This document shows, one piece after another, positions 1 to 64,000 of a stretch of DNA of 64,000 nucleotides; positions within the stretch are counted from its first letter, which is position 1; every line of letters starts with the position of its first letter. Origin of the DNA: Rickettsiales bacterium (GTDB lineage Bacteria; Pseudomonadota; Alphaproteobacteria; Rickettsiales; UBA1997); the NCBI GenBank assembly GCA_038123275.1, contig JAYORG010000001.1, positions 66,710 through 130,709 on the forward strand, written 5' to 3'. The position numbers and the translations under genes were made by a program. Under the pieces are notes generated by a model. The model did not search any database. It had not been told where the DNA came from and saw only the letters and a list, made by a program, of their open reading frames with translations.

Positions 1-9570: not shown

Positions 9571-9608
9571 AAAAACCCTCTTATTCTTTGATAAGAGGGT
9601 TTTTTATT
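9571..9608 (+). terminator. Rho-independent terminator after rpmA
   Basis: aaaaaccctcttat / ataagagggttttt stem followed by a T-run. Confidence 0.7.
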
Positions 9609-9678
9609 ACCTAATATTCACTTTACTTGTAAAAAATCATAGGTGAGTTAGTTGGTAGCAAATTTAAATATTCAAATA

Positions 9679-10365
9679 ATGACCGGGTTAGTTTTACAGG
9701 ATATCAATAAATCTTTTATTCAAGGAAAGCAGTCCTTACAGGTTTTAAAAAACATTAATCTTCAGGTTAATAGAGGCCAGATAGCAGCTTTAATTGGCCC
9801 TTCTGGTTCTGGAAAAACTACATTATTACAAATTGCTGGTTTACTTGATAGCCCTGATAGTGGCAATGTTAATATCGATAGTCACCATTTATCAGTTGAT
9901 GATTTAAAATCTAATGACAAAGAAAGAACATTAGTTCGTAGAAATAATTTAGGTTTTGTTTATCAATCTCACAATTTATTACCTGAATTTAGTGCAATTG
10001 AGAATATTGCTATGCCATTACTTATTAAAGGAGTTAGTAAAATTGAAGCTTTTCAAAAAGCAGAATTAATTTTACATGATATTGATTTAGAAGATAGAAA
10101 AACCCACCGTCCAAGCGAGCTTTCTGGAGGGCAGCAACAAAGAGTGGCAGTAGGTAGGGCAATTGCTTGCCAACCTTCTATTTTACTTGCGGACGAACCA
10201 ACTGGTAATTTAGATTCTGACAATGCTAAAAATATTTTTGAATTATTGATAGAGTTAACCAGACAATATAAGATTGCTACACTCATTGTAACACATAATA
10301 TTGAGTTAGCCAAAAAAACTGATAAAATTATTAAAATTAAAGATGGAGTTATCAGTGGCAAATAG
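9679..10365 (+). CDS. lolD: Lipoprotein-releasing ABC transporter ATP-binding protein LolD-like
   Basis: Walker A GPSGSGKTT, signature LSGGQQQRV, Walker B ILLADEPT. The ATG at 9679 is preferred over the TTG at 9652 used in the track. Confidence 0.8.
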   Translation: MTGLVLQDINKSFIQGKQSLQVLKNINLQVNRGQIAALIGPSGSGKTTLLQIAGLLDSPDSGNVNIDSHHLSVDDLKSNDKERTLVRRNNLGFVYQSHNLLPEFSAIENIAMPLLIKGVSKIEAFQKAELILHDIDLEDRKTHRPSELSGGQQQRVAVGRAIACQPSILLADEPTGNLDSDNAKNIFELLIELTRQYKIATLIVTHNIELAKKTDKIIKIKDGVISGK

Positions 10366-11068
10366 AGTCGCTTTAATTACTGGATCAGCCAAAAGAATAG
10401 GTAGAGAAATTGCAATTAACCTAGCAAAAAAGAATATTGATATTGCCATTCATTACAATAAAAGCAAAATTCAAGCTGTAGAGTTACAATCAGAGATTAA
10501 GAAATTAGGTATTAGGGCGGAGATTTTTCAAGCTGACTTAAATCAAGATTGCTATGAAGAATTAATAAAAAATGTTTCTAAGATATTTCCTAATTTAGAT
10601 ATTTTAATTAACAATGCTTCAATCTTTGAAAAAACTTCTATATTAGATACTAATCAAGATCAGTTAGATCGTCATTTAAATATTAATTTTAAGGCACCAT
10701 TTTTTCTAACACAAAATTTTGCAAAAATACAAAAAAAAGGAGTAATTATTAATTTCTTGGATAGTAGAATTAGGAAAACTTCAAAGAATTATTTTTCTTA
10801 CTTACTAACCAAGAAAGTTTTAGATGATTTTACTCATATGTCAGCCATTGAACTTGGTCCTGATATTAGGGTTAATGGTATTGCTCCTGGTATTACTACA
10901 TTTTCTCTTGATATTGAGAACAAAGCTTATCTTGCTGAAATAGTGGACTCACTTCCTTTAAAGAAAATTGCTCAAATTGATGAAATTAACAAGGCAGTAG
11001 AAATTTTAATTAATAATGACTCATTAACAGGTCAAACTTTATTTATTGATGGAGGACAAAGTTTATGA
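10343..11068 (+). CDS. Short-chain dehydrogenase/reductase, FolM/pteridine-reductase-like
   Basis: ALITGSAKRIGREIA Rossmann motif and the NNAS motif. Overlaps and precedes folB. Confidence 0.7.
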   Translation: MELSVANRVALITGSAKRIGREIAINLAKKNIDIAIHYNKSKIQAVELQSEIKKLGIRAEIFQADLNQDCYEELIKNVSKIFPNLDILINNASIFEKTSILDTNQDQLDRHLNINFKAPFFLTQNFAKIQKKGVIINFLDSRIRKTSKNYFSYLLTKKVLDDFTHMSAIELGPDIRVNGIAPGITTFSLDIENKAYLAEIVDSLPLKKIAQIDEINKAVEILINNDSLTGQTLFIDGGQSL

Positions 11069-11436
11069 CACATATTGAAAAAGATATAAAAATTAATATT
11101 AAGGATATAAAAGTAAAAACTATTATTGGTGTTTTAGATGAAGAGCGGCAAAATGCTCAAACTTTATTTATTGATGTTAAAATTAAGTTTGATGCTTCTA
11201 AATCAATGAATAGTGACAATATAAAAGATACAATTGATTATTTTGAATTGACAAAATTAATTAAAAGTAAAGTTGAGAATTCTCATTTTGAATTATTAGA
11301 GAAATTATTAGATTTTGTCCTAAGGGCTATTATGAAAATAAATTTAGTAAAAGAAGCTAAAGTTACAATTCACAAGCCTGAGGCTCTAGAAAAATTTGGA
11401 GCTGTTGTTAGTGTTAGTAGTAAAGCAAAGAGATAA
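11065..11436 (+). CDS. folB: Dihydroneopterin aldolase
   Basis: IIGVLDEERQNAQTLFIDV..DTIDY...LLEKL pattern and ~120 aa length. Confidence 0.8.
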   Translation: MTHIEKDIKINIKDIKVKTIIGVLDEERQNAQTLFIDVKIKFDASKSMNSDNIKDTIDYFELTKLIKSKVENSHFELLEKLLDFVLRAIMKINLVKEAKVTIHKPEALEKFGAVVSVSSKAKR

Positions 11437-11449
11437 TTTTAAAAGAGCT

Positions 11450-12634
11450 TTAATTTTTATTAAAAAACTCTTTTATTCTTTTTACTGTTTCAACAGTTTT
11501 TTCTTTGTCATGAATTAAAGAAAATCTAACATATCCCTCACCATTGCTACCAAAGCTGCTTCCTGGTGATAATGCAACGCCAGATTGTTTTATTAGATTG
11601 TCACAAAATTCAAAAGAATTCATATGTTTAAATTGATCTGGAATTTTAGCCCATAAAAACATGGTAGCTTTTGGTAAATTAACCTCCCAATTTAATTCTT
11701 TCTTTAATTCTTTTGCTAAAAATTGAGCTCTTTTAAAATAAATTGATCTAATATTTATTAAATAATCATCACTTTTTTCACTCATAGCATCAATAGATAC
11801 AAGTTGCAAAGGCATAAATGAGCCATAATCAAGATATGATTTAATTTTTTTCAAAGCGGCAATTAATTTTTTATTTCCAGCAGCAAATCCAACCCGACAT
11901 CCTGCCATGGAATAGCTTTTGCTTGTAGAAGTAAACTCAATAGCTATTTCTTTAGCATTTTTTACTTCTAAAACTGAAGGTGGTTTATTTTCTTCGCTAT
12001 AGTAAATTTCACAATAAGCAAGATCAGATATTATGTAAATTTGATGTCTAATGCAAAAATCGACTAATTGTTCATAAAAATCTAATCCAACTATGTCTGT
12101 TGTTGGGTTACAAGGGAAATTAACAATGACAGCTATTGGTTTTTCTCTTGAAGTTTCTACATGTTTTTTAAAATTTTCAAAAAATTGTTGTGGGTTTGGG
12201 TTATTTATGCTGACTGTTTTACTTTTAGCAATAATAAAGGCAAAAGTATGAATTGGATAGCTTGGGTTTGGTACAGCAATATGATTAGTATGATCACTAA
12301 TAGCAGTTGCTAAGCTAGTTAAACCTTCTTTGGCGCCAATTGTAACTAAGCTTTGTGTTTTATAGTCTAATTCAACATGGAATCTTCTTAAATAATAGTC
12401 ACAAAGCCCTTTTTTAAGTCTTTCCATGCCACCACTTACTGAATATCCATATAAGCTTGGATCTTTTGATAATTCTGTTAATTTTTCTATTACGTGATCT
12501 GGTGGTGGTAAGTCTGGATTTCCCATGCCATAATCAATAATGTCTAAACCTCTATTTTTAGCATCAATTTTTAATTGATCAATTTCAGCAAAAATATAAG
12601 CAGGTAATATATTGGTTAAATGAAACTCACTCAT
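11450..12634 (-). CDS. PLP-dependent class I aminotransferase, AlaC(YfdZ)-like
   Basis: Close by-eye match to E. coli AlaC along its length (DIIDYGMGNPD, VPNPSYPIH, SKSYSMAGCRVGF). Confidence 0.8.
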   Translation of the reverse strand: MSEFHLTNILPAYIFAEIDQLKIDAKNRGLDIIDYGMGNPDLPPPDHVIEKLTELSKDPSLYGYSVSGGMERLKKGLCDYYLRRFHVELDYKTQSLVTIGAKEGLTSLATAISDHTNHIAVPNPSYPIHTFAFIIAKSKTVSINNPNPQQFFENFKKHVETSREKPIAVIVNFPCNPTTDIVGLDFYEQLVDFCIRHQIYIISDLAYCEIYYSEENKPPSVLEVKNAKEIAIEFTSTSKSYSMAGCRVGFAAGNKKLIAALKKIKSYLDYGSFMPLQLVSIDAMSEKSDDYLINIRSIYFKRAQFLAKELKKELNWEVNLPKATMFLWAKIPDQFKHMNSFEFCDNLIKQSGVALSPGSSFGSNGEGYVRFSLIHDKEKTVETVKRIKEFFNKN

Positions 12635-14460
12635 TATTTTACGGCTTTAATATTTTGATCTTGTGAATCTTCTAATATTTCCTTAGCTTTTTGGCTAAGT
12701 TGTATGTTAAGTTCTTTTAATTGTTTTGCATCTACATTTGCTGGAGCATCCATCATTAAATCTTGAGCTTTGCCATTCATAGGAAAAGGTGTAACTTCAC
12801 GTATATTTGGCTCATCTTGGAGAAGCATAATAATACGATCAATTCCAGGAGCAATTCCACCATGAGGGGGGGCACCATAAGCAAAAGCATTTAACATTGC
12901 ACCAAATTCTTCTTCAACCACTTTTTTATCATAACCAGCAATTTTAAAGGCTTTATACATAATTTCTGGCTGGTGATTTCTAATAGCACCACTTGATAAT
13001 TCTACGCCATTACAAACAATATCATATTGGAAAGCTTTAATATCTAGAGGGTCTTTATTATTTAAGTCGTCAATTCCACCTTGTGGCATTGAAAATGGAT
13101 TATGAGAGAAATCTATTTTATTGGTTTCTTCGTCTATTTCATACATAGGGAAGTCTACAACCCAGCAAAATTTATAAATATTTTGGTCAATTAACTCTAA
13201 ATCATTTCCAAGCTTATCACGTACCAACCCAGCAATTTTTGCAGCTTCTTTCTTACTTCCACAAGAGAAGAAAACAGCATCACCATTATTTAAATTAGCA
13301 CTTTTTTTCAATTTATCTAAGCGATCTTGATCTAATAATTTAGCAATTGGTCCTTTAGCAACCCCTTGTTCATCAAAAATAATGTAAGCCAAGCCTTTGG
13401 CACCATTATTTTGAGCAAATTCTATGGTTTTATCATAAAAAGAGCGTGCTTTATCATGGCATTTTGGAGTTGGAATTGCTCTAATTACAGCGCCTTTTTT
13501 AATGGCGCCAGCAAATATACCAAACCCTGATGACTCAAAAATTTCAGTGCCATCTGATATTTCTATTGGGTTTCTTAAATCTGGTTTGTCGTTACCGTAT
13601 TTAAGCATAGCAGTTTCATAATCAATTTGAGGAAAATCTTCTTTTGCTATTTTTTTAGTGCCAAATTTATCAAAAATATCTTTTAAAAGTGGTTCAATTA
13701 CTTCAAAAATTTCTTCTTGAGTTACAAATGACATTTCCATGTCTAGCTGGTAAAATTCTGGTGCGCGATCAGCTCTTAAATCTTCATCTCTAAAACAAGG
13801 GGCAATTTGAAAATATTTATCAAACCCAGAAACCATTAATAATTGTTTAAATTGTTGTGGCGCTTGAGGTAGAGCATAAAATTTGCCAGCATGTAAGCGG
13901 CTAGGAACTAAATAGTCACGAGCTCCTTCAGGAGAAGATGCTGTAAGAATTGGAGTTTGGATTTCTAAGAATCCTTTTTTCACCATTTCTTGTCTGATAA
14001 AGCTGATAACTTCGCTTCTAAGTATGATATTTTTATGAGATTTTTCGCGTCTAAGATCTAAAAAACGATATTTTAATCTTAAATCTTCCGGATAATTTTC
14101 GTGTGAATCACTAACCTGAAAAGGAATTTGTTTTGCAGCTGATTCAATTAATAGTTCTTCAATTTTAACTTCTATTTCTCCAGTTGAAATATTTTTATTA
14201 ATTAATTCATCTTCTCTTTTTAAAACACTACCTTGTATTGTAATAACGGATTCAAGTTTGATATGAGAAATTTCATCTAAGTTAAGAGAGGTATTTTCTT
14301 CATCAATTACTAGCTGGGTAATGCCAAAATGATCTCTTAAATCAATAAAAATTAATCCACCATGGTCTCTCTTAGAGTGTACCCATCCAGATAATTTTAC
14401 TTTATTGTTAACATTTTTTTTATTTAATTGCCCACAATTATGGGTTCTGTATTTGTACAT
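12634..14460 (-). CDS. aspS: Aspartyl-tRNA synthetase
   Basis: [31 protein letters not shown] and GGIAPGIDR motifs. Confidence 0.95.
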
Positions 14461-14481
14461 TTGTTGGTTTAAGGTAGTTGG

Positions 14482-14781
14482 TTAATAAACATCATAAGAG
14501 TTGGTGCCAGAGTAATACATTCTATTACCACAAATATTAAATTTAGAATATTTCATTAAGAATAACTCTAATGCTCTGGGTTCTTTTAAGCATAGAAGAT
14601 AACATAGGCCATGAATAACAGGCATCATTACCAAAAGATATACAAATTGCTCAGTAATAATAAAAACAAGCAATGAAACCAAGCCATTTATTGAAGCAAA
14701 ATTATAGGTAACACCAAACATCATTGGTGGACGAGTTAAGCCTAAAAATAGTGAATCACTGGATATTTTTCCATCAGCCAT
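14482..14781 (-). CDS. virB3: Type IV secretion system protein VirB3
   Basis: LFLGLTRPPMMFGVTYNF followed by two TM helices; 99 aa. Confidence 0.8.
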   Translation of the reverse strand: MADGKISSDSLFLGLTRPPMMFGVTYNFASINGLVSLLVFIITEQFVYLLVMMPVIHGLCYLLCLKEPRALELFLMKYSKFNICGNRMYYSGTNSYDVY

Positions 14782-14804
14782 TTTTAATAAAAATCTATTT
14801 TAAA

Positions 14805-14833
14805 TTGACAATTTGTTACATTCAAATTATATA
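14805..14833 (+). promoter_or_regulatory. Candidate sigma70 promoter for the aspartate aminotransferase gene
   Basis: TTGACA, a 17-nt spacer, then TATATA(AT). Confidence 0.45.
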
Positions 14834-14919
14834 ATGGTTACGCTTAAAAGTCAATCTATAAAAGACTGCCTGCATATCTAATTGTCACTTTAAAATGATA
14901 ATTAATAATAAGTTTATAA

Positions 14920-16176
<1,257 letters not shown>

Positions 16177-16191
16177 TTTCAATTATCTACA

Positions 16192-16971
16192 ATGTTATTA
16201 GCAATAGATATTGGTAACAGTAATATAACCTTTGGTTTATTTGAGGGTAATAACTTAACTAATCAATATCGTATTGTTAGTGATTTGAGTAAAGATCATG
16301 AATCATACGCTCTTGATATTGTAGAGTTGCTCTTAAATGACAATATTGACTGCCTTAAAATTACAGATGTTATTATTGCTTCTGTTTCACCCAATTTAAC
16401 AAAAATTATTAAATTAGCTCTGCTAAAATTTTATCAAAATAAAATTTTAGTTATTGGTGAAAATGGTTTTAATATTGATATTAATATTAATTTAAAAAAT
16501 AAGGAAGAAGTTGGAATAGATCGTTTAGTTAATGCAAAGGCTGCTTATAAGAAATATGGTGGTAATTTAATAGTTATTGATTTTGGCACGGCAACAACTT
16601 TTGATATAGTTGGCAATAAAGGAGAATATCTAGGTGGAGTTATTGCGCCGGGAGTTAATTTATCCATAAAAGCCTTACATGATATGACAGCAAAATTGCC
16701 AAATATTAAGGTTAGATATCAAAAAAATGTTATTGGCAAATCAACCAAAGAGGCTATGAATTCTGGAATTTATTTTGGTTATATTAGTCTAATTGAAGGT
16801 TTAATTAAAAGAATCAAGAAAGAACATAAAAATAAAATGAAGGTTATTGTTACAGGTGGCTTATCAATATTATTTAGTGATGCAATTAAAGAGATAGATC
16901 ATGTGGAGTCTGACTTGATATTGAATGGATTAAATTTAGTATTTATTAACAATAATCTATTGCAAAGTTAA
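16192..16971 (+). CDS. coaX: Type III pantothenate kinase
   Basis: MLLAIDIGNSNITFGLF, DFGTATTFD and GIDRL motifs. Confidence 0.9.
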   Translation: MLLAIDIGNSNITFGLFEGNNLTNQYRIVSDLSKDHESYALDIVELLLNDNIDCLKITDVIIASVSPNLTKIIKLALLKFYQNKILVIGENGFNIDININLKNKEEVGIDRLVNAKAAYKKYGGNLIVIDFGTATTFDIVGNKGEYLGGVIAPGVNLSIKALHDMTAKLPNIKVRYQKNVIGKSTKEAMNSGIYFGYISLIEGLIKRIKKEHKNKMKVIVTGGLSILFSDAIKEIDHVESDLILNGLNLVFINNNLLQS

Positions 16972-17127
16972 TATTACTATGTAATGTTATGTTAAATTAT
17001 TGTAACTTACAAAAAAGGTAAACTAAAAGCTAAATTTAGTAGTTATAAATGGATAATTATGCTGTATTAGTATTAATTAGTTGCCTTTATGTAAGCACCA
17101 TTACATTTTAAGATAAATATTTTCTTT

Positions 17128-18054
17128 ATGCAAAAGTCGCTATTATTTATATTCATTTTTAATCTGGCATTTTGGCATAATAATTTTGCTGCTCATAGCT
17201 ACACAGATGTAGATTCTTTAAGTTCTGATATCGATTCTCTTTCTTCGTTTACAAGTTCTATGATTACCACATTAGAGGGCTATGATGTAAATGTTAGTAG
17301 TGACTTAACGGCTGCAACTACTATTACTACTGATCTTGCAGATTTTGCTAGTAATGGGGCAACATTTACAGATATAGATCTTAATAATTTACCAGCTAGT
17401 TTAGAAGGAACCGTTCTTGATAGCACTTCATCTTTTGGTAGTGAAATAGCTACCTTGGTAGGTGATTATTCTGATGTTGACACTTTAGTTAATGATAGTG
17501 ACCTTAATGATAATAATCACTTAATTGATGGTTTGGTTTCTACTTTAGGTGATAGTTTAAATTTAATTTCTTCTTGGCAATCAGATATTGCTGTTGCTCA
17601 AACTTATCTTATTTCTATCTTACCAATAACAGATGTTCCTGACATTGATATAGCTATTGATAATGTTGATATAATTACGGATTTACCAGATATTGCCAGT
17701 GAAGATGTTTTGCAGATAGAGTCGGATATACAAGAGGTTGCTAGTATTGATGATGCTATTAACGTAGAGGGTGATTTTATGGATGTTGATTCTTCATTGG
17801 CACTTAATAGTGAGTCTGGTGATTTAGTAGTTAATGATTTAGAAGATGATGGTATTGTCATGGATTACGAAATTAACCCTGACTCTAATAGTATAAGTGC
17901 AGATAATTTTAAAACAGAAAAATTTTCAATGAATAATGTAGAATCTGGGAATTTTGATAGTTCTCCTGTTCAATTAAGGAGTGTTAACATGCAAATAGGA
18001 GGTGTTAAAAATCAGTTCAGATCTTATGTTGAGAATAGATTGAAGGCTTGGTAA
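17128..18054 (+). CDS. Secreted, extremely acidic D/S/T-rich protein of unknown function
   Basis: Signal-like N-terminus with no lipobox Cys, and degenerate repeats (DVDSLSSDIDSLSS, DVPDIDIAIDNVDIITDLPDIASEDV). Its stop overlaps the next start (TAATG). Confidence 0.65.
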   Translation: MQKSLLFIFIFNLAFWHNNFAAHSYTDVDSLSSDIDSLSSFTSSMITTLEGYDVNVSSDLTAATTITTDLADFASNGATFTDIDLNNLPASLEGTVLDSTSSFGSEIATLVGDYSDVDTLVNDSDLNDNNHLIDGLVSTLGDSLNLISSWQSDIAVAQTYLISILPITDVPDIDIAIDNVDIITDLPDIASEDVLQIESDIQEVASIDDAINVEGDFMDVDSSLALNSESGDLVVNDLEDDGIVMDYEINPDSNSISADNFKTEKFSMNNVESGNFDSSPVQLRSVNMQIGGVKNQFRSYVENRLKAW

Positions 18055-19850
18055 TGAGTAAGTATTTTATCTTTATATTTCTGGTTATTTTTTCTTTATC
18101 CTCTAATAAGATTTATGCTAATGATGATTCTCAATCATTTATATTTAAAAGCGGTAGAGATTTGGTAGAAGGCTCTTCAGGAGAAATAGAGATTATAACG
18201 CAAAAATACCAAGATCATGACAGACTTATCTTTGATGTAACTGATGTTAGCGCTACATTCAAATCTTTTGCTAGCAATGACACTAATCTATTAATCATAG
18301 AAATAAATAATACTAATATTGACAATATTGATGATTTAGAATCATTCAATAATGACCTTATATCTAGTGTTAGCTATAAATCTGGATTAAAATCAGGTGT
18401 AATTTTATTTCTTAAGATGAAGAAATCATTTAAGATTAAAAAGTCTTTATATTTTATTCCTTTGGATAAATATGTTAAAAGATTTGTAGTTGATATTAAG
18501 GTTGATGATATTAAAGAAAGTGACAATCTTACTTATAAGCCGCAAATACTAACTTCCAAACAACAGCTTGGATATAAATATTTCTTTGCCAAAGATTATC
18601 ACGAATCTTACAAATATTTTATGCAAGATTATTTGGATAAAGAAAAAGAAGGTCTAAATAATGTTGAAAATATAATGAATTTAGGTGATGTATCATTTGA
18701 ATTAAAAGAATATTATGATGCCATCTATTATTACAATAAATTATTAGAAGAAAGACCTGATGCTAACAGGATTAGATTGAAATTAGCACAATCCTTGTTA
18801 TTTGTTAATGATAGTAAGAGGGCACAAAGGCATATTAATTATTTAATAAAATCAAAGCCACCAAAGAAAATTAGAAATGGTTTGGATTCTTTATTAAAAA
18901 AACTTAAAAATCATAAAGATTGGAAAGGAACAGTTGCTTTGGGGTATACATTTAATGATAATATTACTGGAATATCTGCTTCTGATTCAGTTAGTTATAC
19001 TAGGTCTGATACAGGTTTAACAGGGGTATTTAACCCTTATGAGCTTGGAATTGGCAAAAAAGAAGATCATGGTATAATTACTGCTGCTTCTTTGGATTAT
19101 AACCCTGTAATTAATGAAGATTTTCGTTTTGAAAATAAAATATTATTTAGCAATATAGATTATTCTAGTGAAAATGAATATTCTAGTAGAGATCTTTTGT
19201 TAAAGGTATCTCCAGTTTATTCAAAATATATTTCCAACAAAATGCTTACCCTTTCAACTCCTTTGATACTTAGTAAAACAAGGTTAGACTATAATCCATA
19301 TCGTGATTCTTATTCTTTAGGGTTAGCAGCTAGTTTAGCTATGAATAGCAAACTTAAACTTACATTCAAATATGATCAAACTCATAGTATTTATCAAAAA
19401 TCTGACGATAAGGGGTTAAATAATATTTCTGATAAATATTCTAGTTCTGCTTTATATAGGATATTTGATGATGGTGATGTAATTTCTAAGTTATTTTTAA
19501 TAATGACTTATAAAATGGAAGATAATGGCAATAGAAGAGATAATGCAGCCTTAAGTTTTGATTCTGATTCTATAATAGCAACTTTATATGCCATCGTTAA
19601 TAAGAAGGTTAAATATTATCTATCAATATCTAAAACTGATAAGCAATATTCTGGTAATTATTCTTGGAATTCTTATGCTCGAGAAGATGATTCAACAAAA
19701 ATGATTAATGGTTTAATTTATAGTTTCAAATATGATGATAAAGATTTTGATTTAAGTATTAATCATCGATATGTACAAAATGATTCTAACATGGAGTTAT
19801 TTAAATATGATGCCAATTTATTTACTATAAAATTATCTCACGATTTTTAG
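18054..19850 (+). CDS. Outer-membrane protein: AMIN-like domain + TPR + C-terminal beta-barrel (Slam/DUF560-like)
   Basis: Signal peptide. AMIN-like segment (RLIFDVTDVSATFKSF..LLIIEINNT..RFVVDIKV). TPR-like region (YKYFFAKDYHESYKYFMQ..YYDAIYYYNKLLEERPD). Then alternating beta-strand sequence starting WKGTVALGYTFNDNI and ending SNMELFKYDANLFTIKLSHDF. ATG at 18054 is preferred to TTG at 18048. Confidence 0.75.
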   Translation: MSKYFIFIFLVIFSLSSNKIYANDDSQSFIFKSGRDLVEGSSGEIEIITQKYQDHDRLIFDVTDVSATFKSFASNDTNLLIIEINNTNIDNIDDLESFNNDLISSVSYKSGLKSGVILFLKMKKSFKIKKSLYFIPLDKYVKRFVVDIKVDDIKESDNLTYKPQILTSKQQLGYKYFFAKDYHESYKYFMQDYLDKEKEGLNNVENIMNLGDVSFELKEYYDAIYYYNKLLEERPDANRIRLKLAQSLLFVNDSKRAQRHINYLIKSKPPKKIRNGLDSLLKKLKNHKDWKGTVALGYTFNDNITGISASDSVSYTRSDTGLTGVFNPYELGIGKKEDHGIITAASLDYNPVINEDFRFENKILFSNIDYSSENEYSSRDLLLKVSPVYSKYISNKMLTLSTPLILSKTRLDYNPYRDSYSLGLAASLAMNSKLKLTFKYDQTHSIYQKSDDKGLNNISDKYSSSALYRIFDDGDVISKLFLIMTYKMEDNGNRRDNAALSFDSDSIIATLYAIVNKKVKYYLSISKTDKQYSGNYSWNSYAREDDSTKMINGLIYSFKYDDKDFDLSINHRYVQNDSNMELFKYDANLFTIKLSHDF

Positions 19851-19942
19851 ACGCTATTAACAAATAGCTAAAGATCTTTGACATTTTATCCTTTTATTCT
19901 ACACTATCTTTTTCATAAATTTTCCAATTAAAATTATTGTCA

Positions 19943-21673
19943 ATGGACATCAATCTAAAAAAGCATAAAGAAGACCTATTATTTGCGCCCTTAGGAGGTG
20001 CAAGTGAAATTGGCATGAATGTAAATCTGTATCATTTAGATGGCAAGTGGTTAATGATTGATCTAGGTCTTGGCTTTGCTAATGGCGTGCCAGGAATTGA
20101 TATGTTAGCTCCCGATATTTCCTTTATTAAAGCACAAAAGAAAAATCTAGTTGGCCTTGTAATAACCCACATTCATGAAGATCATTTAGGATCAGTTCAA
20201 TATTTATGGGAAGAGTTGGAAGTTCCAATTTATACATCAAAATTAACGGCTAATTTTTTGCGTGCCAAGTTAGAAGAATATCCATTTGCTCGCAATGTTA
20301 AAATAAATGAAATTAACCCAGATAAAGAGTTAGAATTAGGGCCTTTTAAAATGAAGTTTATTGGCCTAACTCACTCTGTTCCAGAAATGAATGCTCTTTT
20401 AATTAAGACAAGACATGGTAATGTATTTCATAGTGGTGACTGGAAGTTTGATGATAATCCGGTTGTTGGCAAGGTATCAGAAAAAGAAAAAATTAAATCT
20501 TATGGTGATAAAGGTGAAGTTTTAGCATTAGTTTGTGACTCAACTAATTCTATGAGCCCTGGAAGATCAAAGTCAGAAGGAGATTTACATAAAAGTCTAA
20601 AAGAGTTGATTATTAAAGAAAAACAAAAAGTTGCAGTAACAACTTTTGCTTCTAATTTAGCTAGAATACAAACTATTAGCCAAGTAGCAGCCGAGTGTGG
20701 TAGAAAAGTAATATTAGCTGGTTTTTCTCTTAGACGATTAATGGAAGTTGGTAAAAAATCAGGTTATTTTAAAGATCTTCCAGATTTTATTTCCGACAAA
20801 GAAATCAGCCTTTATAAACCTCATGAAATTTTAGTTATTTCAACTGGTTGCCAAGGTGAAGAGTTAGCTTCAACTATGAAACTTGCTACTGATAATCATC
20901 GTTTTATTAAATTTGGTGAGGGTGATACGGTTATTTTCTCTTCTAAAATTATTCCAGGAAATGAGAAAAGCATCTTTAACTTATTTAATCTTTTTGCTAA
21001 AAAAAGAGTTAATATTCTTACAGAAAAGGATCATTTTGTTCATGTTTCAGGACATCCTAATCAAGATGAATTAAAGGAAATGTATGAATTAGCACAACCA
21101 AAAATTGCTATTCCTGTTCATGGTGAATTTGTTCATATTAGGCAGCATTGTGAAATAGCTAGAGAAGCTGGCACTAAAAAGGTAGTAGAAGTATCTAACG
21201 GAGCTGTTGTTTGCTTAAATGAAAAAGACAGTAAAATAGTTGGTTTTGTACCAACTGGATATTTTGGTGTTGATGGTAAACAATTAGTGCCAATTAATGG
21301 TGATATAGTTAAAGCAAGACGCAAACTTTCCTATGCTGGAGTTGTTACGGTTTGTGTGACTGTTAATAAACAAGGTACATTATTAGATCCAATAGAGGTT
21401 TTATCTTTAGGTGCTTACGACTTTAAAGCTGATGATTTAGCCCTTGAAATGCTAGAAAGAGAGCTTGAAAGGCTAGTTAAATCTACTGCTAAAGATATGG
21501 GTTTAGATAAAAAACAAGGTAAGTTTTTTGGTAAGAAGGGTAATAAGAAGATGGCGTCCAAAGATAAAATTTCCCACACCATGGATAAAAATATCAGAAC
21601 CACTCTCAATAAATTTTTTAGAGATCTTTTGGGTAAAAAGCCAGTATTACAAGTTATTGTCAAAGTGGTTTAG
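19943..21673 (+). CDS. rnj: Ribonuclease J
   Basis: Metallo-beta-lactamase ITHIHEDHLG motif, beta-CASP region and ~575 aa length. ATG at 19943 is preferred to TTG at 19937. Confidence 0.9.
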   Translation: MDINLKKHKEDLLFAPLGGASEIGMNVNLYHLDGKWLMIDLGLGFANGVPGIDMLAPDISFIKAQKKNLVGLVITHIHEDHLGSVQYLWEELEVPIYTSKLTANFLRAKLEEYPFARNVKINEINPDKELELGPFKMKFIGLTHSVPEMNALLIKTRHGNVFHSGDWKFDDNPVVGKVSEKEKIKSYGDKGEVLALVCDSTNSMSPGRSKSEGDLHKSLKELIIKEKQKVAVTTFASNLARIQTISQVAAECGRKVILAGFSLRRLMEVGKKSGYFKDLPDFISDKEISLYKPHEILVISTGCQGEELASTMKLATDNHRFIKFGEGDTVIFSSKIIPGNEKSIFNLFNLFAKKRVNILTEKDHFVHVSGHPNQDELKEMYELAQPKIAIPVHGEFVHIRQHCEIAREAGTKKVVEVSNGAVVCLNEKDSKIVGFVPTGYFGVDGKQLVPINGDIVKARRKLSYAGVVTVCVTVNKQGTLLDPIEVLSLGAYDFKADDLALEMLERELERLVKSTAKDMGLDKKQGKFFGKKGNKKMASKDKISHTMDKNIRTTLNKFFRDLLGKKPVLQVIVKVV

Positions 21674-21681
21674 TAATTATT

Positions 21682-21787
21682 AGACTTCTTTCAAAACTGT
21701 AGTAGTTTGATTTTTATTAAATTTATGCCAAAATTTAATCAAAAGCAAGCTGCTACAGTTTTATCTTGTCAGTTTCGAAAGAAGTCT
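21682..21787. repeat. Long-range inverted repeat downstream of rnj
   Basis: agacttctttc+aaaactgtag (21682-21702) pairs with ctacagtttt (21753-21762) and gaaagaagtct (21777-21787). Confidence 0.5.
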
Positions 21788-21817
21788 ATTGTTAATAATC
21801 AAAATAAAATTTATAAA

Positions 21818-22369
21818 ATGAAAAATTTAACAAATTCAATTTTAGAATTTTGGTTTAGTGATGAGATAAAATCAAAATGGTTTTCTGGTAGTGCAGATTT
21901 TGATGAAGAAATAAAATTAAAATTTTTAGATGACTATAATTTTGTTAAAAATCAGTCAATTGATGAGCTTACTAAGGATAAAAAAGTTGGTCAAATTTTA
22001 GCTCGTATTATTATCTTAGATCAATTTTCAAGAAATATGTTTCGCGGTTCCCCTCAAGCCTTTGCTACTGACAATAAAGCTTTATCCCTAACTAAATTTA
22101 TTCTTAATAACAACATGGATAAAGACATAACCAATAATGAAATGAGGTTTATTTATATGCCTTTAATGCATAGTGAAAATTTGGCAGATCAAGAATTATG
22201 TATAGATTTATTTAAAAAATTAGGTGATAAACAGTCAGAGGATTATGCAATTAGGCATAAAGTTATTATTGAAGAATTTGGTCGTTTTCCGCACAGAAAC
22301 AAAATATTGCAAAGAAAGTCAACTGCTGCAGAATTAGAATTTTTAAAACAACCAAACTCATCTTTTTAA
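21818..22369 (+). CDS. DUF924 family protein
   Basis: ILDQFSRNMFRG, YMPLMHSE and EEFGRFPHRNKILQRKST motifs. The start is taken at M38 of the track ORF. Confidence 0.8.
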   Translation: MKNLTNSILEFWFSDEIKSKWFSGSADFDEEIKLKFLDDYNFVKNQSIDELTKDKKVGQILARIIILDQFSRNMFRGSPQAFATDNKALSLTKFILNNNMDKDITNNEMRFIYMPLMHSENLADQELCIDLFKKLGDKQSEDYAIRHKVIIEEFGRFPHRNKILQRKSTAAELEFLKQPNSSF

Positions 22370-22374
22370 GGGAT

Positions 22375-23553
22375 ATGAAAAGGAAGAAAATATCAATTTT
22401 TGGATCAAGTGGTAGTATTGGTAAAAGTACTATTGAGGTTTTAAAAAATAACTTAGATGCTTATGAGATAGTGGCTTTAGTAGTAAATAATAACGTTGAG
22501 GCCTTAATTTCACAGGCGAAATTACTAATTCCAACTTATGCTATTATAAGAAATGAATCTTATTATGAAGAAGTTAAAGAAGCTTTAAAAGATTATCCAA
22601 CAATTGAAGTTAAAAGCGGACAAGAGGCAATTAATAAAATAGCTCGAGTTAAGTGCGATTTATTTATTTGTGCAATTGTCGGTTTATCGGCTTTAAAACC
22701 AACTATCAACGCTATTAAAGTAGGGTCTAATATTGGTCTTGCTAATAAAGAATGTTTAGTTGCTGCTGGAGATATAATGATAAGAGAAGCTAAAAGAAAT
22801 AAGGTTAAATTAATTCCAATTGATTCAGAACATAATGCTATTTTCCAAATTTATGAACGTAAGAATCTCAAATTAATAGATAGTATTACCTTAACTGCTT
22901 CTGGTGGTCCATTTTTTAGAATGGCTAAAAAAAATCTAAAAAATATTACCAAAGAACAGGCAATTAAACATCCAAATTGGTCAATGGGAGCCAAAATATC
23001 AGTTGATAGTGCTACTATTATGAATAAGGCGTTAGAGATGATTGAGGCTTATCGATTATTTCCAGTTAATATAGATCAAATTAAAGTAGTAATACATCCG
23101 GAGTCAATAATTCATGGTTTAGTTGACTACCAAGATGGCTCGACATTATCTATGATGAGTATTCCTGATATGAAAGTGCCTATTTCTTATGCAATTGGGT
23201 ACCCTAAAAGGATTAAAATTAAATATCAAAAGTTAGATTTAGCAAAAATAAGATCACTTAATTTTTTTAAAGCTAGGGAAGAAAAATTTACTGCTTTAAA
23301 ATTAGCTAGAAGGGCTTTAAAAATTGGTGGTAATGCTCCAGCAGTTTTAAATGCTGCTAATGAGGTTGCAGTTGCAAGGTTTTTAAATGGTGAAATATTA
23401 TTTACAGATATTCTTAAAATAAATATGGAAGTTTTGAAAAAAGTTCCCTATTATGACATTCATTCTTTAGAGGATGTTTTGCAATTTGATCAAGAGGCCA
23501 GAGTAATGGCTCAAAATCTATTAAAAAAAGATGGAACTACTATCACTAATTAG
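22375..23553 (+). CDS. dxr: 1-deoxy-D-xylulose 5-phosphate reductoisomerase
   Basis: ISIFGSSGSIGKST, LANKE, PIDSEHNAIFQ and HPNWSMG motifs. Confidence 0.95.
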   Translation: MKRKKISIFGSSGSIGKSTIEVLKNNLDAYEIVALVVNNNVEALISQAKLLIPTYAIIRNESYYEEVKEALKDYPTIEVKSGQEAINKIARVKCDLFICAIVGLSALKPTINAIKVGSNIGLANKECLVAAGDIMIREAKRNKVKLIPIDSEHNAIFQIYERKNLKLIDSITLTASGGPFFRMAKKNLKNITKEQAIKHPNWSMGAKISVDSATIMNKALEMIEAYRLFPVNIDQIKVVIHPESIIHGLVDYQDGSTLSMMSIPDMKVPISYAIGYPKRIKIKYQKLDLAKIRSLNFFKAREEKFTALKLARRALKIGGNAPAVLNAANEVAVARFLNGEILFTDILKINMEVLKKVPYYDIHSLEDVLQFDQEARVMAQNLLKKDGTTITN

Positions 23554-24640
23554 CCATAACCTAATTTCTTTTATTCTAATTTTAACGGTAATCGTATTTG
23601 TTCATGAATTTGGGCATTACTTTGTTGCACGTAAATGTGGTGTTAAAATTGACGAATTTGCTATTGGTTTTGGCAAAGAATTATTTGGTTTTAATGACAA
23701 AAATGGTACTAGATGGAAATTTTGTTTATTACCATTTGGTGGTTATGTTAAGATGTTTGGCGACCGCAATCCTGCATCAATTGCTGATGGGCAAAAGATA
23801 AAAAAGATGACACAAAAAGAAAAGAAAGTTTCTTTTTATTTTCAAAATGTTTACAAAAGAATGGCCATAGTTTTGGCTGGACCTATTGCTAATTTTATTT
23901 TAGCAGTTTTTCTTTTCGCTATTATCTTTAGAATTCAAGGTGTTACGACTGTTTTGCCAATAGTAGATGAGTTGGTTAAAGATGGTGCAGCAATAGAGGT
24001 TGGGTTAAAAAAGGGTGATGAAATTATTAAAATACAAGATAAGAAAATTTCTAATTTTTATCAAATTCAAGAAATAATTTATCGCAGTGCTGATAAAGAA
24101 TTAGAAATTTTAATTAAAAGAGGTGAGGAAGAAATTCTATTTAATTTAACTCCAAAAGCTTCAATTTCTAAAGATTTTTTTGGTAAAGAAATTAAAGTTG
24201 GCATGATTGGTGTTCAGGCTGGTCAGTATAAATATGAGAAACTAAATTTAACTCAGTCTTTTTTAAGAGCCAATAAAGAAACTTACAATTTATCAATTGC
24301 AATTTTAGATGCTATTGGTGACCTTATCATTGGCAAAAGAAGTGTAAAAGAATTAGGGGGGCCAGTTAAAATTGCTGAGTATTCAGGTAAATCAGTAGAG
24401 AAAGGATTCATTGTAGTTTTGTGGTTTATGGCTATGATCTCTATTAATCTTGGCGTGCTCAATCTTCTTCCTTTGCCTATTTTAGATGGTGGTCATTTCT
24501 TTTATTATGTAATTGAAGCCATTAAAGGCAAACCACTACCTGAAAAAATACAGCAATATGGTTTTCAAGTAGGGTTTGCCCTTATTTTAACCTTAATGCT
24601 ATTTACTACTTACAATGACATTACAGGGCTCTTTAACTAA
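23531..24640 (+). CDS. rseP: RIP metalloprotease RseP (M50)
   Basis: HEFGHYFVAR (HExxH), a PDZ-like middle region and NLLPLPILDGGH. Confidence 0.9.
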   Translation: MELLSLISHNLISFILILTVIVFVHEFGHYFVARKCGVKIDEFAIGFGKELFGFNDKNGTRWKFCLLPFGGYVKMFGDRNPASIADGQKIKKMTQKEKKVSFYFQNVYKRMAIVLAGPIANFILAVFLFAIIFRIQGVTTVLPIVDELVKDGAAIEVGLKKGDEIIKIQDKKISNFYQIQEIIYRSADKELEILIKRGEEEILFNLTPKASISKDFFGKEIKVGMIGVQAGQYKYEKLNLTQSFLRANKETYNLSIAILDAIGDLIIGKRSVKELGGPVKIAEYSGKSVEKGFIVVLWFMAMISINLGVLNLLPLPILDGGHFFYYVIEAIKGKPLPEKIQQYGFQVGFALILTLMLFTTYNDITGLFN

Positions 24641-24664
24641 TTATTAACTTTAAATAAAACTAAA

Positions 24665-24964
24665 ATGACTGATATCGTAAATCAAGAAACTGCCGATCAA
24701 TTAAAAAGATATGTTGAAACAATTGAAAATTATGAAGCTGAAAAAAAAGAAATTTCTGAAAGATTAAAAGAGGTTTATGATGAGGCTAAATCAACTGGTT
24801 TTGATCTGAAAACTATTCGTACTTTAATTAAAATTAGAAAAGCCGATCAAGAAAAATTACAAGAAGAAGAATATTTGCTAGAAACTTACAAAGAAGCTCT
24901 TGGTATGATAAGTAAAGAGCCAGAAGCTCCAAAAGAAGAGTATCTAGTTGCTGCCGAAGGTTAG
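24665..24964 (+). CDS. gapR: GapR/DUF2312 (UPF0335) nucleoid-associated protein
   Basis: QLKRYVETIENYEAEKKEISERLKEVYDEAKSTGFDLKTIRTLIKIRK. Confidence 0.8.
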   Translation: MTDIVNQETADQLKRYVETIENYEAEKKEISERLKEVYDEAKSTGFDLKTIRTLIKIRKADQEKLQEEEYLLETYKEALGMISKEPEAPKEEYLVAAEG

Positions 24965-24988
24965 TTTTTGACAGTTCGAGATTAATGA

Positions 24989-25025
24989 CTAAATATCTAC
25001 TAACTTTTAGTTAGTAGATATTTAG
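24989..25025 (+). terminator. 17-bp perfect hairpin after gapR (no U-tract)
   Basis: ctaaatatctactaact / agttagtagatatttag with a 3-nt loop. Confidence 0.35.
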
Positions 25026-25063
25026 CTTCAACCCTTCAATAACATCCATTAAGAAATTACAAT

Positions 25064-25483
25064 ATGTCAAAAAGATCAATATCAGAAGAATTAGAGCATT
25101 CAAACAAGAAAAGTAAAATAGATTTAAAGAAGGATTCAGATTCTGTAGAAGTTGTTAGTGATTCAGATATAGGAAGTCAGACAAATATCAGTGATGAAAA
25201 AGAGCAAAAGCAAAATATGTGGAAATTATTTGATGATGAAAATAAAGGCAATATACAAGATAAATCCTTAGCTATTATTCATAAAGGAGAAACCCTGTAC
25301 AGTAATGTAATTGGGGTGGATATGGATACTGGATGGGGTTGTATTACTCCAGATACTCCAGAAGAAGTTTTGGGTTTATTTACAACTGGAGTTGATGGAT
25401 GCACAGTTGTAATATTAAGCAGCCCTGATAACAGATATATATATCTATGTCTCATGATTCAGAAGTTGGTGATGATGAAATAG
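25064..25483 (+). CDS. Hypothetical protein, 5' part of a gene interrupted at an (AT)5 tract
   Basis: Basic N-terminus (KRSISEELEHSNKKSKIDLKK). The frame terminates shortly after the atatatatat tract at 25435-25444. Confidence 0.55.
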   Translation: MSKRSISEELEHSNKKSKIDLKKDSDSVEVVSDSDIGSQTNISDEKEQKQNMWKLFDDENKGNIQDKSLAIIHKGETLYSNVIGVDMDTGWGCITPDTPEEVLGLFTTGVDGCTVVILSSPDNRYIYLCLMIQKLVMMK

Positions 25484-25896
25484 AGGCAGGGATTAATAGG
25501 ATAAAAGATTTAAGTAATCAAGATGTCGTAATTTTTAAAGTTGCTGCTAATTTAGCTGAGGAGAGGAGAAATAAAGTTGAAGAGGCAGCTAGAGAGTATA
25601 ATGTGACTGCAGAAGAACTATTAAAAAATGATAAATGGATGCAAGAAATTGAAGAAGAAATGCAAGAGAGAGTTGATGAATTGGAGGAGTTAATGGAAGA
25701 TTATAATGGCGCGGATCCAATAATTGAAATACAAAAACATGGTAAAATTTGCATAACAAGAAATGGCGAAGTTGATTTATTTCCTGGCATGCAAGAAGAT
25801 AATATAAAACATAATATAATTCCGTCTCAATCAATTGAGGCAAAAGAAACAAAGGCATTAAGTAGTGCTAAGTCATCTAGTTTAGGTAAAGGTTAA
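25447..25896 (+). CDS. Hypothetical protein, 3' part of the same interrupted gene
   Basis: Overlaps the previous ORF in another frame. Removing one AT unit joins the two as ...DNRYISMSHDSEV... Confidence 0.55.
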   Translation: MSHDSEVGDDEIEAGINRIKDLSNQDVVIFKVAANLAEERRNKVEEAAREYNVTAEELLKNDKWMQEIEEEMQERVDELEELMEDYNGADPIIEIQKHGKICITRNGEVDLFPGMQEDNIKHNIIPSQSIEAKETKALSSAKSSSLGKG

Positions 25897-25954
25897 ATAA
25901 TAATATTTACCAGTTTTATTTATCATTTTGGATTTTTTAAAAATTTTGTCTTAA

Positions 25955-27760
25955 TTAGACGGAGTCTTTAATCTTTTGAGCAATTTTTTCCCCAATACCA
26001 TCAATCCTACATAAATCTTTAATGGAAGCATCTTTAATCGCTTCAATTGATCCAAAGTGATTTAAAAGAAGTTTTTTCCTTTCCTTACCAATATCTAAAA
26101 TTGTATCTAAGCGTGATTTACTAATTGATTTAGCTCTTTTTTGTCTGTGAGTTGTTATGGCAAAACGATGTGCTTCATCTCTTAAATTTTGTAAATAATA
26201 CATTATTGGGTCATCTTTTTTTAGGGTAAAACTTTTTTTACCAACTTGGTGAAAATACTCTTCTCCAGCATTTCTTTTTTTACCTTTTGAGATACAGACA
26301 TATTCTTGGTTTTTAATTCCCAATTGATAAAAAACCTCTTTGGCTATATTTAATTGTGTTTTTCCTCCATCTAATATTACTAAGTCAGGTTTAATATTAT
26401 TGCTGTCTTTTAATCTTTTGAAGCGTCTTGTTAAAACTTGCTTCATCATGCTTAAATCATCTCCGGGTGTAACATCTTTATTGGAAATATTAAATTTACG
26501 ATAAGAATTTTTAATAAATCCATCTATTCCGGCTGTAATCATGGCGCCAATCATATTGGTGCCACTAATATGGCTATTGTCGTAAACTTCTATTCTTTTG
26601 GGTATTTCACTTAAATTAAATAAGTTTTTTAATTCGACTAGCCTAGATTTATTGCTCATATTTTGATTAATACGAGTTTGTAATTCTTGATTGGCAATTT
26701 TAAGTTGGTCTTTTGTAAGGTTAAATTTTATTCCTTTTTGTGGCGTAGTAATAGTAACATTATTTTGGCTTAAATCTTTTAAAAATTCTTCAATTACGTC
26801 TTTTTTATCAATATTAATATTTAAAATAATATTGGTTGGGGGTATTTCATTTAGATAAAATTGTGACATAAAATTAGAGATAATATCTTTGTCTAAATCG
26901 TCCTTATTAATATTAATAAAATATGGTTTTGAGCCATAATTATATCCAGATCTATAAAATGAAATATAAGCGCAGGCTAAATTATTTTTGCGAGTTAAGG
27001 TTATTATGTCACTATTTCCTAATTCTTGAATATTAATATTTTGTTTATTTTGAATTGAGGAAATAGCTTTAATTCTATCTCTTATAATTGCAGCTTTTTC
27101 ATAATCAAATTTTTTACTTAAGTGATCCATTTTTTTGGCCAATTCTTCTTGGATCTTATTATTTTTACCTCTTAAAAAATTAAGAGCCTCATTAATTAAT
27201 TCTTGATATTTGCTTTTGGAAATAAAGTTAACGCATGGTGCGCTACATCTTTTAATTTGATATTCTAGGCAAGGTTTATTTCTATTTTTAAATTCGCTAT
27301 TTGAGCAGCTTCTAAGTAAAAAACTCTTTTTTAGCACATCAATAGTTTGATCAACATGATAGCCACTAGCAAATGGTCCAAAGTAGTAGTTTTGTTTATT
27401 TTTTTTACCACGATGTTTGGAAATTTTACCAAAATCTTCTCTGCTAACTTCAATGTAAGGAAATGTTTTGCCGTCGCGAAGTAATATGTTGTAACGTGGC
27501 ATTAATTTTTTAATTACATTACATTCAAGTAATAAGGCTTCTGATTCTTTTAGGGTTTGAATTATTTCGATAGAATCAGCCAAAGAAGTCATTTTCTTAA
27601 TTCTGATATTAAGAAGATTTTCCTTCGTGTAACTTGATAACCTTTTTCTTAAATTTTTAGCTTTTCCCACATAAAGGGCTTTGTGATTTTTATCAAAGAA
27701 CTGATAAACTCCTGGAGAATTTGGTGCTTTAGAGATTTGTTTTTTTAGTTCTTCTTTCAT
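25955..27760 (-). CDS. uvrC: Excinuclease ABC subunit C
   Basis: GIY-YIG start (PGVYQFFDKNHKALYVGKAKNLRKR), EAHRFAIT and a C-terminal HhH (IDGIGEKIAQKI). Confidence 0.95.
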   Translation of the reverse strand: MKEELKKQISKAPNSPGVYQFFDKNHKALYVGKAKNLRKRLSSYTKENLLNIRIKKMTSLADSIEIIQTLKESEALLLECNVIKKLMPRYNILLRDGKTFPYIEVSREDFGKISKHRGKKNKQNYYFGPFASGYHVDQTIDVLKKSFLLRSCSNSEFKNRNKPCLEYQIKRCSAPCVNFISKSKYQELINEALNFLRGKNNKIQEELAKKMDHLSKKFDYEKAAIIRDRIKAISSIQNKQNINIQELGNSDIITLTRKNNLACAYISFYRSGYNYGSKPYFININKDDLDKDIISNFMSQFYLNEIPPTNIILNINIDKKDVIEEFLKDLSQNNVTITTPQKGIKFNLTKDQLKIANQELQTRINQNMSNKSRLVELKNLFNLSEIPKRIEVYDNSHISGTNMIGAMITAGIDGFIKNSYRKFNISNKDVTPGDDLSMMKQVLTRRFKRLKDSNNIKPDLVILDGGKTQLNIAKEVFYQLGIKNQEYVCISKGKKRNAGEEYFHQVGKKSFTLKKDDPIMYYLQNLRDEAHRFAITTHRQKRAKSISKSRLDTILDIGKERKKLLLNHFGSIEAIKDASIKDLCRIDGIGEKIAQKIKDSV

Positions 27761-27763
27761 TAA

Positions 27764-27958
27764 TTATGTCTTAAATCTTTTTTCAACTGCTTCAACCTCT
27801 TGTTTAGTATGGATCATAATATCTTTAATACAAGATATAAGCTTGTCAGTTTTTTCAAGCTCACTAGGATGCAATAATTTAGTTTCTATTGATATTTTAT
27901 GTAATTCTTCAATAAATTTATAAGCGGATTTTTCAAGTGATGATATATTTTGTGACAT
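27764..27958 (-). CDS. Small hypothetical protein (64 aa from the ATG at 27958)
   Basis: ORF only. The longer track version (to 27994) would run into the tRNA-like element. Confidence 0.35.
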   Translation of the reverse strand: MSQNISSLEKSAYKFIEELHKISIETKLLHPSELEKTDKLISCIKDIMIHTKQEVEAVEKRFKT

Positions 27959-27985
27959 GATTTTGTGAATTCTAGTTATTAAAAT

Positions 27986-28058
27986 TGGTGCCAAGGGAAA
28001 GTAACGAATCTACAAACTAGACTAACTGCGTCATTACAGCGCAGCCCTTCCCCTTGAC
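27986..28058 (-). ncRNA. tRNA-like / minihelix-like structured element ending in ACCA (possible degenerate ssrA or tRNA remnant)
   Basis: On the minus strand, 5' GUCAAGGGGAAG pairs with CUUUCCCUUGGC over 12 bp (two G-U pairs) and is followed by ACCA. There is an internal CUGCG/CGCAG hairpin and a UUCGUUA T-loop-like heptamer. It sits in a 340-nt ORF-free gap. Confidence 0.25.
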
Positions 28059-28279
28059 ATAACTAGATTAAACATAATCAAGAATATGTAAGCACTTTAT
28101 AACGCTATGCCAAGGCGGTTTGTGGACTCGTTAAATCCATTAATAAGCTAAAATTGAAAATAGTTCTAAGTCAAACCATATCAATAACATAGCCTTAAAT
28201 TGTGTCATTTTGAAAGTTTTATTAAAAAATACAAGGGGATTTTATTAAATGGTTGTTTTCTTTTACTTTACGGATTCTT

Positions 28280-28339
28280 TTATGCTTATGTAAGGTAAAA
28301 TCTAAAAACAATTAATAATTGTTTTTTTAACGATTTTAC
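28280..28339 (-). repeat. Copy 1 of a ~60-nt palindromic intergenic element (inverted relative to copy 2)
   Basis: gtaaaatc-taaaaacaattaataattgttttt-ttaac-gattttac plus the flank cttacataagcataa (reverse complement). Overlaps the stop codon of the 95-aa gene. Confidence 0.6.
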
Positions 28340-28623
28340 TCCATTTCAAAGATGCGTTTTTTATTGGTTTCTAAATCTAGAACTTCCAATCTAGTTCCAT
28401 TAAAAGAACTTTCAATTTCTAACACTTCAACATCATGATAGCTATCTGTACTCCAATCAAAAATAGTAATTTCTAAATTTTCTCTAACTAAATTACCATC
28501 ACCAATATCAATTGAGGTATTATTATCATAATCAAAACCACTCCAGGCAAAAGCATTTGTGGTTAATAGAACTAATAATAGTAATATGGTTGCTAGTTTG
28601 GATTTTGAGAAAAACATTGACAT
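28336..28623 (-). CDS. Small secreted hypothetical protein (95 aa)
   Basis: Signal peptide KLATILLLLVLLTTNAFA and an acidic mature part. Confidence 0.6.
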   Translation of the reverse strand: MSMFFSKSKLATILLLLVLLTTNAFAWSGFDYDNNTSIDIGDGNLVRENLEITIFDWSTDSYHDVEVLEIESSFNGTRLEVLDLETNKKRIFEME

Positions 28624-28749
28624 TTTTTAAGTTTGTGGTTTGATATGCGTGGGTTATTAACCTTAATTATTGGTTAGTAATATCTTCCTTTTTTAAGAAA
28701 CTAGCTAATATTGAATTAATGTCAAATTAATTTAGAGTTCTGTTTCACT

Positions 28750-28826
28750 CGGGGCGTGGCGCAGTCTGGTAGCGCACCTGGTTTGGGACCAGGGGGCCGG
28801 AGGTTCGAATCCTCTCGCCCCGACCA
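28750..28826 (+). tRNA. tRNA-Pro (anticodon UGG), CCA encoded
   Basis: Cloverleaf CGGGGCG-TG-GCGC-AGTCTGGTA-GCGC-A-CCTGG-TTTGGGA-CCAGG-GGGCC-GGAGG-TTCGAAT-CCTCT-CGCCCCG-A-CCA. Confidence 0.95.
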
Positions 28827-28857
28827 GCTTTTCCAATATTAGGTAATTTAAAAGCTT

Positions 28858-29238
28858 ATGAAGATTCAAACTATTAAAAAAAGATCAGAATTTTTAGCTA
28901 TTTTTAAAAAGAATATTTCTTATTACTCAAAATCTACCCTTATTTTAGCTAAAGAAACTCCAGAAATTTATTTAGAAGATCAACATAAAGATTTTTGTCG
29001 TGTTGGCTACACAGTTACCAAGAAAATAGGAAATGCTGTTGTAAGAAATAAATGCAAAAGAAGATATCGTGAAATTTTTCGTGAACTTGCTCCAAAATTA
29101 GCTCAAAATAATTTTGATTACTCTTTTTTAGCACGAAAAGAGATATTAAATAAAGATTTTAGTAAAATAAAAGCAGATGTAGAATTTTGCCTTAAAGGTA
29201 TTAAAAGAAAAATAAAAAATCCTAATGAGTCAAAATAA
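28858..29238 (+). CDS. rnpA: Ribonuclease P protein component
   Basis: KKRSEFLAIFKK..VGYTVTKKIGNAVVRNKCKRRYREIFR. Confidence 0.9.
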   Translation: MKIQTIKKRSEFLAIFKKNISYYSKSTLILAKETPEIYLEDQHKDFCRVGYTVTKKIGNAVVRNKCKRRYREIFRELAPKLAQNNFDYSFLARKEILNKDFSKIKADVEFCLKGIKRKIKNPNESK

Positions 29239-29716
29239 CAATAAGCCAAAAAAATCCAAGATTCCCTACATATTTGTAGCTTTTTTTGCTACTTTTATTA
29301 TTGCTGACATATGTTTTATATATATTGCCAATAAGACATGGCGTGGCACTGTAACTGAAGATTCTTACGAGAAAGGTAGAAAATACAATAAAATTTTGCT
29401 TAATAATCAGAAGCAAAAAGATTTAGGATGGAGTGGTAAAATTAATTACAAGGCAATTTCCACTAAGAAATCTTTAATAATTTTTGATTTAAAAGATCAA
29501 AATAATAAAATTATTAAGAACGCTAAAATTAAACTAAAATTAGTGAGACCAACACAAACAGGATATGATTTTGATGAGGAATTAATTTTTAATTTAAACA
29601 AAAATAATTACCAAAAAACAATTAATTTTCCCTTAATAGGTTTGTGGAAAGTTGAAGTACAAGCTTTTGTAAAAGATGAGGTTTTTCAATATGTTAAGAG
29701 AATCGTAATTGATTAG
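29225..29716 (+). CDS. FixH-like membrane protein
   Basis: N-terminal TM helix, then WRGTVTEDSYEKGRKYN...QKDLGWSG. Lies immediately upstream of fixI. Confidence 0.7.
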   Translation: MSQNNNKPKKSKIPYIFVAFFATFIIADICFIYIANKTWRGTVTEDSYEKGRKYNKILLNNQKQKDLGWSGKINYKAISTKKSLIIFDLKDQNNKIIKNAKIKLKLVRPTQTGYDFDEELIFNLNKNNYQKTINFPLIGLWKVEVQAFVKDEVFQYVKRIVID

Positions 29717-29718
29717 TT

Positions 29719-32091
29719 ATGATTAAGACATGTCTTCACTGTGAGTTGCCAGCTAAAAAGAATCAAGATTTTTGCTGTCCTGGATGTAGGGTTGCTTACA
29801 AAACTATTCACTCATTAGGAATGCAAAGTTATTACCAAAATCGTATTTTGGTAAATGATGAAATTAGTTTAAAGCCTCAAATAAATCTTAGTAAAAGCGA
29901 ATCAGATATTACAGATTTTTTGCATAAAAATGAAGATAATAGTTTTTCAGCCTATTTTTTTGTTAAAGGTTTGCATTGTGGAGCTTGCATCTGGTTGATT
30001 GAAAATATTTTAAAGAGGCAAAGTAATGTTAAAATTGCTCGTATTAATATGAGCAATAAAAGGCTACATTTATCATGGGTTGGTGATAAGACTTATGGCA
30101 ATAAGTTAGTGCAAATTATTAATAATTTAGGTTATCGACTTATACCTTATGATTACTGCGAGCTTAAAAATGAAGAAAAAAAATACAGTAATGATCTTTT
30201 AAAAGCACTTTGTATTGCTGGTTTTGGTGCTGGAAATGTTATGTTAATGTCAGTTGCTATTTGGAGTAGTAGTCAGGATAAGATGGGTTTAGCAACTCAT
30301 AATTTTCTTTATTGGTTGAGTGCTCTTATTGCGCTTCCGGTTATTATTTACTCAGGGCGCATCTTTTTTAAATCTGCTTTAAAATCTTTAAAATTTGGCT
30401 TTGGCAATATGGATGTTGCTATTAGTGTTGCTATTATTATTACCACAATTGTTAGTGTTTTTGAAGTGGCAAATAAAGCGCAGCATGCTTATTTTGATTC
30501 TGCTTTAATGTTGTTATTTTTCTTGCTGATTGGTCGTTATTTAGACTTTTTAACTAGAAATAAAGCTCTATCTATTGCTTATGATTTTTCTCTTTTAAAT
30601 GCAATTAGTGCCGTAATTATTGATAAATATGGCAAAAACAAAGTTATTTTAGCTAAAAATATCAAGAAAAATATGATTTTAAATGTAGCTGTTGGTGACA
30701 AGATTGCTGCTGATGGGGTGGTAATTTCTGGTAAAAGTGAGGTTGATGCTTCTTTAATAACTGGTGAGTCATTGCCACAAAAAATAGCAAAAAATGCTAA
30801 AGTTTTTGCTGGCATGATTAATCTTGATCGCCCTGTTAAAGTTAAAGTTACTCAAAATCAAAATAATAGCCTTATTGCCAAAATAAGTAATTTAGTAGCA
30901 AATTTAGAAAAGCAAAAAGGTAAATTTGTTAAAATTGCTGATCAAATATCCAAATATTACACCCCAATTGTACATATTTTAGCGTTGCTAACTTTTATTG
31001 GATGGTATTTTTATTTTCAATCTCCTTTTAAAGTTTCATTAATAAATGCTGTGGCAGTTTTGATAATAACTTGCCCTTGCGCATTAGCGTTAGCAGTACC
31101 AATAGTAAGTGTTTTGGCTAATTCTAAATTATTAAAACAAGGGATAATTATTAAATCTGGTGAAGCTTTAGAAAAATTAAACAAGGTTGATACAATTATT
31201 TGTGATAAAACTGGTACATTAACTCATGGAAAACCAATTTTAAAATCAGCAAAATTAATTGATGGTAGCAAAGAAAAAACATTAAGTAAAAATCATCAAT
31301 TATTTATTTTAGCAGCTTCAATGTCTGCTTTAAGCAACCATCCTTTATCAAAATCTCTATCTAATTCTTTTAAGGGTGAGTTAGTTGATCTTAAAATTAA
31401 GGAAGTTGCAGGAAATGGTTTGAAATCAAAATTTAAGGGCAAAGAAATTAAATTAGGAAAGAAAGAGTTTGTTTTAAATAAAAATGAAGAAAATTTGGTT
31501 AAGCCCAATAATAACTCACAAATATTTATTAAATTTGGTAAAGAAATTGCTGTTTTTAGTTTTTTAGATTCTTTAAAAATTGATGCAAAAGAGATGATTA
31601 ATGAGTTAAAATTTTTAGGAAAAGAAGTTATTCTACTGTCAGGAGATAAGAAAGAAGTTGTAACTGATATTTCTAAAAAACTCAAAATAAAAGAATTTTA
31701 TTATGACAAAGACCCAATTCAAAAAGCAAAAATTATTGAGGTTTTAAAAGCACAAAATAAAAATATCATGATGGTTGGAGATGGTATAAATGATGCTCCT
31801 GTGTTAATTGCTAGTGATATTGGTGTTTCTTTTGCTTTGGCTAGTGATATTGCAAAAAATTGTGCTGATATTATTATTCAGGGTAATAAATTAGAGCCAT
31901 TATTAAAAATTTTAACAATTAGTAAAAAGTCTCATAGATTAATTAAAGAAAACTTTGCCTTATCTTTTGCTTACAATATTATTGCTGTGCCATTTGCAGT
32001 TTTAGGATATGTAACACCTCTTATTGCAGCGCTTAGCATGTCTTTTTCTTCAATTCTTGTGACGTTAAATTCGCTTAGGGTTAGAAGATAA
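29719..32091 (+). CDS. fixI: Copper/heavy-metal translocating P1B-type ATPase (FixI/CcoI-like)
   Basis: TCPCALALA (CPC), DKTGTLT and MVGDGINDAP motifs, with an N-terminal Cys-rich region. Confidence 0.9.
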   Translation: MIKTCLHCELPAKKNQDFCCPGCRVAYKTIHSLGMQSYYQNRILVNDEISLKPQINLSKSESDITDFLHKNEDNSFSAYFFVKGLHCGACIWLIENILKRQSNVKIARINMSNKRLHLSWVGDKTYGNKLVQIINNLGYRLIPYDYCELKNEEKKYSNDLLKALCIAGFGAGNVMLMSVAIWSSSQDKMGLATHNFLYWLSALIALPVIIYSGRIFFKSALKSLKFGFGNMDVAISVAIIITTIVSVFEVANKAQHAYFDSALMLLFFLLIGRYLDFLTRNKALSIAYDFSLLNAISAVIIDKYGKNKVILAKNIKKNMILNVAVGDKIAADGVVISGKSEVDASLITGESLPQKIAKNAKVFAGMINLDRPVKVKVTQNQNNSLIAKISNLVANLEKQKGKFVKIADQISKYYTPIVHILALLTFIGWYFYFQSPFKVSLINAVAVLIITCPCALALAVPIVSVLANSKLLKQGIIIKSGEALEKLNKVDTIICDKTGTLTHGKPILKSAKLIDGSKEKTLSKNHQLFILAASMSALSNHPLSKSLSNSFKGELVDLKIKEVAGNGLKSKFKGKEIKLGKKEFVLNKNEENLVKPNNNSQIFIKFGKEIAVFSFLDSLKIDAKEMINELKFLGKEVILLSGDKKEVVTDISKKLKIKEFYYDKDPIQKAKIIEVLKAQNKNIMMVGDGINDAPVLIASDIGVSFALASDIAKNCADIIIQGNKLEPLLKILTISKKSHRLIKENFALSFAYNIIAVPFAVLGYVTPLIAALSMSFSSILVTLNSLRVRR

Positions 32092-32194
32092 TTTCTTTAA
32101 AAAACAATTTCTGGTTTTAAATCTTTTTCGTGGTTATTTATTTCTTAAATTTTTGTATTTTGATGTAATTTAAATTAATAATAATTAGTTAAAT

Positions 32195-32223
32195 TTGACA
32201 TATGGTATAATTTATGATACAAT
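32195..32223 (+). promoter_or_regulatory. Candidate sigma70 promoter for the 676-aa gene
   Basis: TTGACA, a 17-nt spacer, then TACAAT. The spacer also contains TGgTATAAT. Confidence 0.5.
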
Positions 32224-32259
32224 GCCTTAGGGAGAAAAATAAATTAAGGGTAATATATC

Positions 32260-34290
32260 ATGTCACGTAGTAATAATAATGGATCAAAAAATCCTATACC
32301 TAATGAATTGGAAGTGCAAAATCTAGTTAGTAAAATATTTTTTTATACTTTTGCTAATAAAAATCCTGAAATTATTGATAGAAATCCGGATCTTTTTAAC
32401 AATAAAAGAAAATATAAAATTACTAAGGTTGCTCGTGCGGCGTTCGAGATATTGGATCATACAGACGTTAAGGGTCACAAAACTGGTGTATCTGGTTGGA
32501 GTAATATGGATAAAATAACAAAGGAAAATAGGGGAAAAATATATCCAATATATGCAAAAGTACCAATACTAACTGTTGCTTATTCCATTAATATGATAGC
32601 GCTTTCTATACTTTCTCCTGCAATAGTTCCATGGGGAATATATGCTTCAACGCAAGATCTTAAAAATGCATTAAAATCAAAAGTAAAATCTAGGGAAGAT
32701 AGGAGACTAATAGAGTCTGAGATTGAAAAATTTACTAGTTTGGTTACTGAATTAAGTCAAGAAAAAAGGACAGAACTTGCTACTATCTTGGAAAGAACTG
32801 TAAAAGAAATTTCTATTGATAATAGGCCTATAAAACCTAGTGTTCCTGCAGATAAAATTAAAAGAAAAGATAAACAATCTATTTTTGTAATAGGAGAAGC
32901 TATAGATAAGGCTAGATCTGAAGAAATAGCAAACATGATTCAACAAAAAAATCATTCAGTAGTAACAAAAAATCAAATGTCATTACCTGTTCAGATTAAC
33001 TTAGTATCTAATACAATAACAGAAGATGCTTTTAAAATAATATTAGAATCAATAAAAAATAGTGGGAGACTTACAAAGCTACATTTAAACAGTAATAATT
33101 TAAGCGAGAATCAAGTTGACTTACTTTTGCAATATACCAAAGAATGTGCCAATTTAATACCACTCTTAGAAATGGTAAACGCTAATCAAAGTCAAAGAGA
33201 TGGACTGGCATCAGCAACAAGAGATAACTATATGATGTCAACTGTTTTGCAAAACGGATTAGAACGTAATGCTGACAATATTATGGATAAATCAGTTTTT
33301 AGAAACAGTGCAGCAATATATCCTTGGGATAATACAAGTAAAAGATGTAAACAATTTTTATCCACTAAAACAAACAGTGAAAAGAAAAAACTTTTTGATA
33401 AATGTAATGACGCCATAGAAAGATTTAATGAAAATTCTTTAAGTAATTTTAATAATAACTCTATCTTAAAGAAGATGGATCAAAAATTAGGACTAACAGC
33501 AATAAAAGTTGGGGGTAGTCGTCTTAGTGGAAAACATCATACCAGTTGGCTTACATTTAAAGTAGATTCCCCTGAAATACAAAGACTTGTTGATAATAAT
33601 GTTCAATCTAATGCAAAATTACCGTGCGACGTATCTCGAAATCTTGATGGATCTTGGCAAGTAAATGTTAAACGCTCTCAATTAAAAAACTTTCTTGGAA
33701 ATTTTTTTGATGGTTTTGAAAATTTGCGTAATAAAGATATTTATTCCCAAATGAAAAGGGAAGCAAGAGGATTTAATCCCCTTCAGCAGGAAGATTTTAT
33801 GGAAACAAAGCATGAACAACAGGCAGTTAACCTGAGTCACTTTGAATCAAAACAACAAAATATGGAGGCAGAGTCTTCTTCTGTTAATAAAGAAAGTAAA
33901 TCTACACAACAACAACCAAAAAATAAAGGAAAGTCATCAGAAATTAATGAGCAGGAAGAAGATAAATTAAAGAGTGATAAACCTAAAAAAGAAAAGAGAA
34001 AAAAGAAGAAAAAGAAAGATAATAGAATTAGTCCAAACCCTAATCAAGAACTTAAAGAAACAAGGAAAAATATAAGTGAACAAGATCAGTCTAATCCCAT
34101 TGACAAAGTGGTTCTAGGTAGTCAATCTGGAAATGGATCTTCTATAGAAGAGCAACCTTTAATAAAAAGGAGAGCAAAATTACCGCCAATTTCAAGGAGG
34201 GATTCGCCATCACCAAGCCCTAAATCGGCTCAACTTCATGATAAACAAATTGGAAGTCGTGGAAGTCGTGAAGTTGAACAAGGCAGATAA
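32260..34290 (+). CDS. Hypothetical effector-like protein with an LRR-like segment and a C-terminal poly-lysine (NLS-like) tract
   Basis: One hydrophobic segment (VPILTVAYSINMIALSILSPAIVPWGIY), LTKLHLNSNNLSENQVDLLLQY, and KPKKEKRKKKKKKDNR near the C-terminus. Confidence 0.75.
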   Translation: MSRSNNNGSKNPIPNELEVQNLVSKIFFYTFANKNPEIIDRNPDLFNNKRKYKITKVARAAFEILDHTDVKGHKTGVSGWSNMDKITKENRGKIYPIYAKVPILTVAYSINMIALSILSPAIVPWGIYASTQDLKNALKSKVKSREDRRLIESEIEKFTSLVTELSQEKRTELATILERTVKEISIDNRPIKPSVPADKIKRKDKQSIFVIGEAIDKARSEEIANMIQQKNHSVVTKNQMSLPVQINLVSNTITEDAFKIILESIKNSGRLTKLHLNSNNLSENQVDLLLQYTKECANLIPLLEMVNANQSQRDGLASATRDNYMMSTVLQNGLERNADNIMDKSVFRNSAAIYPWDNTSKRCKQFLSTKTNSEKKKLFDKCNDAIERFNENSLSNFNNNSILKKMDQKLGLTAIKVGGSRLSGKHHTSWLTFKVDSPEIQRLVDNNVQSNAKLPCDVSRNLDGSWQVNVKRSQLKNFLGNFFDGFENLRNKDIYSQMKREARGFNPLQQEDFMETKHEQQAVNLSHFESKQQNMEAESSSVNKESKSTQQQPKNKGKSSEINEQEEDKLKSDKPKKEKRKKKKKKDNRISPNPNQELKETRKNISEQDQSNPIDKVVLGSQSGNGSSIEEQPLIKRRAKLPPISRRDSPSPSPKSAQLHDKQIGSRGSREVEQGR

Positions 34291-34327
34291 GTTTCCTAAT
34301 CAAAAGTGAGTTTAATATGAATATAAA

Positions 34328-34361
34328 AATAATTGTGCTCAGTGAGCACAATTATTTTTTT
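34328..34361 (+). terminator. Rho-independent terminator
   Basis: aaataattgtgctca / tgagcacaattattt stem followed by a T-run. Confidence 0.7.
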
Positions 34362-34399
34362 GTTAAAAAACTCAGGCATAAATCATAGATTTATGGTCA

Positions 34400-34459
34400 G
34401 TAAAACCTAAAAACAATTAATAATTGTTTTCTTAACGGTTTTACTTTACTTAAGCATAA
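34400..34459 (+). repeat. Copy 2 of the ~60-nt palindromic intergenic element
   Basis: gtaaaacc-taaaaacaattaataattgtttt-cttaac-ggttttac plus the flank tttacttaagcataa. Confidence 0.6.
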
Positions 34460-34502
34460 TTATTTTCCTTAATATTTACCAATAAGTAACACTAAAATTA
34501 AA

Positions 34503-35153
34503 ATGCAAAAATTTAAAGATATCTACAATTTAGCCAAAACAAGAAAAGGTGGAAAAAGCAGCCTTGAAGCATTATTACCAAATATCTTATCAAACGATGA
34601 ATTATCCAAAGTTGGTGATGATAGATTCTTAGCAATGATGATTAGAGCCATTAATCAAGCTGGTTTTAATTGGTCTGTTATTGCTAATAAATGGCCACAA
34701 TTTGAAGAGGCATTTTTTAATTTTGATGTAGAAAAACTATCAAAACTTTCTTTAGAAGACTGGGATGAATACACTGTTGATAAAAGAGTAGTGCGCAATT
34801 GGATTAAAATAAAAGCCATAATGGAAAATGTTGCTTTTGTAAAAAACGAAGCACAAAAACATGGGTCCTTCGCTAATTTTATTGCTTCCTGGCCACAAAG
34901 TGATCAGGTTGGCTTAATGCTTTATTTAAAAAAACATGGTTCTCGTTTGGGGGGTAAAACTGGTCAGTGGTTTTTGCGTTACGTTGGTAAAGATTCTTTT
35001 GTAATTACTAAAGATGTTTGCTTGGCTTTAAAAAATGCTAATATTGATATTAGTGAGTCTCCTACTAGCCAAAGAGAGTTAAGATTAATACAAGAGGCTT
35101 TTAATAAGTGGCATAAAGAAACTAATTTATCTTATTGTCATTTAATAAAATAG
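34503..35153 (+). CDS. Tag-like (DNA-3-methyladenine glycosylase I family) HhH protein
   Basis: INQAGFNWSVIANKWPQFEEAFFNFD resembles the Tag QAGLSW...FD segment. The N-terminal zinc ligands of E. coli Tag were not seen. Confidence 0.55.
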   Translation: MQKFKDIYNLAKTRKGGKSSLEALLPNILSNDELSKVGDDRFLAMMIRAINQAGFNWSVIANKWPQFEEAFFNFDVEKLSKLSLEDWDEYTVDKRVVRNWIKIKAIMENVAFVKNEAQKHGSFANFIASWPQSDQVGLMLYLKKHGSRLGGKTGQWFLRYVGKDSFVITKDVCLALKNANIDISESPTSQRELRLIQEAFNKWHKETNLSYCHLIK

Positions 35154-35227
35154 CTGCTTACTCAGTAGGAGAGAATTATGAAAATTCTTACATAGAAAAT
35201 CAGGTTAAAAAATTTTCTTAGACATGT

Positions 35228-36106
35228 CTAATTATCAATTTTAATTCTCCATTTTTTTGATAAGTAATTTTCTACCTTAATTATTTGATTTTGATCAAGA
35301 ATTTTATTAAAAATAATTACTTCTCCAATATACCCTTTCCACAGCGAGCTAGTAGTAGAAAAATGTCTTAATGCACCTATTGTTCCTAGGTTAAAATTGG
35401 CATTACCCACATTGATATCTTCATTATAAAATACAACTTTACCATTAACTCTTACACTAGCAGTATGGTTAATTATTGAAGTTCTAATTTCAGGTAAGTT
35501 GGTTACTTTTCCTCCAGATATTTTTTTAATAACTGTACCAGAATCATTTATTTTTAAAATTCTGTAATTAGCTTCCAAATTATTGTCTATGTAAAGTCTA
35601 GAATTTTCATCTGTTGATAAACCAAGGGAAAGTAGCGTAGTTTCACTTAATAAATTAGATCTAGTATCTTGAGAAACAGTAAATATTGTTATTTCTTTAT
35701 TTTTTCCATTAAAAATTGAAGATAAGTCATTAATAGAGTAATAATCATTACCGTCAAACTCAATTGCTGGTAGGTAGTTAATGGCATTGCTAATGTAAGA
35801 TGGATCACCATGTGATTTTGCACTTACTTTTAACCCTGGATGATAAATATTTTTCCAAGAGGTAACAATATTATTATCTACATTTTCATTATTAATAAAG
35901 CTTCTTTTTGAAGTGGTTTCAAACCAACTTATTAAGTTTTTCATTGACAAAATAGGAGAGGTAGAGGTTAGAGATCTAGCCTTGGTCAATTGTGCTGATT
36001 TAAATATTGAAAAGCCAGAAGCTAATCCGCTAAGTAATAAAACAACAGTTACTACTATTATTAATTGATTTATTAAGGTGAGTTTTTTTTTGTTTCTTTT
36101 GGTCAT
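35228..36106 (-). CDS. Membrane-anchored LamG/concanavalin-like domain protein with a pilin-like N-terminal helix
   Basis: KKKLTLINQLIIVVTVVLLLSG N-terminus. The C-terminus (WKGYIGEVIIFNKILDQNQIIKVENYLSKKW) is typical of LamG_3-type domains. Confidence 0.7.
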   Translation of the reverse strand: MTKRNKKKLTLINQLIIVVTVVLLLSGLASGFSIFKSAQLTKARSLTSTSPILSMKNLISWFETTSKRSFINNENVDNNIVTSWKNIYHPGLKVSAKSHGDPSYISNAINYLPAIEFDGNDYYSINDLSSIFNGKNKEITIFTVSQDTRSNLLSETTLLSLGLSTDENSRLYIDNNLEANYRILKINDSGTVIKKISGGKVTNLPEIRTSIINHTASVRVNGKVVFYNEDINVGNANFNLGTIGALRHFSTTSSLWKGYIGEVIIFNKILDQNQIIKVENYLSKKWRIKIDN

Positions 36107-36235
36107 TATTTAAAACAAGCCCCCTATTTTTTTATATAGTAATAACTATTGTATCATAAAAATGACATGAAGTCAATGCAGTTGTTAGTTAGTATATAAA
36201 TTATGAATATTGTATGTTCTTACTAATGGATGTAA

Positions 36236-37285
36236 TCAGGAGAATTTTTCTGGAAATAAATCTTCGTTTAATTTAAATAATTCAGATATTTCTATTGTAG
36301 AATTTTCAATTTTTATTTTGTCCAAAATGACAATTCCAACTTCTTCTAAATCAATATTTTGTGATTTTGCTAGATTTTTAACTTCATCTAAATTTTCTTT
36401 TTGAGTGCTAATTACATACCTTGCTTGATCTTCTCCAAAGAAATAATTTTCTGATTCAATATTGTGATTAGTTTTAATTTGCGCGCCAAGATTTTTATTA
36501 AACATCTCAAAAATAGCAATTAACAAGCCACCATCACTAACATCATGACAAGCATTTATTTTTTTGGATGTAATTAATTTTCTAATAAGCTCAGAATTTT
36601 TTCTCTCACTTTCTAAATTAATTTTTGGCGGATTAGATTTATTCTCTATCCTCAAAATATCCCTTTGAAATATTGAGCAATCTAAATGTCCTTTTGTTTC
36701 TCCAACAACCAAAATTACATCTCCCTCATTTTTTAATTTTGTATTACATCTTAAATTTAAATCTTTTAACAAACCAACGCCTCCAATAGTTGGAGTTGGC
36801 AAAATAGCTTGACCATTTGTTTCATTGTAAAGAGAAACATTTCCAGAAACTACAGGATAATTTAGTGCCTTACAAGCTTCATTAATACCTTTAATAGCTT
36901 TAACAATTTGCCCCATAATTTCTGGTTTTTCTGGGTTGCCAAAATTTAAGCAGTTAGTAATTGCTTTTGGCGTTGCGCCAACGGCCGAGATATTACGATA
37001 AGTTTCAACAACAGCTTGCATTCCTCCAATAAAAGGATCAGCTAGTACATATCTTGGCGTGCAATCAGAAGTGGTAGCCAAAGCTTTATTGGTACCACGA
37101 ACTCTAGTTATTGCAGCATCTCCTGTAATTTCAATAGTATCATTCATTACCTGACTATCATATTGCTCATAAATCCACCTCTTTGAAGCTAAGTTAGGGT
37201 TTTGTACTAACTCTTTTAAGTTTTCTAATATTGTATTTGTCATATTATTTTGGTCTTTTTCTAAATTTTGTTTCATTATTTCCAC
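36236..37285 (-). CDS. purL: Phosphoribosylformylglycinamidine synthase II (PurL), C-terminal half
   Basis: [15 protein letters not shown] onward. GTG start overlaps the stop of the N-terminal half by 10 nt. Confidence 0.85.
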
Positions 37286-38415
37286 TCCCTATCATATTCT
37301 GGTGAATTTTCAGATAAATCTTCGCTTGGAATTTGTGCATAAATTTTACCATCCATTTTAATAACTACCTTTCCAGTATCAGTTACACTACCAATTACAG
37401 CAAAGTCTAAACCCCAGCGGTCAAAAACTTCTTTGGCAAAAACCTCTTTTTCTGGTTTTATCACCATTAACATTCTTTCTTGGCTTTCTGATAACATAAT
37501 TTCATAAGGAGTCATATTTTCTTCTCTTTGTGGAACTTTCTCTAAGTTTAACTCAACTCCAGTTCTACCTTTTCCGGACATTTCAAAGCTAGAAGAAGTT
37601 AAGCCAGCAGCTCCCATATCTTGAATTGATAAAATAGCATCACTTTGCATTAATTCTAAGCAGGCTTCTAATAATAACTTTTCAGTAAATGGATCTCCAA
37701 CTTGTACTGTTGGTCTTTTATCTTCATCACCTTCTTTAAATTCATCCGAGGCCATAACGGCACCATTAATACCATCTCGACCAGTTTTAGAACCAACATA
37801 AACTACCGATGCCCCAACTTCACTGGCAGCTGAATAAAATATTTTATTCTTATCAGCAATGCCAACTGTCATGGCATTAACCAAGATATTACCATTGTAA
37901 CTTTTGTCAAAATTTACTTCACCGCCAACCGTTGGAACTCCAATACAGTTGCCATATCCACCAATTCCACTAACTACCCCGTTAACTAAATGTTTAGTTT
38001 TTTTATGATCAATTTCACCAAATCTAAGTGCATTTAAGTTTGCAACTGGTCTGGCACCCATGGTAAATACATCTCTTAAAATTCCACCAACACCAGTGGC
38101 AGCACCTTGATATGGTTCAATAAAAGAAGGGTGATTATGACTTTCCATTTTAAAAATTGCCGCCTGACCATCGCCAATATCAATAATTCCAGCATTTTCA
38201 CCAGGGCCACAAATAACCCAGGGCTCTCTGGTATGCATGGTTTTAAGCCATTTTTTAGTAGATTTATAAGAGCAATGCTCACTCCACATTGCACTAAATA
38301 AGCCAAGTTCAGTAAATGTAGGGACTCTACCTAGTATTTCTAGAATTTTTTCATATTCTGACTCGCTTAAATTATGTTCTTCAACTAATTTTTTAGTAAT
38401 TTCTGGTTCACTCAT
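37276..38415 (-). CDS. purL: Phosphoribosylformylglycinamidine synthase II (PurL), N-terminal half
   Basis: [20 protein letters not shown] and GGILRDV motifs. Ends ...PEYDREWK just at the inter-domain linker. Confidence 0.85.
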
Positions 38416-38417
38416 AA

Positions 38418-39785
38418 TTAAATTTGATTCTTGTTTTTTGTATTTTTTAATAAATTTTTAATTTCATCTCTTTTAGCCTTAAATTTAGTCAATTTAGAGC
38501 CAGTTAGTTTAATATTTGCCGTTCCTTTAAATTTAGCTGGATTAATACTCACACCCTTTTTACGAACTTCATAATGTAAATGAGGACCTTTTGCCATTCC
38601 AGTTGATCCAACATAGCCTATTGTTTGACCTTGTCTTATTGTTTTGCCTTTTTTCATATTGCGAGCAAATTTGCTCATATGAATATAAACTGTTTCATAG
38701 GTTTTATTATGTTTAATAAAAATAAAATTTCCATTAAACTTTGTATAACCAATTTTGCTAATAACCCCATTACCAGCTGCCAATATTGGAGTTCCTCTTG
38801 GTGCAGCAAAATCAAGACCTTTATGTTTTTTTCTATATCCTAAAATAGGATGTCTTCTCATGCCAAATCTTGAAGATATTCTAGCTCCATTTACTGGAGT
38901 TACCAATAGTGATCTTTTAATACTTTTTCCAACATGGTTAAAATATTCTGCTCTTTTTTTATATTCATGCAAATAAGCTTCAAATTTATTTTTTCTTGTT
39001 TTCAACTCTAAAGAAGAGAATAGAATATTGCCATTCTTAATTTTATTGCCTTCTTTATCAAAATAATCTTCAAATAAGATTTCAAATTTATCTCCCTTTC
39101 TTAAATCTCTTTGAAAATCAACAGCAAAACCATAAAGATTAATCATTTCAATCATTATTCTTGGTGAAATACCAATTTTTGTGCCATCTACAAAAAGACT
39201 GGTTTCTATCTGCCCAGAATATTTAACAATATGTTTTATTAATTCTTTTTTATGCTTTTTAGATTTGTAAGAGCCATCTTCTAGACGTTCCACAATCATG
39301 CTAATTTCCGGGTCAGGAGATAAAGAAATTTTGCTAATAATAGATTTTCTAACTAGATTTTGTTTTGGATCATTATTTTCATAATTAATGATGGTTTTAT
39401 AATGAATTATTAGTTTTTGTCCTTGAAATATATCTCTTGGATCAAAGATCTTTTTAGTAGCAGATAAAATATTTGCAACATCAAATTCATTTGATCCTAG
39501 GTCAAATAAGATCTCACTTAAAGTTTCATTAGGTCTAACCGTATGTTCTAATATCTGATCTTCAATTTGATCTAATTTTTCTTTAAAACCACCAATATTT
39601 ATTCTAATTTTATCTGATTCATCAGATAAGTTACTTTCAAGAAGACTATTTCTTAGATAAGAAATACCATTAAATAAAATAAATGAGGTAATAATTGATA
39701 TACAGACCATTTTGAAATAATTATGATCTAGTATTATGTCTATTAGCTTTAGAATATTTTTTTTATTAAATTTATTTTTTTTCAA
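38418..39785 (-). CDS. M23 family (LytM-type) peptidoglycan metalloendopeptidase
   Basis: N-terminal TM helix, [20 protein letters not shown] and [15 protein letters not shown]. Confidence 0.85.
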
Positions 39786-40093
39786 TTTTTGCTAATGTTA
39801 ACAGTATCTAAAATTAGAATTATACATAAGACTTACTTAAAAAAGTTATTAAAAACTACATTTAGTAGGTTTTAGGGAATAATCGTGCTAGATGTAGCAT
39901 TAATTTGTTGCCCTTGCGTAAGTTCCAATATATTCTAGAAATATTTGAGACTAACAGATTAATTCTCTATTAACAATATGCAACTATTTCAACACTATAT
40001 TATTAAAAATTTGTAATTTTTTCTTGTAACTCTTTAATCACTATGATATGATGCTTTGACGTATATTTTTAATATTAAATGAAGAATTAATTT

Positions 40094-40711
40094 ATGGCCA
40101 AAAAAGCAAATCAAAAAGGTAAAAATTTTAAAGTTGGACAATATCTAATCTATCCTTCACATGGGGCTGGAAAGTTACTTGATATTGAAACTATCAAAGT
40201 AGATGGAAAAGAGTTCAATACTTTAATTATTTTCTTTGAGAAAGAAAAATTAACTATCAAAATTCCAGTTTCACAAGTTGAAAAAATTGGTATTAGACAT
40301 TTAGTTTCAAAAGAAAAAATCGAAGAAGTTTTCGAAACTTTAAGAGGAGGAGTTAAAAAGTTAAAGGGTATGTGGAGTAGAAGAGCCCAAGAATATGAAA
40401 GTAAAATCAATTCTGGAGACATTATGCTTTTAGCTGAAGTTTTAAGAGATTTAACCAGAGACATTGAAGATGCTGATCGTTCTTACTCGGAAAGAGTTAT
40501 TTATGAAACCGCTATATACCGTTTAGCTGGTGAATATAGTGTTATTGCAGGCATCACCTTGGAAAAGGCTCAGGAGGAAATAATTACAATTGCTAAAAAT
40601 AAATTACTTGAAGAGGGCGAGTCTCAATCTGACAAAAAAGATGATTTAGATGATGGTTTTGACGATGAATTTGATGATGAAGATGATGAAGATGATGAAG
40701 ATGATGAGTAA
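40094..40711 (+). CDS. carD: CarD family transcriptional regulator with an acidic tail
   Basis: FKVGQYLIYPSHGAGKLLDIE, LRDLTR, and a C-terminal DDEDDEDDEDDE tail. Confidence 0.9.
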   Translation: MAKKANQKGKNFKVGQYLIYPSHGAGKLLDIETIKVDGKEFNTLIIFFEKEKLTIKIPVSQVEKIGIRHLVSKEKIEEVFETLRGGVKKLKGMWSRRAQEYESKINSGDIMLLAEVLRDLTRDIEDADRSYSERVIYETAIYRLAGEYSVIAGITLEKAQEEIITIAKNKLLEEGESQSDKKDDLDDGFDDEFDDEDDEDDEDDE

Positions 40712-40720
40712 ATTATTACT

Positions 40721-41074
40721 TTAATTTTCTACAGCTTTTTTTATTACATTGTGCTTCCTTTTTAATTTTTCAAATAAAGAAATTTGCTCCTTTGCCAATT
40801 TAGCACATTCATCTGGCTTAAATGATTCACATTCAAACCCTAAAACATCTTTCATTATTTTTATAGTATAAGGCATAAAGTGAACAGTGCCATCTTTGTC
40901 AATTTTCTTAATACCATCATATTTTTGCGCTTCTTCATTAGTTTTGATAGCTGTCGGGGTTTTTATATATTCTGGTAAAGCTAATTTCACTCCATCTTTA
41001 TTAATATAAACTGGATAACCTCCTGGTAGTCCATTTACTCCAGGGGCATGAGTCTCTACTAGCTCATCGGCTAG
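40721..41074 (-). pseudogene. 3' remnant of an unidentified gene (no ATG; open frame runs to 41074)
   Basis: The frame continues upstream of the GTG at 40990 as LADELVETHAPGVNGLPGGYPVYINKDG with no start codon. It abuts the LysR remnant. Confidence 0.4.
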
Positions 41075-41492
41075 TTACTGGCTAGCACCAAAATTAGAAG
41101 ATTTCAAAAGCAAATATCCTAATTTTATAATTAATGTTATTTCATCTAACAGTAATAATTCTGATATTAATGATATTGATGCTGACATGGCTATACGGTA
41201 TAGCAATAAGCCATCTAAGTTTTTATGTAGCGAACTATTAATGGATGAAGTTTTTTACATGGTATGTAGCCCTAAATTTCTTGATAAGAATGGACCTATT
41301 AAATCTGTCAAAGATATTGTAAAATATAATTTATTAGACCAGTTTTATCCTGCTATATGGCCTGAGTTTCTAAACTTAGAAGGTTTAGGTTATAATAAAG
41401 AAAACTACCTTTATTTTGAACATTTTTATGTTTTAATTCAGGCTGTTTATTCAGGGTCTGGAATTGCTTTATTACCCTATAAGTCTTTTTAG
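41052..41492 (+). pseudogene. Internal fragment of a LysR/GcvA-type regulator (HTH and C-terminus missing)
   Basis: SYWLAPKLEDFKSKYPNFIINV..DADMAIRYSN..LMDEVFYMVCSP..IQAVYSGSGIALLP matches the effector-binding domain only. Confidence 0.6.
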
Positions 41493-42833
41493 TTACAGTG
41501 ATTCTTGAATTTTTTTAGCAATTTTATTAGCAACTTCTTTAATTTTCTTTTGATCTTCACCTTCAACCATTACTCTAACTAATTTTTCTGTTCCAGATTT
41601 ACGTACAAAAACCCTGCCATTCGTCAAATTTCCCTCTTCATTTTTAATAAGATCTAAAATATCTTTATTTTCCAAAGGATCTTTACCATCAAATTTAACA
41701 TTTACTAAAATTTGAGGCATTAATTCAAAAATATTAGCAATTTGGCTAATAGGTTTATTTCCTTCACAAATTGATGATAAAATTTGCAAAGCTGCAATTA
41801 AGCCATCACCTGTTGTAGAGTAATCTCCAAGAACCAAATGACCAGATTGTTCTCCACCAAAATTACATTTATTTTTCTTCATTGCTTCCAAAACATAGCG
41901 ATCGCCAACTTGTGTTCTAATGGTAGAAATTCCCATATAAGAAAGGTAATTTTCTAAAGCTAAATTTGACATTTGGGTAATAGCTACAGTATCTCTTTTT
42001 AGTTTTCCTTCTTGGTGTAGTTTTTCAGCAATTAAGGCAATTAAAATATCTCCTGGAATTTCATTGCCTTTTTCATCAATAACAAGCAAGCGATCAGCAT
42101 CGCCATCAAGAGCTATTCCAATATCAGCCTTTTGTTCAATTACGGTTTTTTTAATTAATTCAGGGTTGGTAGATCCACAATTCTTATTAATATTAAAACC
42201 ATTTGGATTATTGCCAATTTCAATTACTTGCGCTCCTAATTCCCATAATATTGTGCCAGCAATTGAGTAAGCTGCTCCATTGGCACTATCAACTACAATT
42301 TTTAAATTATTTAAGCTTTTATCTTTAGGAAAAGTATTTTTTACAAATTCTATATATCTTCCACGTGGATTTTCTAGCCTTGTTACCTTGCCAAGATTAG
42401 AAGCTTTAGCATAAAATTGCGACATATCTTGATCTAGCATTTCTTCAATTTCCTTTTCAATCTTATCATTTAGCTTGTGGCCATTTTTATCAAAAATTTT
42501 AATACCATTATCAGTGTATGGGTTATGTGATGCTGAAATCATAATGCCAATGTCAGCACGCAAAGATCTTGTTATCATAGAAACAGCAGGAGTTGGAACT
42601 GGTCCAACCAAAAATACATCCATACCAGCAGCAGCAAATCCAGCGGTTAAAGCTGGCTCAATAACATATCCTGAAATACGAGTATCTTTACCAATAACAA
42701 CACGATGACGATGATCACCATCAGTAAATTTCTTACCAACTACCATGCCAACTTTTAAGGCAATTTCAGGAGTCATTGGAAACTGATTAGCAGTTCCCCT
42801 TATGCCATCTGTTCCAAAATATTTTTTTGTCAT
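41493..42833 (-). CDS. glmM: Phosphoglucosamine mutase
   Basis: YFGTDGIRG, SASHNPYTDNGIK, DGDADR and GGEQSGH motifs. Confidence 0.95.
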   Translation of the reverse strand: MTKKYFGTDGIRGTANQFPMTPEIALKVGMVVGKKFTDGDHRHRVVIGKDTRISGYVIEPALTAGFAAAGMDVFLVGPVPTPAVSMITRSLRADIGIMISASHNPYTDNGIKIFDKNGHKLNDKIEKEIEEMLDQDMSQFYAKASNLGKVTRLENPRGRYIEFVKNTFPKDKSLNNLKIVVDSANGAAYSIAGTILWELGAQVIEIGNNPNGFNINKNCGSTNPELIKKTVIEQKADIGIALDGDADRLLVIDEKGNEIPGDILIALIAEKLHQEGKLKRDTVAITQMSNLALENYLSYMGISTIRTQVGDRYVLEAMKKNKCNFGGEQSGHLVLGDYSTTGDGLIAALQILSSICEGNKPISQIANIFELMPQILVNVKFDGKDPLENKDILDLIKNEEGNLTNGRVFVRKSGTEKLVRVMVEGEDQKKIKEVANKIAKKIQESL

Positions 42834-42871
42834 AATATTAAAATTTTATTAATTCTTACCACATATTCGAT

Positions 42872-42929
42872 CGGGGTCAGTGTCTAAAAAGTCATGAACC
42901 ATAGGTTCATGACTTTTTTGCTTTGACCC
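42872..42929 (-). terminator. Nested hairpin terminator between the alaS C-fragment and glmM
   Basis: Outer stem ggggtca/tgacccc and inner stem aaaaagtcatgaacc/ggttcatgacttttt, with T-runs on both strands. Confidence 0.6.
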
Positions 42930-42983
42930 CTTATTATAGGGAGAATGCAAAGTTCTAACATACTAGGTATTAATTTTTAGTAT

Positions 42984-44960
42984 TTAAGATAATAATTGAG
43001 TTTTTAAAACTTCAATTGCATTCTTAATTCCATCTTTATTATTTCCACCACCAAACGCAAGATCTGGTTTTCCGCCACCACCTTTACCACCAATATTTTC
43101 TACTATTACAGGGATTAATTTACCAGCATTAAATTTTAAACATAAATCCTGGCTAATTGCTATGGCAACTGCAACTTTACCTTCAAGGCTACTAAAAAAG
43201 CAAATTATTGTATTTTCATTATTTTCTTTTTTAGATTTAATTTGCGTAATTGCATCTCTTAAATCTTTAGCATTTGTATCTTCAAAATAATGGTGAATTA
43301 AATTAATGTTATTAATTTTCTCATTTTCAAAATCTGTAGATAAGCTAAGTTGTTCCTTTTTCTTTTTTTCTATTTCTTTATTAACTTTTTTTAGTTTTTC
43401 TTGAAGATTTAAAATTTGTAAATCAAATTCTTTTATCTTTTTCCTAAATTCATCAATCTTTCCAATATCATCATTATTTTCAAATGTTTTTAAGGGTGGG
43501 TCAAACTCTATTTCAAAGCCGCTAATGTTACCTTCTTGACATTTTTGAATTAATCTATCTCGTAATTCAAACCATTTATTGTTAAGTTTAGTTAAGTTAT
43601 CTTCCATATCCTTAATAGCTGATATACTGGTTTTAGCTGTAATTCTTCTAATTCCCGCAGCTATTGATTTTTCAGAAATAATTTTAAAACATTCAATATC
43701 ACCTAAATTTTCAACATGAGTTCCACCACAAAATTCAACTGATAAATATTTATTATTTTTATCTTTTCCCATACTTAAAACTCTTACAACTTCACCATAT
43801 TTTTCACCAAATAAAGCAACTGCCCCTTTCTTTTTTGCTTCTTCTAATCTTATTGTTTCAACTGTCGTGTTGGTTTTTTGGGTAATTAATTGATTAACCT
43901 CATCTTCAATTCTTTCTAGGTCAGATTCTAGGATTTTTTCATTATGGTTAAAGTCAAAAGTAAAAGAATTATTAGCAACATCAGAACCTTTTTGAGTTAG
44001 CTGTTTACCAAAATTTTTTCTTAAAATATAATGTAATAAATGTGTTGCACTATGAGCCCTCTTTTTGCCTGACCTTCTATTTACTTGTGCTTCAATCTCA
44101 TCTCCAACTTTAAATTCTCCTTGGATTTTACTAACTATATGAACAAATAACTTTTCAGCTTTTTTTACCGTTTCCTTAATCTCAATTATATCTTTTGATG
44201 AACTTTGTATTTGCCCTTCATCACCTCTTTGCCCACCAGAAGTTGCATAAAATGGAGTTTGATTAAGAATAATCTCAACATTTTTGTCACCTTCTTTAAT
44301 ATTTCCAACTTCTTTGCCATCCTTAATAATTGCTATAATATTTGCGCTAACTCCTTCATTGTCTTTGGCTTCATATATTAAATTTGTATCAGTTACTCCA
44401 AGCTTTTCTTTTAAATTAAAATAAATTGAATCATCAGCTATACTACCACTACCTGACCAATTTTTTCTTGCTCTATCTCTTTGTTTTTGCATTTCATTTT
44501 CAAAGCTAGAAATATTAACTTCAATATTTCTTTCTTTTAAAATGGTTTGAGTTAAATCCAGTGGAAATCCATAAGTGTCATAAAGTTTAAAAGCAGTTTG
44601 GCCATTAAATTTATTATTTTTAATGTTTTTTGATTCTTTTTCCAAAACTTCAATACCTTTAGCTAGGTTTTTTCTAAATCTTTCTTCTTCAATTTTTAAA
44701 CTATTGATAATTAAATCTTGAGCTTCCTTTAATTCAGGAAAAGCATCCGACATTTTATTAACTAAAGTTGGCACTAATTTATAGATAAAGGCTTCTTTTT
44801 CGTTTAATTTATGAGAATGTAACATGGCTCTTCTCATTATTCTTCTTAAAACATATCCCCTGCCTTCATTGCTTGGAAGTATGCCATCAGCTATTAAAAA
44901 GGCACTTGAGCGTAAGTGATCGGCGATAACTTTATAAGATGAGTTGATTTTATTATTCAC
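42984..44960 (-). CDS. alaS: Alanyl-tRNA synthetase, C-terminal fragment (tRNA-recognition, editing and C-Ala domains)
   Basis: Begins (GTG) NNKINSSYKVIADHLRSSAFLIADGILPSNEGRGYVLRRIMRRA. Contains the editing motif HSATHLLH, CGGTHV and GGKGGGGKPDLAFGGG. Confidence 0.9.
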   Translation of the reverse strand: MNNKINSSYKVIADHLRSSAFLIADGILPSNEGRGYVLRRIMRRAMLHSHKLNEKEAFIYKLVPTLVNKMSDAFPELKEAQDLIINSLKIEEERFRKNLAKGIEVLEKESKNIKNNKFNGQTAFKLYDTYGFPLDLTQTILKERNIEVNISSFENEMQKQRDRARKNWSGSGSIADDSIYFNLKEKLGVTDTNLIYEAKDNEGVSANIIAIIKDGKEVGNIKEGDKNVEIILNQTPFYATSGGQRGDEGQIQSSSKDIIEIKETVKKAEKLFVHIVSKIQGEFKVGDEIEAQVNRRSGKKRAHSATHLLHYILRKNFGKQLTQKGSDVANNSFTFDFNHNEKILESDLERIEDEVNQLITQKTNTTVETIRLEEAKKKGAVALFGEKYGEVVRVLSMGKDKNNKYLSVEFCGGTHVENLGDIECFKIISEKSIAAGIRRITAKTSISAIKDMEDNLTKLNNKWFELRDRLIQKCQEGNISGFEIEFDPPLKTFENNDDIGKIDEFRKKIKEFDLQILNLQEKLKKVNKEIEKKKKEQLSLSTDFENEKINNINLIHHYFEDTNAKDLRDAITQIKSKKENNENTIICFFSSLEGKVAVAIAISQDLCLKFNAGKLIPVIVENIGGKGGGGKPDLAFGGGNNKDGIKNAIEVLKTQLLS

Positions 44961-45019
44961 TTTCGTTATTTTTAGGTGCTTTAATTCAGTTCTTAACTGT
45001 TTAATTTATAAAACATAAA

Positions 45020-45313
45020 ATGATAAATCTCAATCCTTTCATTAATCTTATTTCTTCGATTCTATCAATTTATTCATTTTGTTTAATTGCATATGTAGTT
45101 TTGCATTATTTATTTTTGTTCAAAATAATTAATCCCTACAATCAATTTGTGCAACAAGTACATCGTTTTTTAATAAGAATTTTTGAGCCAGTTTTATCAA
45201 AAATCAGAAATCATGTTCCAAATATTCACGGTATTGATATTTCAGTTCTTATTTTATTTTTAGGGATCTACTTTGTTAGGGATATTTTATACACTTATTT
45301 TTATGTTTATTAA
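45020..45313 (+). CDS. YggT family membrane protein
   Basis: ~97 aa with two hydrophobic segments and a YggT-like layout. Confidence 0.7.
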   Translation: MINLNPFINLISSILSIYSFCLIAYVVLHYLFLFKIINPYNQFVQQVHRFLIRIFEPVLSKIRNHVPNIHGIDISVLILFLGIYFVRDILYTYFYVY

Positions 45314-45327
45314 TAGAGTCTGAATTC

Positions 45328-47505
45328 ATGACAAAAAAGGGAAAAACTTTTCATTATACATCATTAGCTATAAATCTTTTGGAGAAATTAATTAATCCAA
45401 AGTTTAATGTTGATGGTGTTGAAAAGATACCTCAAAAGCCGGTTTTATTTGTTGCTAACCATTTTACTCGTTTTGAAACCTTTATTATTCCTTATATAAT
45501 TCATAAATATACTCATCGTCAAGTTAGGTGTTTGGCTGATAGTGGTTTGTTTAAAGGAGGATTCGGAGATTTTCTAACAAATGTTGGAACATTATCAACC
45601 ACAGACCCAGATAGGAATAAGACTATAATTTCAGATTTAATGTCAGGAGATTATGATTGGATGATATATCCTGAGGGTGCTATGGTCAAGAGCAAAGAGA
45701 TTTATTCTAAAGGTGGCTTTATTTCCCATACTCCTTATGGAGTTAGTCGAGCTAAAACAGGAGCCACAGTCCTGGCATTAAAATCAGAACTTTATCGCCA
45801 AGAGTTAATAAGGGCAAAAAAAGAAAATAATCAAGAAATTATCGATTTTTACGAAAAATCCTATGATGTTAAATATAAGGATAGGTTAAAAGAGGTGGAT
45901 ACTCATATTGTTCCAATAAATATTACCTATTATCCAATTAGGCCTGGAGAAAATATTATTAAAAAAGTTGCTCAAAGTGTATTAAAAAGATTGCCAAGAA
46001 AAATTGCTGAAGAATTAGAAATTGAAGGAAATCTTATTTTATCAGCAAATATTAATGTAAGTTTTGGTGAGGCTATTAGAGTTGCTGATTATAGTAGAAA
46101 GGCACGTAGTTTAGTTAGGAAAATCCCTTTAATGAAAAATAAATCTAAAAGTAACTTAGTAATTAGCTATTTAAAATATCGCCTTACTAGTAAAATCATG
46201 GAAGAAATTTATTTTGATACCAAGATTAATTTAGATCATTTATTTACGGCAGTACTTTTTAAATATAAAGAAGAGTCAATTAGCATTAACCATTTGAAAA
46301 ATATTATATACTCTGCTGCTGTTAATATCCAAAAGACCAATAAATACCGCCTGAGCCATTCTATTTTGGAGCATAACTTAATTAAAATTTTTAATGACGA
46401 ACCTCATAAAGAATTAGATGGAGTTATTGCATTGGCTAAATCTTTAAAAATTGTTAAGGAAAGTGCTGATGGTCAATTTTTAGTGATTAATAAATCAAAA
46501 ATAAATCAAAAACACGATTTTCATGATATTAGAAAGGAAAATACCTTACAGGTAATATTTAATGAGTTTGCTTTACTTAAAACTGCAAATTTAGCAGTAA
46601 AAAGAAGTATGATAATGAGTGACATTAAGTTAAAAAAGGAAGTTTTTCAGAAAATTCTTAAAGCAGATATTCAAAATTTCCTAAAGGATTATCACGATTA
46701 TTACGATGATAACTTATCTAAACAAGCAGAGATTGGGTCACCATTTTTTTTAAATAGTAATAGTAAAAATAAAGATGTTGGTATTGTTTTATGTCATGGC
46801 TATCAATCAGCTCCAGAAGAAGTTAGGCAATTAGCTATTCATTTAAACGGATTAGGTTTTAGAGTTTATGCGGTGCGTCTTAAAGGTCATGGAACATCAC
46901 CTCAAAATATACAAGATGTTTCCTATCATGACTGGTATAATGATATAAGCAGAGGATATAGTGCCCTTAGTAGAATATGTTCTAAAATAATAATAATTGG
47001 TTTTTCAACTGGCGGTTTATTATCATTATTATCCTGCGCCAAAAAGCCACAAAATAGTATTTTTGCAGTTATCACTATTAATGCTGCTTTAAAATTACAA
47101 GACATTAGGGCTAGATATATAGTGCCAGGAATTACTATTTGGAATGATTTACTAAATAAGTTTAAAATCAAGAAAGCCACTTTAGAATATATTGAAAATA
47201 ATTCTGAGAATCCATTAGTTAATTACCCTAGAAACTATTTATCTGGAGTTGGAGAGCTTGGCAAATTAATGAGTGAATGTTCTAGTAATTTAAGCAAGGT
47301 AAGTAATCCAGCATTAATAATTTACTCTAAAAATGATCCAATAGTAAAGCCAGATAGTAGTAAAATTATTCAAAAAGAAATTAAGTCTGATATTAAAGAG
47401 TTAAAAGAATTTGATATGGATAATCATATTATTATTTTTGGAGATAATAACAAAAAAGTTTTCGATGTTATTGAAAAGTTTATCTTTAAATTACTTGCAA
47501 GTTAG
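45328..47505 (+). CDS. Fusion protein: LPLAT/PlsC-like acyltransferase + alpha/beta-hydrolase (lipase/esterase)
   Basis: VANHFTRFET and IYPEGAMVKSK (acyltransferase blocks I and III) in the N-terminal part. VLCHGYQS...GFSTGG (GxSxG) in the C-terminal part. Confidence 0.75.
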   Translation: MTKKGKTFHYTSLAINLLEKLINPKFNVDGVEKIPQKPVLFVANHFTRFETFIIPYIIHKYTHRQVRCLADSGLFKGGFGDFLTNVGTLSTTDPDRNKTIISDLMSGDYDWMIYPEGAMVKSKEIYSKGGFISHTPYGVSRAKTGATVLALKSELYRQELIRAKKENNQEIIDFYEKSYDVKYKDRLKEVDTHIVPINITYYPIRPGENIIKKVAQSVLKRLPRKIAEELEIEGNLILSANINVSFGEAIRVADYSRKARSLVRKIPLMKNKSKSNLVISYLKYRLTSKIMEEIYFDTKINLDHLFTAVLFKYKEESISINHLKNIIYSAAVNIQKTNKYRLSHSILEHNLIKIFNDEPHKELDGVIALAKSLKIVKESADGQFLVINKSKINQKHDFHDIRKENTLQVIFNEFALLKTANLAVKRSMIMSDIKLKKEVFQKILKADIQNFLKDYHDYYDDNLSKQAEIGSPFFLNSNSKNKDVGIVLCHGYQSAPEEVRQLAIHLNGLGFRVYAVRLKGHGTSPQNIQDVSYHDWYNDISRGYSALSRICSKIIIIGFSTGGLLSLLSCAKKPQNSIFAVITINAALKLQDIRARYIVPGITIWNDLLNKFKIKKATLEYIENNSENPLVNYPRNYLSGVGELGKLMSECSSNLSKVSNPALIIYSKNDPIVKPDSSKIIQKEIKSDIKELKEFDMDNHIIIFGDNNKKVFDVIEKFIFKLLAS

Positions 47506-47726
47506 ATCAAAATAAAATACTCATGATAATTCCCGTAAAGAAAAACTTATTTGAGCCTGGTCCTGTTAGTAGCTCTAGTAATTTAAATTTACTAGATGTA
47601 GATTTCTTAGTTAATTTTGTATAAGTTCTATTTTAGTAAAGATTAAGTAAATAATATTGAAATAATAATATTTCTAGATACTATTAGCAGCAAATTAAGC
47701 AATTTAATTATATAATTTTATATTTC

Positions 47727-49214
47727 ATGAAGGATGAAAATAATATAAAAGATAAGGAAATAGAAGCTGAAGCTGAAGTCGAAGAAGAAGATTACGAAGA
47801 AGAAGAATACGACTATGATGATGATTCGGTAGATGCTGGGGGGCCTGATGTTGCTAGTGGAAAAGGTAGTAAAATGACTCTTATTGCTTTTTCAGCAGTA
47901 TTAATGGCTGTTGTATTTTATTTTCTATTTTTTAAAGGCAGTGAACAATCATCAGATGGCGATAATTTAGATTTAGTAACACCAGATTCCGATTTTTCAA
48001 GTGAGACACCCGCCGATGCAACAGATTTAGAAGATTTTGACTCCATTTTTGGTAAAACTGTAGAAGATACACGTGAAGATGTAATATTAGAAACTCCTGA
48101 TATTCCATCCATTCCACAATTACCTGATGTATTTGAAAATGATGCTTCAGATGATATTTTACCAGCTTTTTTAGATTTACCTAAAGAGCAACAACAATTT
48201 GACAGTAAAGGTCGTCCAATAACGCCTGGTCTTTCAGGGTCATCTCAATTGGACTTTGCTGATGGTTTGTTGCCACAAAATTTAGTTGCTGGCTCTATTG
48301 ACCAATCTGGCCTAGGTGTTTTGCCTGGACAGCAGGTTGTTCCAGGAGCTCCTGGCCTACCCAATCCTGCAGGAGTTCCAGGCGCTCCAGGGGTGCCAAG
48401 TGCTGCTGGTGTTTCTCCTGGAGGTGTTGTTGATCCTCAGCTTAATACCATGACACCTTCTTCAATTATTGTTGTTGCTGGAGCTCCAGGGCCAACCAAT
48501 AGTATTGGCTATGAAAATAATATTATTAATTTAAATAAAGATCCAATTGCAGATTTAGAAGTTACAGCTCCACAAATAACCTCACAATATATTAGCGATA
48601 GAACAACAACTTTAATACAGGGTAAAATTATAACAGCAGTTTTAGAAACAGCAATTAATACAGAGTTTCCCGGTGAGGTCAGAGGTATTATTAGTAGACA
48701 TGTTTATGCAGAGTCTGGTAATAATATTTTGATACCAAGAGGATCAAGAATTTATGGATCATATTCTAGTACAGTTATCAGAGGTCAGGCTCGAGTAACA
48801 ATTAGTTGGAGTAGATTAATTAGGCCAGATGGTGTTGATGCTTCAGTTTCGCTAAATGCTTCTGATCAATTTGGTAGAGCTGGAATTCAAGGTGACGTAG
48901 ATAATAAATATGGGTCGATTATCACTAATTCTATTTTAACCAGTGTTTTAGCTGTTGGTGGTGCTATTGCTGCTGAAAAATTAGCAGAAGATGCTAGTTC
49001 TACAACTACAACAGATCCAACCACTGGTACAAGTACAACTACTGGAAGTGCTTCTGCTCAGGCAATTGCAGATGTTAGTGAAACTATTATTGATACTGTT
49101 GGTACAATTGCTACTAATGCCATTAATGTAGATCCTGTTATTAGGGTACCACAGGGAACAAAAATAACTATTGTAGTAAACAGCGACATGAGTCTGCCAG
49201 AATTCAAAAATTAG
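47727..49214 (+). CDS. virB10: Type IV secretion system protein VirB10/TrbI
   Basis: Acidic N-terminus, one TM helix, a Pro-rich linker (PGAPGLPNPAGVPGAPGVP) and a TrbI-type C-terminus (GKIITAVLETAINTEFPG..RIYGSY..RVTISWSRLIRPDG..GIQGDVDN). Confidence 0.85.
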   Translation: MKDENNIKDKEIEAEAEVEEEDYEEEEYDYDDDSVDAGGPDVASGKGSKMTLIAFSAVLMAVVFYFLFFKGSEQSSDGDNLDLVTPDSDFSSETPADATDLEDFDSIFGKTVEDTREDVILETPDIPSIPQLPDVFENDASDDILPAFLDLPKEQQQFDSKGRPITPGLSGSSQLDFADGLLPQNLVAGSIDQSGLGVLPGQQVVPGAPGLPNPAGVPGAPGVPSAAGVSPGGVVDPQLNTMTPSSIIVVAGAPGPTNSIGYENNIINLNKDPIADLEVTAPQITSQYISDRTTTLIQGKIITAVLETAINTEFPGEVRGIISRHVYAESGNNILIPRGSRIYGSYSSTVIRGQARVTISWSRLIRPDGVDASVSLNASDQFGRAGIQGDVDNKYGSIITNSILTSVLAVGGAIAAEKLAEDASSTTTTDPTTGTSTTTGSASAQAIADVSETIIDTVGTIATNAINVDPVIRVPQGTKITIVVNSDMSLPEFKN

Positions 49215-49236
49215 GGTTTAAATTCGATTCTACTTC

Positions 49237-49322
49237 GATATTTCAACGAAAATGATTGATACAAAATTCATTTACCAAAAAGTAAATTAAAATTTTCTAT
49301 CAATCATTTTCGTTGAAATATC
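49237..49322. repeat. Perfect 25-bp inverted repeat with a 36-nt loop
   Basis: gatatttcaacgaaaatgattgata (49237-49261) and its exact reverse complement at 49298-49322. Confidence 0.7.
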
Positions 49323-49390
49323 TTTGTATAATTAGATTTAAACCTTACTTTACTTTTACCAAGAGGGAAAATATTCTTAACAAGAATTAT

Positions 49391-50215
49391 ATGACAAAGA
49401 AAATAAATTTACATTTAATATCAGACTCAACAGGAGAAACTCTTAGTTCAGTTTCAAGGGCTGTTTTATCTCAATTTGAGGATGTAGAATCAAATGATTT
49501 TGTATGGCCATTAGTTAGAACTCAGTCACAAATTGATAAGGTTATAGAATCAATCTCTAAAAATCCTGGAGTAGTTTTATATACCATATTAGAAGATAAT
49601 TTGGTCAATAATCTAAAAAATCATTGTTATAAACTACAAATTCCTTGTATTCCAGTGCTATCAAGAATTGTCACTGAATTTTCCAATTATCTAGGTGTAA
49701 ATGTTAATAATTCTATTGGTCGTCAGCATATTCTAGATGAAGAATATTTTTCTCGAGTAGAGGCAATAAATTATACTATTAATCATGATGATGGACAATC
49801 AAGTTGGGATTTATATGATGCTGATATAGTTATTATTGGAGTCTCTAGAACCTCTAAGTCACCAACAAGTGTTTACTTGTCTTGTCGAGGCTACAAAGCA
49901 GCAAATATTCCATTTGTTACTATTGAAACAATGCCAGATAATCTTGCAGATCTAAAAAAACCATTCATTGTTGGTTTTACTATTAACCCAGAAAAGTTAA
50001 TACAAATTAGAAAAAATAGAATGCTATCTTTGGGTCAAGAATTAAAAACGGATTATATTGATCTAGATGTTATTAAGAAAGAGGTATCTGAGTCTAGGAA
50101 GTTGTTTTCAAAACTTAATTGTAAAGTAATAGATGTCACTAAGAGGTCTGTAGAAGAGACTGCTGCTAAAATAATACAACTTCATCAAGCACATATAAAA
50201 TCCCTAGATAAATAA
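49391..50215 (+). CDS. Pyruvate phosphate dikinase / PEP synthetase regulatory protein (DUF299)
   Basis: INLHLISDSTGET, IGVSRTSKSPTS and the typical ~275 aa length. ATG at 49391 is preferred to TTG at 49313. Confidence 0.9.
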   Translation: MTKKINLHLISDSTGETLSSVSRAVLSQFEDVESNDFVWPLVRTQSQIDKVIESISKNPGVVLYTILEDNLVNNLKNHCYKLQIPCIPVLSRIVTEFSNYLGVNVNNSIGRQHILDEEYFSRVEAINYTINHDDGQSSWDLYDADIVIIGVSRTSKSPTSVYLSCRGYKAANIPFVTIETMPDNLADLKKPFIVGFTINPEKLIQIRKNRMLSLGQELKTDYIDLDVIKKEVSESRKLFSKLNCKVIDVTKRSVEETAAKIIQLHQAHIKSLDK

Positions 50216-50223
50216 AAAAGCTT

Positions 50224-50338
50224 TATAAAGACCTTTACACAACTAAAATCAGTTAATTTACACCAAAAATAGAGAAAAATTGAACGATTTTTAATAAAAA
50301 AACACATTAAAATTTTAGTTGTGTAAAGGTCTTTTATA
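50224..50338. repeat. ~26-bp inverted repeat with a 62-nt loop
   Basis: tataaagacctttacacaactaaaat (50224-50249) pairs with attttagttgtgtaaaggtcttttata (50312-50338), with one extra t. Confidence 0.6.
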
Positions 50339-50466
50339 GTCAATAGATTAGGCCTTCTTAGTACTTTAGTATATTTTTTATTAGAAAAAACTTTAATTTT
50401 CTAATAAGAAAATTAATATACTATGTAGCTTAATTATAATTTTAAAACTAAAAACGTAATTTAACT

Positions 50467-51942
50467 GTGAGTAGAAATATATTAATTGTTGATGATGAGC
50501 CAGTTCAGGCCAAGATGCTCGGTAAATTTATTAAAGACATGAGTCATAATATTATGATCATGAATGATGGAAAAGAAGTTGTGGATTTTTTCTTAGAGAA
50601 AAAAAATAACATTAATCACCTAATGCCGTATGATATTGATGTTATGCTTTTAGATCTTTTAATGCCTCATATGAGTGGATTAGAGGTTTTAAAACAAATT
50701 TCTGCTGTTAGAGGTGATCTACAAGTAATAGTTTTAACTGCAACAAATGATATTTCTTTAGCTATAAATGCTATTAATTTAGGTGCAGTTGATTATATAG
50801 TTAAAGGTGAAAAAGATGTATTTGCCCGTGTTATTGCCTCAATTAATAATGCTGTTGAAAAAAGAAACCTTAAATATCAAGTTTATAATCTAGAAAGAAA
50901 GAGCAAGGATCAAGTTATTTTCTCAGACATAATTGGTAGAGATAGAAATTTGCTTGAATCTATTAATTTAGCAAAAAAAGTTACTAATTCTGCGGTTCCA
51001 GTGTTAATTGAGGGGCAAAGTGGCACGGGAAAAGAATTATTCGCTCGTGCTATTCATGGTTCAGGAATTAGATCAGGTAGACCATTCATTGCAGTGGATT
51101 GTGCTGGTTTAAGATCTAGTAATGCTTCAGAAGTTTTATTTGGCTATGAAAAAAAATCTGATGATGGTTTAGTTGAAAGAAGTATCGGAAAGGTTAGGGA
51201 AGCAACTGATGGAACTTTATTTTTAAATAATATCAGTGAGCTAAAATTAGATGTTCAGGTAAAATTACTAAGATTTTTACAAGAAGGTCAGTTTCAGCCA
51301 AATGGTTCTAAAACAATTTATAAGAGTAGTGCTAGAATAATATCATCTTCTTATCAAGATTTAACGGCGTTAGTTAAGAAAAAGAAGTTTAGAGAAGATC
51401 TTTTCTATCGTTTGAACATTTTTCCAATCAGATTACCTTCTTTAATGGATAGAGGGCCAGAGGATATTCAGTTACTATCTGAAAGTTTTTGTTATAATTC
51501 TAGTGTTAATGAAAATAAAAAAATTAAAGGTATTAGCGATAATGCCATGAAGCTTTTAATAACATATGAATGGGAAGATAACGTAAGACAGTTAAAAAAT
51601 TATATTTTTAGAGCGGTTGTTTTATGTGATGATGAATATCTAGAAACAAGGCATTTCCCACAAATTATGATGATAGATAATCAGCCAATTTCTGTTTCAA
51701 AATTATCAGCAATTATTAAAAAACCACGTACAAAAGATAGTGAGATGTTCGATATTTTTGATGAAGATGGTCAATGTAAAAGTTTAGAAGACATTGAGTA
51801 TGAAGTTGTACAAAGGTTGCACCAACTTTATGAAGGTAATTTATCAGAAATTTCTAAGCAATTAAAAGTTAGTAGGTCAACAATTTATAGAAAACTAGAT
51901 TTAGTTAACAAAAATCCAGAACAGGATGAAGCAGAAGGCTAA
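50467..51942 (+). CDS. NtrX/NtrC-family response regulator (REC + degenerate AAA+ + Fis-type HTH)
   Basis: ILIVDDEP..LLDLLMP (REC), GQSGTGKE (Walker A), FREDLFYRLN and SRSTIYRKL (HTH). GAFTGA is absent and Walker B DE is replaced by NN (TLFLNNISEL). Confidence 0.85.
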   Translation: MSRNILIVDDEPVQAKMLGKFIKDMSHNIMIMNDGKEVVDFFLEKKNNINHLMPYDIDVMLLDLLMPHMSGLEVLKQISAVRGDLQVIVLTATNDISLAINAINLGAVDYIVKGEKDVFARVIASINNAVEKRNLKYQVYNLERKSKDQVIFSDIIGRDRNLLESINLAKKVTNSAVPVLIEGQSGTGKELFARAIHGSGIRSGRPFIAVDCAGLRSSNASEVLFGYEKKSDDGLVERSIGKVREATDGTLFLNNISELKLDVQVKLLRFLQEGQFQPNGSKTIYKSSARIISSSYQDLTALVKKKKFREDLFYRLNIFPIRLPSLMDRGPEDIQLLSESFCYNSSVNENKKIKGISDNAMKLLITYEWEDNVRQLKNYIFRAVVLCDDEYLETRHFPQIMMIDNQPISVSKLSAIIKKPRTKDSEMFDIFDEDGQCKSLEDIEYEVVQRLHQLYEGNLSEISKQLKVSRSTIYRKLDLVNKNPEQDEAEG

Positions 51943-52819
51943 TAATAAAATTATTAGAAAAGCAGTTTTCCCAGTTGGAGGGCTTGGCACTAGGTTTTTG
52001 CCAGCAACTAAATCTATGCCAAAGGAAATGCTTCCAGTTGTTAATAAGCCAATAATTCAATATGCATTTGAGGAAGCTAAAAAAGCTGGAATAGAAGAAT
52101 TTATCTTTGTAACTGGTAGAAATAAAAATGCCATTAATAATCATTTTGATCATGCTTATGAGCTGGAATCAGCTTTAGACCAGAAGCAAAAATCACAAGA
52201 ATTAAAAAACATTATAGGATGGCTTCCTGATGCTGGGCAAATTGCTTTTGTGCGTCAGCAAAAGCCACTTGGCCTTGGACATGCAATATGGTGTGCTCGC
52301 AATTTTATTGGAGACGAGCCATTTGTAGTTATTTTAGCTGATGAGATAATTTTAGATAAAAATAATTTTCTAAAGTCAATGATGGATCTTTATAGTAATA
52401 GTTCTAATAAGGCAAGTATTGTTGCGGTCAATGAGGTACAAAAAGAAGATGTTCATAAATATGGTATTGTCGATATTGATGAAAATAATAGAATAAAAGA
52501 TATGGTTGAAAAGCCATCACTCAAAGATGCCCCTTCAAATTTGGCAATTAATGGACGTTATATTTTGCAGCCAGATATTTTTAAATATTTAGAAGCTGGA
52601 AAAATAGGAAGTGGTGGCGAAATTCAATTAACTGATGCCATGAAAGAAATGTCAAAAGATTTTCCAATCTATGCAAAAAAATATGAAGGAACTCGTTTTG
52701 ATTGTGGAAGTGTTTTAGGCTATATAGAAGCTAATATTGTTCACAGCCTAGAGGATAAAAATTTAAGAAACAAATTAATACCATTACTTAAAAAATATTT
52801 AAATGATTATGACAAATAA
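51926..52819 (+). CDS. galU: UTP-glucose-1-phosphate uridylyltransferase
   Basis: KAVFPVGGLGTRFLPATKSMPKEMLPVVNKPIIQY. Confidence 0.9.
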   Translation: MKQKANNKIIRKAVFPVGGLGTRFLPATKSMPKEMLPVVNKPIIQYAFEEAKKAGIEEFIFVTGRNKNAINNHFDHAYELESALDQKQKSQELKNIIGWLPDAGQIAFVRQQKPLGLGHAIWCARNFIGDEPFVVILADEIILDKNNFLKSMMDLYSNSSNKASIVAVNEVQKEDVHKYGIVDIDENNRIKDMVEKPSLKDAPSNLAINGRYILQPDIFKYLEAGKIGSGGEIQLTDAMKEMSKDFPIYAKKYEGTRFDCGSVLGYIEANIVHSLEDKNLRNKLIPLLKKYLNDYDK

Positions 52820-53753
52820 TACAGCATTAGTTTTTCCAGGACAAGGTTCACAAAAAATTGGCATGGGAAAAGATTTATATGATAATTTTGCAGTTGCTAA
52901 ACAAGTTTTCCAAACGGTAGACGATATATTAAAAGTTAATCTATCAAAAATAATATTTGAAGGTCCCGGTGAGGATTTAATGGCAACACAAAATACTCAA
53001 CCAGCGTTAATGGCAGTTTCTATTGCTATTGTTAGAGTTTTAGAAGAGGAGTTTGGTAAAAAAATAACAGATCTAGGATCCTTAGTGGCAGGTCATTCTT
53101 TAGGAGAATATTCAGCTTTATGTGCTGCTGGTGCTATTTCTTTAGAGGATACAGCAAAATTATTACAAGTTAGAGGTAATGCAATGGCTGATTGTGGCAA
53201 AAAGACACAAGGAGCAATGGCAGCAATTATTGGGTCACAGCTAGGATTAGTCGAAGATATTACTAACTTAGCAGCAAGTAGTGGAGAAATTTGTCAAATT
53301 GCCAATGATAATTCAGTTGGTCAAATAGTTATTAGTGGTTCAAAAGCAGCCATTGATGAAGCAATTGAAATTGCCAAAGAAAAAGGTGTTAAAAGAGCTT
53401 TACCACTTCCAGTTAGCGGTGCTTTTCACTCTAAATTAATGCAAGATGCTGCGATTCAAATGAAAGAAGCTCTAGATAATACTGATATTAAGAAGCCTAT
53501 TTTACCATTAATTGCCAATGTTACGGCTAAAAAAGTTACAAATCCAAGTGAAATAAAAGATTTATTAGTTAAGCAAATAACTGGTTCTGTAAGATGGAGA
53601 GAAACAATGTTATCAATGGAAGAGTTAGGAATTAAGGAGATAATTGAAATTGGATCAGGTAAAGTTTTATCTGGTTTAGTATCCAGAACTTGCCAAGATG
53701 TTAGCTCCAAGTCAGTTCAAAATTTTGAAGATGTTAAGGTTAATTTTGGTTAA
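52803..53753 (+). CDS. fabD: Malonyl CoA-ACP transacylase
   Basis: FPGQGSQKIGMG, GHSLGEYSAL and FHSKLM motifs. Confidence 0.95.
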   Translation: MIMTNNTALVFPGQGSQKIGMGKDLYDNFAVAKQVFQTVDDILKVNLSKIIFEGPGEDLMATQNTQPALMAVSIAIVRVLEEEFGKKITDLGSLVAGHSLGEYSALCAAGAISLEDTAKLLQVRGNAMADCGKKTQGAMAAIIGSQLGLVEDITNLAASSGEICQIANDNSVGQIVISGSKAAIDEAIEIAKEKGVKRALPLPVSGAFHSKLMQDAAIQMKEALDNTDIKKPILPLIANVTAKKVTNPSEIKDLLVKQITGSVRWRETMLSMEELGIKEIIEIGSGKVLSGLVSRTCQDVSSKSVQNFEDVKVNFG

Positions 53754-53756
53754 ATT

Positions 53757-54545
53757 TTAATTATTTGATGATTTCTCAATATCTTTAATAATTTTCTCAA
53801 AGATATCAGTTTCATAATTATCAGTTTTACCTTGAATAACGCTGGCAATTCTTTCTAGCCCCATTCCTGTATCAATGCATGGTTTTGGTAAATTATTCAT
53901 ATTACCTTTCTCGTCTTTTTCAAATTGCATAAAGACTAAATTCCATATTTCAACAAACCTGTCTCCATCTTCATCTTTACTTCCTGGAGGTCCTCCTTGA
54001 ACTTTATCACCATAATCATAGAAAATTTCGCTACAAGGGCCACAAGGGCCAGTTTTACCCATGGACCAAAAGTTGTCATGGGTTTTAATTTGAATTATTT
54101 TATCTTCTTTAAAGCCAGCAATTTTTTGCCATAACTTGGAAGACTCAAAGTCTTCATGATAAACAGTAATTAATAATTTATCTTGTGGTAGTGCTAATTC
54201 TTTATTCAAAAATTGCCAAGCATAATAAATAGCTTCTTCTTTAAAATAATCACCAAAAGAAAAGTTACCAAGCATTTCAAAGAAGGTGTGATGCCGAGCA
54301 GTAAAGCCAACATTATCAAGATCATTATGTTTTCCTCCAGCTCTAACACATTTTTGGGAGGTGGCAACACGTTTAAATTCTGGTTTTTCTAATCCGGTAA
54401 AATAGTTTTTAAAAGGCACCATTCCAGCATTAACAAACATTAATGTTGGGTCTTTATGTGGAATTAGAGGGGAAGAAGGTAAAATATGGTGGTCATTATT
54501 TTTAAAATAATCTAAAAATTTTTCTCTTATTTGATTTGTTAACAT
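53757..54545 (-). CDS. alaS: Alanyl-tRNA synthetase, N-terminal fragment (class II catalytic core only)
   Basis: [59 protein letters not shown] and [12 protein letters not shown], then a stop after ...[11 protein letters not shown] at 54545 is preferred to TTG at 54566. Confidence 0.9.
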
Positions 54546-54782
54546 TATATTTCTTTTTAAAAACAAACTTGTTTATTCTAGTAATTAAAAAATTATTCTA
54601 TTAGATTTAAAAATACTATAATTTTTTATGGTATACCCACAAATGACGCAGGAAGTTGTTTACAATTTCTGAGTAATTTGTCAATTGGTAAATAAAATTA
54701 TCAAGTACAAGGTGGGACGCCAATAATTCGGCGTAAAATTAATATTAATCTTCAGGTTAATATGAAATTAAAACTTACTTAA

Positions 54783-56387
54783 ATGCAAAATAATTTACAA
54801 GATATTTACAAAAATAGCAATTCATGGCCTTTTATTGAAGCTAAGAGAATTTTAAAGAAGATTAACAATCAAACTCCCAAGAAGGGATTTGTTTTATTTG
54901 AAACAGGATATGGACCATCTGGTTTACCACATATCGGTACTTTTGGTGAAGTTGTTAGAACAAGCTTCGTTAAAAAAGCATTTGAATTATTAGCACCATC
55001 TATTCCAACAAAATTAATTTGCATTTCCGATGATATTGATGGCTTAAGAAAAGTTCCAGAAAATTTGCCTAATCAAGAATTGATCACAGCAAATTTAGGA
55101 AAACCTTTAACCAGTGTTCCTGATCCTTATGGTACTCATGATTCCTTTGGGGATCATATGAATAATCGTTTACAAGGTTTTCTTGATTCATTTGGTTTTG
55201 AGTATGAATTTATTAGCGCTGCCAAAAAATATAAGAATGGAGATTTTGATGATACAATGCTCAAAGTATTGGAAAAATATGATGAAATAATGGCTGTAAT
55301 GCTTCCAACTTTGGGTAGTGAAAGGCAAAAAACCTATTCTCCTTTCATGCCAATCGACATTAATTCTGGCATTGTCATTGATAAAGGTGTAATTGGTGTT
55401 AATAAAGAACAAGGAACGGTTAAATATAAAGACCAAAATGGACAAGAAAAAGAAGTTCCAGTAACAGGAGGTAGTTGTAAATTACAGTGGAAAGTAGATT
55501 TTGGTGCACGTTGGTTTACCTTAGGAGTTGATTATGAGATTTATGGCAAAGATCACCAACCAAACGAGCATATCTATAAAAAAATATGTCAAATTCTTGG
55601 TGGCAAGCCGCCAGTAAACTTTACTTATGAGATGTTCTTAAGTGAAGATGGTTCTAAAATATCTAAATCAGCAGGTAATGGAATTTCTGTGGAAGATTGG
55701 TTAAAATATGCCCCATCAGAGTCAATGTCTCTTTACATGTATCAAAAACCAAAAACTGCTAAAAGACTACATTTTGATGTAATTCCAAAAGCTATGGACG
55801 AATATTTAGCATTTTTAGGATCATATCCTAACCAAGAGCCAAATAAACAAATTGAAAACCCAGCCTTTCATGTTCATTTTGGTGATGTGCCCAAGTTAGA
55901 ATTTTCTGGCTTAAGCTATTCTTTATTACTTAATTTAGCCAGTGCTTGCAACCCAGAAAATGATGATATTTTATGGGGTTTTATTAACAAATATCAATCT
56001 GGTTTAAATAAAGAAAACTCACCTCTTTTAGCTAAAATGGTATACAGAGCCATTGCTTATTACAATGATTTTATTAAAGCTAATAAAAAATATCGTAGTC
56101 CAAATGAGAATGAAGCCAAAGCTTTACTTGAATTAAAAGAAGTGTTACTAGGTTTAGATGAGAATTTAGAAGCAAAAGAAATTCAAAATGAAATTTTTGC
56201 AATTGGCAGAAAATATGGCTATGAACAAAATATGAAAGATTGGTTTTCTGCTCTTTATCAAATTCTAATGGGTCAAGAAACAGGGCCAAGAATGGGTTCT
56301 TTTGCTGCTCTTTATGGCACTAAAAACTTCGCCTTGATGATTGGCGAATTATTTAAACAATTATCTCAACAAGAAAAAACTGTATAA
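54783..56387 (+). CDS. lysK: Class I lysyl-tRNA synthetase
   Basis: GYGPSGLPHIGTFGE (HIGH-like) and KISKSAGNG (KMSKS-like); ~530 aa. Confidence 0.9.
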   Translation: MQNNLQDIYKNSNSWPFIEAKRILKKINNQTPKKGFVLFETGYGPSGLPHIGTFGEVVRTSFVKKAFELLAPSIPTKLICISDDIDGLRKVPENLPNQELITANLGKPLTSVPDPYGTHDSFGDHMNNRLQGFLDSFGFEYEFISAAKKYKNGDFDDTMLKVLEKYDEIMAVMLPTLGSERQKTYSPFMPIDINSGIVIDKGVIGVNKEQGTVKYKDQNGQEKEVPVTGGSCKLQWKVDFGARWFTLGVDYEIYGKDHQPNEHIYKKICQILGGKPPVNFTYEMFLSEDGSKISKSAGNGISVEDWLKYAPSESMSLYMYQKPKTAKRLHFDVIPKAMDEYLAFLGSYPNQEPNKQIENPAFHVHFGDVPKLEFSGLSYSLLLNLASACNPENDDILWGFINKYQSGLNKENSPLLAKMVYRAIAYYNDFIKANKKYRSPNENEAKALLELKEVLLGLDENLEAKEIQNEIFAIGRKYGYEQNMKDWFSALYQILMGQETGPRMGSFAALYGTKNFALMIGELFKQLSQQEKTV

Positions 56388-56392
56388 TTAAA

Positions 56393-57601
56393 ATGATTAA
56401 TAAAAACTTTTTAAACAATATTCAAAAAGAATTAGAAGACTTAAAAAAAGAGGGTCTTTACAAGCAAGAATATTCAATTATTTCCTCACAATCAGCTGAT
56501 ATTGAAATTAATCATGGTGGTGAAAATAAAAGGGTAATTAATTTATGTGCCAATAATTATCTTGGTTTAGCTAATGATAAACATCTTAGGAATGTGGCTA
56601 AAAATTCGATTGATAAATATGGTTTTGGTACAGCATCAGTACGCTTTATTTGTGGAACAATGGATGTTCATCAAGAGTTTGAACAAAAAATGGCAGATTT
56701 TCTAGGGTATGAAGATGTTATTTCCTATTCTTCTTGCTTTGCTGCTAATAATGGTGTATTTCAAGCGCTTTTTGATAAGGATGATGCTATTATTACAGCT
56801 AATTTAAACCATGCTAGCTTGATTGACGGAATTAGGTTGTGTAAGGCTAAAAGATTTTTTTATGAGTTTGATGATATGTCTGACTTGGAAGTAAAAATAA
56901 AAGAAGCAATTGCAGCCAAATCAAATAATAGAGTTATTGTTACTGATGGTGTATTTTCAATGGATGGAGATATTGCTAAGTTAGAAGAAATTTGTGATTT
57001 AGCTGATAAATATGATTGTATGGTGATGGTAGATGATTCTCATGCAACTGGTTTTACTGGTAAAAATGGCCGTGGAACTCCTGAGTTTTGTGAAGTTGAA
57101 GGCAGAATTGATATTTTATCAAGTACTCTTGGTAAGGCAATTGGAGGAGCTGGAGGTGGTTTTATTGCTTCAAAAAAAGAAATAGTCGATAAGCTTAGAA
57201 ATAAATCACGTCCATATTTATTTTCCAATAATATGCTTCCAAGTGTTGCAGCAGTTGCTATCGAAATTTTAAATATGATTAAAAAATCACCAGATTTAAT
57301 AAAGACATTAGCTGATAATACTAATTATTTTAGAACAAAAATGGTTGAGGCAGGTTTTGATATTAGGCCTGGAATTCACCCTGTAGCACCAGTAATGCTA
57401 GGCGATGCCAAGTTAGCAGCAGATATGGCTAAAGATTTAATTGAACAAGAGGGTATATATGTTATTGCCTTTTCTTTTCCAGTGGTACCAAAAAATGAAG
57501 CTAGAATTAGAGTTCAACTCTCTGCTTCTCACACGCGTGAGCATTTAGACAAGGCAATTGCTGCCTTTATTAAGGTTGGAAAGAAATATAAGGTAATTTA
57601 A
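56393..57601 (+). CDS. kbl: Glycine C-acetyltransferase (2-amino-3-ketobutyrate CoA ligase)
   Basis: Near-collinear by-eye match to E. coli Kbl (CANNYLGLAN, SVRFICGT, DGVFSMDGDIA, DDSHATGF, LGKA.GGA). Confidence 0.9.
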   Translation: MINKNFLNNIQKELEDLKKEGLYKQEYSIISSQSADIEINHGGENKRVINLCANNYLGLANDKHLRNVAKNSIDKYGFGTASVRFICGTMDVHQEFEQKMADFLGYEDVISYSSCFAANNGVFQALFDKDDAIITANLNHASLIDGIRLCKAKRFFYEFDDMSDLEVKIKEAIAAKSNNRVIVTDGVFSMDGDIAKLEEICDLADKYDCMVMVDDSHATGFTGKNGRGTPEFCEVEGRIDILSSTLGKAIGGAGGGFIASKKEIVDKLRNKSRPYLFSNNMLPSVAAVAIEILNMIKKSPDLIKTLADNTNYFRTKMVEAGFDIRPGIHPVAPVMLGDAKLAADMAKDLIEQEGIYVIAFSFPVVPKNEARIRVQLSASHTREHLDKAIAAFIKVGKKYKVI

Positions 57602-57693
57602 TTATTGATAATAAAGATAGCTATATCACTAGAGAAAACTTAAAGTAAATCTAAAGAGATTTACAACAAATTCTTATATAAAAATATAATATT

Positions 57694-58155
57694 ATGACAA
57701 AAAGTAGTAGTAATCAATGTCATTCAAGACGTAAAAATCCTGAAAATGCTATAAATCCTTTATTAGTAAAAAGAAATCCCCATTTACGTGCAGAATTGCC
57801 ATCATCTGATGGTAGACTTAGGTCAAATCTTGAAGATAGAATAGGAAAAAGTTCAAGAGCTTCTGATGTTTTAGTAACATCTTCTCAAGAATTTGATCAA
57901 AAAGATACAAGTCCTAGTATTCCTATGACACCTATTGGGGAATTAGAGATATTAAATGATACAATTACTAAGTTAGGAGGTAATGCAATTATTTATCAAG
58001 ATGGTTTAAATTCAGACGAGATAAGTAATCTAATATTAAGAGCATTAAATGAAATAGCTGCACAATTAGATTCTGTATTAGAAGAAAAGGAATTGCCAAG
58101 GCCGTCTGTACAAGGTCCTGTTTCAAATAATAATATATCTAATATATTAAGGTGA
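57694..58155 (+). CDS. Hypothetical protein (153 aa) with a basic N-terminus
   Basis: ORF only. Overlaps the next gene (GTGATGA). Confidence 0.5.
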   Translation: MTKSSSNQCHSRRKNPENAINPLLVKRNPHLRAELPSSDGRLRSNLEDRIGKSSRASDVLVTSSQEFDQKDTSPSIPMTPIGELEILNDTITKLGGNAIIYQDGLNSDEISNLILRALNEIAAQLDSVLEEKELPRPSVQGPVSNNNISNILR

Positions 58156-58463
58156 TGAGTAAGAAAATAAATAAAAATCTAATTTTTCTAAAAGCTACTA
58201 CAATTGTTCTTGGAATTATATTTTTAGTTTTACTAGCTGTGCTAATTATTTTAAAAATTAATCAAAATAAAAGTCAGGACAAAGTTGTAATTGACTGTGA
58301 ACAAAATCAAGAAATTGTTATTGATAGTGAAGTTATAAAGGTAATGGATTCAAGGAAAGAAGTGATTCTTTTAACAAAGGCAAAACACAAGAAACAGGAA
58401 TTATTGACTTTAGATAAAAAATGTGGTCTACTAATAAATAGGATTCAATTAAAAATTAAGTAA
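58152..58463 (+). CDS. Small single-pass membrane protein
   Basis: TM helix ATTIVLGIIFLVLLAVLIILKI. Confidence 0.55.
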   Translation: MMSKKINKNLIFLKATTIVLGIIFLVLLAVLIILKINQNKSQDKVVIDCEQNQEIVIDSEVIKVMDSRKEVILLTKAKHKKQELLTLDKKCGLLINRIQLKIK

Positions 58464-58476
58464 TTAACTTTATTAA

Positions 58477-59631
58477 ATGCCTATTTACGAGCTAGCACCA
58501 TATGCTACTTTTGAATCAAAATCAAAAGGGCGACTTTATAAGGAAAAAGATTGTAAGTATCGTTCAGTTTTTGGTCGCGATCGCGATCGTATGATTAATT
58601 CTAGGTCTTTTCGTCGTTTGCAATATAAGACCCAAGTTTTTGTAAATCACACCGGAGATCATTATCGTACTCGTTTAACTCACTCATTAGAAGTTGCTCA
58701 AATAGCTCGTTGGATTGCAACTGGTCTTAAAGTTAGTAAAGATTTAGCTGAGATTGTATCTTTGGCTCACGATCTTGGTCATACTCCCTTTGGTCATGCT
58801 GGAGAAAATGCCCTAAATGCTAAAATGATTGATTATGGTGGGTTTTCTCACAATGCTCATAATTTAAAAATAGTTACAAAATTAGAAAAGAGATATGTTG
58901 ACTTTGATGGCCTTAATTTATCTTGGGAAATGCTAGAAGGTGTAGTAAAACATAATGGTCCAATTTTAAAAATAAATGAAGGTGAGGACTATATTAGAAG
59001 TTACAATGAAATTCATAATTTAGATTTAGAGCGCTATCCATCAATTGAGGCTCAAATTTCAGCAATTTCAGATGATATTGCCTACAATAATCATGATATT
59101 GAAGATGGTATTAGAGCCAATTTATTTAAAATAGAAGATCTATTTGATCTACCAATTATTGGATGCAAATTTAAAGATGTTTATGATAGGAATAAAAACT
59201 TAGAAAGATTTTTAATAGTTTCCGAAGCTAAAAGGGAAATAATCAATGAAATGATTAGTGATGTTGTAGAAAATACTTTAAGAAAAATAGAGAAAGAAAA
59301 TATTAAGAATGATGAAGATATTAGAAATTTAGGTAAATCTTTAGTGCATTTTTCAAAAGAGTTAGAAGTTGCACATAGGGCAGTTAAAAAATTTTTGCAA
59401 ACAAATATGTATCATCATTACACGGTAAACCGCATGTCTGCCAATGCTAAGAAAATTGTTGGTGGATTATTTGACTATTTTATGAAAAATCCAGACTGCC
59501 TTCCAGATAGTTGGAAAATAAAATATGATAATTTAACTAATCAAAATGAGTTAGCTATGTTGGTATGTGAATATATTGCTGGCATGACAGATCGTTTTGC
59601 CATTGATGAATATCATAATTTAATAGAATAA
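58477..59631 (+). CDS. dgt: dGTPase-like HD-domain triphosphohydrolase
   Basis: FGRDRDRMINSRSFRRLQYKTQVF, RTRLTHSLEVAQIAR, HDLGHTPFGH and MTDRFA motifs. Confidence 0.9.
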   Translation: MPIYELAPYATFESKSKGRLYKEKDCKYRSVFGRDRDRMINSRSFRRLQYKTQVFVNHTGDHYRTRLTHSLEVAQIARWIATGLKVSKDLAEIVSLAHDLGHTPFGHAGENALNAKMIDYGGFSHNAHNLKIVTKLEKRYVDFDGLNLSWEMLEGVVKHNGPILKINEGEDYIRSYNEIHNLDLERYPSIEAQISAISDDIAYNNHDIEDGIRANLFKIEDLFDLPIIGCKFKDVYDRNKNLERFLIVSEAKREIINEMISDVVENTLRKIEKENIKNDEDIRNLGKSLVHFSKELEVAHRAVKKFLQTNMYHHYTVNRMSANAKKIVGGLFDYFMKNPDCLPDSWKIKYDNLTNQNELAMLVCEYIAGMTDRFAIDEYHNLIE

Positions 59632-59714
59632 TTGTAGTAAATAAATTTTTTTAAATTAACAAATAATTTTATGTAAGAAGATAAAAAAATCTAAACGTAC
59701 CTACAAAGTTTAAT

Positions 59715-60185
59715 TTATCTAGAATAATGTCTAAAATTTCCTGAATTTTGAGCAGATATTGGGCGAAATGTTGCAATTGGAGATGTTATTTCATCATCTT
59801 GAAGGTTTTGATTTAATAGCTCATCTATACTTTCTATTATAGAGCTAGTTTCTTTTTGTTCTTGTTTAAGTTGGTTTTCAAGCTTATCTAGCAAATCTGT
59901 ATATTTACTTTCAAGCAAGTATCTATTGGTGTTTATTCCTTGTTGTAAAAGAAAATATGCTATTGAATTATCCTCATTATCCAGTGCATATTTTAAGGCA
60001 ATTTGTAAGCTTTGACTGTCGGAGTTAATATCAAAATCATTCCTTAATAATCCTGATATTCTTGATATTTTGTGATCTTCTTGATCCATGATAATATCAC
60101 ATATAGCATCTTTTGTACCAAGATTTTTTGGCCTTTTGTTAGTTGTGTTACTTTTTTCTTCAAGTATTTTTCTCTTTTTTGACAT
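59715..60185 (-). CDS. Hypothetical protein with a bipartite-NLS-like N-terminus and one ANK-like repeat
   Basis: KKRKILEEKSNTTNKRPK at the N-terminus and ALKYALDNEDNSIAYFLLQQGINTN. Confidence 0.6.
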   Translation of the reverse strand: MSKKRKILEEKSNTTNKRPKNLGTKDAICDIIMDQEDHKISRISGLLRNDFDINSDSQSLQIALKYALDNEDNSIAYFLLQQGINTNRYLLESKYTDLLDKLENQLKQEQKETSSIIESIDELLNQNLQDDEITSPIATFRPISAQNSGNFRHYSR

Positions 60186-60301
60186 TAAGCTCTATAATAA
60201 AAAATTAAGGTCACTATCCATATTTTAAAGGTAAATTGTTACCTTACAATATTTTTATATAATTTTTTATTATTAGGTTCTGTTGAGACTTGAAATAATA
60301 T

Positions 60302-61170
60302 TTATCTTGTCAGCTTCGAAAGAGGTTTATTATCTGTTTGAGAAGCCTCAGGAGCTTGTATATTTGTTTTAGGATTATTTCCTTTAGTTTTTAATTTTTT
60401 GCGAGATTTTCTTGGTTCTGGCATAGCAAATTCTTCATTTTTTGATTTATTGTCCAGGACTGATTCTGCTTTTCTTTTTTTCTTTTTAACTTGATCACTA
60501 ATTGAAGAGCTACTTTTTGACTTTGAAACTTCTTCATTTTTTGCATCCAATGAGGGATATAGTATATTATCTGGAATTTCCCCTTTTTTATTTTGTTGTT
60601 GCAATATATCTAATAGTCCATTTGTTCGACAAAATTCTGATAGATTATGATTATTTTTGGCAGCAAAATGAGCAATATTATTTTTCCCAACTACATCATA
60701 TAGGCTTAGATCTGCTCCTAAACCACGTAGGTATGAAAGCATTTTCTTGTTACCATGATAAGCAGCATAGTGAGCAGGTAGTGGTTTATCATTAAATGAT
60801 GTATTTAATAGCGTGCCATGTGGATTTTGTGATGGATTTGCTTCTTTATATAGAGCATCATATCTATTGATTAATATTTCAATAAATCGGTGATTATCTT
60901 GTAGTACTAAGCAATTTATTAAAGTTATGCCATTATATTCATGTCCAAAGTCAAGAACAGATGGTGTTAGTGACTCAGGTAACTTTTCATCTTTGGGGTT
61001 TCTTTTAGGTACACTGGTACTAATTTCAACTTCAAGGTCATCAAGTTGATCCATATATTGTGATTTTTCTTTAGCTGTTTGTGGAATATGTCCATTTATT
61101 AATCTACCTTTTAATAATAAGTTAATAATTCTAGTATATATGTCTTGATTATCTGCGCTTGATTTACTCA
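60302..61170 (-). CDS. Ankyrin-repeat protein with a lysine-rich (NLS-like) C-terminus
   Basis: PAHYAAYHGNKKMLSYLRGLGADLSL..NIAHFAAKNNH, and C-terminal KKKKRKAES...PRKSRKKLKTK. The ATG at 61170 is preceded by GGAGGT. Confidence 0.8.
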
Positions 61171-61343
61171 TTTTTACCTCCACTAAAGTTAATTACTAAA
61201 TCACTTTATAGTACCTAACTAGTATATCATAACTTTGATCATTTTGCAAATTTTTGGCAAATCACTTGACTAGTTATTTAGGAAAATGATAGTTAATTAA
61301 AAGCAGATAGCATTTTTTGGTTACATTAACATAAAAATTAACT

Positions 61344-61895
61344 ATGACAAAAAATATCTTAACTTATCAAGGAATAACTCCAAAAATTGATAAATCAGCC
61401 TTTATTGCATCAACTGCTATTGTTAGTGGTGATACAGTTATTGGAAAAGATGTAGGAATTTGGTTTGGGACAGTTATTAGAGGTGATGTTGCTAAAATTA
61501 GAATAGGAGATGGCACCAACATTCAAGATAATAGTGTCGTTCATGTAACAAGAGCTAATCATGCTCAAAATAAAACAGGAGATGAGGGTGGACCAACAAT
61601 TATTGGTAAAGGAGTTACAATTGGTCACAATGCTATTATTCATGCTTGTATTATTGAAGATTATGCCTTTATTGGTATGGGATGCATTGTAATGGATTTA
61701 GCAAAAGTCGAATCTTATGGAATGCTTGCTGCTGGTGCTGTTTTAACTCCTGGTAAAATAGTAAAATCTGGACAAATTTGGGCAGGAAGCCCAGCAAAAT
61801 ATATGCGCGATTTAACTAAAGAGGAAAAAGATTACATCAAAGTTTCAGAAGAAAACTACATCGACTTAGCCAGGGAATATAAAGAAATGCTTTAG
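61344..61895 (+). CDS. Gamma-class carbonic anhydrase-like hexapeptide-repeat protein
   Basis: IWFGTVIRGD..IRIGDGTNIQDNSVVH..GHNAIIHAC left-handed beta-helix repeats. Confidence 0.85.
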   Translation: MTKNILTYQGITPKIDKSAFIASTAIVSGDTVIGKDVGIWFGTVIRGDVAKIRIGDGTNIQDNSVVHVTRANHAQNKTGDEGGPTIIGKGVTIGHNAIIHACIIEDYAFIGMGCIVMDLAKVESYGMLAAGAVLTPGKIVKSGQIWAGSPAKYMRDLTKEEKDYIKVSEENYIDLAREYKEML

Positions 61896-61911
61896 ATAAC
61901 AGTTTCTAGAT

Positions 61912-62100
61912 TTATCTAGAACGGTCTTTATCAGTTTCTTGTAATTTAGTAACTTCTCTATTGGTAACCAACAATCCAACTGGTTCATTTGCAGTTCTTT
62001 CGCATGCTTGCGTTATAAAGCTGCATAAAGTTGCTTGTTGATCTTCTGAAAAATTCTGAAATTCTTCAGCTCCTTTTTTAATTCCTGATATTGTTGCCAT
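61912..62100 (-). CDS. Small hypothetical protein (62 aa)
   Basis: ORF only. Lies 2 nt downstream of the preceding ORF. Confidence 0.4.
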   Translation of the reverse strand: MATISGIKKGAEEFQNFSEDQQATLCSFITQACERTANEPVGLLVTNREVTKLQETDKDRSR

Positions 62101-62102
62101 AT

Positions 62103-62399
62103 TTATTTTAATTCATTTTCTTTAATAAAAGATAATACTTTTGCTGGACTTAAAATCATAAAAGAACCTTCTGGTCCTGCTAAAATTGCAATTCTAAATA
62201 AAGTATAAATTACTGAGCGATATTTTTTATCCAACTTTGATAATTTAGTTTTTAAAATTACCGGATTATAAATATCTTTTCTAGTTAGAGATTCAAGAAT
62301 TGGCATGATTTCTTCAGCCATTTTCCTTGTTTCTTCTAGTTCACGTTTTTCTAGTTCTAGAAGTTTTTCAATCTCTAATAAACGAGAATTTTCACTCAT
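62103..62399 (-). CDS. Small hypothetical protein (98 aa) with a coiled-coil-like N-terminus
   Basis: ORF only. Confidence 0.5.
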   Translation of the reverse strand: MSENSRLLEIEKLLELEKRELEETRKMAEEIMPILESLTRKDIYNPVILKTKLSKLDKKYRSVIYTLFRIAILAGPEGSFMILSPAKVLSFIKENELK

Positions 62400-62406
62400 T
62401 ATTATT

Positions 62407-63369
62407 TTACAAAAAATTATTAAAAAGACTTTTTAAGTCTATAAACAAATTATCGCGAAGTCTTATACTAACATAATTAAACATTTTTGGCAAGAAATTT
62501 AAATAATTTTCTTTTTTATCTCTAATAGCAAGTCTAGAAAATATGCCAATTATCTTTATATTTCTTTGTAAGGATAATATTTGATAATCAATTAAAAATT
62601 GTTTTTTATCACAGTTAGAACTTTCTAAATAACGCTCTATTACTAAATTTACAGTGTTTTCACCAACATCTCTTCTGGCATCTTCTAGTAAAGAAACTAG
62701 ATCATAAGCGCTTGATCCTAAAACTGCATCTTGAAAATCAAGCAAAGCAACCTTTTCTTCAAATAAAAATAAATTATCGGCATGAAAGTCGCGCAAAACC
62801 AATTTTTTATCATTACTTAATTTTTTAAATAGGTTTTTAAATAATTTCTGAAATTCTAATATTTGTTCTTTTGAAGCTGGTTTTTTAGCAATATGAGGTA
62901 GATACCAATCAATAAAAAGCATTACTTCACTCATAAGTAGTGTTTCATCATAATCAGGAATATCTTTTAAAGATTTTATTTTGTGTATATCAACCAAAAC
63001 ATCGCAGGCTTTTTCATAAAGTTCTAATTCTTTACTTTCTAGCTGAGTATTTCCTAAGTTCTTCAAAGCATTTGAATAGCTAACATCACCAAAATCTTGT
63101 AATAAAAGAAAGCCATTTTCATAATCAGTAGCAAATATTTTTGGAGCTAAGAAACCATTATCTATCAAAATATTATCAATTTTAACAAATGGTCTTATAT
63201 CTTCATATTCTACTGGAGCATCCATTAAAATTAGGTTTAATTGATCATTTCTAGAAATACGATAATAGCTACGAAATGAGGCATCTCCAGCAATTTTTTT
63301 TATGTTATAATTGCTAATATTGCTACTTGTTAGAAAATTTTTGATTTGATTTTCTCTGCTTACGCCCAT
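62407..63369 (-). CDS. Aminoglycoside-phosphotransferase-fold kinase, AmgK (MurNAc/GlcNAc kinase)-like
   Basis: LVLRDFHADNLF (HxDxxxxN) and LLDFQDAVLGSSAYDLVSLLEDARRD. Confidence 0.75.
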   Translation of the reverse strand: MGVSRENQIKNFLTSSNISNYNIKKIAGDASFRSYYRISRNDQLNLILMDAPVEYEDIRPFVKIDNILIDNGFLAPKIFATDYENGFLLLQDFGDVSYSNALKNLGNTQLESKELELYEKACDVLVDIHKIKSLKDIPDYDETLLMSEVMLFIDWYLPHIAKKPASKEQILEFQKLFKNLFKKLSNDKKLVLRDFHADNLFLFEEKVALLDFQDAVLGSSAYDLVSLLEDARRDVGENTVNLVIERYLESSNCDKKQFLIDYQILSLQRNIKIIGIFSRLAIRDKKENYLNFLPKMFNYVSIRLRDNLFIDLKSLFNNFL

Positions 63370-64000
63370 TTAAGATAACACTTTATTCCCAATTTTAAGT
63401 CTTAATGCATTTAATTTAATAAATCCGGCAGCGTCTTTTTGGTCATAAACATTATCTTCTTCAAAGGTTACATGTTTTTCACTGTAAAGACTTTTTGGTG
63501 ATTTGCGACCAATTACTGTAACAGTGCCCTTATAAAGGCTTAATTTAACAGTACCACAAACATTTTCCTGAGATTTATCTATTAAAGCTTGTAACATCTC
63601 TCTTTCTGGAGAAAACCAGAATCCATTGTAAATTAATTTAGCATATTTTGGCATGATTTCATCTTTTAAATGAGTTGCTTCACGATCCAGTGTGATACTT
63701 TCAATGCCTCGATGTGCGCTAAGTAATATTGTGCCACCCGGAGTTTCATAAACCCCACGCGATTTCATACCAATAAAACGATTTTCAACAATATCAATTC
63801 TACCAATACCGTTTTTACCGCCTAGTTCATTTAATTTGGCTAATAAATTAGCAGGAGATAGTTTTTTGCCATCGATAGCTATTGGGTCTCCTTTTTCAAA
63901 TTCAATTTCAATAATAGTTTCTTTATCTGGTGCATTTTTAGGTGATATACTACGTTGATAAACATATTCTGGAGCTTGATTCCAAGGATCTTCTAAAATC
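63370..64000 (-). CDS. argG: Argininosuccinate synthase (3' part; the gene start lies beyond the window)
   Basis: [24 protein letters not shown] and FIKLNALRL. The frame stays open to the window edge. Confidence 0.9.

What the first reader, a model, noticed from the sequence alone, without database searches (positions are those of the whole stretch)
17128..19850. AMIN-TPR-beta-barrel outer-membrane protein coupled to a hyper-acidic secreted protein: possible Slam/type XI-like export pair
Seen directly:
- The two genes overlap by TAATG.
- The upstream product has a signal peptide (no lipobox) and is almost entirely D/S/T/I/L with degenerate repeats.
- The downstream 598-aa product has a signal peptide and an AMIN-like segment (a domain otherwise seen on PilQ/AmiC), followed by TPR-like helices.
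- It then has a ~300-aa amphipathic beta-strand region beginning WKGTVALGYTFNDNI and ending in an aromatic residue (..IKLSHDF).
Established knowledge: TPR + DUF560 barrels (Slam, type XI secretion) export the product of a neighbouring gene.
Inference: this is a T11SS-like pair with a non-lipoprotein acidic cargo and an unusual AMIN addition, in an intracellular-lifestyle genome. An alternative is a PgaA/BcsC-like TPR-porin.
Basis: partly seen in the sequence, partly recalled or inferred. Interest (0 to 1): 0.7.

Follow-up and report, generated by a model that had tools for sequence, protein, structure and literature searches.

The report
Divergent type 11 secretion gene pair
An uncultured Rickettsiales-like bacterium carries an inserted two-gene cassette: a clear but very divergent type 11 (Slam-family) outer-membrane secretion protein, and just upstream an orphan, extremely acidic exported protein that sits where the cargo gene normally is but lacks the usual cargo domain.

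Summary
Two co-oriented genes overlap by TAATG. ORF A (17128-18054) is 308 aa, has a Sec-type leader, no cysteine, 55 D/E against 8 K/R, and no basic residue from position 4 to 261. ORF B (18054-19850) is 598 aa.

ORF B is a type 11 secretion (Slam/DUF560) outer-membrane protein:
- Its barrel alone passes Pfam's SlipAM cut-off.
- An exhaustive HMMER search gave 201 relatives, and 49 of the 62 aligned sequences (ORF B plus 61 relatives) carry SlipAM.
- The AlphaFold2 model shows a TPR domain and a 14-strand barrel at pLDDT above 90.
- The PgaA/BcsC alternative is rejected.

The "AMIN" call is not verified. It scores 14-15 bits, below the cut-off, and shuffled copies of the segment score as well against unrelated families. 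The "degenerate repeats" in ORF A are no better than composition predicts.

The pair is a 2.9-kb insertion between coaX and rnj. These two genes are directly adjacent in the nearest Rickettsiales metagenome-assembled genomes (MAGs).

In 6 of 7 relatives inspected, the gene next to the OMP encodes a protein ending in the canonical TbpB_B_D cargo barrel. ORF A holds that position but shows no trace of the domain.

ORF A is therefore probably a non-canonical cargo (about 50%), and this remains untested. It has no homologues and gave no usable structure model.

The parts
17128..18054 (+). ORF A: 308-aa orphan, Sec-leader-bearing, cysteine-free, hyper-acidic protein (putative non-canonical T11SS cargo)
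   Evidence: ORF and translation. Composition and charge. No Pfam, NCBIfam or PDB hit. No homologue other than itself. AF2 single-sequence model unusable, pLDDT 36.
17128..17199 (+). ORF A predicted Sec (SPI-type) signal peptide, residues 1-24 (MQKSLLFIFIFNLAFWHNNFAAHS); no Cys, so no lipobox
   Evidence: Read directly from the translation. No signal-peptide predictor was available.
17137..17910 (+). ORF A stretch free of K/R, residues 4-261. The mature, D/S/T/I/L/N-rich part begins after the leader at about residue 25.
   Evidence: Charge profile in 30-residue blocks. Repeats are not significant.
17911..18051 (+). ORF A C-terminal tail, residues 262-308. It holds 7 of the 8 basic residues and ends ..RSYVENRLKAW. 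Candidate recognition element (inference only).
   Evidence: helix 290-307 predicted, but at low confidence. No TbpB_B_D match for residues 192-308 scanned alone.
18042..18056 (+). Translational-coupling junction: GAAGG (18042-18046), stop TAA (18052-18054) overlapping ATG (18054-18056)
   Evidence: Sequence read.
18054..19850 (+). ORF B: 598-aa T11SS-family (Slam/DUF560) outer-membrane protein
   Evidence: The called 598-aa gene is identical on three Logan contigs.
18054..18119 (+). ORF B signal peptide, residues 1-22 (MSKYFIFIFLVIFSLSSNKIYA|ND)
   Evidence: Read from the translation. No Cys.
18120..18548 (+). ORF B extra N-terminal domain, residues 23-165. Orphan; AMIN-like pattern by eye but statistically unverified.
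   Evidence: AMIN E 0.03-0.046, below cut-off. Shuffle control. No relative aligns here. pLDDT below 50. No PDB sequence hit.
18555..18908 (+). ORF B periplasmic TPR domain, residues 168-285, seven helices
   Evidence: TPR_Slam E 1.4e-5 plus other TPR models. Designed-TPR PDB hits. AF2 helices at pLDDT 90-97.
18921..19847 (+). ORF B 14-stranded DUF560/SlipAM beta-barrel, residues 290-598, ending in F
   Evidence: PF04575 E 3.7e-5, 23.8 bits against a cut-off of 22, profile 1-288/288. 14 long DSSP strands at pLDDT above 90. Family-invariant N303 and near-invariant G297, D301, Y532, R543, S578 are kept.
16972..19936 (+). Lineage-specific insertion between coaX (ends 16971) and rnj (starts 19937/19943), holding only ORF A and ORF B
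   Evidence: coaX and rnj are adjacent in L020 (9982/10001) and L011 (1999/2004), and in other Alphaproteobacteria. No ORF A or ORF B is present in those loci.

Best explanation
This is a self-contained, horizontally acquired type 11 secretion module in an uncultured Rickettsiales-like bacterium.

Shown:
- ORF B is a Slam/DUF560-family outer-membrane protein. It has a Sec leader, an extra ~140-aa periplasmic N-terminal domain of unknown fold, a TPR domain and a 14-strand barrel.
- ORF A and ORF B are co-oriented and overlap by TAATG.
- The two genes were inserted together between coaX and rnj.
- Close relatives of ORF B have their cargo gene in the same immediately adjacent position.

Inferred:
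- Both proteins cross the inner membrane through Sec.
- BAM inserts ORF B into the outer membrane.
- The periplasmic TPR and N-terminal region of ORF B captures ORF A.
- The barrel passes ORF A to the cell surface or medium.
- ORF A lacks the canonical C-terminal eight-stranded barrel. Its recognition would then depend on something else. My guess is the only basic, non-acidic part, the C-terminal ~47 residues.
- The long stretch without K/R, Cys or aromatic clusters would travel as an extended polyanion. Outside the cell it could act as a surface coat, a cation binder or a host-interaction protein.

Sub-confidences: ORF B is a T11SS-family OMP, about 0.95. The pair is one acquired unit, about 0.85. 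ORF A is the exported cargo, about 0.5.
For: - Barrel alone: PF04575 SlipAM E 3.7e-5, 23.8 bits, above the cut-off of 22, full-length profile match.
- TPR_Slam is the best whole-protein Pfam hit.
- Exhaustive phmmer gave 201 hits, with the best non-self E 1e-17. They align over residues ~170-598 to 420-450-aa proteins.
- 49 of the 62 aligned sequences (ORF B plus 61 relatives) carry SlipAM and 50 of 62 carry TPR_Slam.
- AF2 with that alignment gives TPR and barrel at pLDDT above 90 and 14 long strands. This matches the predicted 14-stranded DUF560 barrel plus TPR N-domain of Slams (PMC5449769).
- Family-conserved residues are retained.
- The TAATG overlap with GAAGG 7 nt upstream supports translational coupling.
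- The insertion is shown by coaX-rnj adjacency in the nearest MAGs, which lack both genes.
- Neighbours of relatives: a TbpB_B_D protein lies ~20 nt upstream of P0004, P0005 and P0007, and directly downstream of P0029, P0086 and P0134.
- Soluble, non-lipidated T11SS cargo is established (PMC8406197).
Against: - ORF A has no detectable TbpB_B_D, FHBP_C or lipoprotein-C-type barrel. Pfam found nothing at E<=1 for the whole protein or for residues 192-308 alone.
- hhalign against a profile of the six neighbour cargo barrels gave probability 0.03.
- The GxF[FY]GPxAxE[VA]GG motif is absent.
- ORF A has no homologues, so conservation of the pairing cannot be tested.
- Its AF2 model is uninformative, pLDDT 36.
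- For marine cluster 3 T11SS OMPs, the published analysis raises the possibility that the cargo is not adjacent, is unrecognisable, or does not exist (PMC12282271).
- No T11SS member outside cluster 1 has been tested experimentally (PMC12282271).
- Only 64 kb of the genome was visible, so a canonical cargo may exist elsewhere.
Confidence: 0.5

Rival explanations
1. ORF B is a T11SS-family OMP, but ORF A is not its cargo. ORF A would be a co-transcribed periplasmic or envelope protein, for example an accessory factor, a chaperone-like polyanion or a cation buffer. ORF B would serve a cargo encoded elsewhere, or have a function other than protein export.
For: - ORF A lacks the cargo barrel that every adjacent gene had in 6 of 7 inspected relatives.
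- Grossman et al. 2025 report that cluster 3 T11SS OMPs seldom sit next to recognisable cargo and may have other functions (PMC12282271).
- Only 64 kb of a contig of at least 239 kb was visible.
Against: - The two genes were inserted together as the only content of the coaX-rnj insertion.
- They overlap in a coupling arrangement.
- ORF A sits exactly where P0004, P0005 and P0007 have their cargo.
- No accessory periplasmic partner is known for T11SS. The OMP is described as the only required component (PMC9100927 abstract).
Confidence: 0.3
2. The cassette is a decaying relic. A once-canonical cargo gene has drifted beyond recognition under AT pressure in a reductive genome, and the pair no longer works.
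For: - ORF A is an orphan of biased composition with no fold prediction.
- ORF B is only 17-23% identical to its aligned relatives (up to 35% over local HMMER stretches) and barely clears the Pfam cut-off.
- The genome shows signs of rearrangement, such as a split alaS.
Against: - Both frames are intact over 308 and 598 codons in 29% GC DNA.
- Both have host-like codon usage.
- ORF B keeps the family's invariant and near-invariant residues, and its model is highly confident.
- Both leaders and the coupling junction are intact.
- The sequence is identical on three independent run assemblies.
Confidence: 0.12
3. ORF B is a PgaA/BcsC/PelB-type TPR-porin that exports an exopolysaccharide.
For: - Foldseek's top PDB matches include PelB (9h80), BcsC (9b8a, 6tzk) and PgaA (4y25).
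- Like those proteins, ORF B has a TPR domain followed by a barrel.
Against: - Those matches are generic. TM-scores are 0.28-0.34 on the query, ranked alongside FadL, CymA and OmpG (14-strand barrels, TMt up to 0.63).
- The sequence family is SlipAM, not a BcsC/PgaA family.
- The model has 14 strands.
- No glycosyltransferase or EPS synthase gene flanks it. The neighbours are coaX and rnj.
Confidence: 0.03

Closest known systems
Type 11 secretion system OMPs (Slam1/Slam2 of Neisseria, NilB and HrpB of Xenorhabdus, HsmA; Pfam PF04575 SlipAM + PF24575 TPR_Slam)
   Same: - Sec leader, periplasmic TPR domain and a C-terminal 14-strand DUF560 barrel ending in an aromatic residue.
- A single OMP gene tightly linked to a gene for a Sec-exported protein.
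   Different: - Only 17-23% identical to the aligned relatives (up to 35% over local HMMER stretches).
- An extra ~140-aa N-terminal domain that no relative shares.
- Found in a Rickettsiales-like genome. The papers searched mention no T11SS there.
- The linked gene lacks the TbpB_B_D-type barrel.
Soluble T11SS cargo (HrpC, hemophilin HphA; the 'TbpBBDsol' class)
   Same: ORF A has an SPI-type leader and no lipobox, and is encoded next to the OMP gene (PMC8406197).
   Different: Those cargo proteins are single eight-stranded TbpBBD barrels that bind haem. ORF A has no such domain, has no homologues, and is hyper-acidic.
'Disordered N-terminus' and Pls-like predicted T11SS cargo (Grossman et al. 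2025, PMC12282271)
   Same: Like ORF A, these have a long low-complexity or possibly disordered effector region ahead of the C-terminus.
   Different: Those architectures still end in the eight-stranded barrel and are mostly lipoproteins. ORF A ends in a ~47-residue basic tail, too short for such a barrel.
Metagenomic relatives P0004, P0005, P0007 (cargo upstream) and P0029, P0086, P0134 (FecR-Big_9-TbpB_B_D cargo downstream)
   Same: They are among ORF B's sequence relatives (P0004, P0005 and P0007 are among the closest; P0086 and P0134 are more distant, E 6e-6 and 6e-5). They share the two-gene layout, with gaps of about 10-20 nt or an overlap.
   Different: Their partners carry a clear C-terminal TbpB_B_D domain, E 1e-8 to 1e-13. 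Their OMPs are 431-624 aa and lack ORF B's N-terminal domain. Some carry other add-ons instead.
AMIN domain (PF11741; N-termini of AmiC and PilQ)
   Same: - Position at the N-terminus of a periplasm-facing region of an envelope protein.
- A two-fold pattern by eye (..DRLIFDV..NLLIIEI.. / ..GVILFLKM..KRFVVDI..).
- The only Pfam hit for this segment.
   Different: The score is below the cut-off and no better than hits of shuffled controls. There is no confident fold. Membership is not established.

Membership tests
T11SS outer-membrane protein (Slam/DUF560 family) | C-terminal DUF560/SlipAM domain (PF04575) | tested here: met
   - Residues 286-598 scanned alone: E 3.7e-5, 23.8 bits against a cut-off of 22, profile 1-288/288.
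- The domain was not reported in the whole-protein scan.
- Independent support: phmmer relatives at E down to 1e-17, and 49 of the 62 aligned sequences (ORF B plus 61 relatives) carry SlipAM.
T11SS outer-membrane protein (Slam/DUF560 family) | 14-stranded beta-barrel | tested here: met
   AF2 model with a 62-sequence alignment. DSSP gives 14 long strands between residues 290 and 597 at pLDDT above 90, plus one short loop hairpin. The best-fitting solved barrels are the 14-strand OmpG and CymA. No solved Slam structure surfaced.
T11SS outer-membrane protein (Slam/DUF560 family) | N-terminal periplasmic TPR domain | tested here: met
   TPR_Slam E 1.4e-5 (25.9 bits, below the cut-off of 35.2), plus 8 generic TPR-repeat models among the other weak hits. 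Designed-TPR PDB hits. Seven helices at residues 168-285, pLDDT 90-97.
T11SS outer-membrane protein (Slam/DUF560 family) | Demonstrated export or surface display of a cargo | not testable with these tools
   This needs co-expression and secretion assays.
T11SS cargo (for ORF A) | [quoted passage not shown] | tested here: not met
   - No Pfam hit at E<=1 for the whole protein or for residues 192-308.
- hhalign against the 6-sequence neighbour-cargo profile gave probability 0.03.
- hmmsearch --max found nothing.
- The structure test failed for lack of confidence.
T11SS cargo (for ORF A) | Sec signal peptide (SPI or SPII) and a gene adjacent to the OMP gene | tested here: met
   The leader was read from the sequence and there is no Cys. 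The TAATG overlap links it to ORF B. No SignalP run was possible.
AMIN domain (PF11741), for ORF B residues 23-165 | Match to the AMIN profile above the curated cut-off, or an AMIN fold | tested here: inconclusive
   - 14.2-14.8 bits against a cut-off of 20.5, E 0.03-0.046.
- 4 of 10 shuffled or reversed controls reach E below 0.05 on unrelated families.
- pLDDT below 50.
PgaA/BcsC/PelB exopolysaccharide TPR-porins | 16-strand barrel of the BcsC/PgaA families, encoded within an EPS synthase operon | tested here: not met
   14 strands. No BcsC/PgaA family hit. The flanks are coaX and rnj. Foldseek matches are only generic.

The most novel reading that the evidence does not exclude
A type 11 secretion OMP exports a barrel-less, hyper-acidic, probably extended polypeptide. 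Recognition would use a different signal, perhaps the short basic C-terminal tail bound by the TPR or extra N-terminal domain. This would be a new cargo class and targeting mode for T11SS, and the first T11SS module in a Rickettsiales-type, presumably host-associated, bacterium.
Probability: 0.3. Interest if true: 0.7.

Novelty: new variant of a known kind. Interest (0 to 1): 0.45.

Why it matters
All experimentally verified T11SS cargo, and nearly all predicted ones, share a C-terminal eight-stranded barrel thought to be the targeting domain (PMC12282271). What the many T11SS OMPs without such neighbours do is an open question.

This pair is a minimal, naturally isolated two-gene cassette. 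The only candidate cargo has no such barrel. A single co-expression experiment in E. coli could show whether T11SS can move a different kind of substrate.

If it can, cargo prediction based on TbpBBD would be incomplete. Rickettsiales-like symbionts would also gain a previously unrecognised route for putting proteins on their surface.

If it cannot, the locus is simply a divergent Slam-family gene with an orphan neighbour.

Tried and rejected
- Word-indexed homology searches with ORF B, with ORF A and with the family alignment returned only the proteins themselves or generic TPR proteins. They gave no information on AMIN+SlipAM architectures.
- The genome-contig scan with ORF B found no relative.
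- PDB sequence searches found only designed TPRs for ORF B, nothing for its N-terminal domain, and nothing for ORF A.
- The Foldseek PDB search gave only generic outer-membrane barrels and no solved Slam.
- The single-sequence AF2 model of ORF A had pLDDT 36 and was unusable, so no fold search was run on it.
- The N-terminal domain of ORF B was not resolved by AF2.
- A BLASTP hint between ORF A 211-237 and the start of the P0004-neighbour barrel (E 0.15) was not upheld by hhalign.
- No repeats, terminators, enriched promoters, mobile-element marks or Rfam RNAs flank or lie within the insertion.
- Codon usage gives no sign of recent transfer.
- The cluster look-up gave no names or accessions.
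- Literature searches found no paper linking AMIN with DUF560, or T11SS with Rickettsiales. That is absence in the library searched only.
Full report
**1. What is there**

The window is about 29% GC. Between coaX (16192-16971) and rnj (19937/19943-21673) lie two co-oriented ORFs.
- ORF A runs 17128-18054 (308 aa) and ORF B runs 18054-19850 (598 aa from the ATG).
- The stop of ORF A (TAA, 18052-18054) overlaps the ATG of ORF B (18054-18056), giving TAATG. A GAAGG motif lies 7 nt upstream.
- The same 598-aa and 308-aa products are encoded identically on three independent run assemblies.
- Both ORFs have host-like GC by codon position and host-like codon usage.

**2. ORF A**

- It has a Sec-type leader (MQKS, then a hydrophobic core, then ..FAAHS) and no cysteine, so it is not a lipoprotein.
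- It has 55 D/E against 8 K/R. There is no K or R between residues 4 and 261, and seven of the eight basic residues fall in the last 47 residues.
- It is the only ORF of this kind in the window.
- The "degenerate repeats" are not supported. TRF finds none, and the best internal alignment is matched by 18 of 60 shuffles.
- It has no Pfam, NCBIfam or PDB match.
- It has no homologue other than itself in the 5.8-billion-protein index.
- A single-sequence AF2 model is uninformative, with pLDDT 36.

**3. ORF B is a T11SS/Slam-family OMP**

- The top whole-protein Pfam hit is TPR_Slam (E 1.4e-5, below the cut-off), together with a set of generic TPR models.
- The barrel region scanned alone matches PF04575 SlipAM (DUF560) end to end: E 3.7e-5, 23.8 bits against a curated cut-off of 22.
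- An exhaustive phmmer search of 1.84 billion representatives gave 201 hits at E<=1e-3. The best non-self hit has E 1e-17. Hits are mostly 420-450-aa proteins that align with residues ~170-598.
- Of the 62 aligned sequences (ORF B plus 61 relatives), 49 carry SlipAM and 50 carry TPR_Slam.
- ORF B keeps the family's invariant N303 and its near-invariant positions.
- AF2 with this alignment gives mean pLDDT 79.8. Residues 168-598 are mostly above 90. The model has seven TPR helices (168-285) and 14 long strands (290-597).
- This is the published Slam architecture of a TPR N-domain plus a predicted 14-stranded DUF560 barrel (PMC5449769).
- Foldseek against the PDB returns only generic barrels (PelB, FadL, BcsC, CymA, OmpG). 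No solved Slam came up.
- The PgaA/BcsC alternative fails on strand count, family assignment and gene context.

**4. The N-terminal extra domain (residues 23-165)**

- No relative aligns to it.
- The only Pfam hit is AMIN, at E 0.03-0.046 and 14-15 bits against a cut-off of 20.5.
- As a control I scanned one reversed and nine shuffled copies. Four of the ten gave hits at E below 0.05 to unrelated families. The AMIN score is therefore at noise level for this composition.
- By eye the segment shows the two-fold strand pattern typical of AMIN. This is a lead, not a test.
- AF2 did not resolve the segment.
- In passing, other long family members carry different N-terminal add-ons. OmpA is strong in P0061 and P0062. 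Ankyrin is strong in P0068. SH3_3 (P0086) and SPOR (P0134) are weak.
- A cell-wall-anchoring module ahead of the TPR domain would therefore have precedent in the family. I rate AMIN at roughly 0.35-0.4.

**5. Genomic context: a two-gene insertion**

- A scan with RNase J found the nearest genomes. They are uncultured Rickettsiales MAGs at 56-68% identity, some with evidently wrong species labels.
- L020 keeps the order aspS-virB3-aminotransferase-coaX-rnj, with coaX ending at 9982 and rnj starting at 10001.
- L011 has coaX ending at 1999 and rnj starting at 2004.
- coaX is followed closely by rnj (gaps of about 18-60 nt) in seven more distant Alphaproteobacteria.
- None of these loci contains ORF A or ORF B.
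- The pair is thus a 2.9-kb lineage-specific insertion holding nothing else.
- No repeats, terminators or mobile-element marks flank it.
- Its composition is fully host-like, so the acquisition is not recent.

**6. Is ORF A the cargo?**

I inspected the neighbourhoods of seven relatives.
- In P0004, P0005 and P0007, a gene ending ~20 nt upstream of the OMP gene encodes a protein whose extreme C-terminus is a TbpB_B_D/FHBP_C barrel.
- In P0029, P0086 and P0134, the gene immediately downstream encodes FecR and TbpB_B_D, with Big_9 also present in the P0029 and P0086 partners.
- The seventh, P0006, sits on too short a contig.
- ORF B's relatives are therefore canonical T11SS with canonical, tightly linked cargo, and ORF A sits in the upstream cargo slot.
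- ORF A nevertheless has no such domain. Pfam finds nothing even for residues 192-308 alone.
- hhalign against a profile of the six neighbour barrels gives probability 0.03.
- The conserved GxF[FY]GPxAxE[VA]GG motif is absent, and no ORF in the 64-kb window matches the profile.
- Published work holds that known and predicted cargo are unified by this barrel. It also notes that marine cluster 3 OMPs rarely sit beside it and may use unrecognised cargo or have other roles (PMC12282271).
- Soluble, non-lipidated cargo is established (PMC8406197), so the lack of a lipobox is not unusual.

**7. Mechanism proposed**

Shown:
- The family and fold of ORF B.
- The coupling and joint insertion of the two genes.
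- The positional equivalence of ORF A to the cargo genes of relatives.

Inferred:
- Sec exports both proteins.
- ORF B assembles in the outer membrane.
- The periplasmic region of ORF B captures ORF A, and the barrel releases it to the surface or medium.
- The basic C-terminal tail of ORF A serves as the recognition element.
- The polyanionic body acts extracellularly.

I put ORF B as a T11SS-family OMP at about 0.95, the pair as one unit at about 0.85, and ORF A as cargo at about 0.5.

Rivals:
- ORF A is an accessory or unrelated envelope protein, and the real cargo is elsewhere or absent (about 0.3).
- The cassette is a decaying relic (about 0.12).
- ORF B is an EPS porin (about 0.03).

**8. 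Novelty and score**

- ORF B is a very divergent new member of a known family with an unshared N-terminal domain.
- The linked gene fails the defining cargo test, so the module is best filed as a new variant of a known kind.
- No paper in the searchable library connects T11SS with Rickettsiales, or AMIN with DUF560.
- Interest is moderate at 0.45. The family call is solid but ordinary.
- The interesting part, a barrel-less hyper-acidic cargo, is unproven. It is directly testable with a two-gene co-expression experiment.

Noticed in passing
window 42984-44960 (-) and 53757-54566 (-): Alanyl-tRNA synthetase appears split.
- The 658-aa ORF matches Pfam tRNA-synt_2c only from profile position 266 on, plus tRNA_SAD and DHHA1.
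- The missing catalytic N-terminus ([18 protein letters not shown] motif) lies in a separate 269-aa ORF about 8.8 kb away on the same strand.
- VirB10/TrbI, an NtrC-like regulator and other genes lie in between.
This could be a real split gene, a rearrangement or a misassembly.
   Followed up: partly
window 604-2982 (+): A 792-aa ORF combines a TrbC/VirB2 pilin match (E 7.7e-6) with a eukaryote-type Sushi/SCR repeat match (E 3.5e-7). It lies in a stretch of higher GC, 0.35-0.365 against about 0.29.
   Followed up: no
window 604-2982, 14482-14781, 47727-49214: Type IV secretion genes (VirB2-like, VirB3, VirB10/TrbI) are scattered singly among housekeeping genes. The aspS-virB3 adjacency is conserved in the related MAG locus L020. 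This fits a Rickettsiales-type layout.
   Followed up: partly
proteins P0061, P0062, P0068, P0086, P0134 (relatives of ORF B): T11SS-family OMPs repeatedly carry extra N-terminal modules ahead of the TPR domain. OmpA is strong (E 1e-17) and ankyrin is strong (E 1e-24). SH3_3 and SPOR are weak. This suggests cell-wall anchoring or protein-binding add-ons are a recurring theme in the family.
   Followed up: partly
L004 2769-11827; L037 2351-4783; L042 5675-8230: In several AT-rich relatives the T11SS OMP is followed by large FecR-(Big_9/cadherin)-TbpB_B_D proteins. In L004 it is preceded by a CHASE2-guanylate cyclase gene and followed by a Laminin_G/cadherin giant protein. In L042 the FecR-TbpB_B_D gene is followed by a TonB-dependent receptor gene. 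FecR-domain T11SS cargo may be a distinct architecture.
   Followed up: no
window 3042-5522 (-), 32260-34290 (+), 35228-36106 (-): Three sizeable ORFs (825, 676 and 291 aa) have no Pfam family at the thresholds used.
   Followed up: no
window 11450-12634 (-) and 14953-16176 (+): Two class I/II aminotransferase genes flank aspS-virB3. The second lies two genes upstream of the T11SS pair. Aspartate aminotransferase is listed among genes co-occurring with marine cluster 3 T11SS OMPs (PMC12282271). Here the linkage looks incidental, because the aminotransferase-coaX-rnj order exists without the T11SS pair in L011 and L020.
   Followed up: partly

Follow-up and report, generated by a model that had tools for sequence, protein, structure and literature searches.

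The window, the 64-kb stretch of DNA analysed here, contains two genes on its minus strand whose products divide between them the domains of alanyl-tRNA synthetase (AlaRS), the essential enzyme that charges tRNA with alanine (Table 1). The four AlaRS domains do not lie on one polypeptide here but on two open reading frames (ORFs) located 8.8 kb apart. Both ORFs are intact and free of frameshifts and internal stops, as the first-pass annotation had claimed, and the seven opposite-strand genes that it placed between them (yggT to fabD, including a VirB10-domain protein) are confirmed. The stop codons of alaS-N and fabD are separated by 3 nt, and 59 nt lie between the GTG start of alaS-C and the next gene upstream.

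Promoter and terminator scans at both alaS genes in this AT-rich DNA gave the same counts as shuffled sequence. The sole Rfam match in the window is a tRNA-Pro; no tRNA-Ala gene was found in the 64-kb window or in 11 related loci.

Table 1 The two alaS pieces and their neighbours in the window
Feature	Position	Strand	Description
glmM	41493..42833	-	TIGR01455, 579.9 bits; conserved downstream neighbour of alaS-C
alaS-C (proposed AlaRS beta)	42984..44960	-	658 aa, GTG start; tRNA-recognition, editing, coiled coil, C-Ala
Seven-gene intervening block, outside the enzyme	45020..53753	+	yggT, acyltransferase/alpha-beta hydrolase fusion, VirB10-domain protein, ppsR (PDRP), ntrX-like sigma-54 regulator, galU, fabD
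alaS-N (proposed AlaRS alpha)	53757..54545	-	262 aa; whole class II aminoacylation domain (motifs 1-3) and the next helix, residues 247-261
lysK, class I lysyl-tRNA synthetase	54783..56387	+	NF001968, 785.8 bits; divergent neighbour of alaS-N

Domain content of the two products

The smaller product had been described as a complete class II catalytic core, and Pfam, TIGR00344 and alignment to the E. coli enzyme agree on this. It covers profile positions 1-259 of 552 in tRNA-synt_2c (PF01411; E 2e-119) and positions 1-248 of 847 in TIGR00344 (388.5 bits, under the 457-bit equivalog cutoff), and its residues 3-258 align with residues 4-268 of E. coli AlaRS (3HXU). Homologues favour the ATG at 54545 as its start over a TTG at 54566. 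The AF2 model folds confidently as a lone chain (pTM 0.82) and matches AlaRS catalytic fragments in Foldseek with TMq 0.81-0.84 (0.84 to 3HXU).

The larger product was expected to carry the tRNA-recognition domain, the editing domain and C-Ala, and matches to all three were recovered: tRNA-synt_2c (positions 265-550 of 552), tRNA_SAD (PF07973; E 8e-15) and DHHA1 (PF02272, C-Ala; E 2e-10). It spans positions 266-847 of 847 in TIGR00344 (501.5 bits, over the 457 cutoff), and residues 6-166 align with E. coli AlaRS 277-437. We located SNEGRGY at residue 30 and YDTYGFP at 127 (tRNA recognition), HSATH at 303 and CGGTH at 411 (editing) and GGKGGGG at 624 (C-Ala). From the numbering in PMC11392972 and the alignment offset, it follows that SNEGRGY and YDTYGFP should hold Asn303 and Asp400, the predicted readers of the G3:U70 pair. 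The GTG start is backed by homologues that open MNNKINSSYK... from an ATG. This chain is also modelled with a confident fold by itself (AF2, mean pLDDT 83.4), and its first helix comprises residues 7-24. An assignment of the larger product to AlaX, the free-standing editing proteins, was considered and rejected, as it also carries PF01411 positions 265-550.

Together the halves tile a normal bacterial AlaRS without overlap and without loss. Aligned with 40 full-length AlaRS from Alphaproteobacteria, the N piece stops at column 306 and the C piece begins at column 308. The site of the cut, near E. coli residue 270, is an inter-helix loop that lies between helix 247-261 of alaS-N and helix 7-24 of alaS-C in the AF2 models. 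This short loop connects the helix that follows motif 3 with the recognition domain's first helix, which makes each product a complete folding unit. Both pieces score far higher against the bacterial model TIGR00344 (388 and 501 bits for the N and C pieces) than against the archaeal TIGR03683 (90 and 273 bits). The upstream in-frame codons of alaS-C had been taken as a relic of an overlapping duplication; this does not hold up, as only 15 codons are open there and these lack conservation among the closest relatives.

Conservation of the fission across an uncultured lineage

The split is also found in relatives, where the first-pass annotation had proposed to look for it. The best 120 homologues of the N piece are all 259-307 aa long and the best 120 of the C piece are all 585-703 aa; none is full length. 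For each half, the position of the fission is conserved in 120 sequence clusters or more. C-termini of the N-piece homologues lie within a few residues of one alignment column, and the C-piece homologues begin 3-12 residues ahead of the motif (Y/L/F)K(V/I)IADHLRS. Split alaS is a trait of a deep, diverse uncultured lineage and extends beyond one single genome.

Both halves are under purifying selection, with dN/dS of about 0.09 for alaS-N and about 0.24 for alaS-C (dS at least 1 for both). Of the residues that are invariant among full-length enzymes, alaS-N keeps 114 of 119 (96%) and alaS-C 105 of 118 (89%), and the means for the split clade are 96% (N) and 92% (C). HSATH, CGGTH and GGKGGGG of the C piece are invariant across this clade.

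For both halves, simple neighbour-joining trees, with a comparison set that comprised neither classical Rickettsiales nor Pelagibacterales, place split sequences apart from full-length sequences in one split clade. This clade is as diverse internally (0.39 for C, 0.20 for N) as several alphaproteobacterial orders are among themselves. The N domain of split sequences shares 65-73% identity with alphaproteobacterial AlaRS, and the closest full-length AlaRS to the C piece in a 1.84-billion-protein representative library has 44% identity only. When contigs were searched with the N piece, 79 of the 80 loci among the matches listed carried ordinary full-length alphaproteobacterial alaS, which served as comparators, and one (L001) was the sole split relative. 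A metagenome contig search with the C piece, for which the peptide patterns were too query-specific, returned only seven distant full-length matches (33-38% identity).

Submitters have labelled the clusters Rickettsiales, Rickettsiaceae, Alphaproteobacteria or Proteobacteria bacterium, and Holosporales is the label on one of the closest full-length clusters. In NCBI, 'hypothetical protein' is the name given to at least one N piece.

Gene arrangement in relatives

The first-pass annotation had described two halves on the same strand, 8.8 kb apart. That layout is true of the window, but it does not characterise the system: among relatives, more than 10 kb separates the halves or each is on its own contig, so the spacing seen here is incidental. 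One pair of variants (P0130 for N and P0200 for C), for example, comes from the same read set (SRR35179664), on contigs of 333 kb and 767 kb, and apparently belongs to one genome. The seven-gene block adjoins alaS-C with no alaS-N beside it in one locus (L092), and in another (L083) it lies near alaS-N with 3.8 kb of extra genes in between. Adjacency of lysK and alaS-N recurs in five loci (L083-L087), one of which (L086) has the two genes co-directional with a 1-nt gap, and alaS-C is followed by glmM in L088, L092 and L102-L105. Elsewhere the halves occupy other operon-like contexts with neighbours 1-50 nt away, which leaves no room for a missing part. The nearest full-length relative (P0280) has the canonical recA-alaS arrangement and is not syntenic with the window. 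That these organisms have small genomes is suggested by contigs of 0.6-0.9 Mb.

A probable two-subunit AlaRS and alternative explanations

Very probably, these genes represent an ancient, fixed fission of bacterial alaS that yields a two-subunit alanyl-tRNA synthetase. Strong support for a functional enzyme in two pieces, as initially proposed, comes from the conserved cut, purifying selection, the functional residues kept in both halves and the reproduced junctions. The 262-aa alpha subunit would contain the aminoacylation active site only, bind alanine and ATP and form Ala-AMP, and the 658-aa beta subunit would provide everything that handles the tRNA. Its helical recognition domain could read G3:U70 through the Asn/Asp pair, its editing site would clear Ser/Gly-tRNAAla, and the coiled coil with C-Ala presumably mediates dimerisation and binding to the tRNA elbow. 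Alpha and beta would be expressed independently, their loci being unlinked, and would reassemble in trans, non-covalently, via the domain-domain interface of the single-chain enzyme, probably as alpha2beta2. We infer that such a complex would form, be active and serve as the only AlaRS of the cell.

The two products could instead be functional but separate, the C piece as a large AlaX-like trans-editing or tRNA-binding factor and the N piece as an Ala-AMP-former with another role, with an unseen full-length AlaRS charging tRNAAla. Free-standing AlaX editing proteins exist, the C piece has a sub-threshold AlaXM match (96 bits against a 300-bit cutoff, residues 220-442 only), and our data cover a 64-kb window of the genome. 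We nevertheless regard this as unlikely. The C piece keeps a tRNA-recognition domain with the G3:U70-reading motifs, which is useful only beside an active site, and the N piece retains nearly all AlaRS-invariant residues (114/119). In addition, both halves give the same bipartition of split and full-length sequences, as expected of co-inherited partners, full-length homologues in the libraries reach at most 44% identity, and small genomes (contigs of 0.6-0.9 Mb) seldom retain redundant synthetases. It is very unlikely that the pieces are decaying remnants of an alaS broken by a recent rearrangement, with an intact copy elsewhere, even though, in Rickettsia genomes, a split gene is often a pseudogene remnant, and 64 kb were covered. 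For each half, at least 120 clusters show the same cut, with identities as low as 70% (N) and 44% (C), synonymous sites are saturated while dN/dS is 0.09-0.24, internal stops and frameshifts are absent, and functional residues are kept.

Split inteins join the DnaE halves in cyanobacteria, and the AlaRS products might likewise be joined into a single chain by a split intein or, after transcription, by a trans-splicing intron. This seems exceedingly improbable, since a split intein would add roughly 100 + 35 aa, and here extra residues are absent and the termini lie in adjacent alignment columns (306 and 308). The new termini have no intein-sized extension and Pfam detects AlaRS domains only, which bears out the earlier statement that intein-like sequence is absent. 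The flanks are short as well (3 nt after the N-piece stop, 59 nt before the C-piece start), and Rfam has no match at either new terminus. As the window was taken from a 239-kb contig of metagenome type, a chimeric assembly or binning product that joins unrelated pieces inside alaS also has to be considered, and it is close to inconceivable. Verification of both junctions had been proposed, and an independent assembly reproduces them: separate Logan contigs of SRR26337545 span the alaS-N/fabD and the yggT/alaS-C/glmM junctions and encode identical proteins. Homologous half-genes also lie mid-contig in long contigs from many projects and assemblers.

Comparison with other split synthetases

AlaRS has repeatedly been called the only synthetase whose domain layout is the same in all life, Nanoarchaeum being the single exception with a split enzyme (PMC10036535). 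A full-text literature search that included Rickettsiales genome papers found no description of a bacterial split alaS, although such an absence does not prove novelty. The Nanoarchaeota enzyme (NEQ547 alpha and NEQ211 beta) likewise reflects fission of alaS into two unlinked genes and is lineage-wide (PMC11392972, PMC4975002); in N. equitans, alpha and beta are active only when combined (PMC11392972). Unlike the enzyme described here, which fits the bacterial TIGR00344 far better than the archaeal TIGR03683, that of N. equitans is of the archaeal type. Its alpha subunit corresponds to E. coli 368N, so that the cut lies inside the tRNA-recognition domain and the G3:U70-reading Asn stays on alpha (PMC11392972, PMC10036535). 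Here, the chain is cut near E. coli residue 270, which leaves the tRNA-recognition elements all on beta and alpha as the catalytic core only. Because both cut sites and sequence type differ, the two fissions are independent events.

The architecture resembles that of alpha2beta2 glycyl-tRNA synthetase (GlyRS; GlyQ/GlyS), in which an alpha subunit of about 280-300 aa is solely catalytic and the tRNA is handled by a large beta subunit, a separate chain. Among the structural matches of the N piece, GlyQ ranks next behind AlaRS itself (Foldseek TMq 0.41-0.48). GlyRS differs in amino-acid specificity and family (10-14% identity), and the likeness is one of architecture, not of membership. Fused single-chain GlyRS forms of 924-978 aa among the PDB matches indicate that both fused and split states exist for this synthetase.

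In bacteria, Aquifex aeolicus alpha-beta LeuRS provides a precedent for a normally single-chain synthetase encoded as a two-gene heterodimer (PMC3643597). That enzyme, however, belongs to class I, and its split lies within the catalytic domain's leucine-specific insertion. To our knowledge, split LeuRS is restricted to one thermophile lineage. The Tupanvirus mini-AlaRS, the C. elegans mitochondrial AlaRS and AlaX illustrate that AlaRS domains are workable as separable modules (PMC10036535, PMC8887476). These are losses or stand-alone paralogues, whereas here nothing is lost and the catalytic domain is cut from the recognition domain. Split pheT of Altiarchaeales is also a synthetase gene fission at a domain border, with the parts at loci that are not adjacent, and has served as a synapomorphy for a clade (PMC4975002), but it affects a different, archaeal enzyme and a subunit of an already heteromeric one.

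It is reasonably probable that AlaRS in this lineage has become obligately alpha2beta2, with the GlyQ/GlyS architecture of the sister enzyme re-created independently in bacteria, and that this fission and a split purL in the same genomes are a synapomorphy of a deep, uncultured, Rickettsiales-affiliated and fission-prone clade.

Implications

Tools that assess completeness or count marker genes may get the number of alaS genes wrong in these genomes, since the N piece falls under the equivalog cutoff and one is named 'hypothetical protein'. As a rare genomic change, the split could serve as a marker in the phylogeny of an uncultured alphaproteobacterial clade whose placement is poor. It would be a second independent fission of alaS, this one bacterial, located at another, cleaner domain border and retained throughout a diverse lineage. 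Studies of acceptor-stem recognition and of how synthetases evolved would gain a naturally minimal catalytic subunit in alpha, and the engineering of a split AlaRS a natural template in the pair. If the two-piece reading is true, the covalent link between the active site and the module that reads G3:U70 is dispensable in vivo, and these organisms would provide a natural system for asking what the catalytic core alone charges and whether it does so independently of G3:U70.

Alanyl-tRNA synthetase is encoded by two intact genes

The first-pass annotation reported alanyl-tRNA synthetase (AlaRS) as two ORFs on one strand. Both were found (Table), and they tile the AlaRS profiles. The N-terminal piece (alaS-N, encoding a proposed alpha chain) covers positions 1-259 of 552 in Pfam tRNA-synt_2c (E 2e-119) and, in TIGR00344, the model for bacterial alaS, positions 1-248 of 847; it carries motifs 1-3 and the alanine/ATP site, and so holds the complete class II core ascribed to it. 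The C-terminal piece (alaS-C, beta chain) resumes at 265-550 of tRNA-synt_2c and 266-847 of TIGR00344, and also matches tRNA_SAD and DHHA1 (C-Ala), in line with the domains for recognition and editing and the C-Ala domain first read there. In alignments to solved structures, alaS-N residues 3-258 correspond to E. coli AlaRS 4-268 and alaS-C residues 6-166 to 277-437. When aligned jointly with 40 full-length alphaproteobacterial AlaRS (876-899 aa), alaS-N ends at column 306 and alaS-C starts at column 308; no part of the enzyme is duplicated or missing.

Table. Features of the window discussed in the text
Feature	Position	Strand	Remarks
Sushi/CCP protein	604..2982	+	792 aa
ORF	3042..5522	-	826 aa
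ORF	18048..19850	+	600 aa
ORF	32260..34290	+	676 aa
purL piece 2	36236..37285	-	349 aa, PurL profile 377-713/723
purL piece 1	37276..38415	-	379 aa, PurL profile 1-363/723
alaS-C	42984..44960	-	658 aa, GTG start
yggT	between halves	+
acyltransferase/hydrolase fusion	between halves	+
VirB10-domain protein	47727..49214	+	between halves
ppsR	49313..50215	+	between halves; as listed, TTG start, 300 aa
ntrX-like regulator	between halves	+
galU	between halves	+
fabD	between halves	+
alaS-N	53757..54545	-	262 aa, ATG start

All seven opposite-strand genes described between the halves, from yggT to fabD and including virB10, were identified. The alaS-N stop lies 3 nt from that of fabD and only 59 nt precede the alaS-C GTG, too little for half an intein or intron to fit at either new terminus; the first-pass annotation had likewise read no intein-like sequence. 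An Rfam search of the whole window returned only tRNA-Pro. The GTG start is supported by several homologues that begin MNNKINSSYK at an ATG. Codons upstream of this GTG had been proposed as the relic of an overlapping duplication. This reading was abandoned: only 15 in-frame codons are open (IKQLRTELKHLKITK), the matching regions in the closest relatives (L091, L092 and L089) are unrelated, and a non-coding relic could not have survived because synonymous sites are saturated. The resemblance to AlaRS is best explained as chance in A+T-rich DNA.

Assembly error and gene decay

A misassembly, which the first-pass annotation had allowed for, was rejected. The window proteins are located on a 239-kb NCBI contig and also in a Logan assembly made separately from read set SRR26337545, in which contig L081 covers the alaS-N/fabD/galU/ntrX junction and L088 the acyltransferase/yggT/alaS-C/glmM junction, the translated proteins being those of the query. 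Both junctions thus recur in an independent assembly.

Decay of the two halves was likewise rejected. The best 120 database matches to alaS-N (70-87% identity) are all 259-307 aa long and those to alaS-C (44-100% identity) all 585-703 aa; none of the latter approaches the ~880 aa of a normal AlaRS. Homologues of alaS-N all end at one alignment column, give or take a few residues, directly past a helix NYExDxFxxLIxxI, and those of alaS-C begin 3-12 residues ahead of (Y/L/F)K(V/I)IADHLRS, so that relatives share one cut position. Among residues invariant in the 40 full-length enzymes, the window keeps 114 of 119 (N) and 105 of 118 (C), and the uncultured relatives with a split alaS (the split clade) retain on average 96% and 92% of these columns. 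Nei-Gojobori dN/dS was 0.12/1.34 for alaS-N against L083 and 0.24/0.98 for alaS-C against L091, synonymous sites being saturated in more distant pairs. The common cut site, low dN/dS and retained invariant residues strongly support the initial reading of a functional two-piece AlaRS and count against decay. A search of 1.84 billion cluster representatives with alaS-C gave C-only top matches starting at residues 1-7, and the best full-length protein was 44% identical; a second alaS elsewhere in the genome is excluded only indirectly. The fission of this bacterial alaS is real, conserved and at a new position.

Five proteins of ~600-630 aa from other, more distant lineages (P0333, P0345, P0346, P0404 and P0408) also begin with a Met a few residues ahead of the (R/Q/M)(V/I/M)(I/M)ADH motif. 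Separate fissions at this border may account for them, but artefacts of gene calling where a frameshift occurs or a contig ends would do so equally well.

Phylogeny and dispersal of the halves

Neighbour-joining trees of the N and C parts both separate split from full-length enzymes cleanly; these are distance trees without classical Rickettsiales and SAR11 references. Sequences within the split group differ as much as those across the sampled Sphingomonadales, Rhizobiales, Caulobacterales and others. Related loci (31% to 44% G+C) were recovered from environmental assemblies, among them a freshwater metagenome. Taxonomy of the split lineage consists of submitter labels only (Rickettsiales, Rickettsiaceae, Alphaproteobacteria or Proteobacteria bacterium), and, among the nearest full-length clusters, one bears the label Holosporales. 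The alaS fission appears to be one old event, after which the halves dispersed.

A class I lysyl-tRNA synthetase gene adjoins alaS-N in the window and in database contigs L083-L087 (in L086, alaS-N starts 1 nt after lysK and overlaps the next gene), trpS adjoins it in L082, and 3.8 kb of extra genes separate it from fabD in L083. Next after the C piece comes glmM in the window, L092 and L102-L105. Ahead of the C piece, across a gap of 40-48 nt, lies RNase J in L102-L105, and in L092 the yggT-to-fabD block adjoins the C piece with no alaS-N past fabD. In L089, L092 and L102-L105 the C piece has no N piece within 10 kb, and in L001, L082, L083 and L086 the N piece has no C piece within that distance. 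Read set SRR35179664 yielded both an N variant (P0130) and a C variant (P0200). The C variant is on a 767-kb contig from MAG GCA_021323225.1, and the N variant, which has an NCBI accession under the same label ('Rickettsiaceae bacterium'), is on a 333-kb JGI contig; they are probably from one organism. The two halves are independent genes. The 8.8-kb same-strand arrangement first described therefore holds for the window but is not a general trait, since relatives carry the halves more than 10 kb apart or on different contigs; given these differing neighbourhoods, it is an accident of local rearrangement and no part of the mechanism.

In the window, aspS(-), an aminotransferase gene, coaX and further genes up to RNase J occupy 12634..21673, the order found directly upstream of alaS-C in distant relatives (aspS, virB3, aminotransferase, coaX, rnj, alaS-C, glmM in L102-L105). 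Here RNase J is ~21 kb from alaS-C and glmM, which have moved away, a sign of rearrangement at this locus. A freshwater split-clade member encodes type I-F CRISPR-associated Csy3 and Csy4 (L102/L103 1..860), ~9 kb from alaS-C.

Other genes of the window and its relatives

The two purL pieces share 10 nt but are read in different frames. The same pieces (379 and 338 aa) occur in a distant relative (L092 16547..18727) in the same frame, 24 nt apart. From this comparison, purL seems to have been split too, as a second fission conserved in the lineage and not through sequencing error.

The VirB10/TrbI-domain protein scores 165 bits, below the 220-bit cutoff, and its N-terminal half is long, acidic and Pro/Gly-rich. 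Its gene has no other vir genes alongside; it lies within the conserved yggT-acyltransferase/hydrolase-virB10-ppsR-ntrX-galU-fabD block and is also present in L083 and L092. In L102 and L104, a solitary virB3 adjoins aspS; type IV secretion genes are therefore scattered across the genome. Homologues of ppsR (PDRP) measure 270-277 aa, and its own match to the profile begins at residue 28, so the true start is probably an internal ATG (MTKKINLHL...) ~26 codons downstream.

The 792-aa protein matches the Sushi/CCP repeat (E 3.5e-7), which is typically a eukaryotic domain, and shows a weak sub-threshold TrbC/VirB2 pilin match; it may act in interaction with a host. In the relative L089, a 710-aa protein has a faint LRR match. 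At the thresholds applied, neither Pfam nor NCBIfam gave a match for the three unnamed ORFs (Table).

Predicted structure and comparison with other split synthetases

Both pieces are predicted by AlphaFold2 to fold separately with confidence: alaS-N (pTM 0.82) ends in a helix at 247-261 with pLDDT near 90, and the first helix of alaS-C (mean pLDDT 83.4) spans 7-24. The cut therefore falls in a ~7-residue loop between two helices in these models, in keeping with the linker first proposed. It lies close to the catalytic/tRNA-recognition domain border near E. coli residue 270. The beta chain carries the Asn and Asp motifs for G3:U70 (SNEGRGY and YDTYGFP), the editing-site histidines and cysteine, C-Ala, and two long helices (445-476 and 498-539). 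In E. coli, G3:U70 is read by Asn303 and Asp400 (PMC11392972); the counterparts of these residues lie within the two motifs here. Most economically, alpha and beta would reassemble non-covalently through the native interdomain interface, to which the retained helix 247-261 may contribute, and dimerisation through beta would give an alpha2beta2 enzyme. The split alaS most likely yields a heteromeric AlaRS.

In Nanoarchaeum equitans, the alpha chain of the split AlaRS corresponds to E. coli 368N, with the cut within the recognition domain; alone it charges weakly without G3:U70 specificity, and with beta it is fully active (PMC11392972, PMC10036535). In contrast, the present split enzyme is of bacterial type, is cut ~100 residues earlier, and has an alpha chain without any tRNA-recognition element; its type and position indicate a fission independent of the N. 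equitans event. Foldseek matched alaS-N to AlaRS structures (TMq 0.81-0.84) and next to the alpha chain of alpha2beta2 GlyRS from bacteria (TMq 0.41-0.48). The layout of 262 aa for catalysis and 658 aa for tRNA handling is like that of GlyQ/GlyS, of which fused forms exist too. Further precedents for fission are the alpha-beta LeuRS of Aquifex and the split pheT of Altiarchaeales (PMC3643597, PMC4975002). Full-text literature searches and papers on Rickettsiales comparative genomics yielded no mention of a bacterial split alaS, and according to a 2023 paper the single-chain structure of AlaRS is conserved, with N. equitans as the exception (PMC10036535). Naturally split synthetases are a known kind, to which the bacterial alaS adds a new variant that will interest synthetase biochemists and can serve as a marker of the clade.
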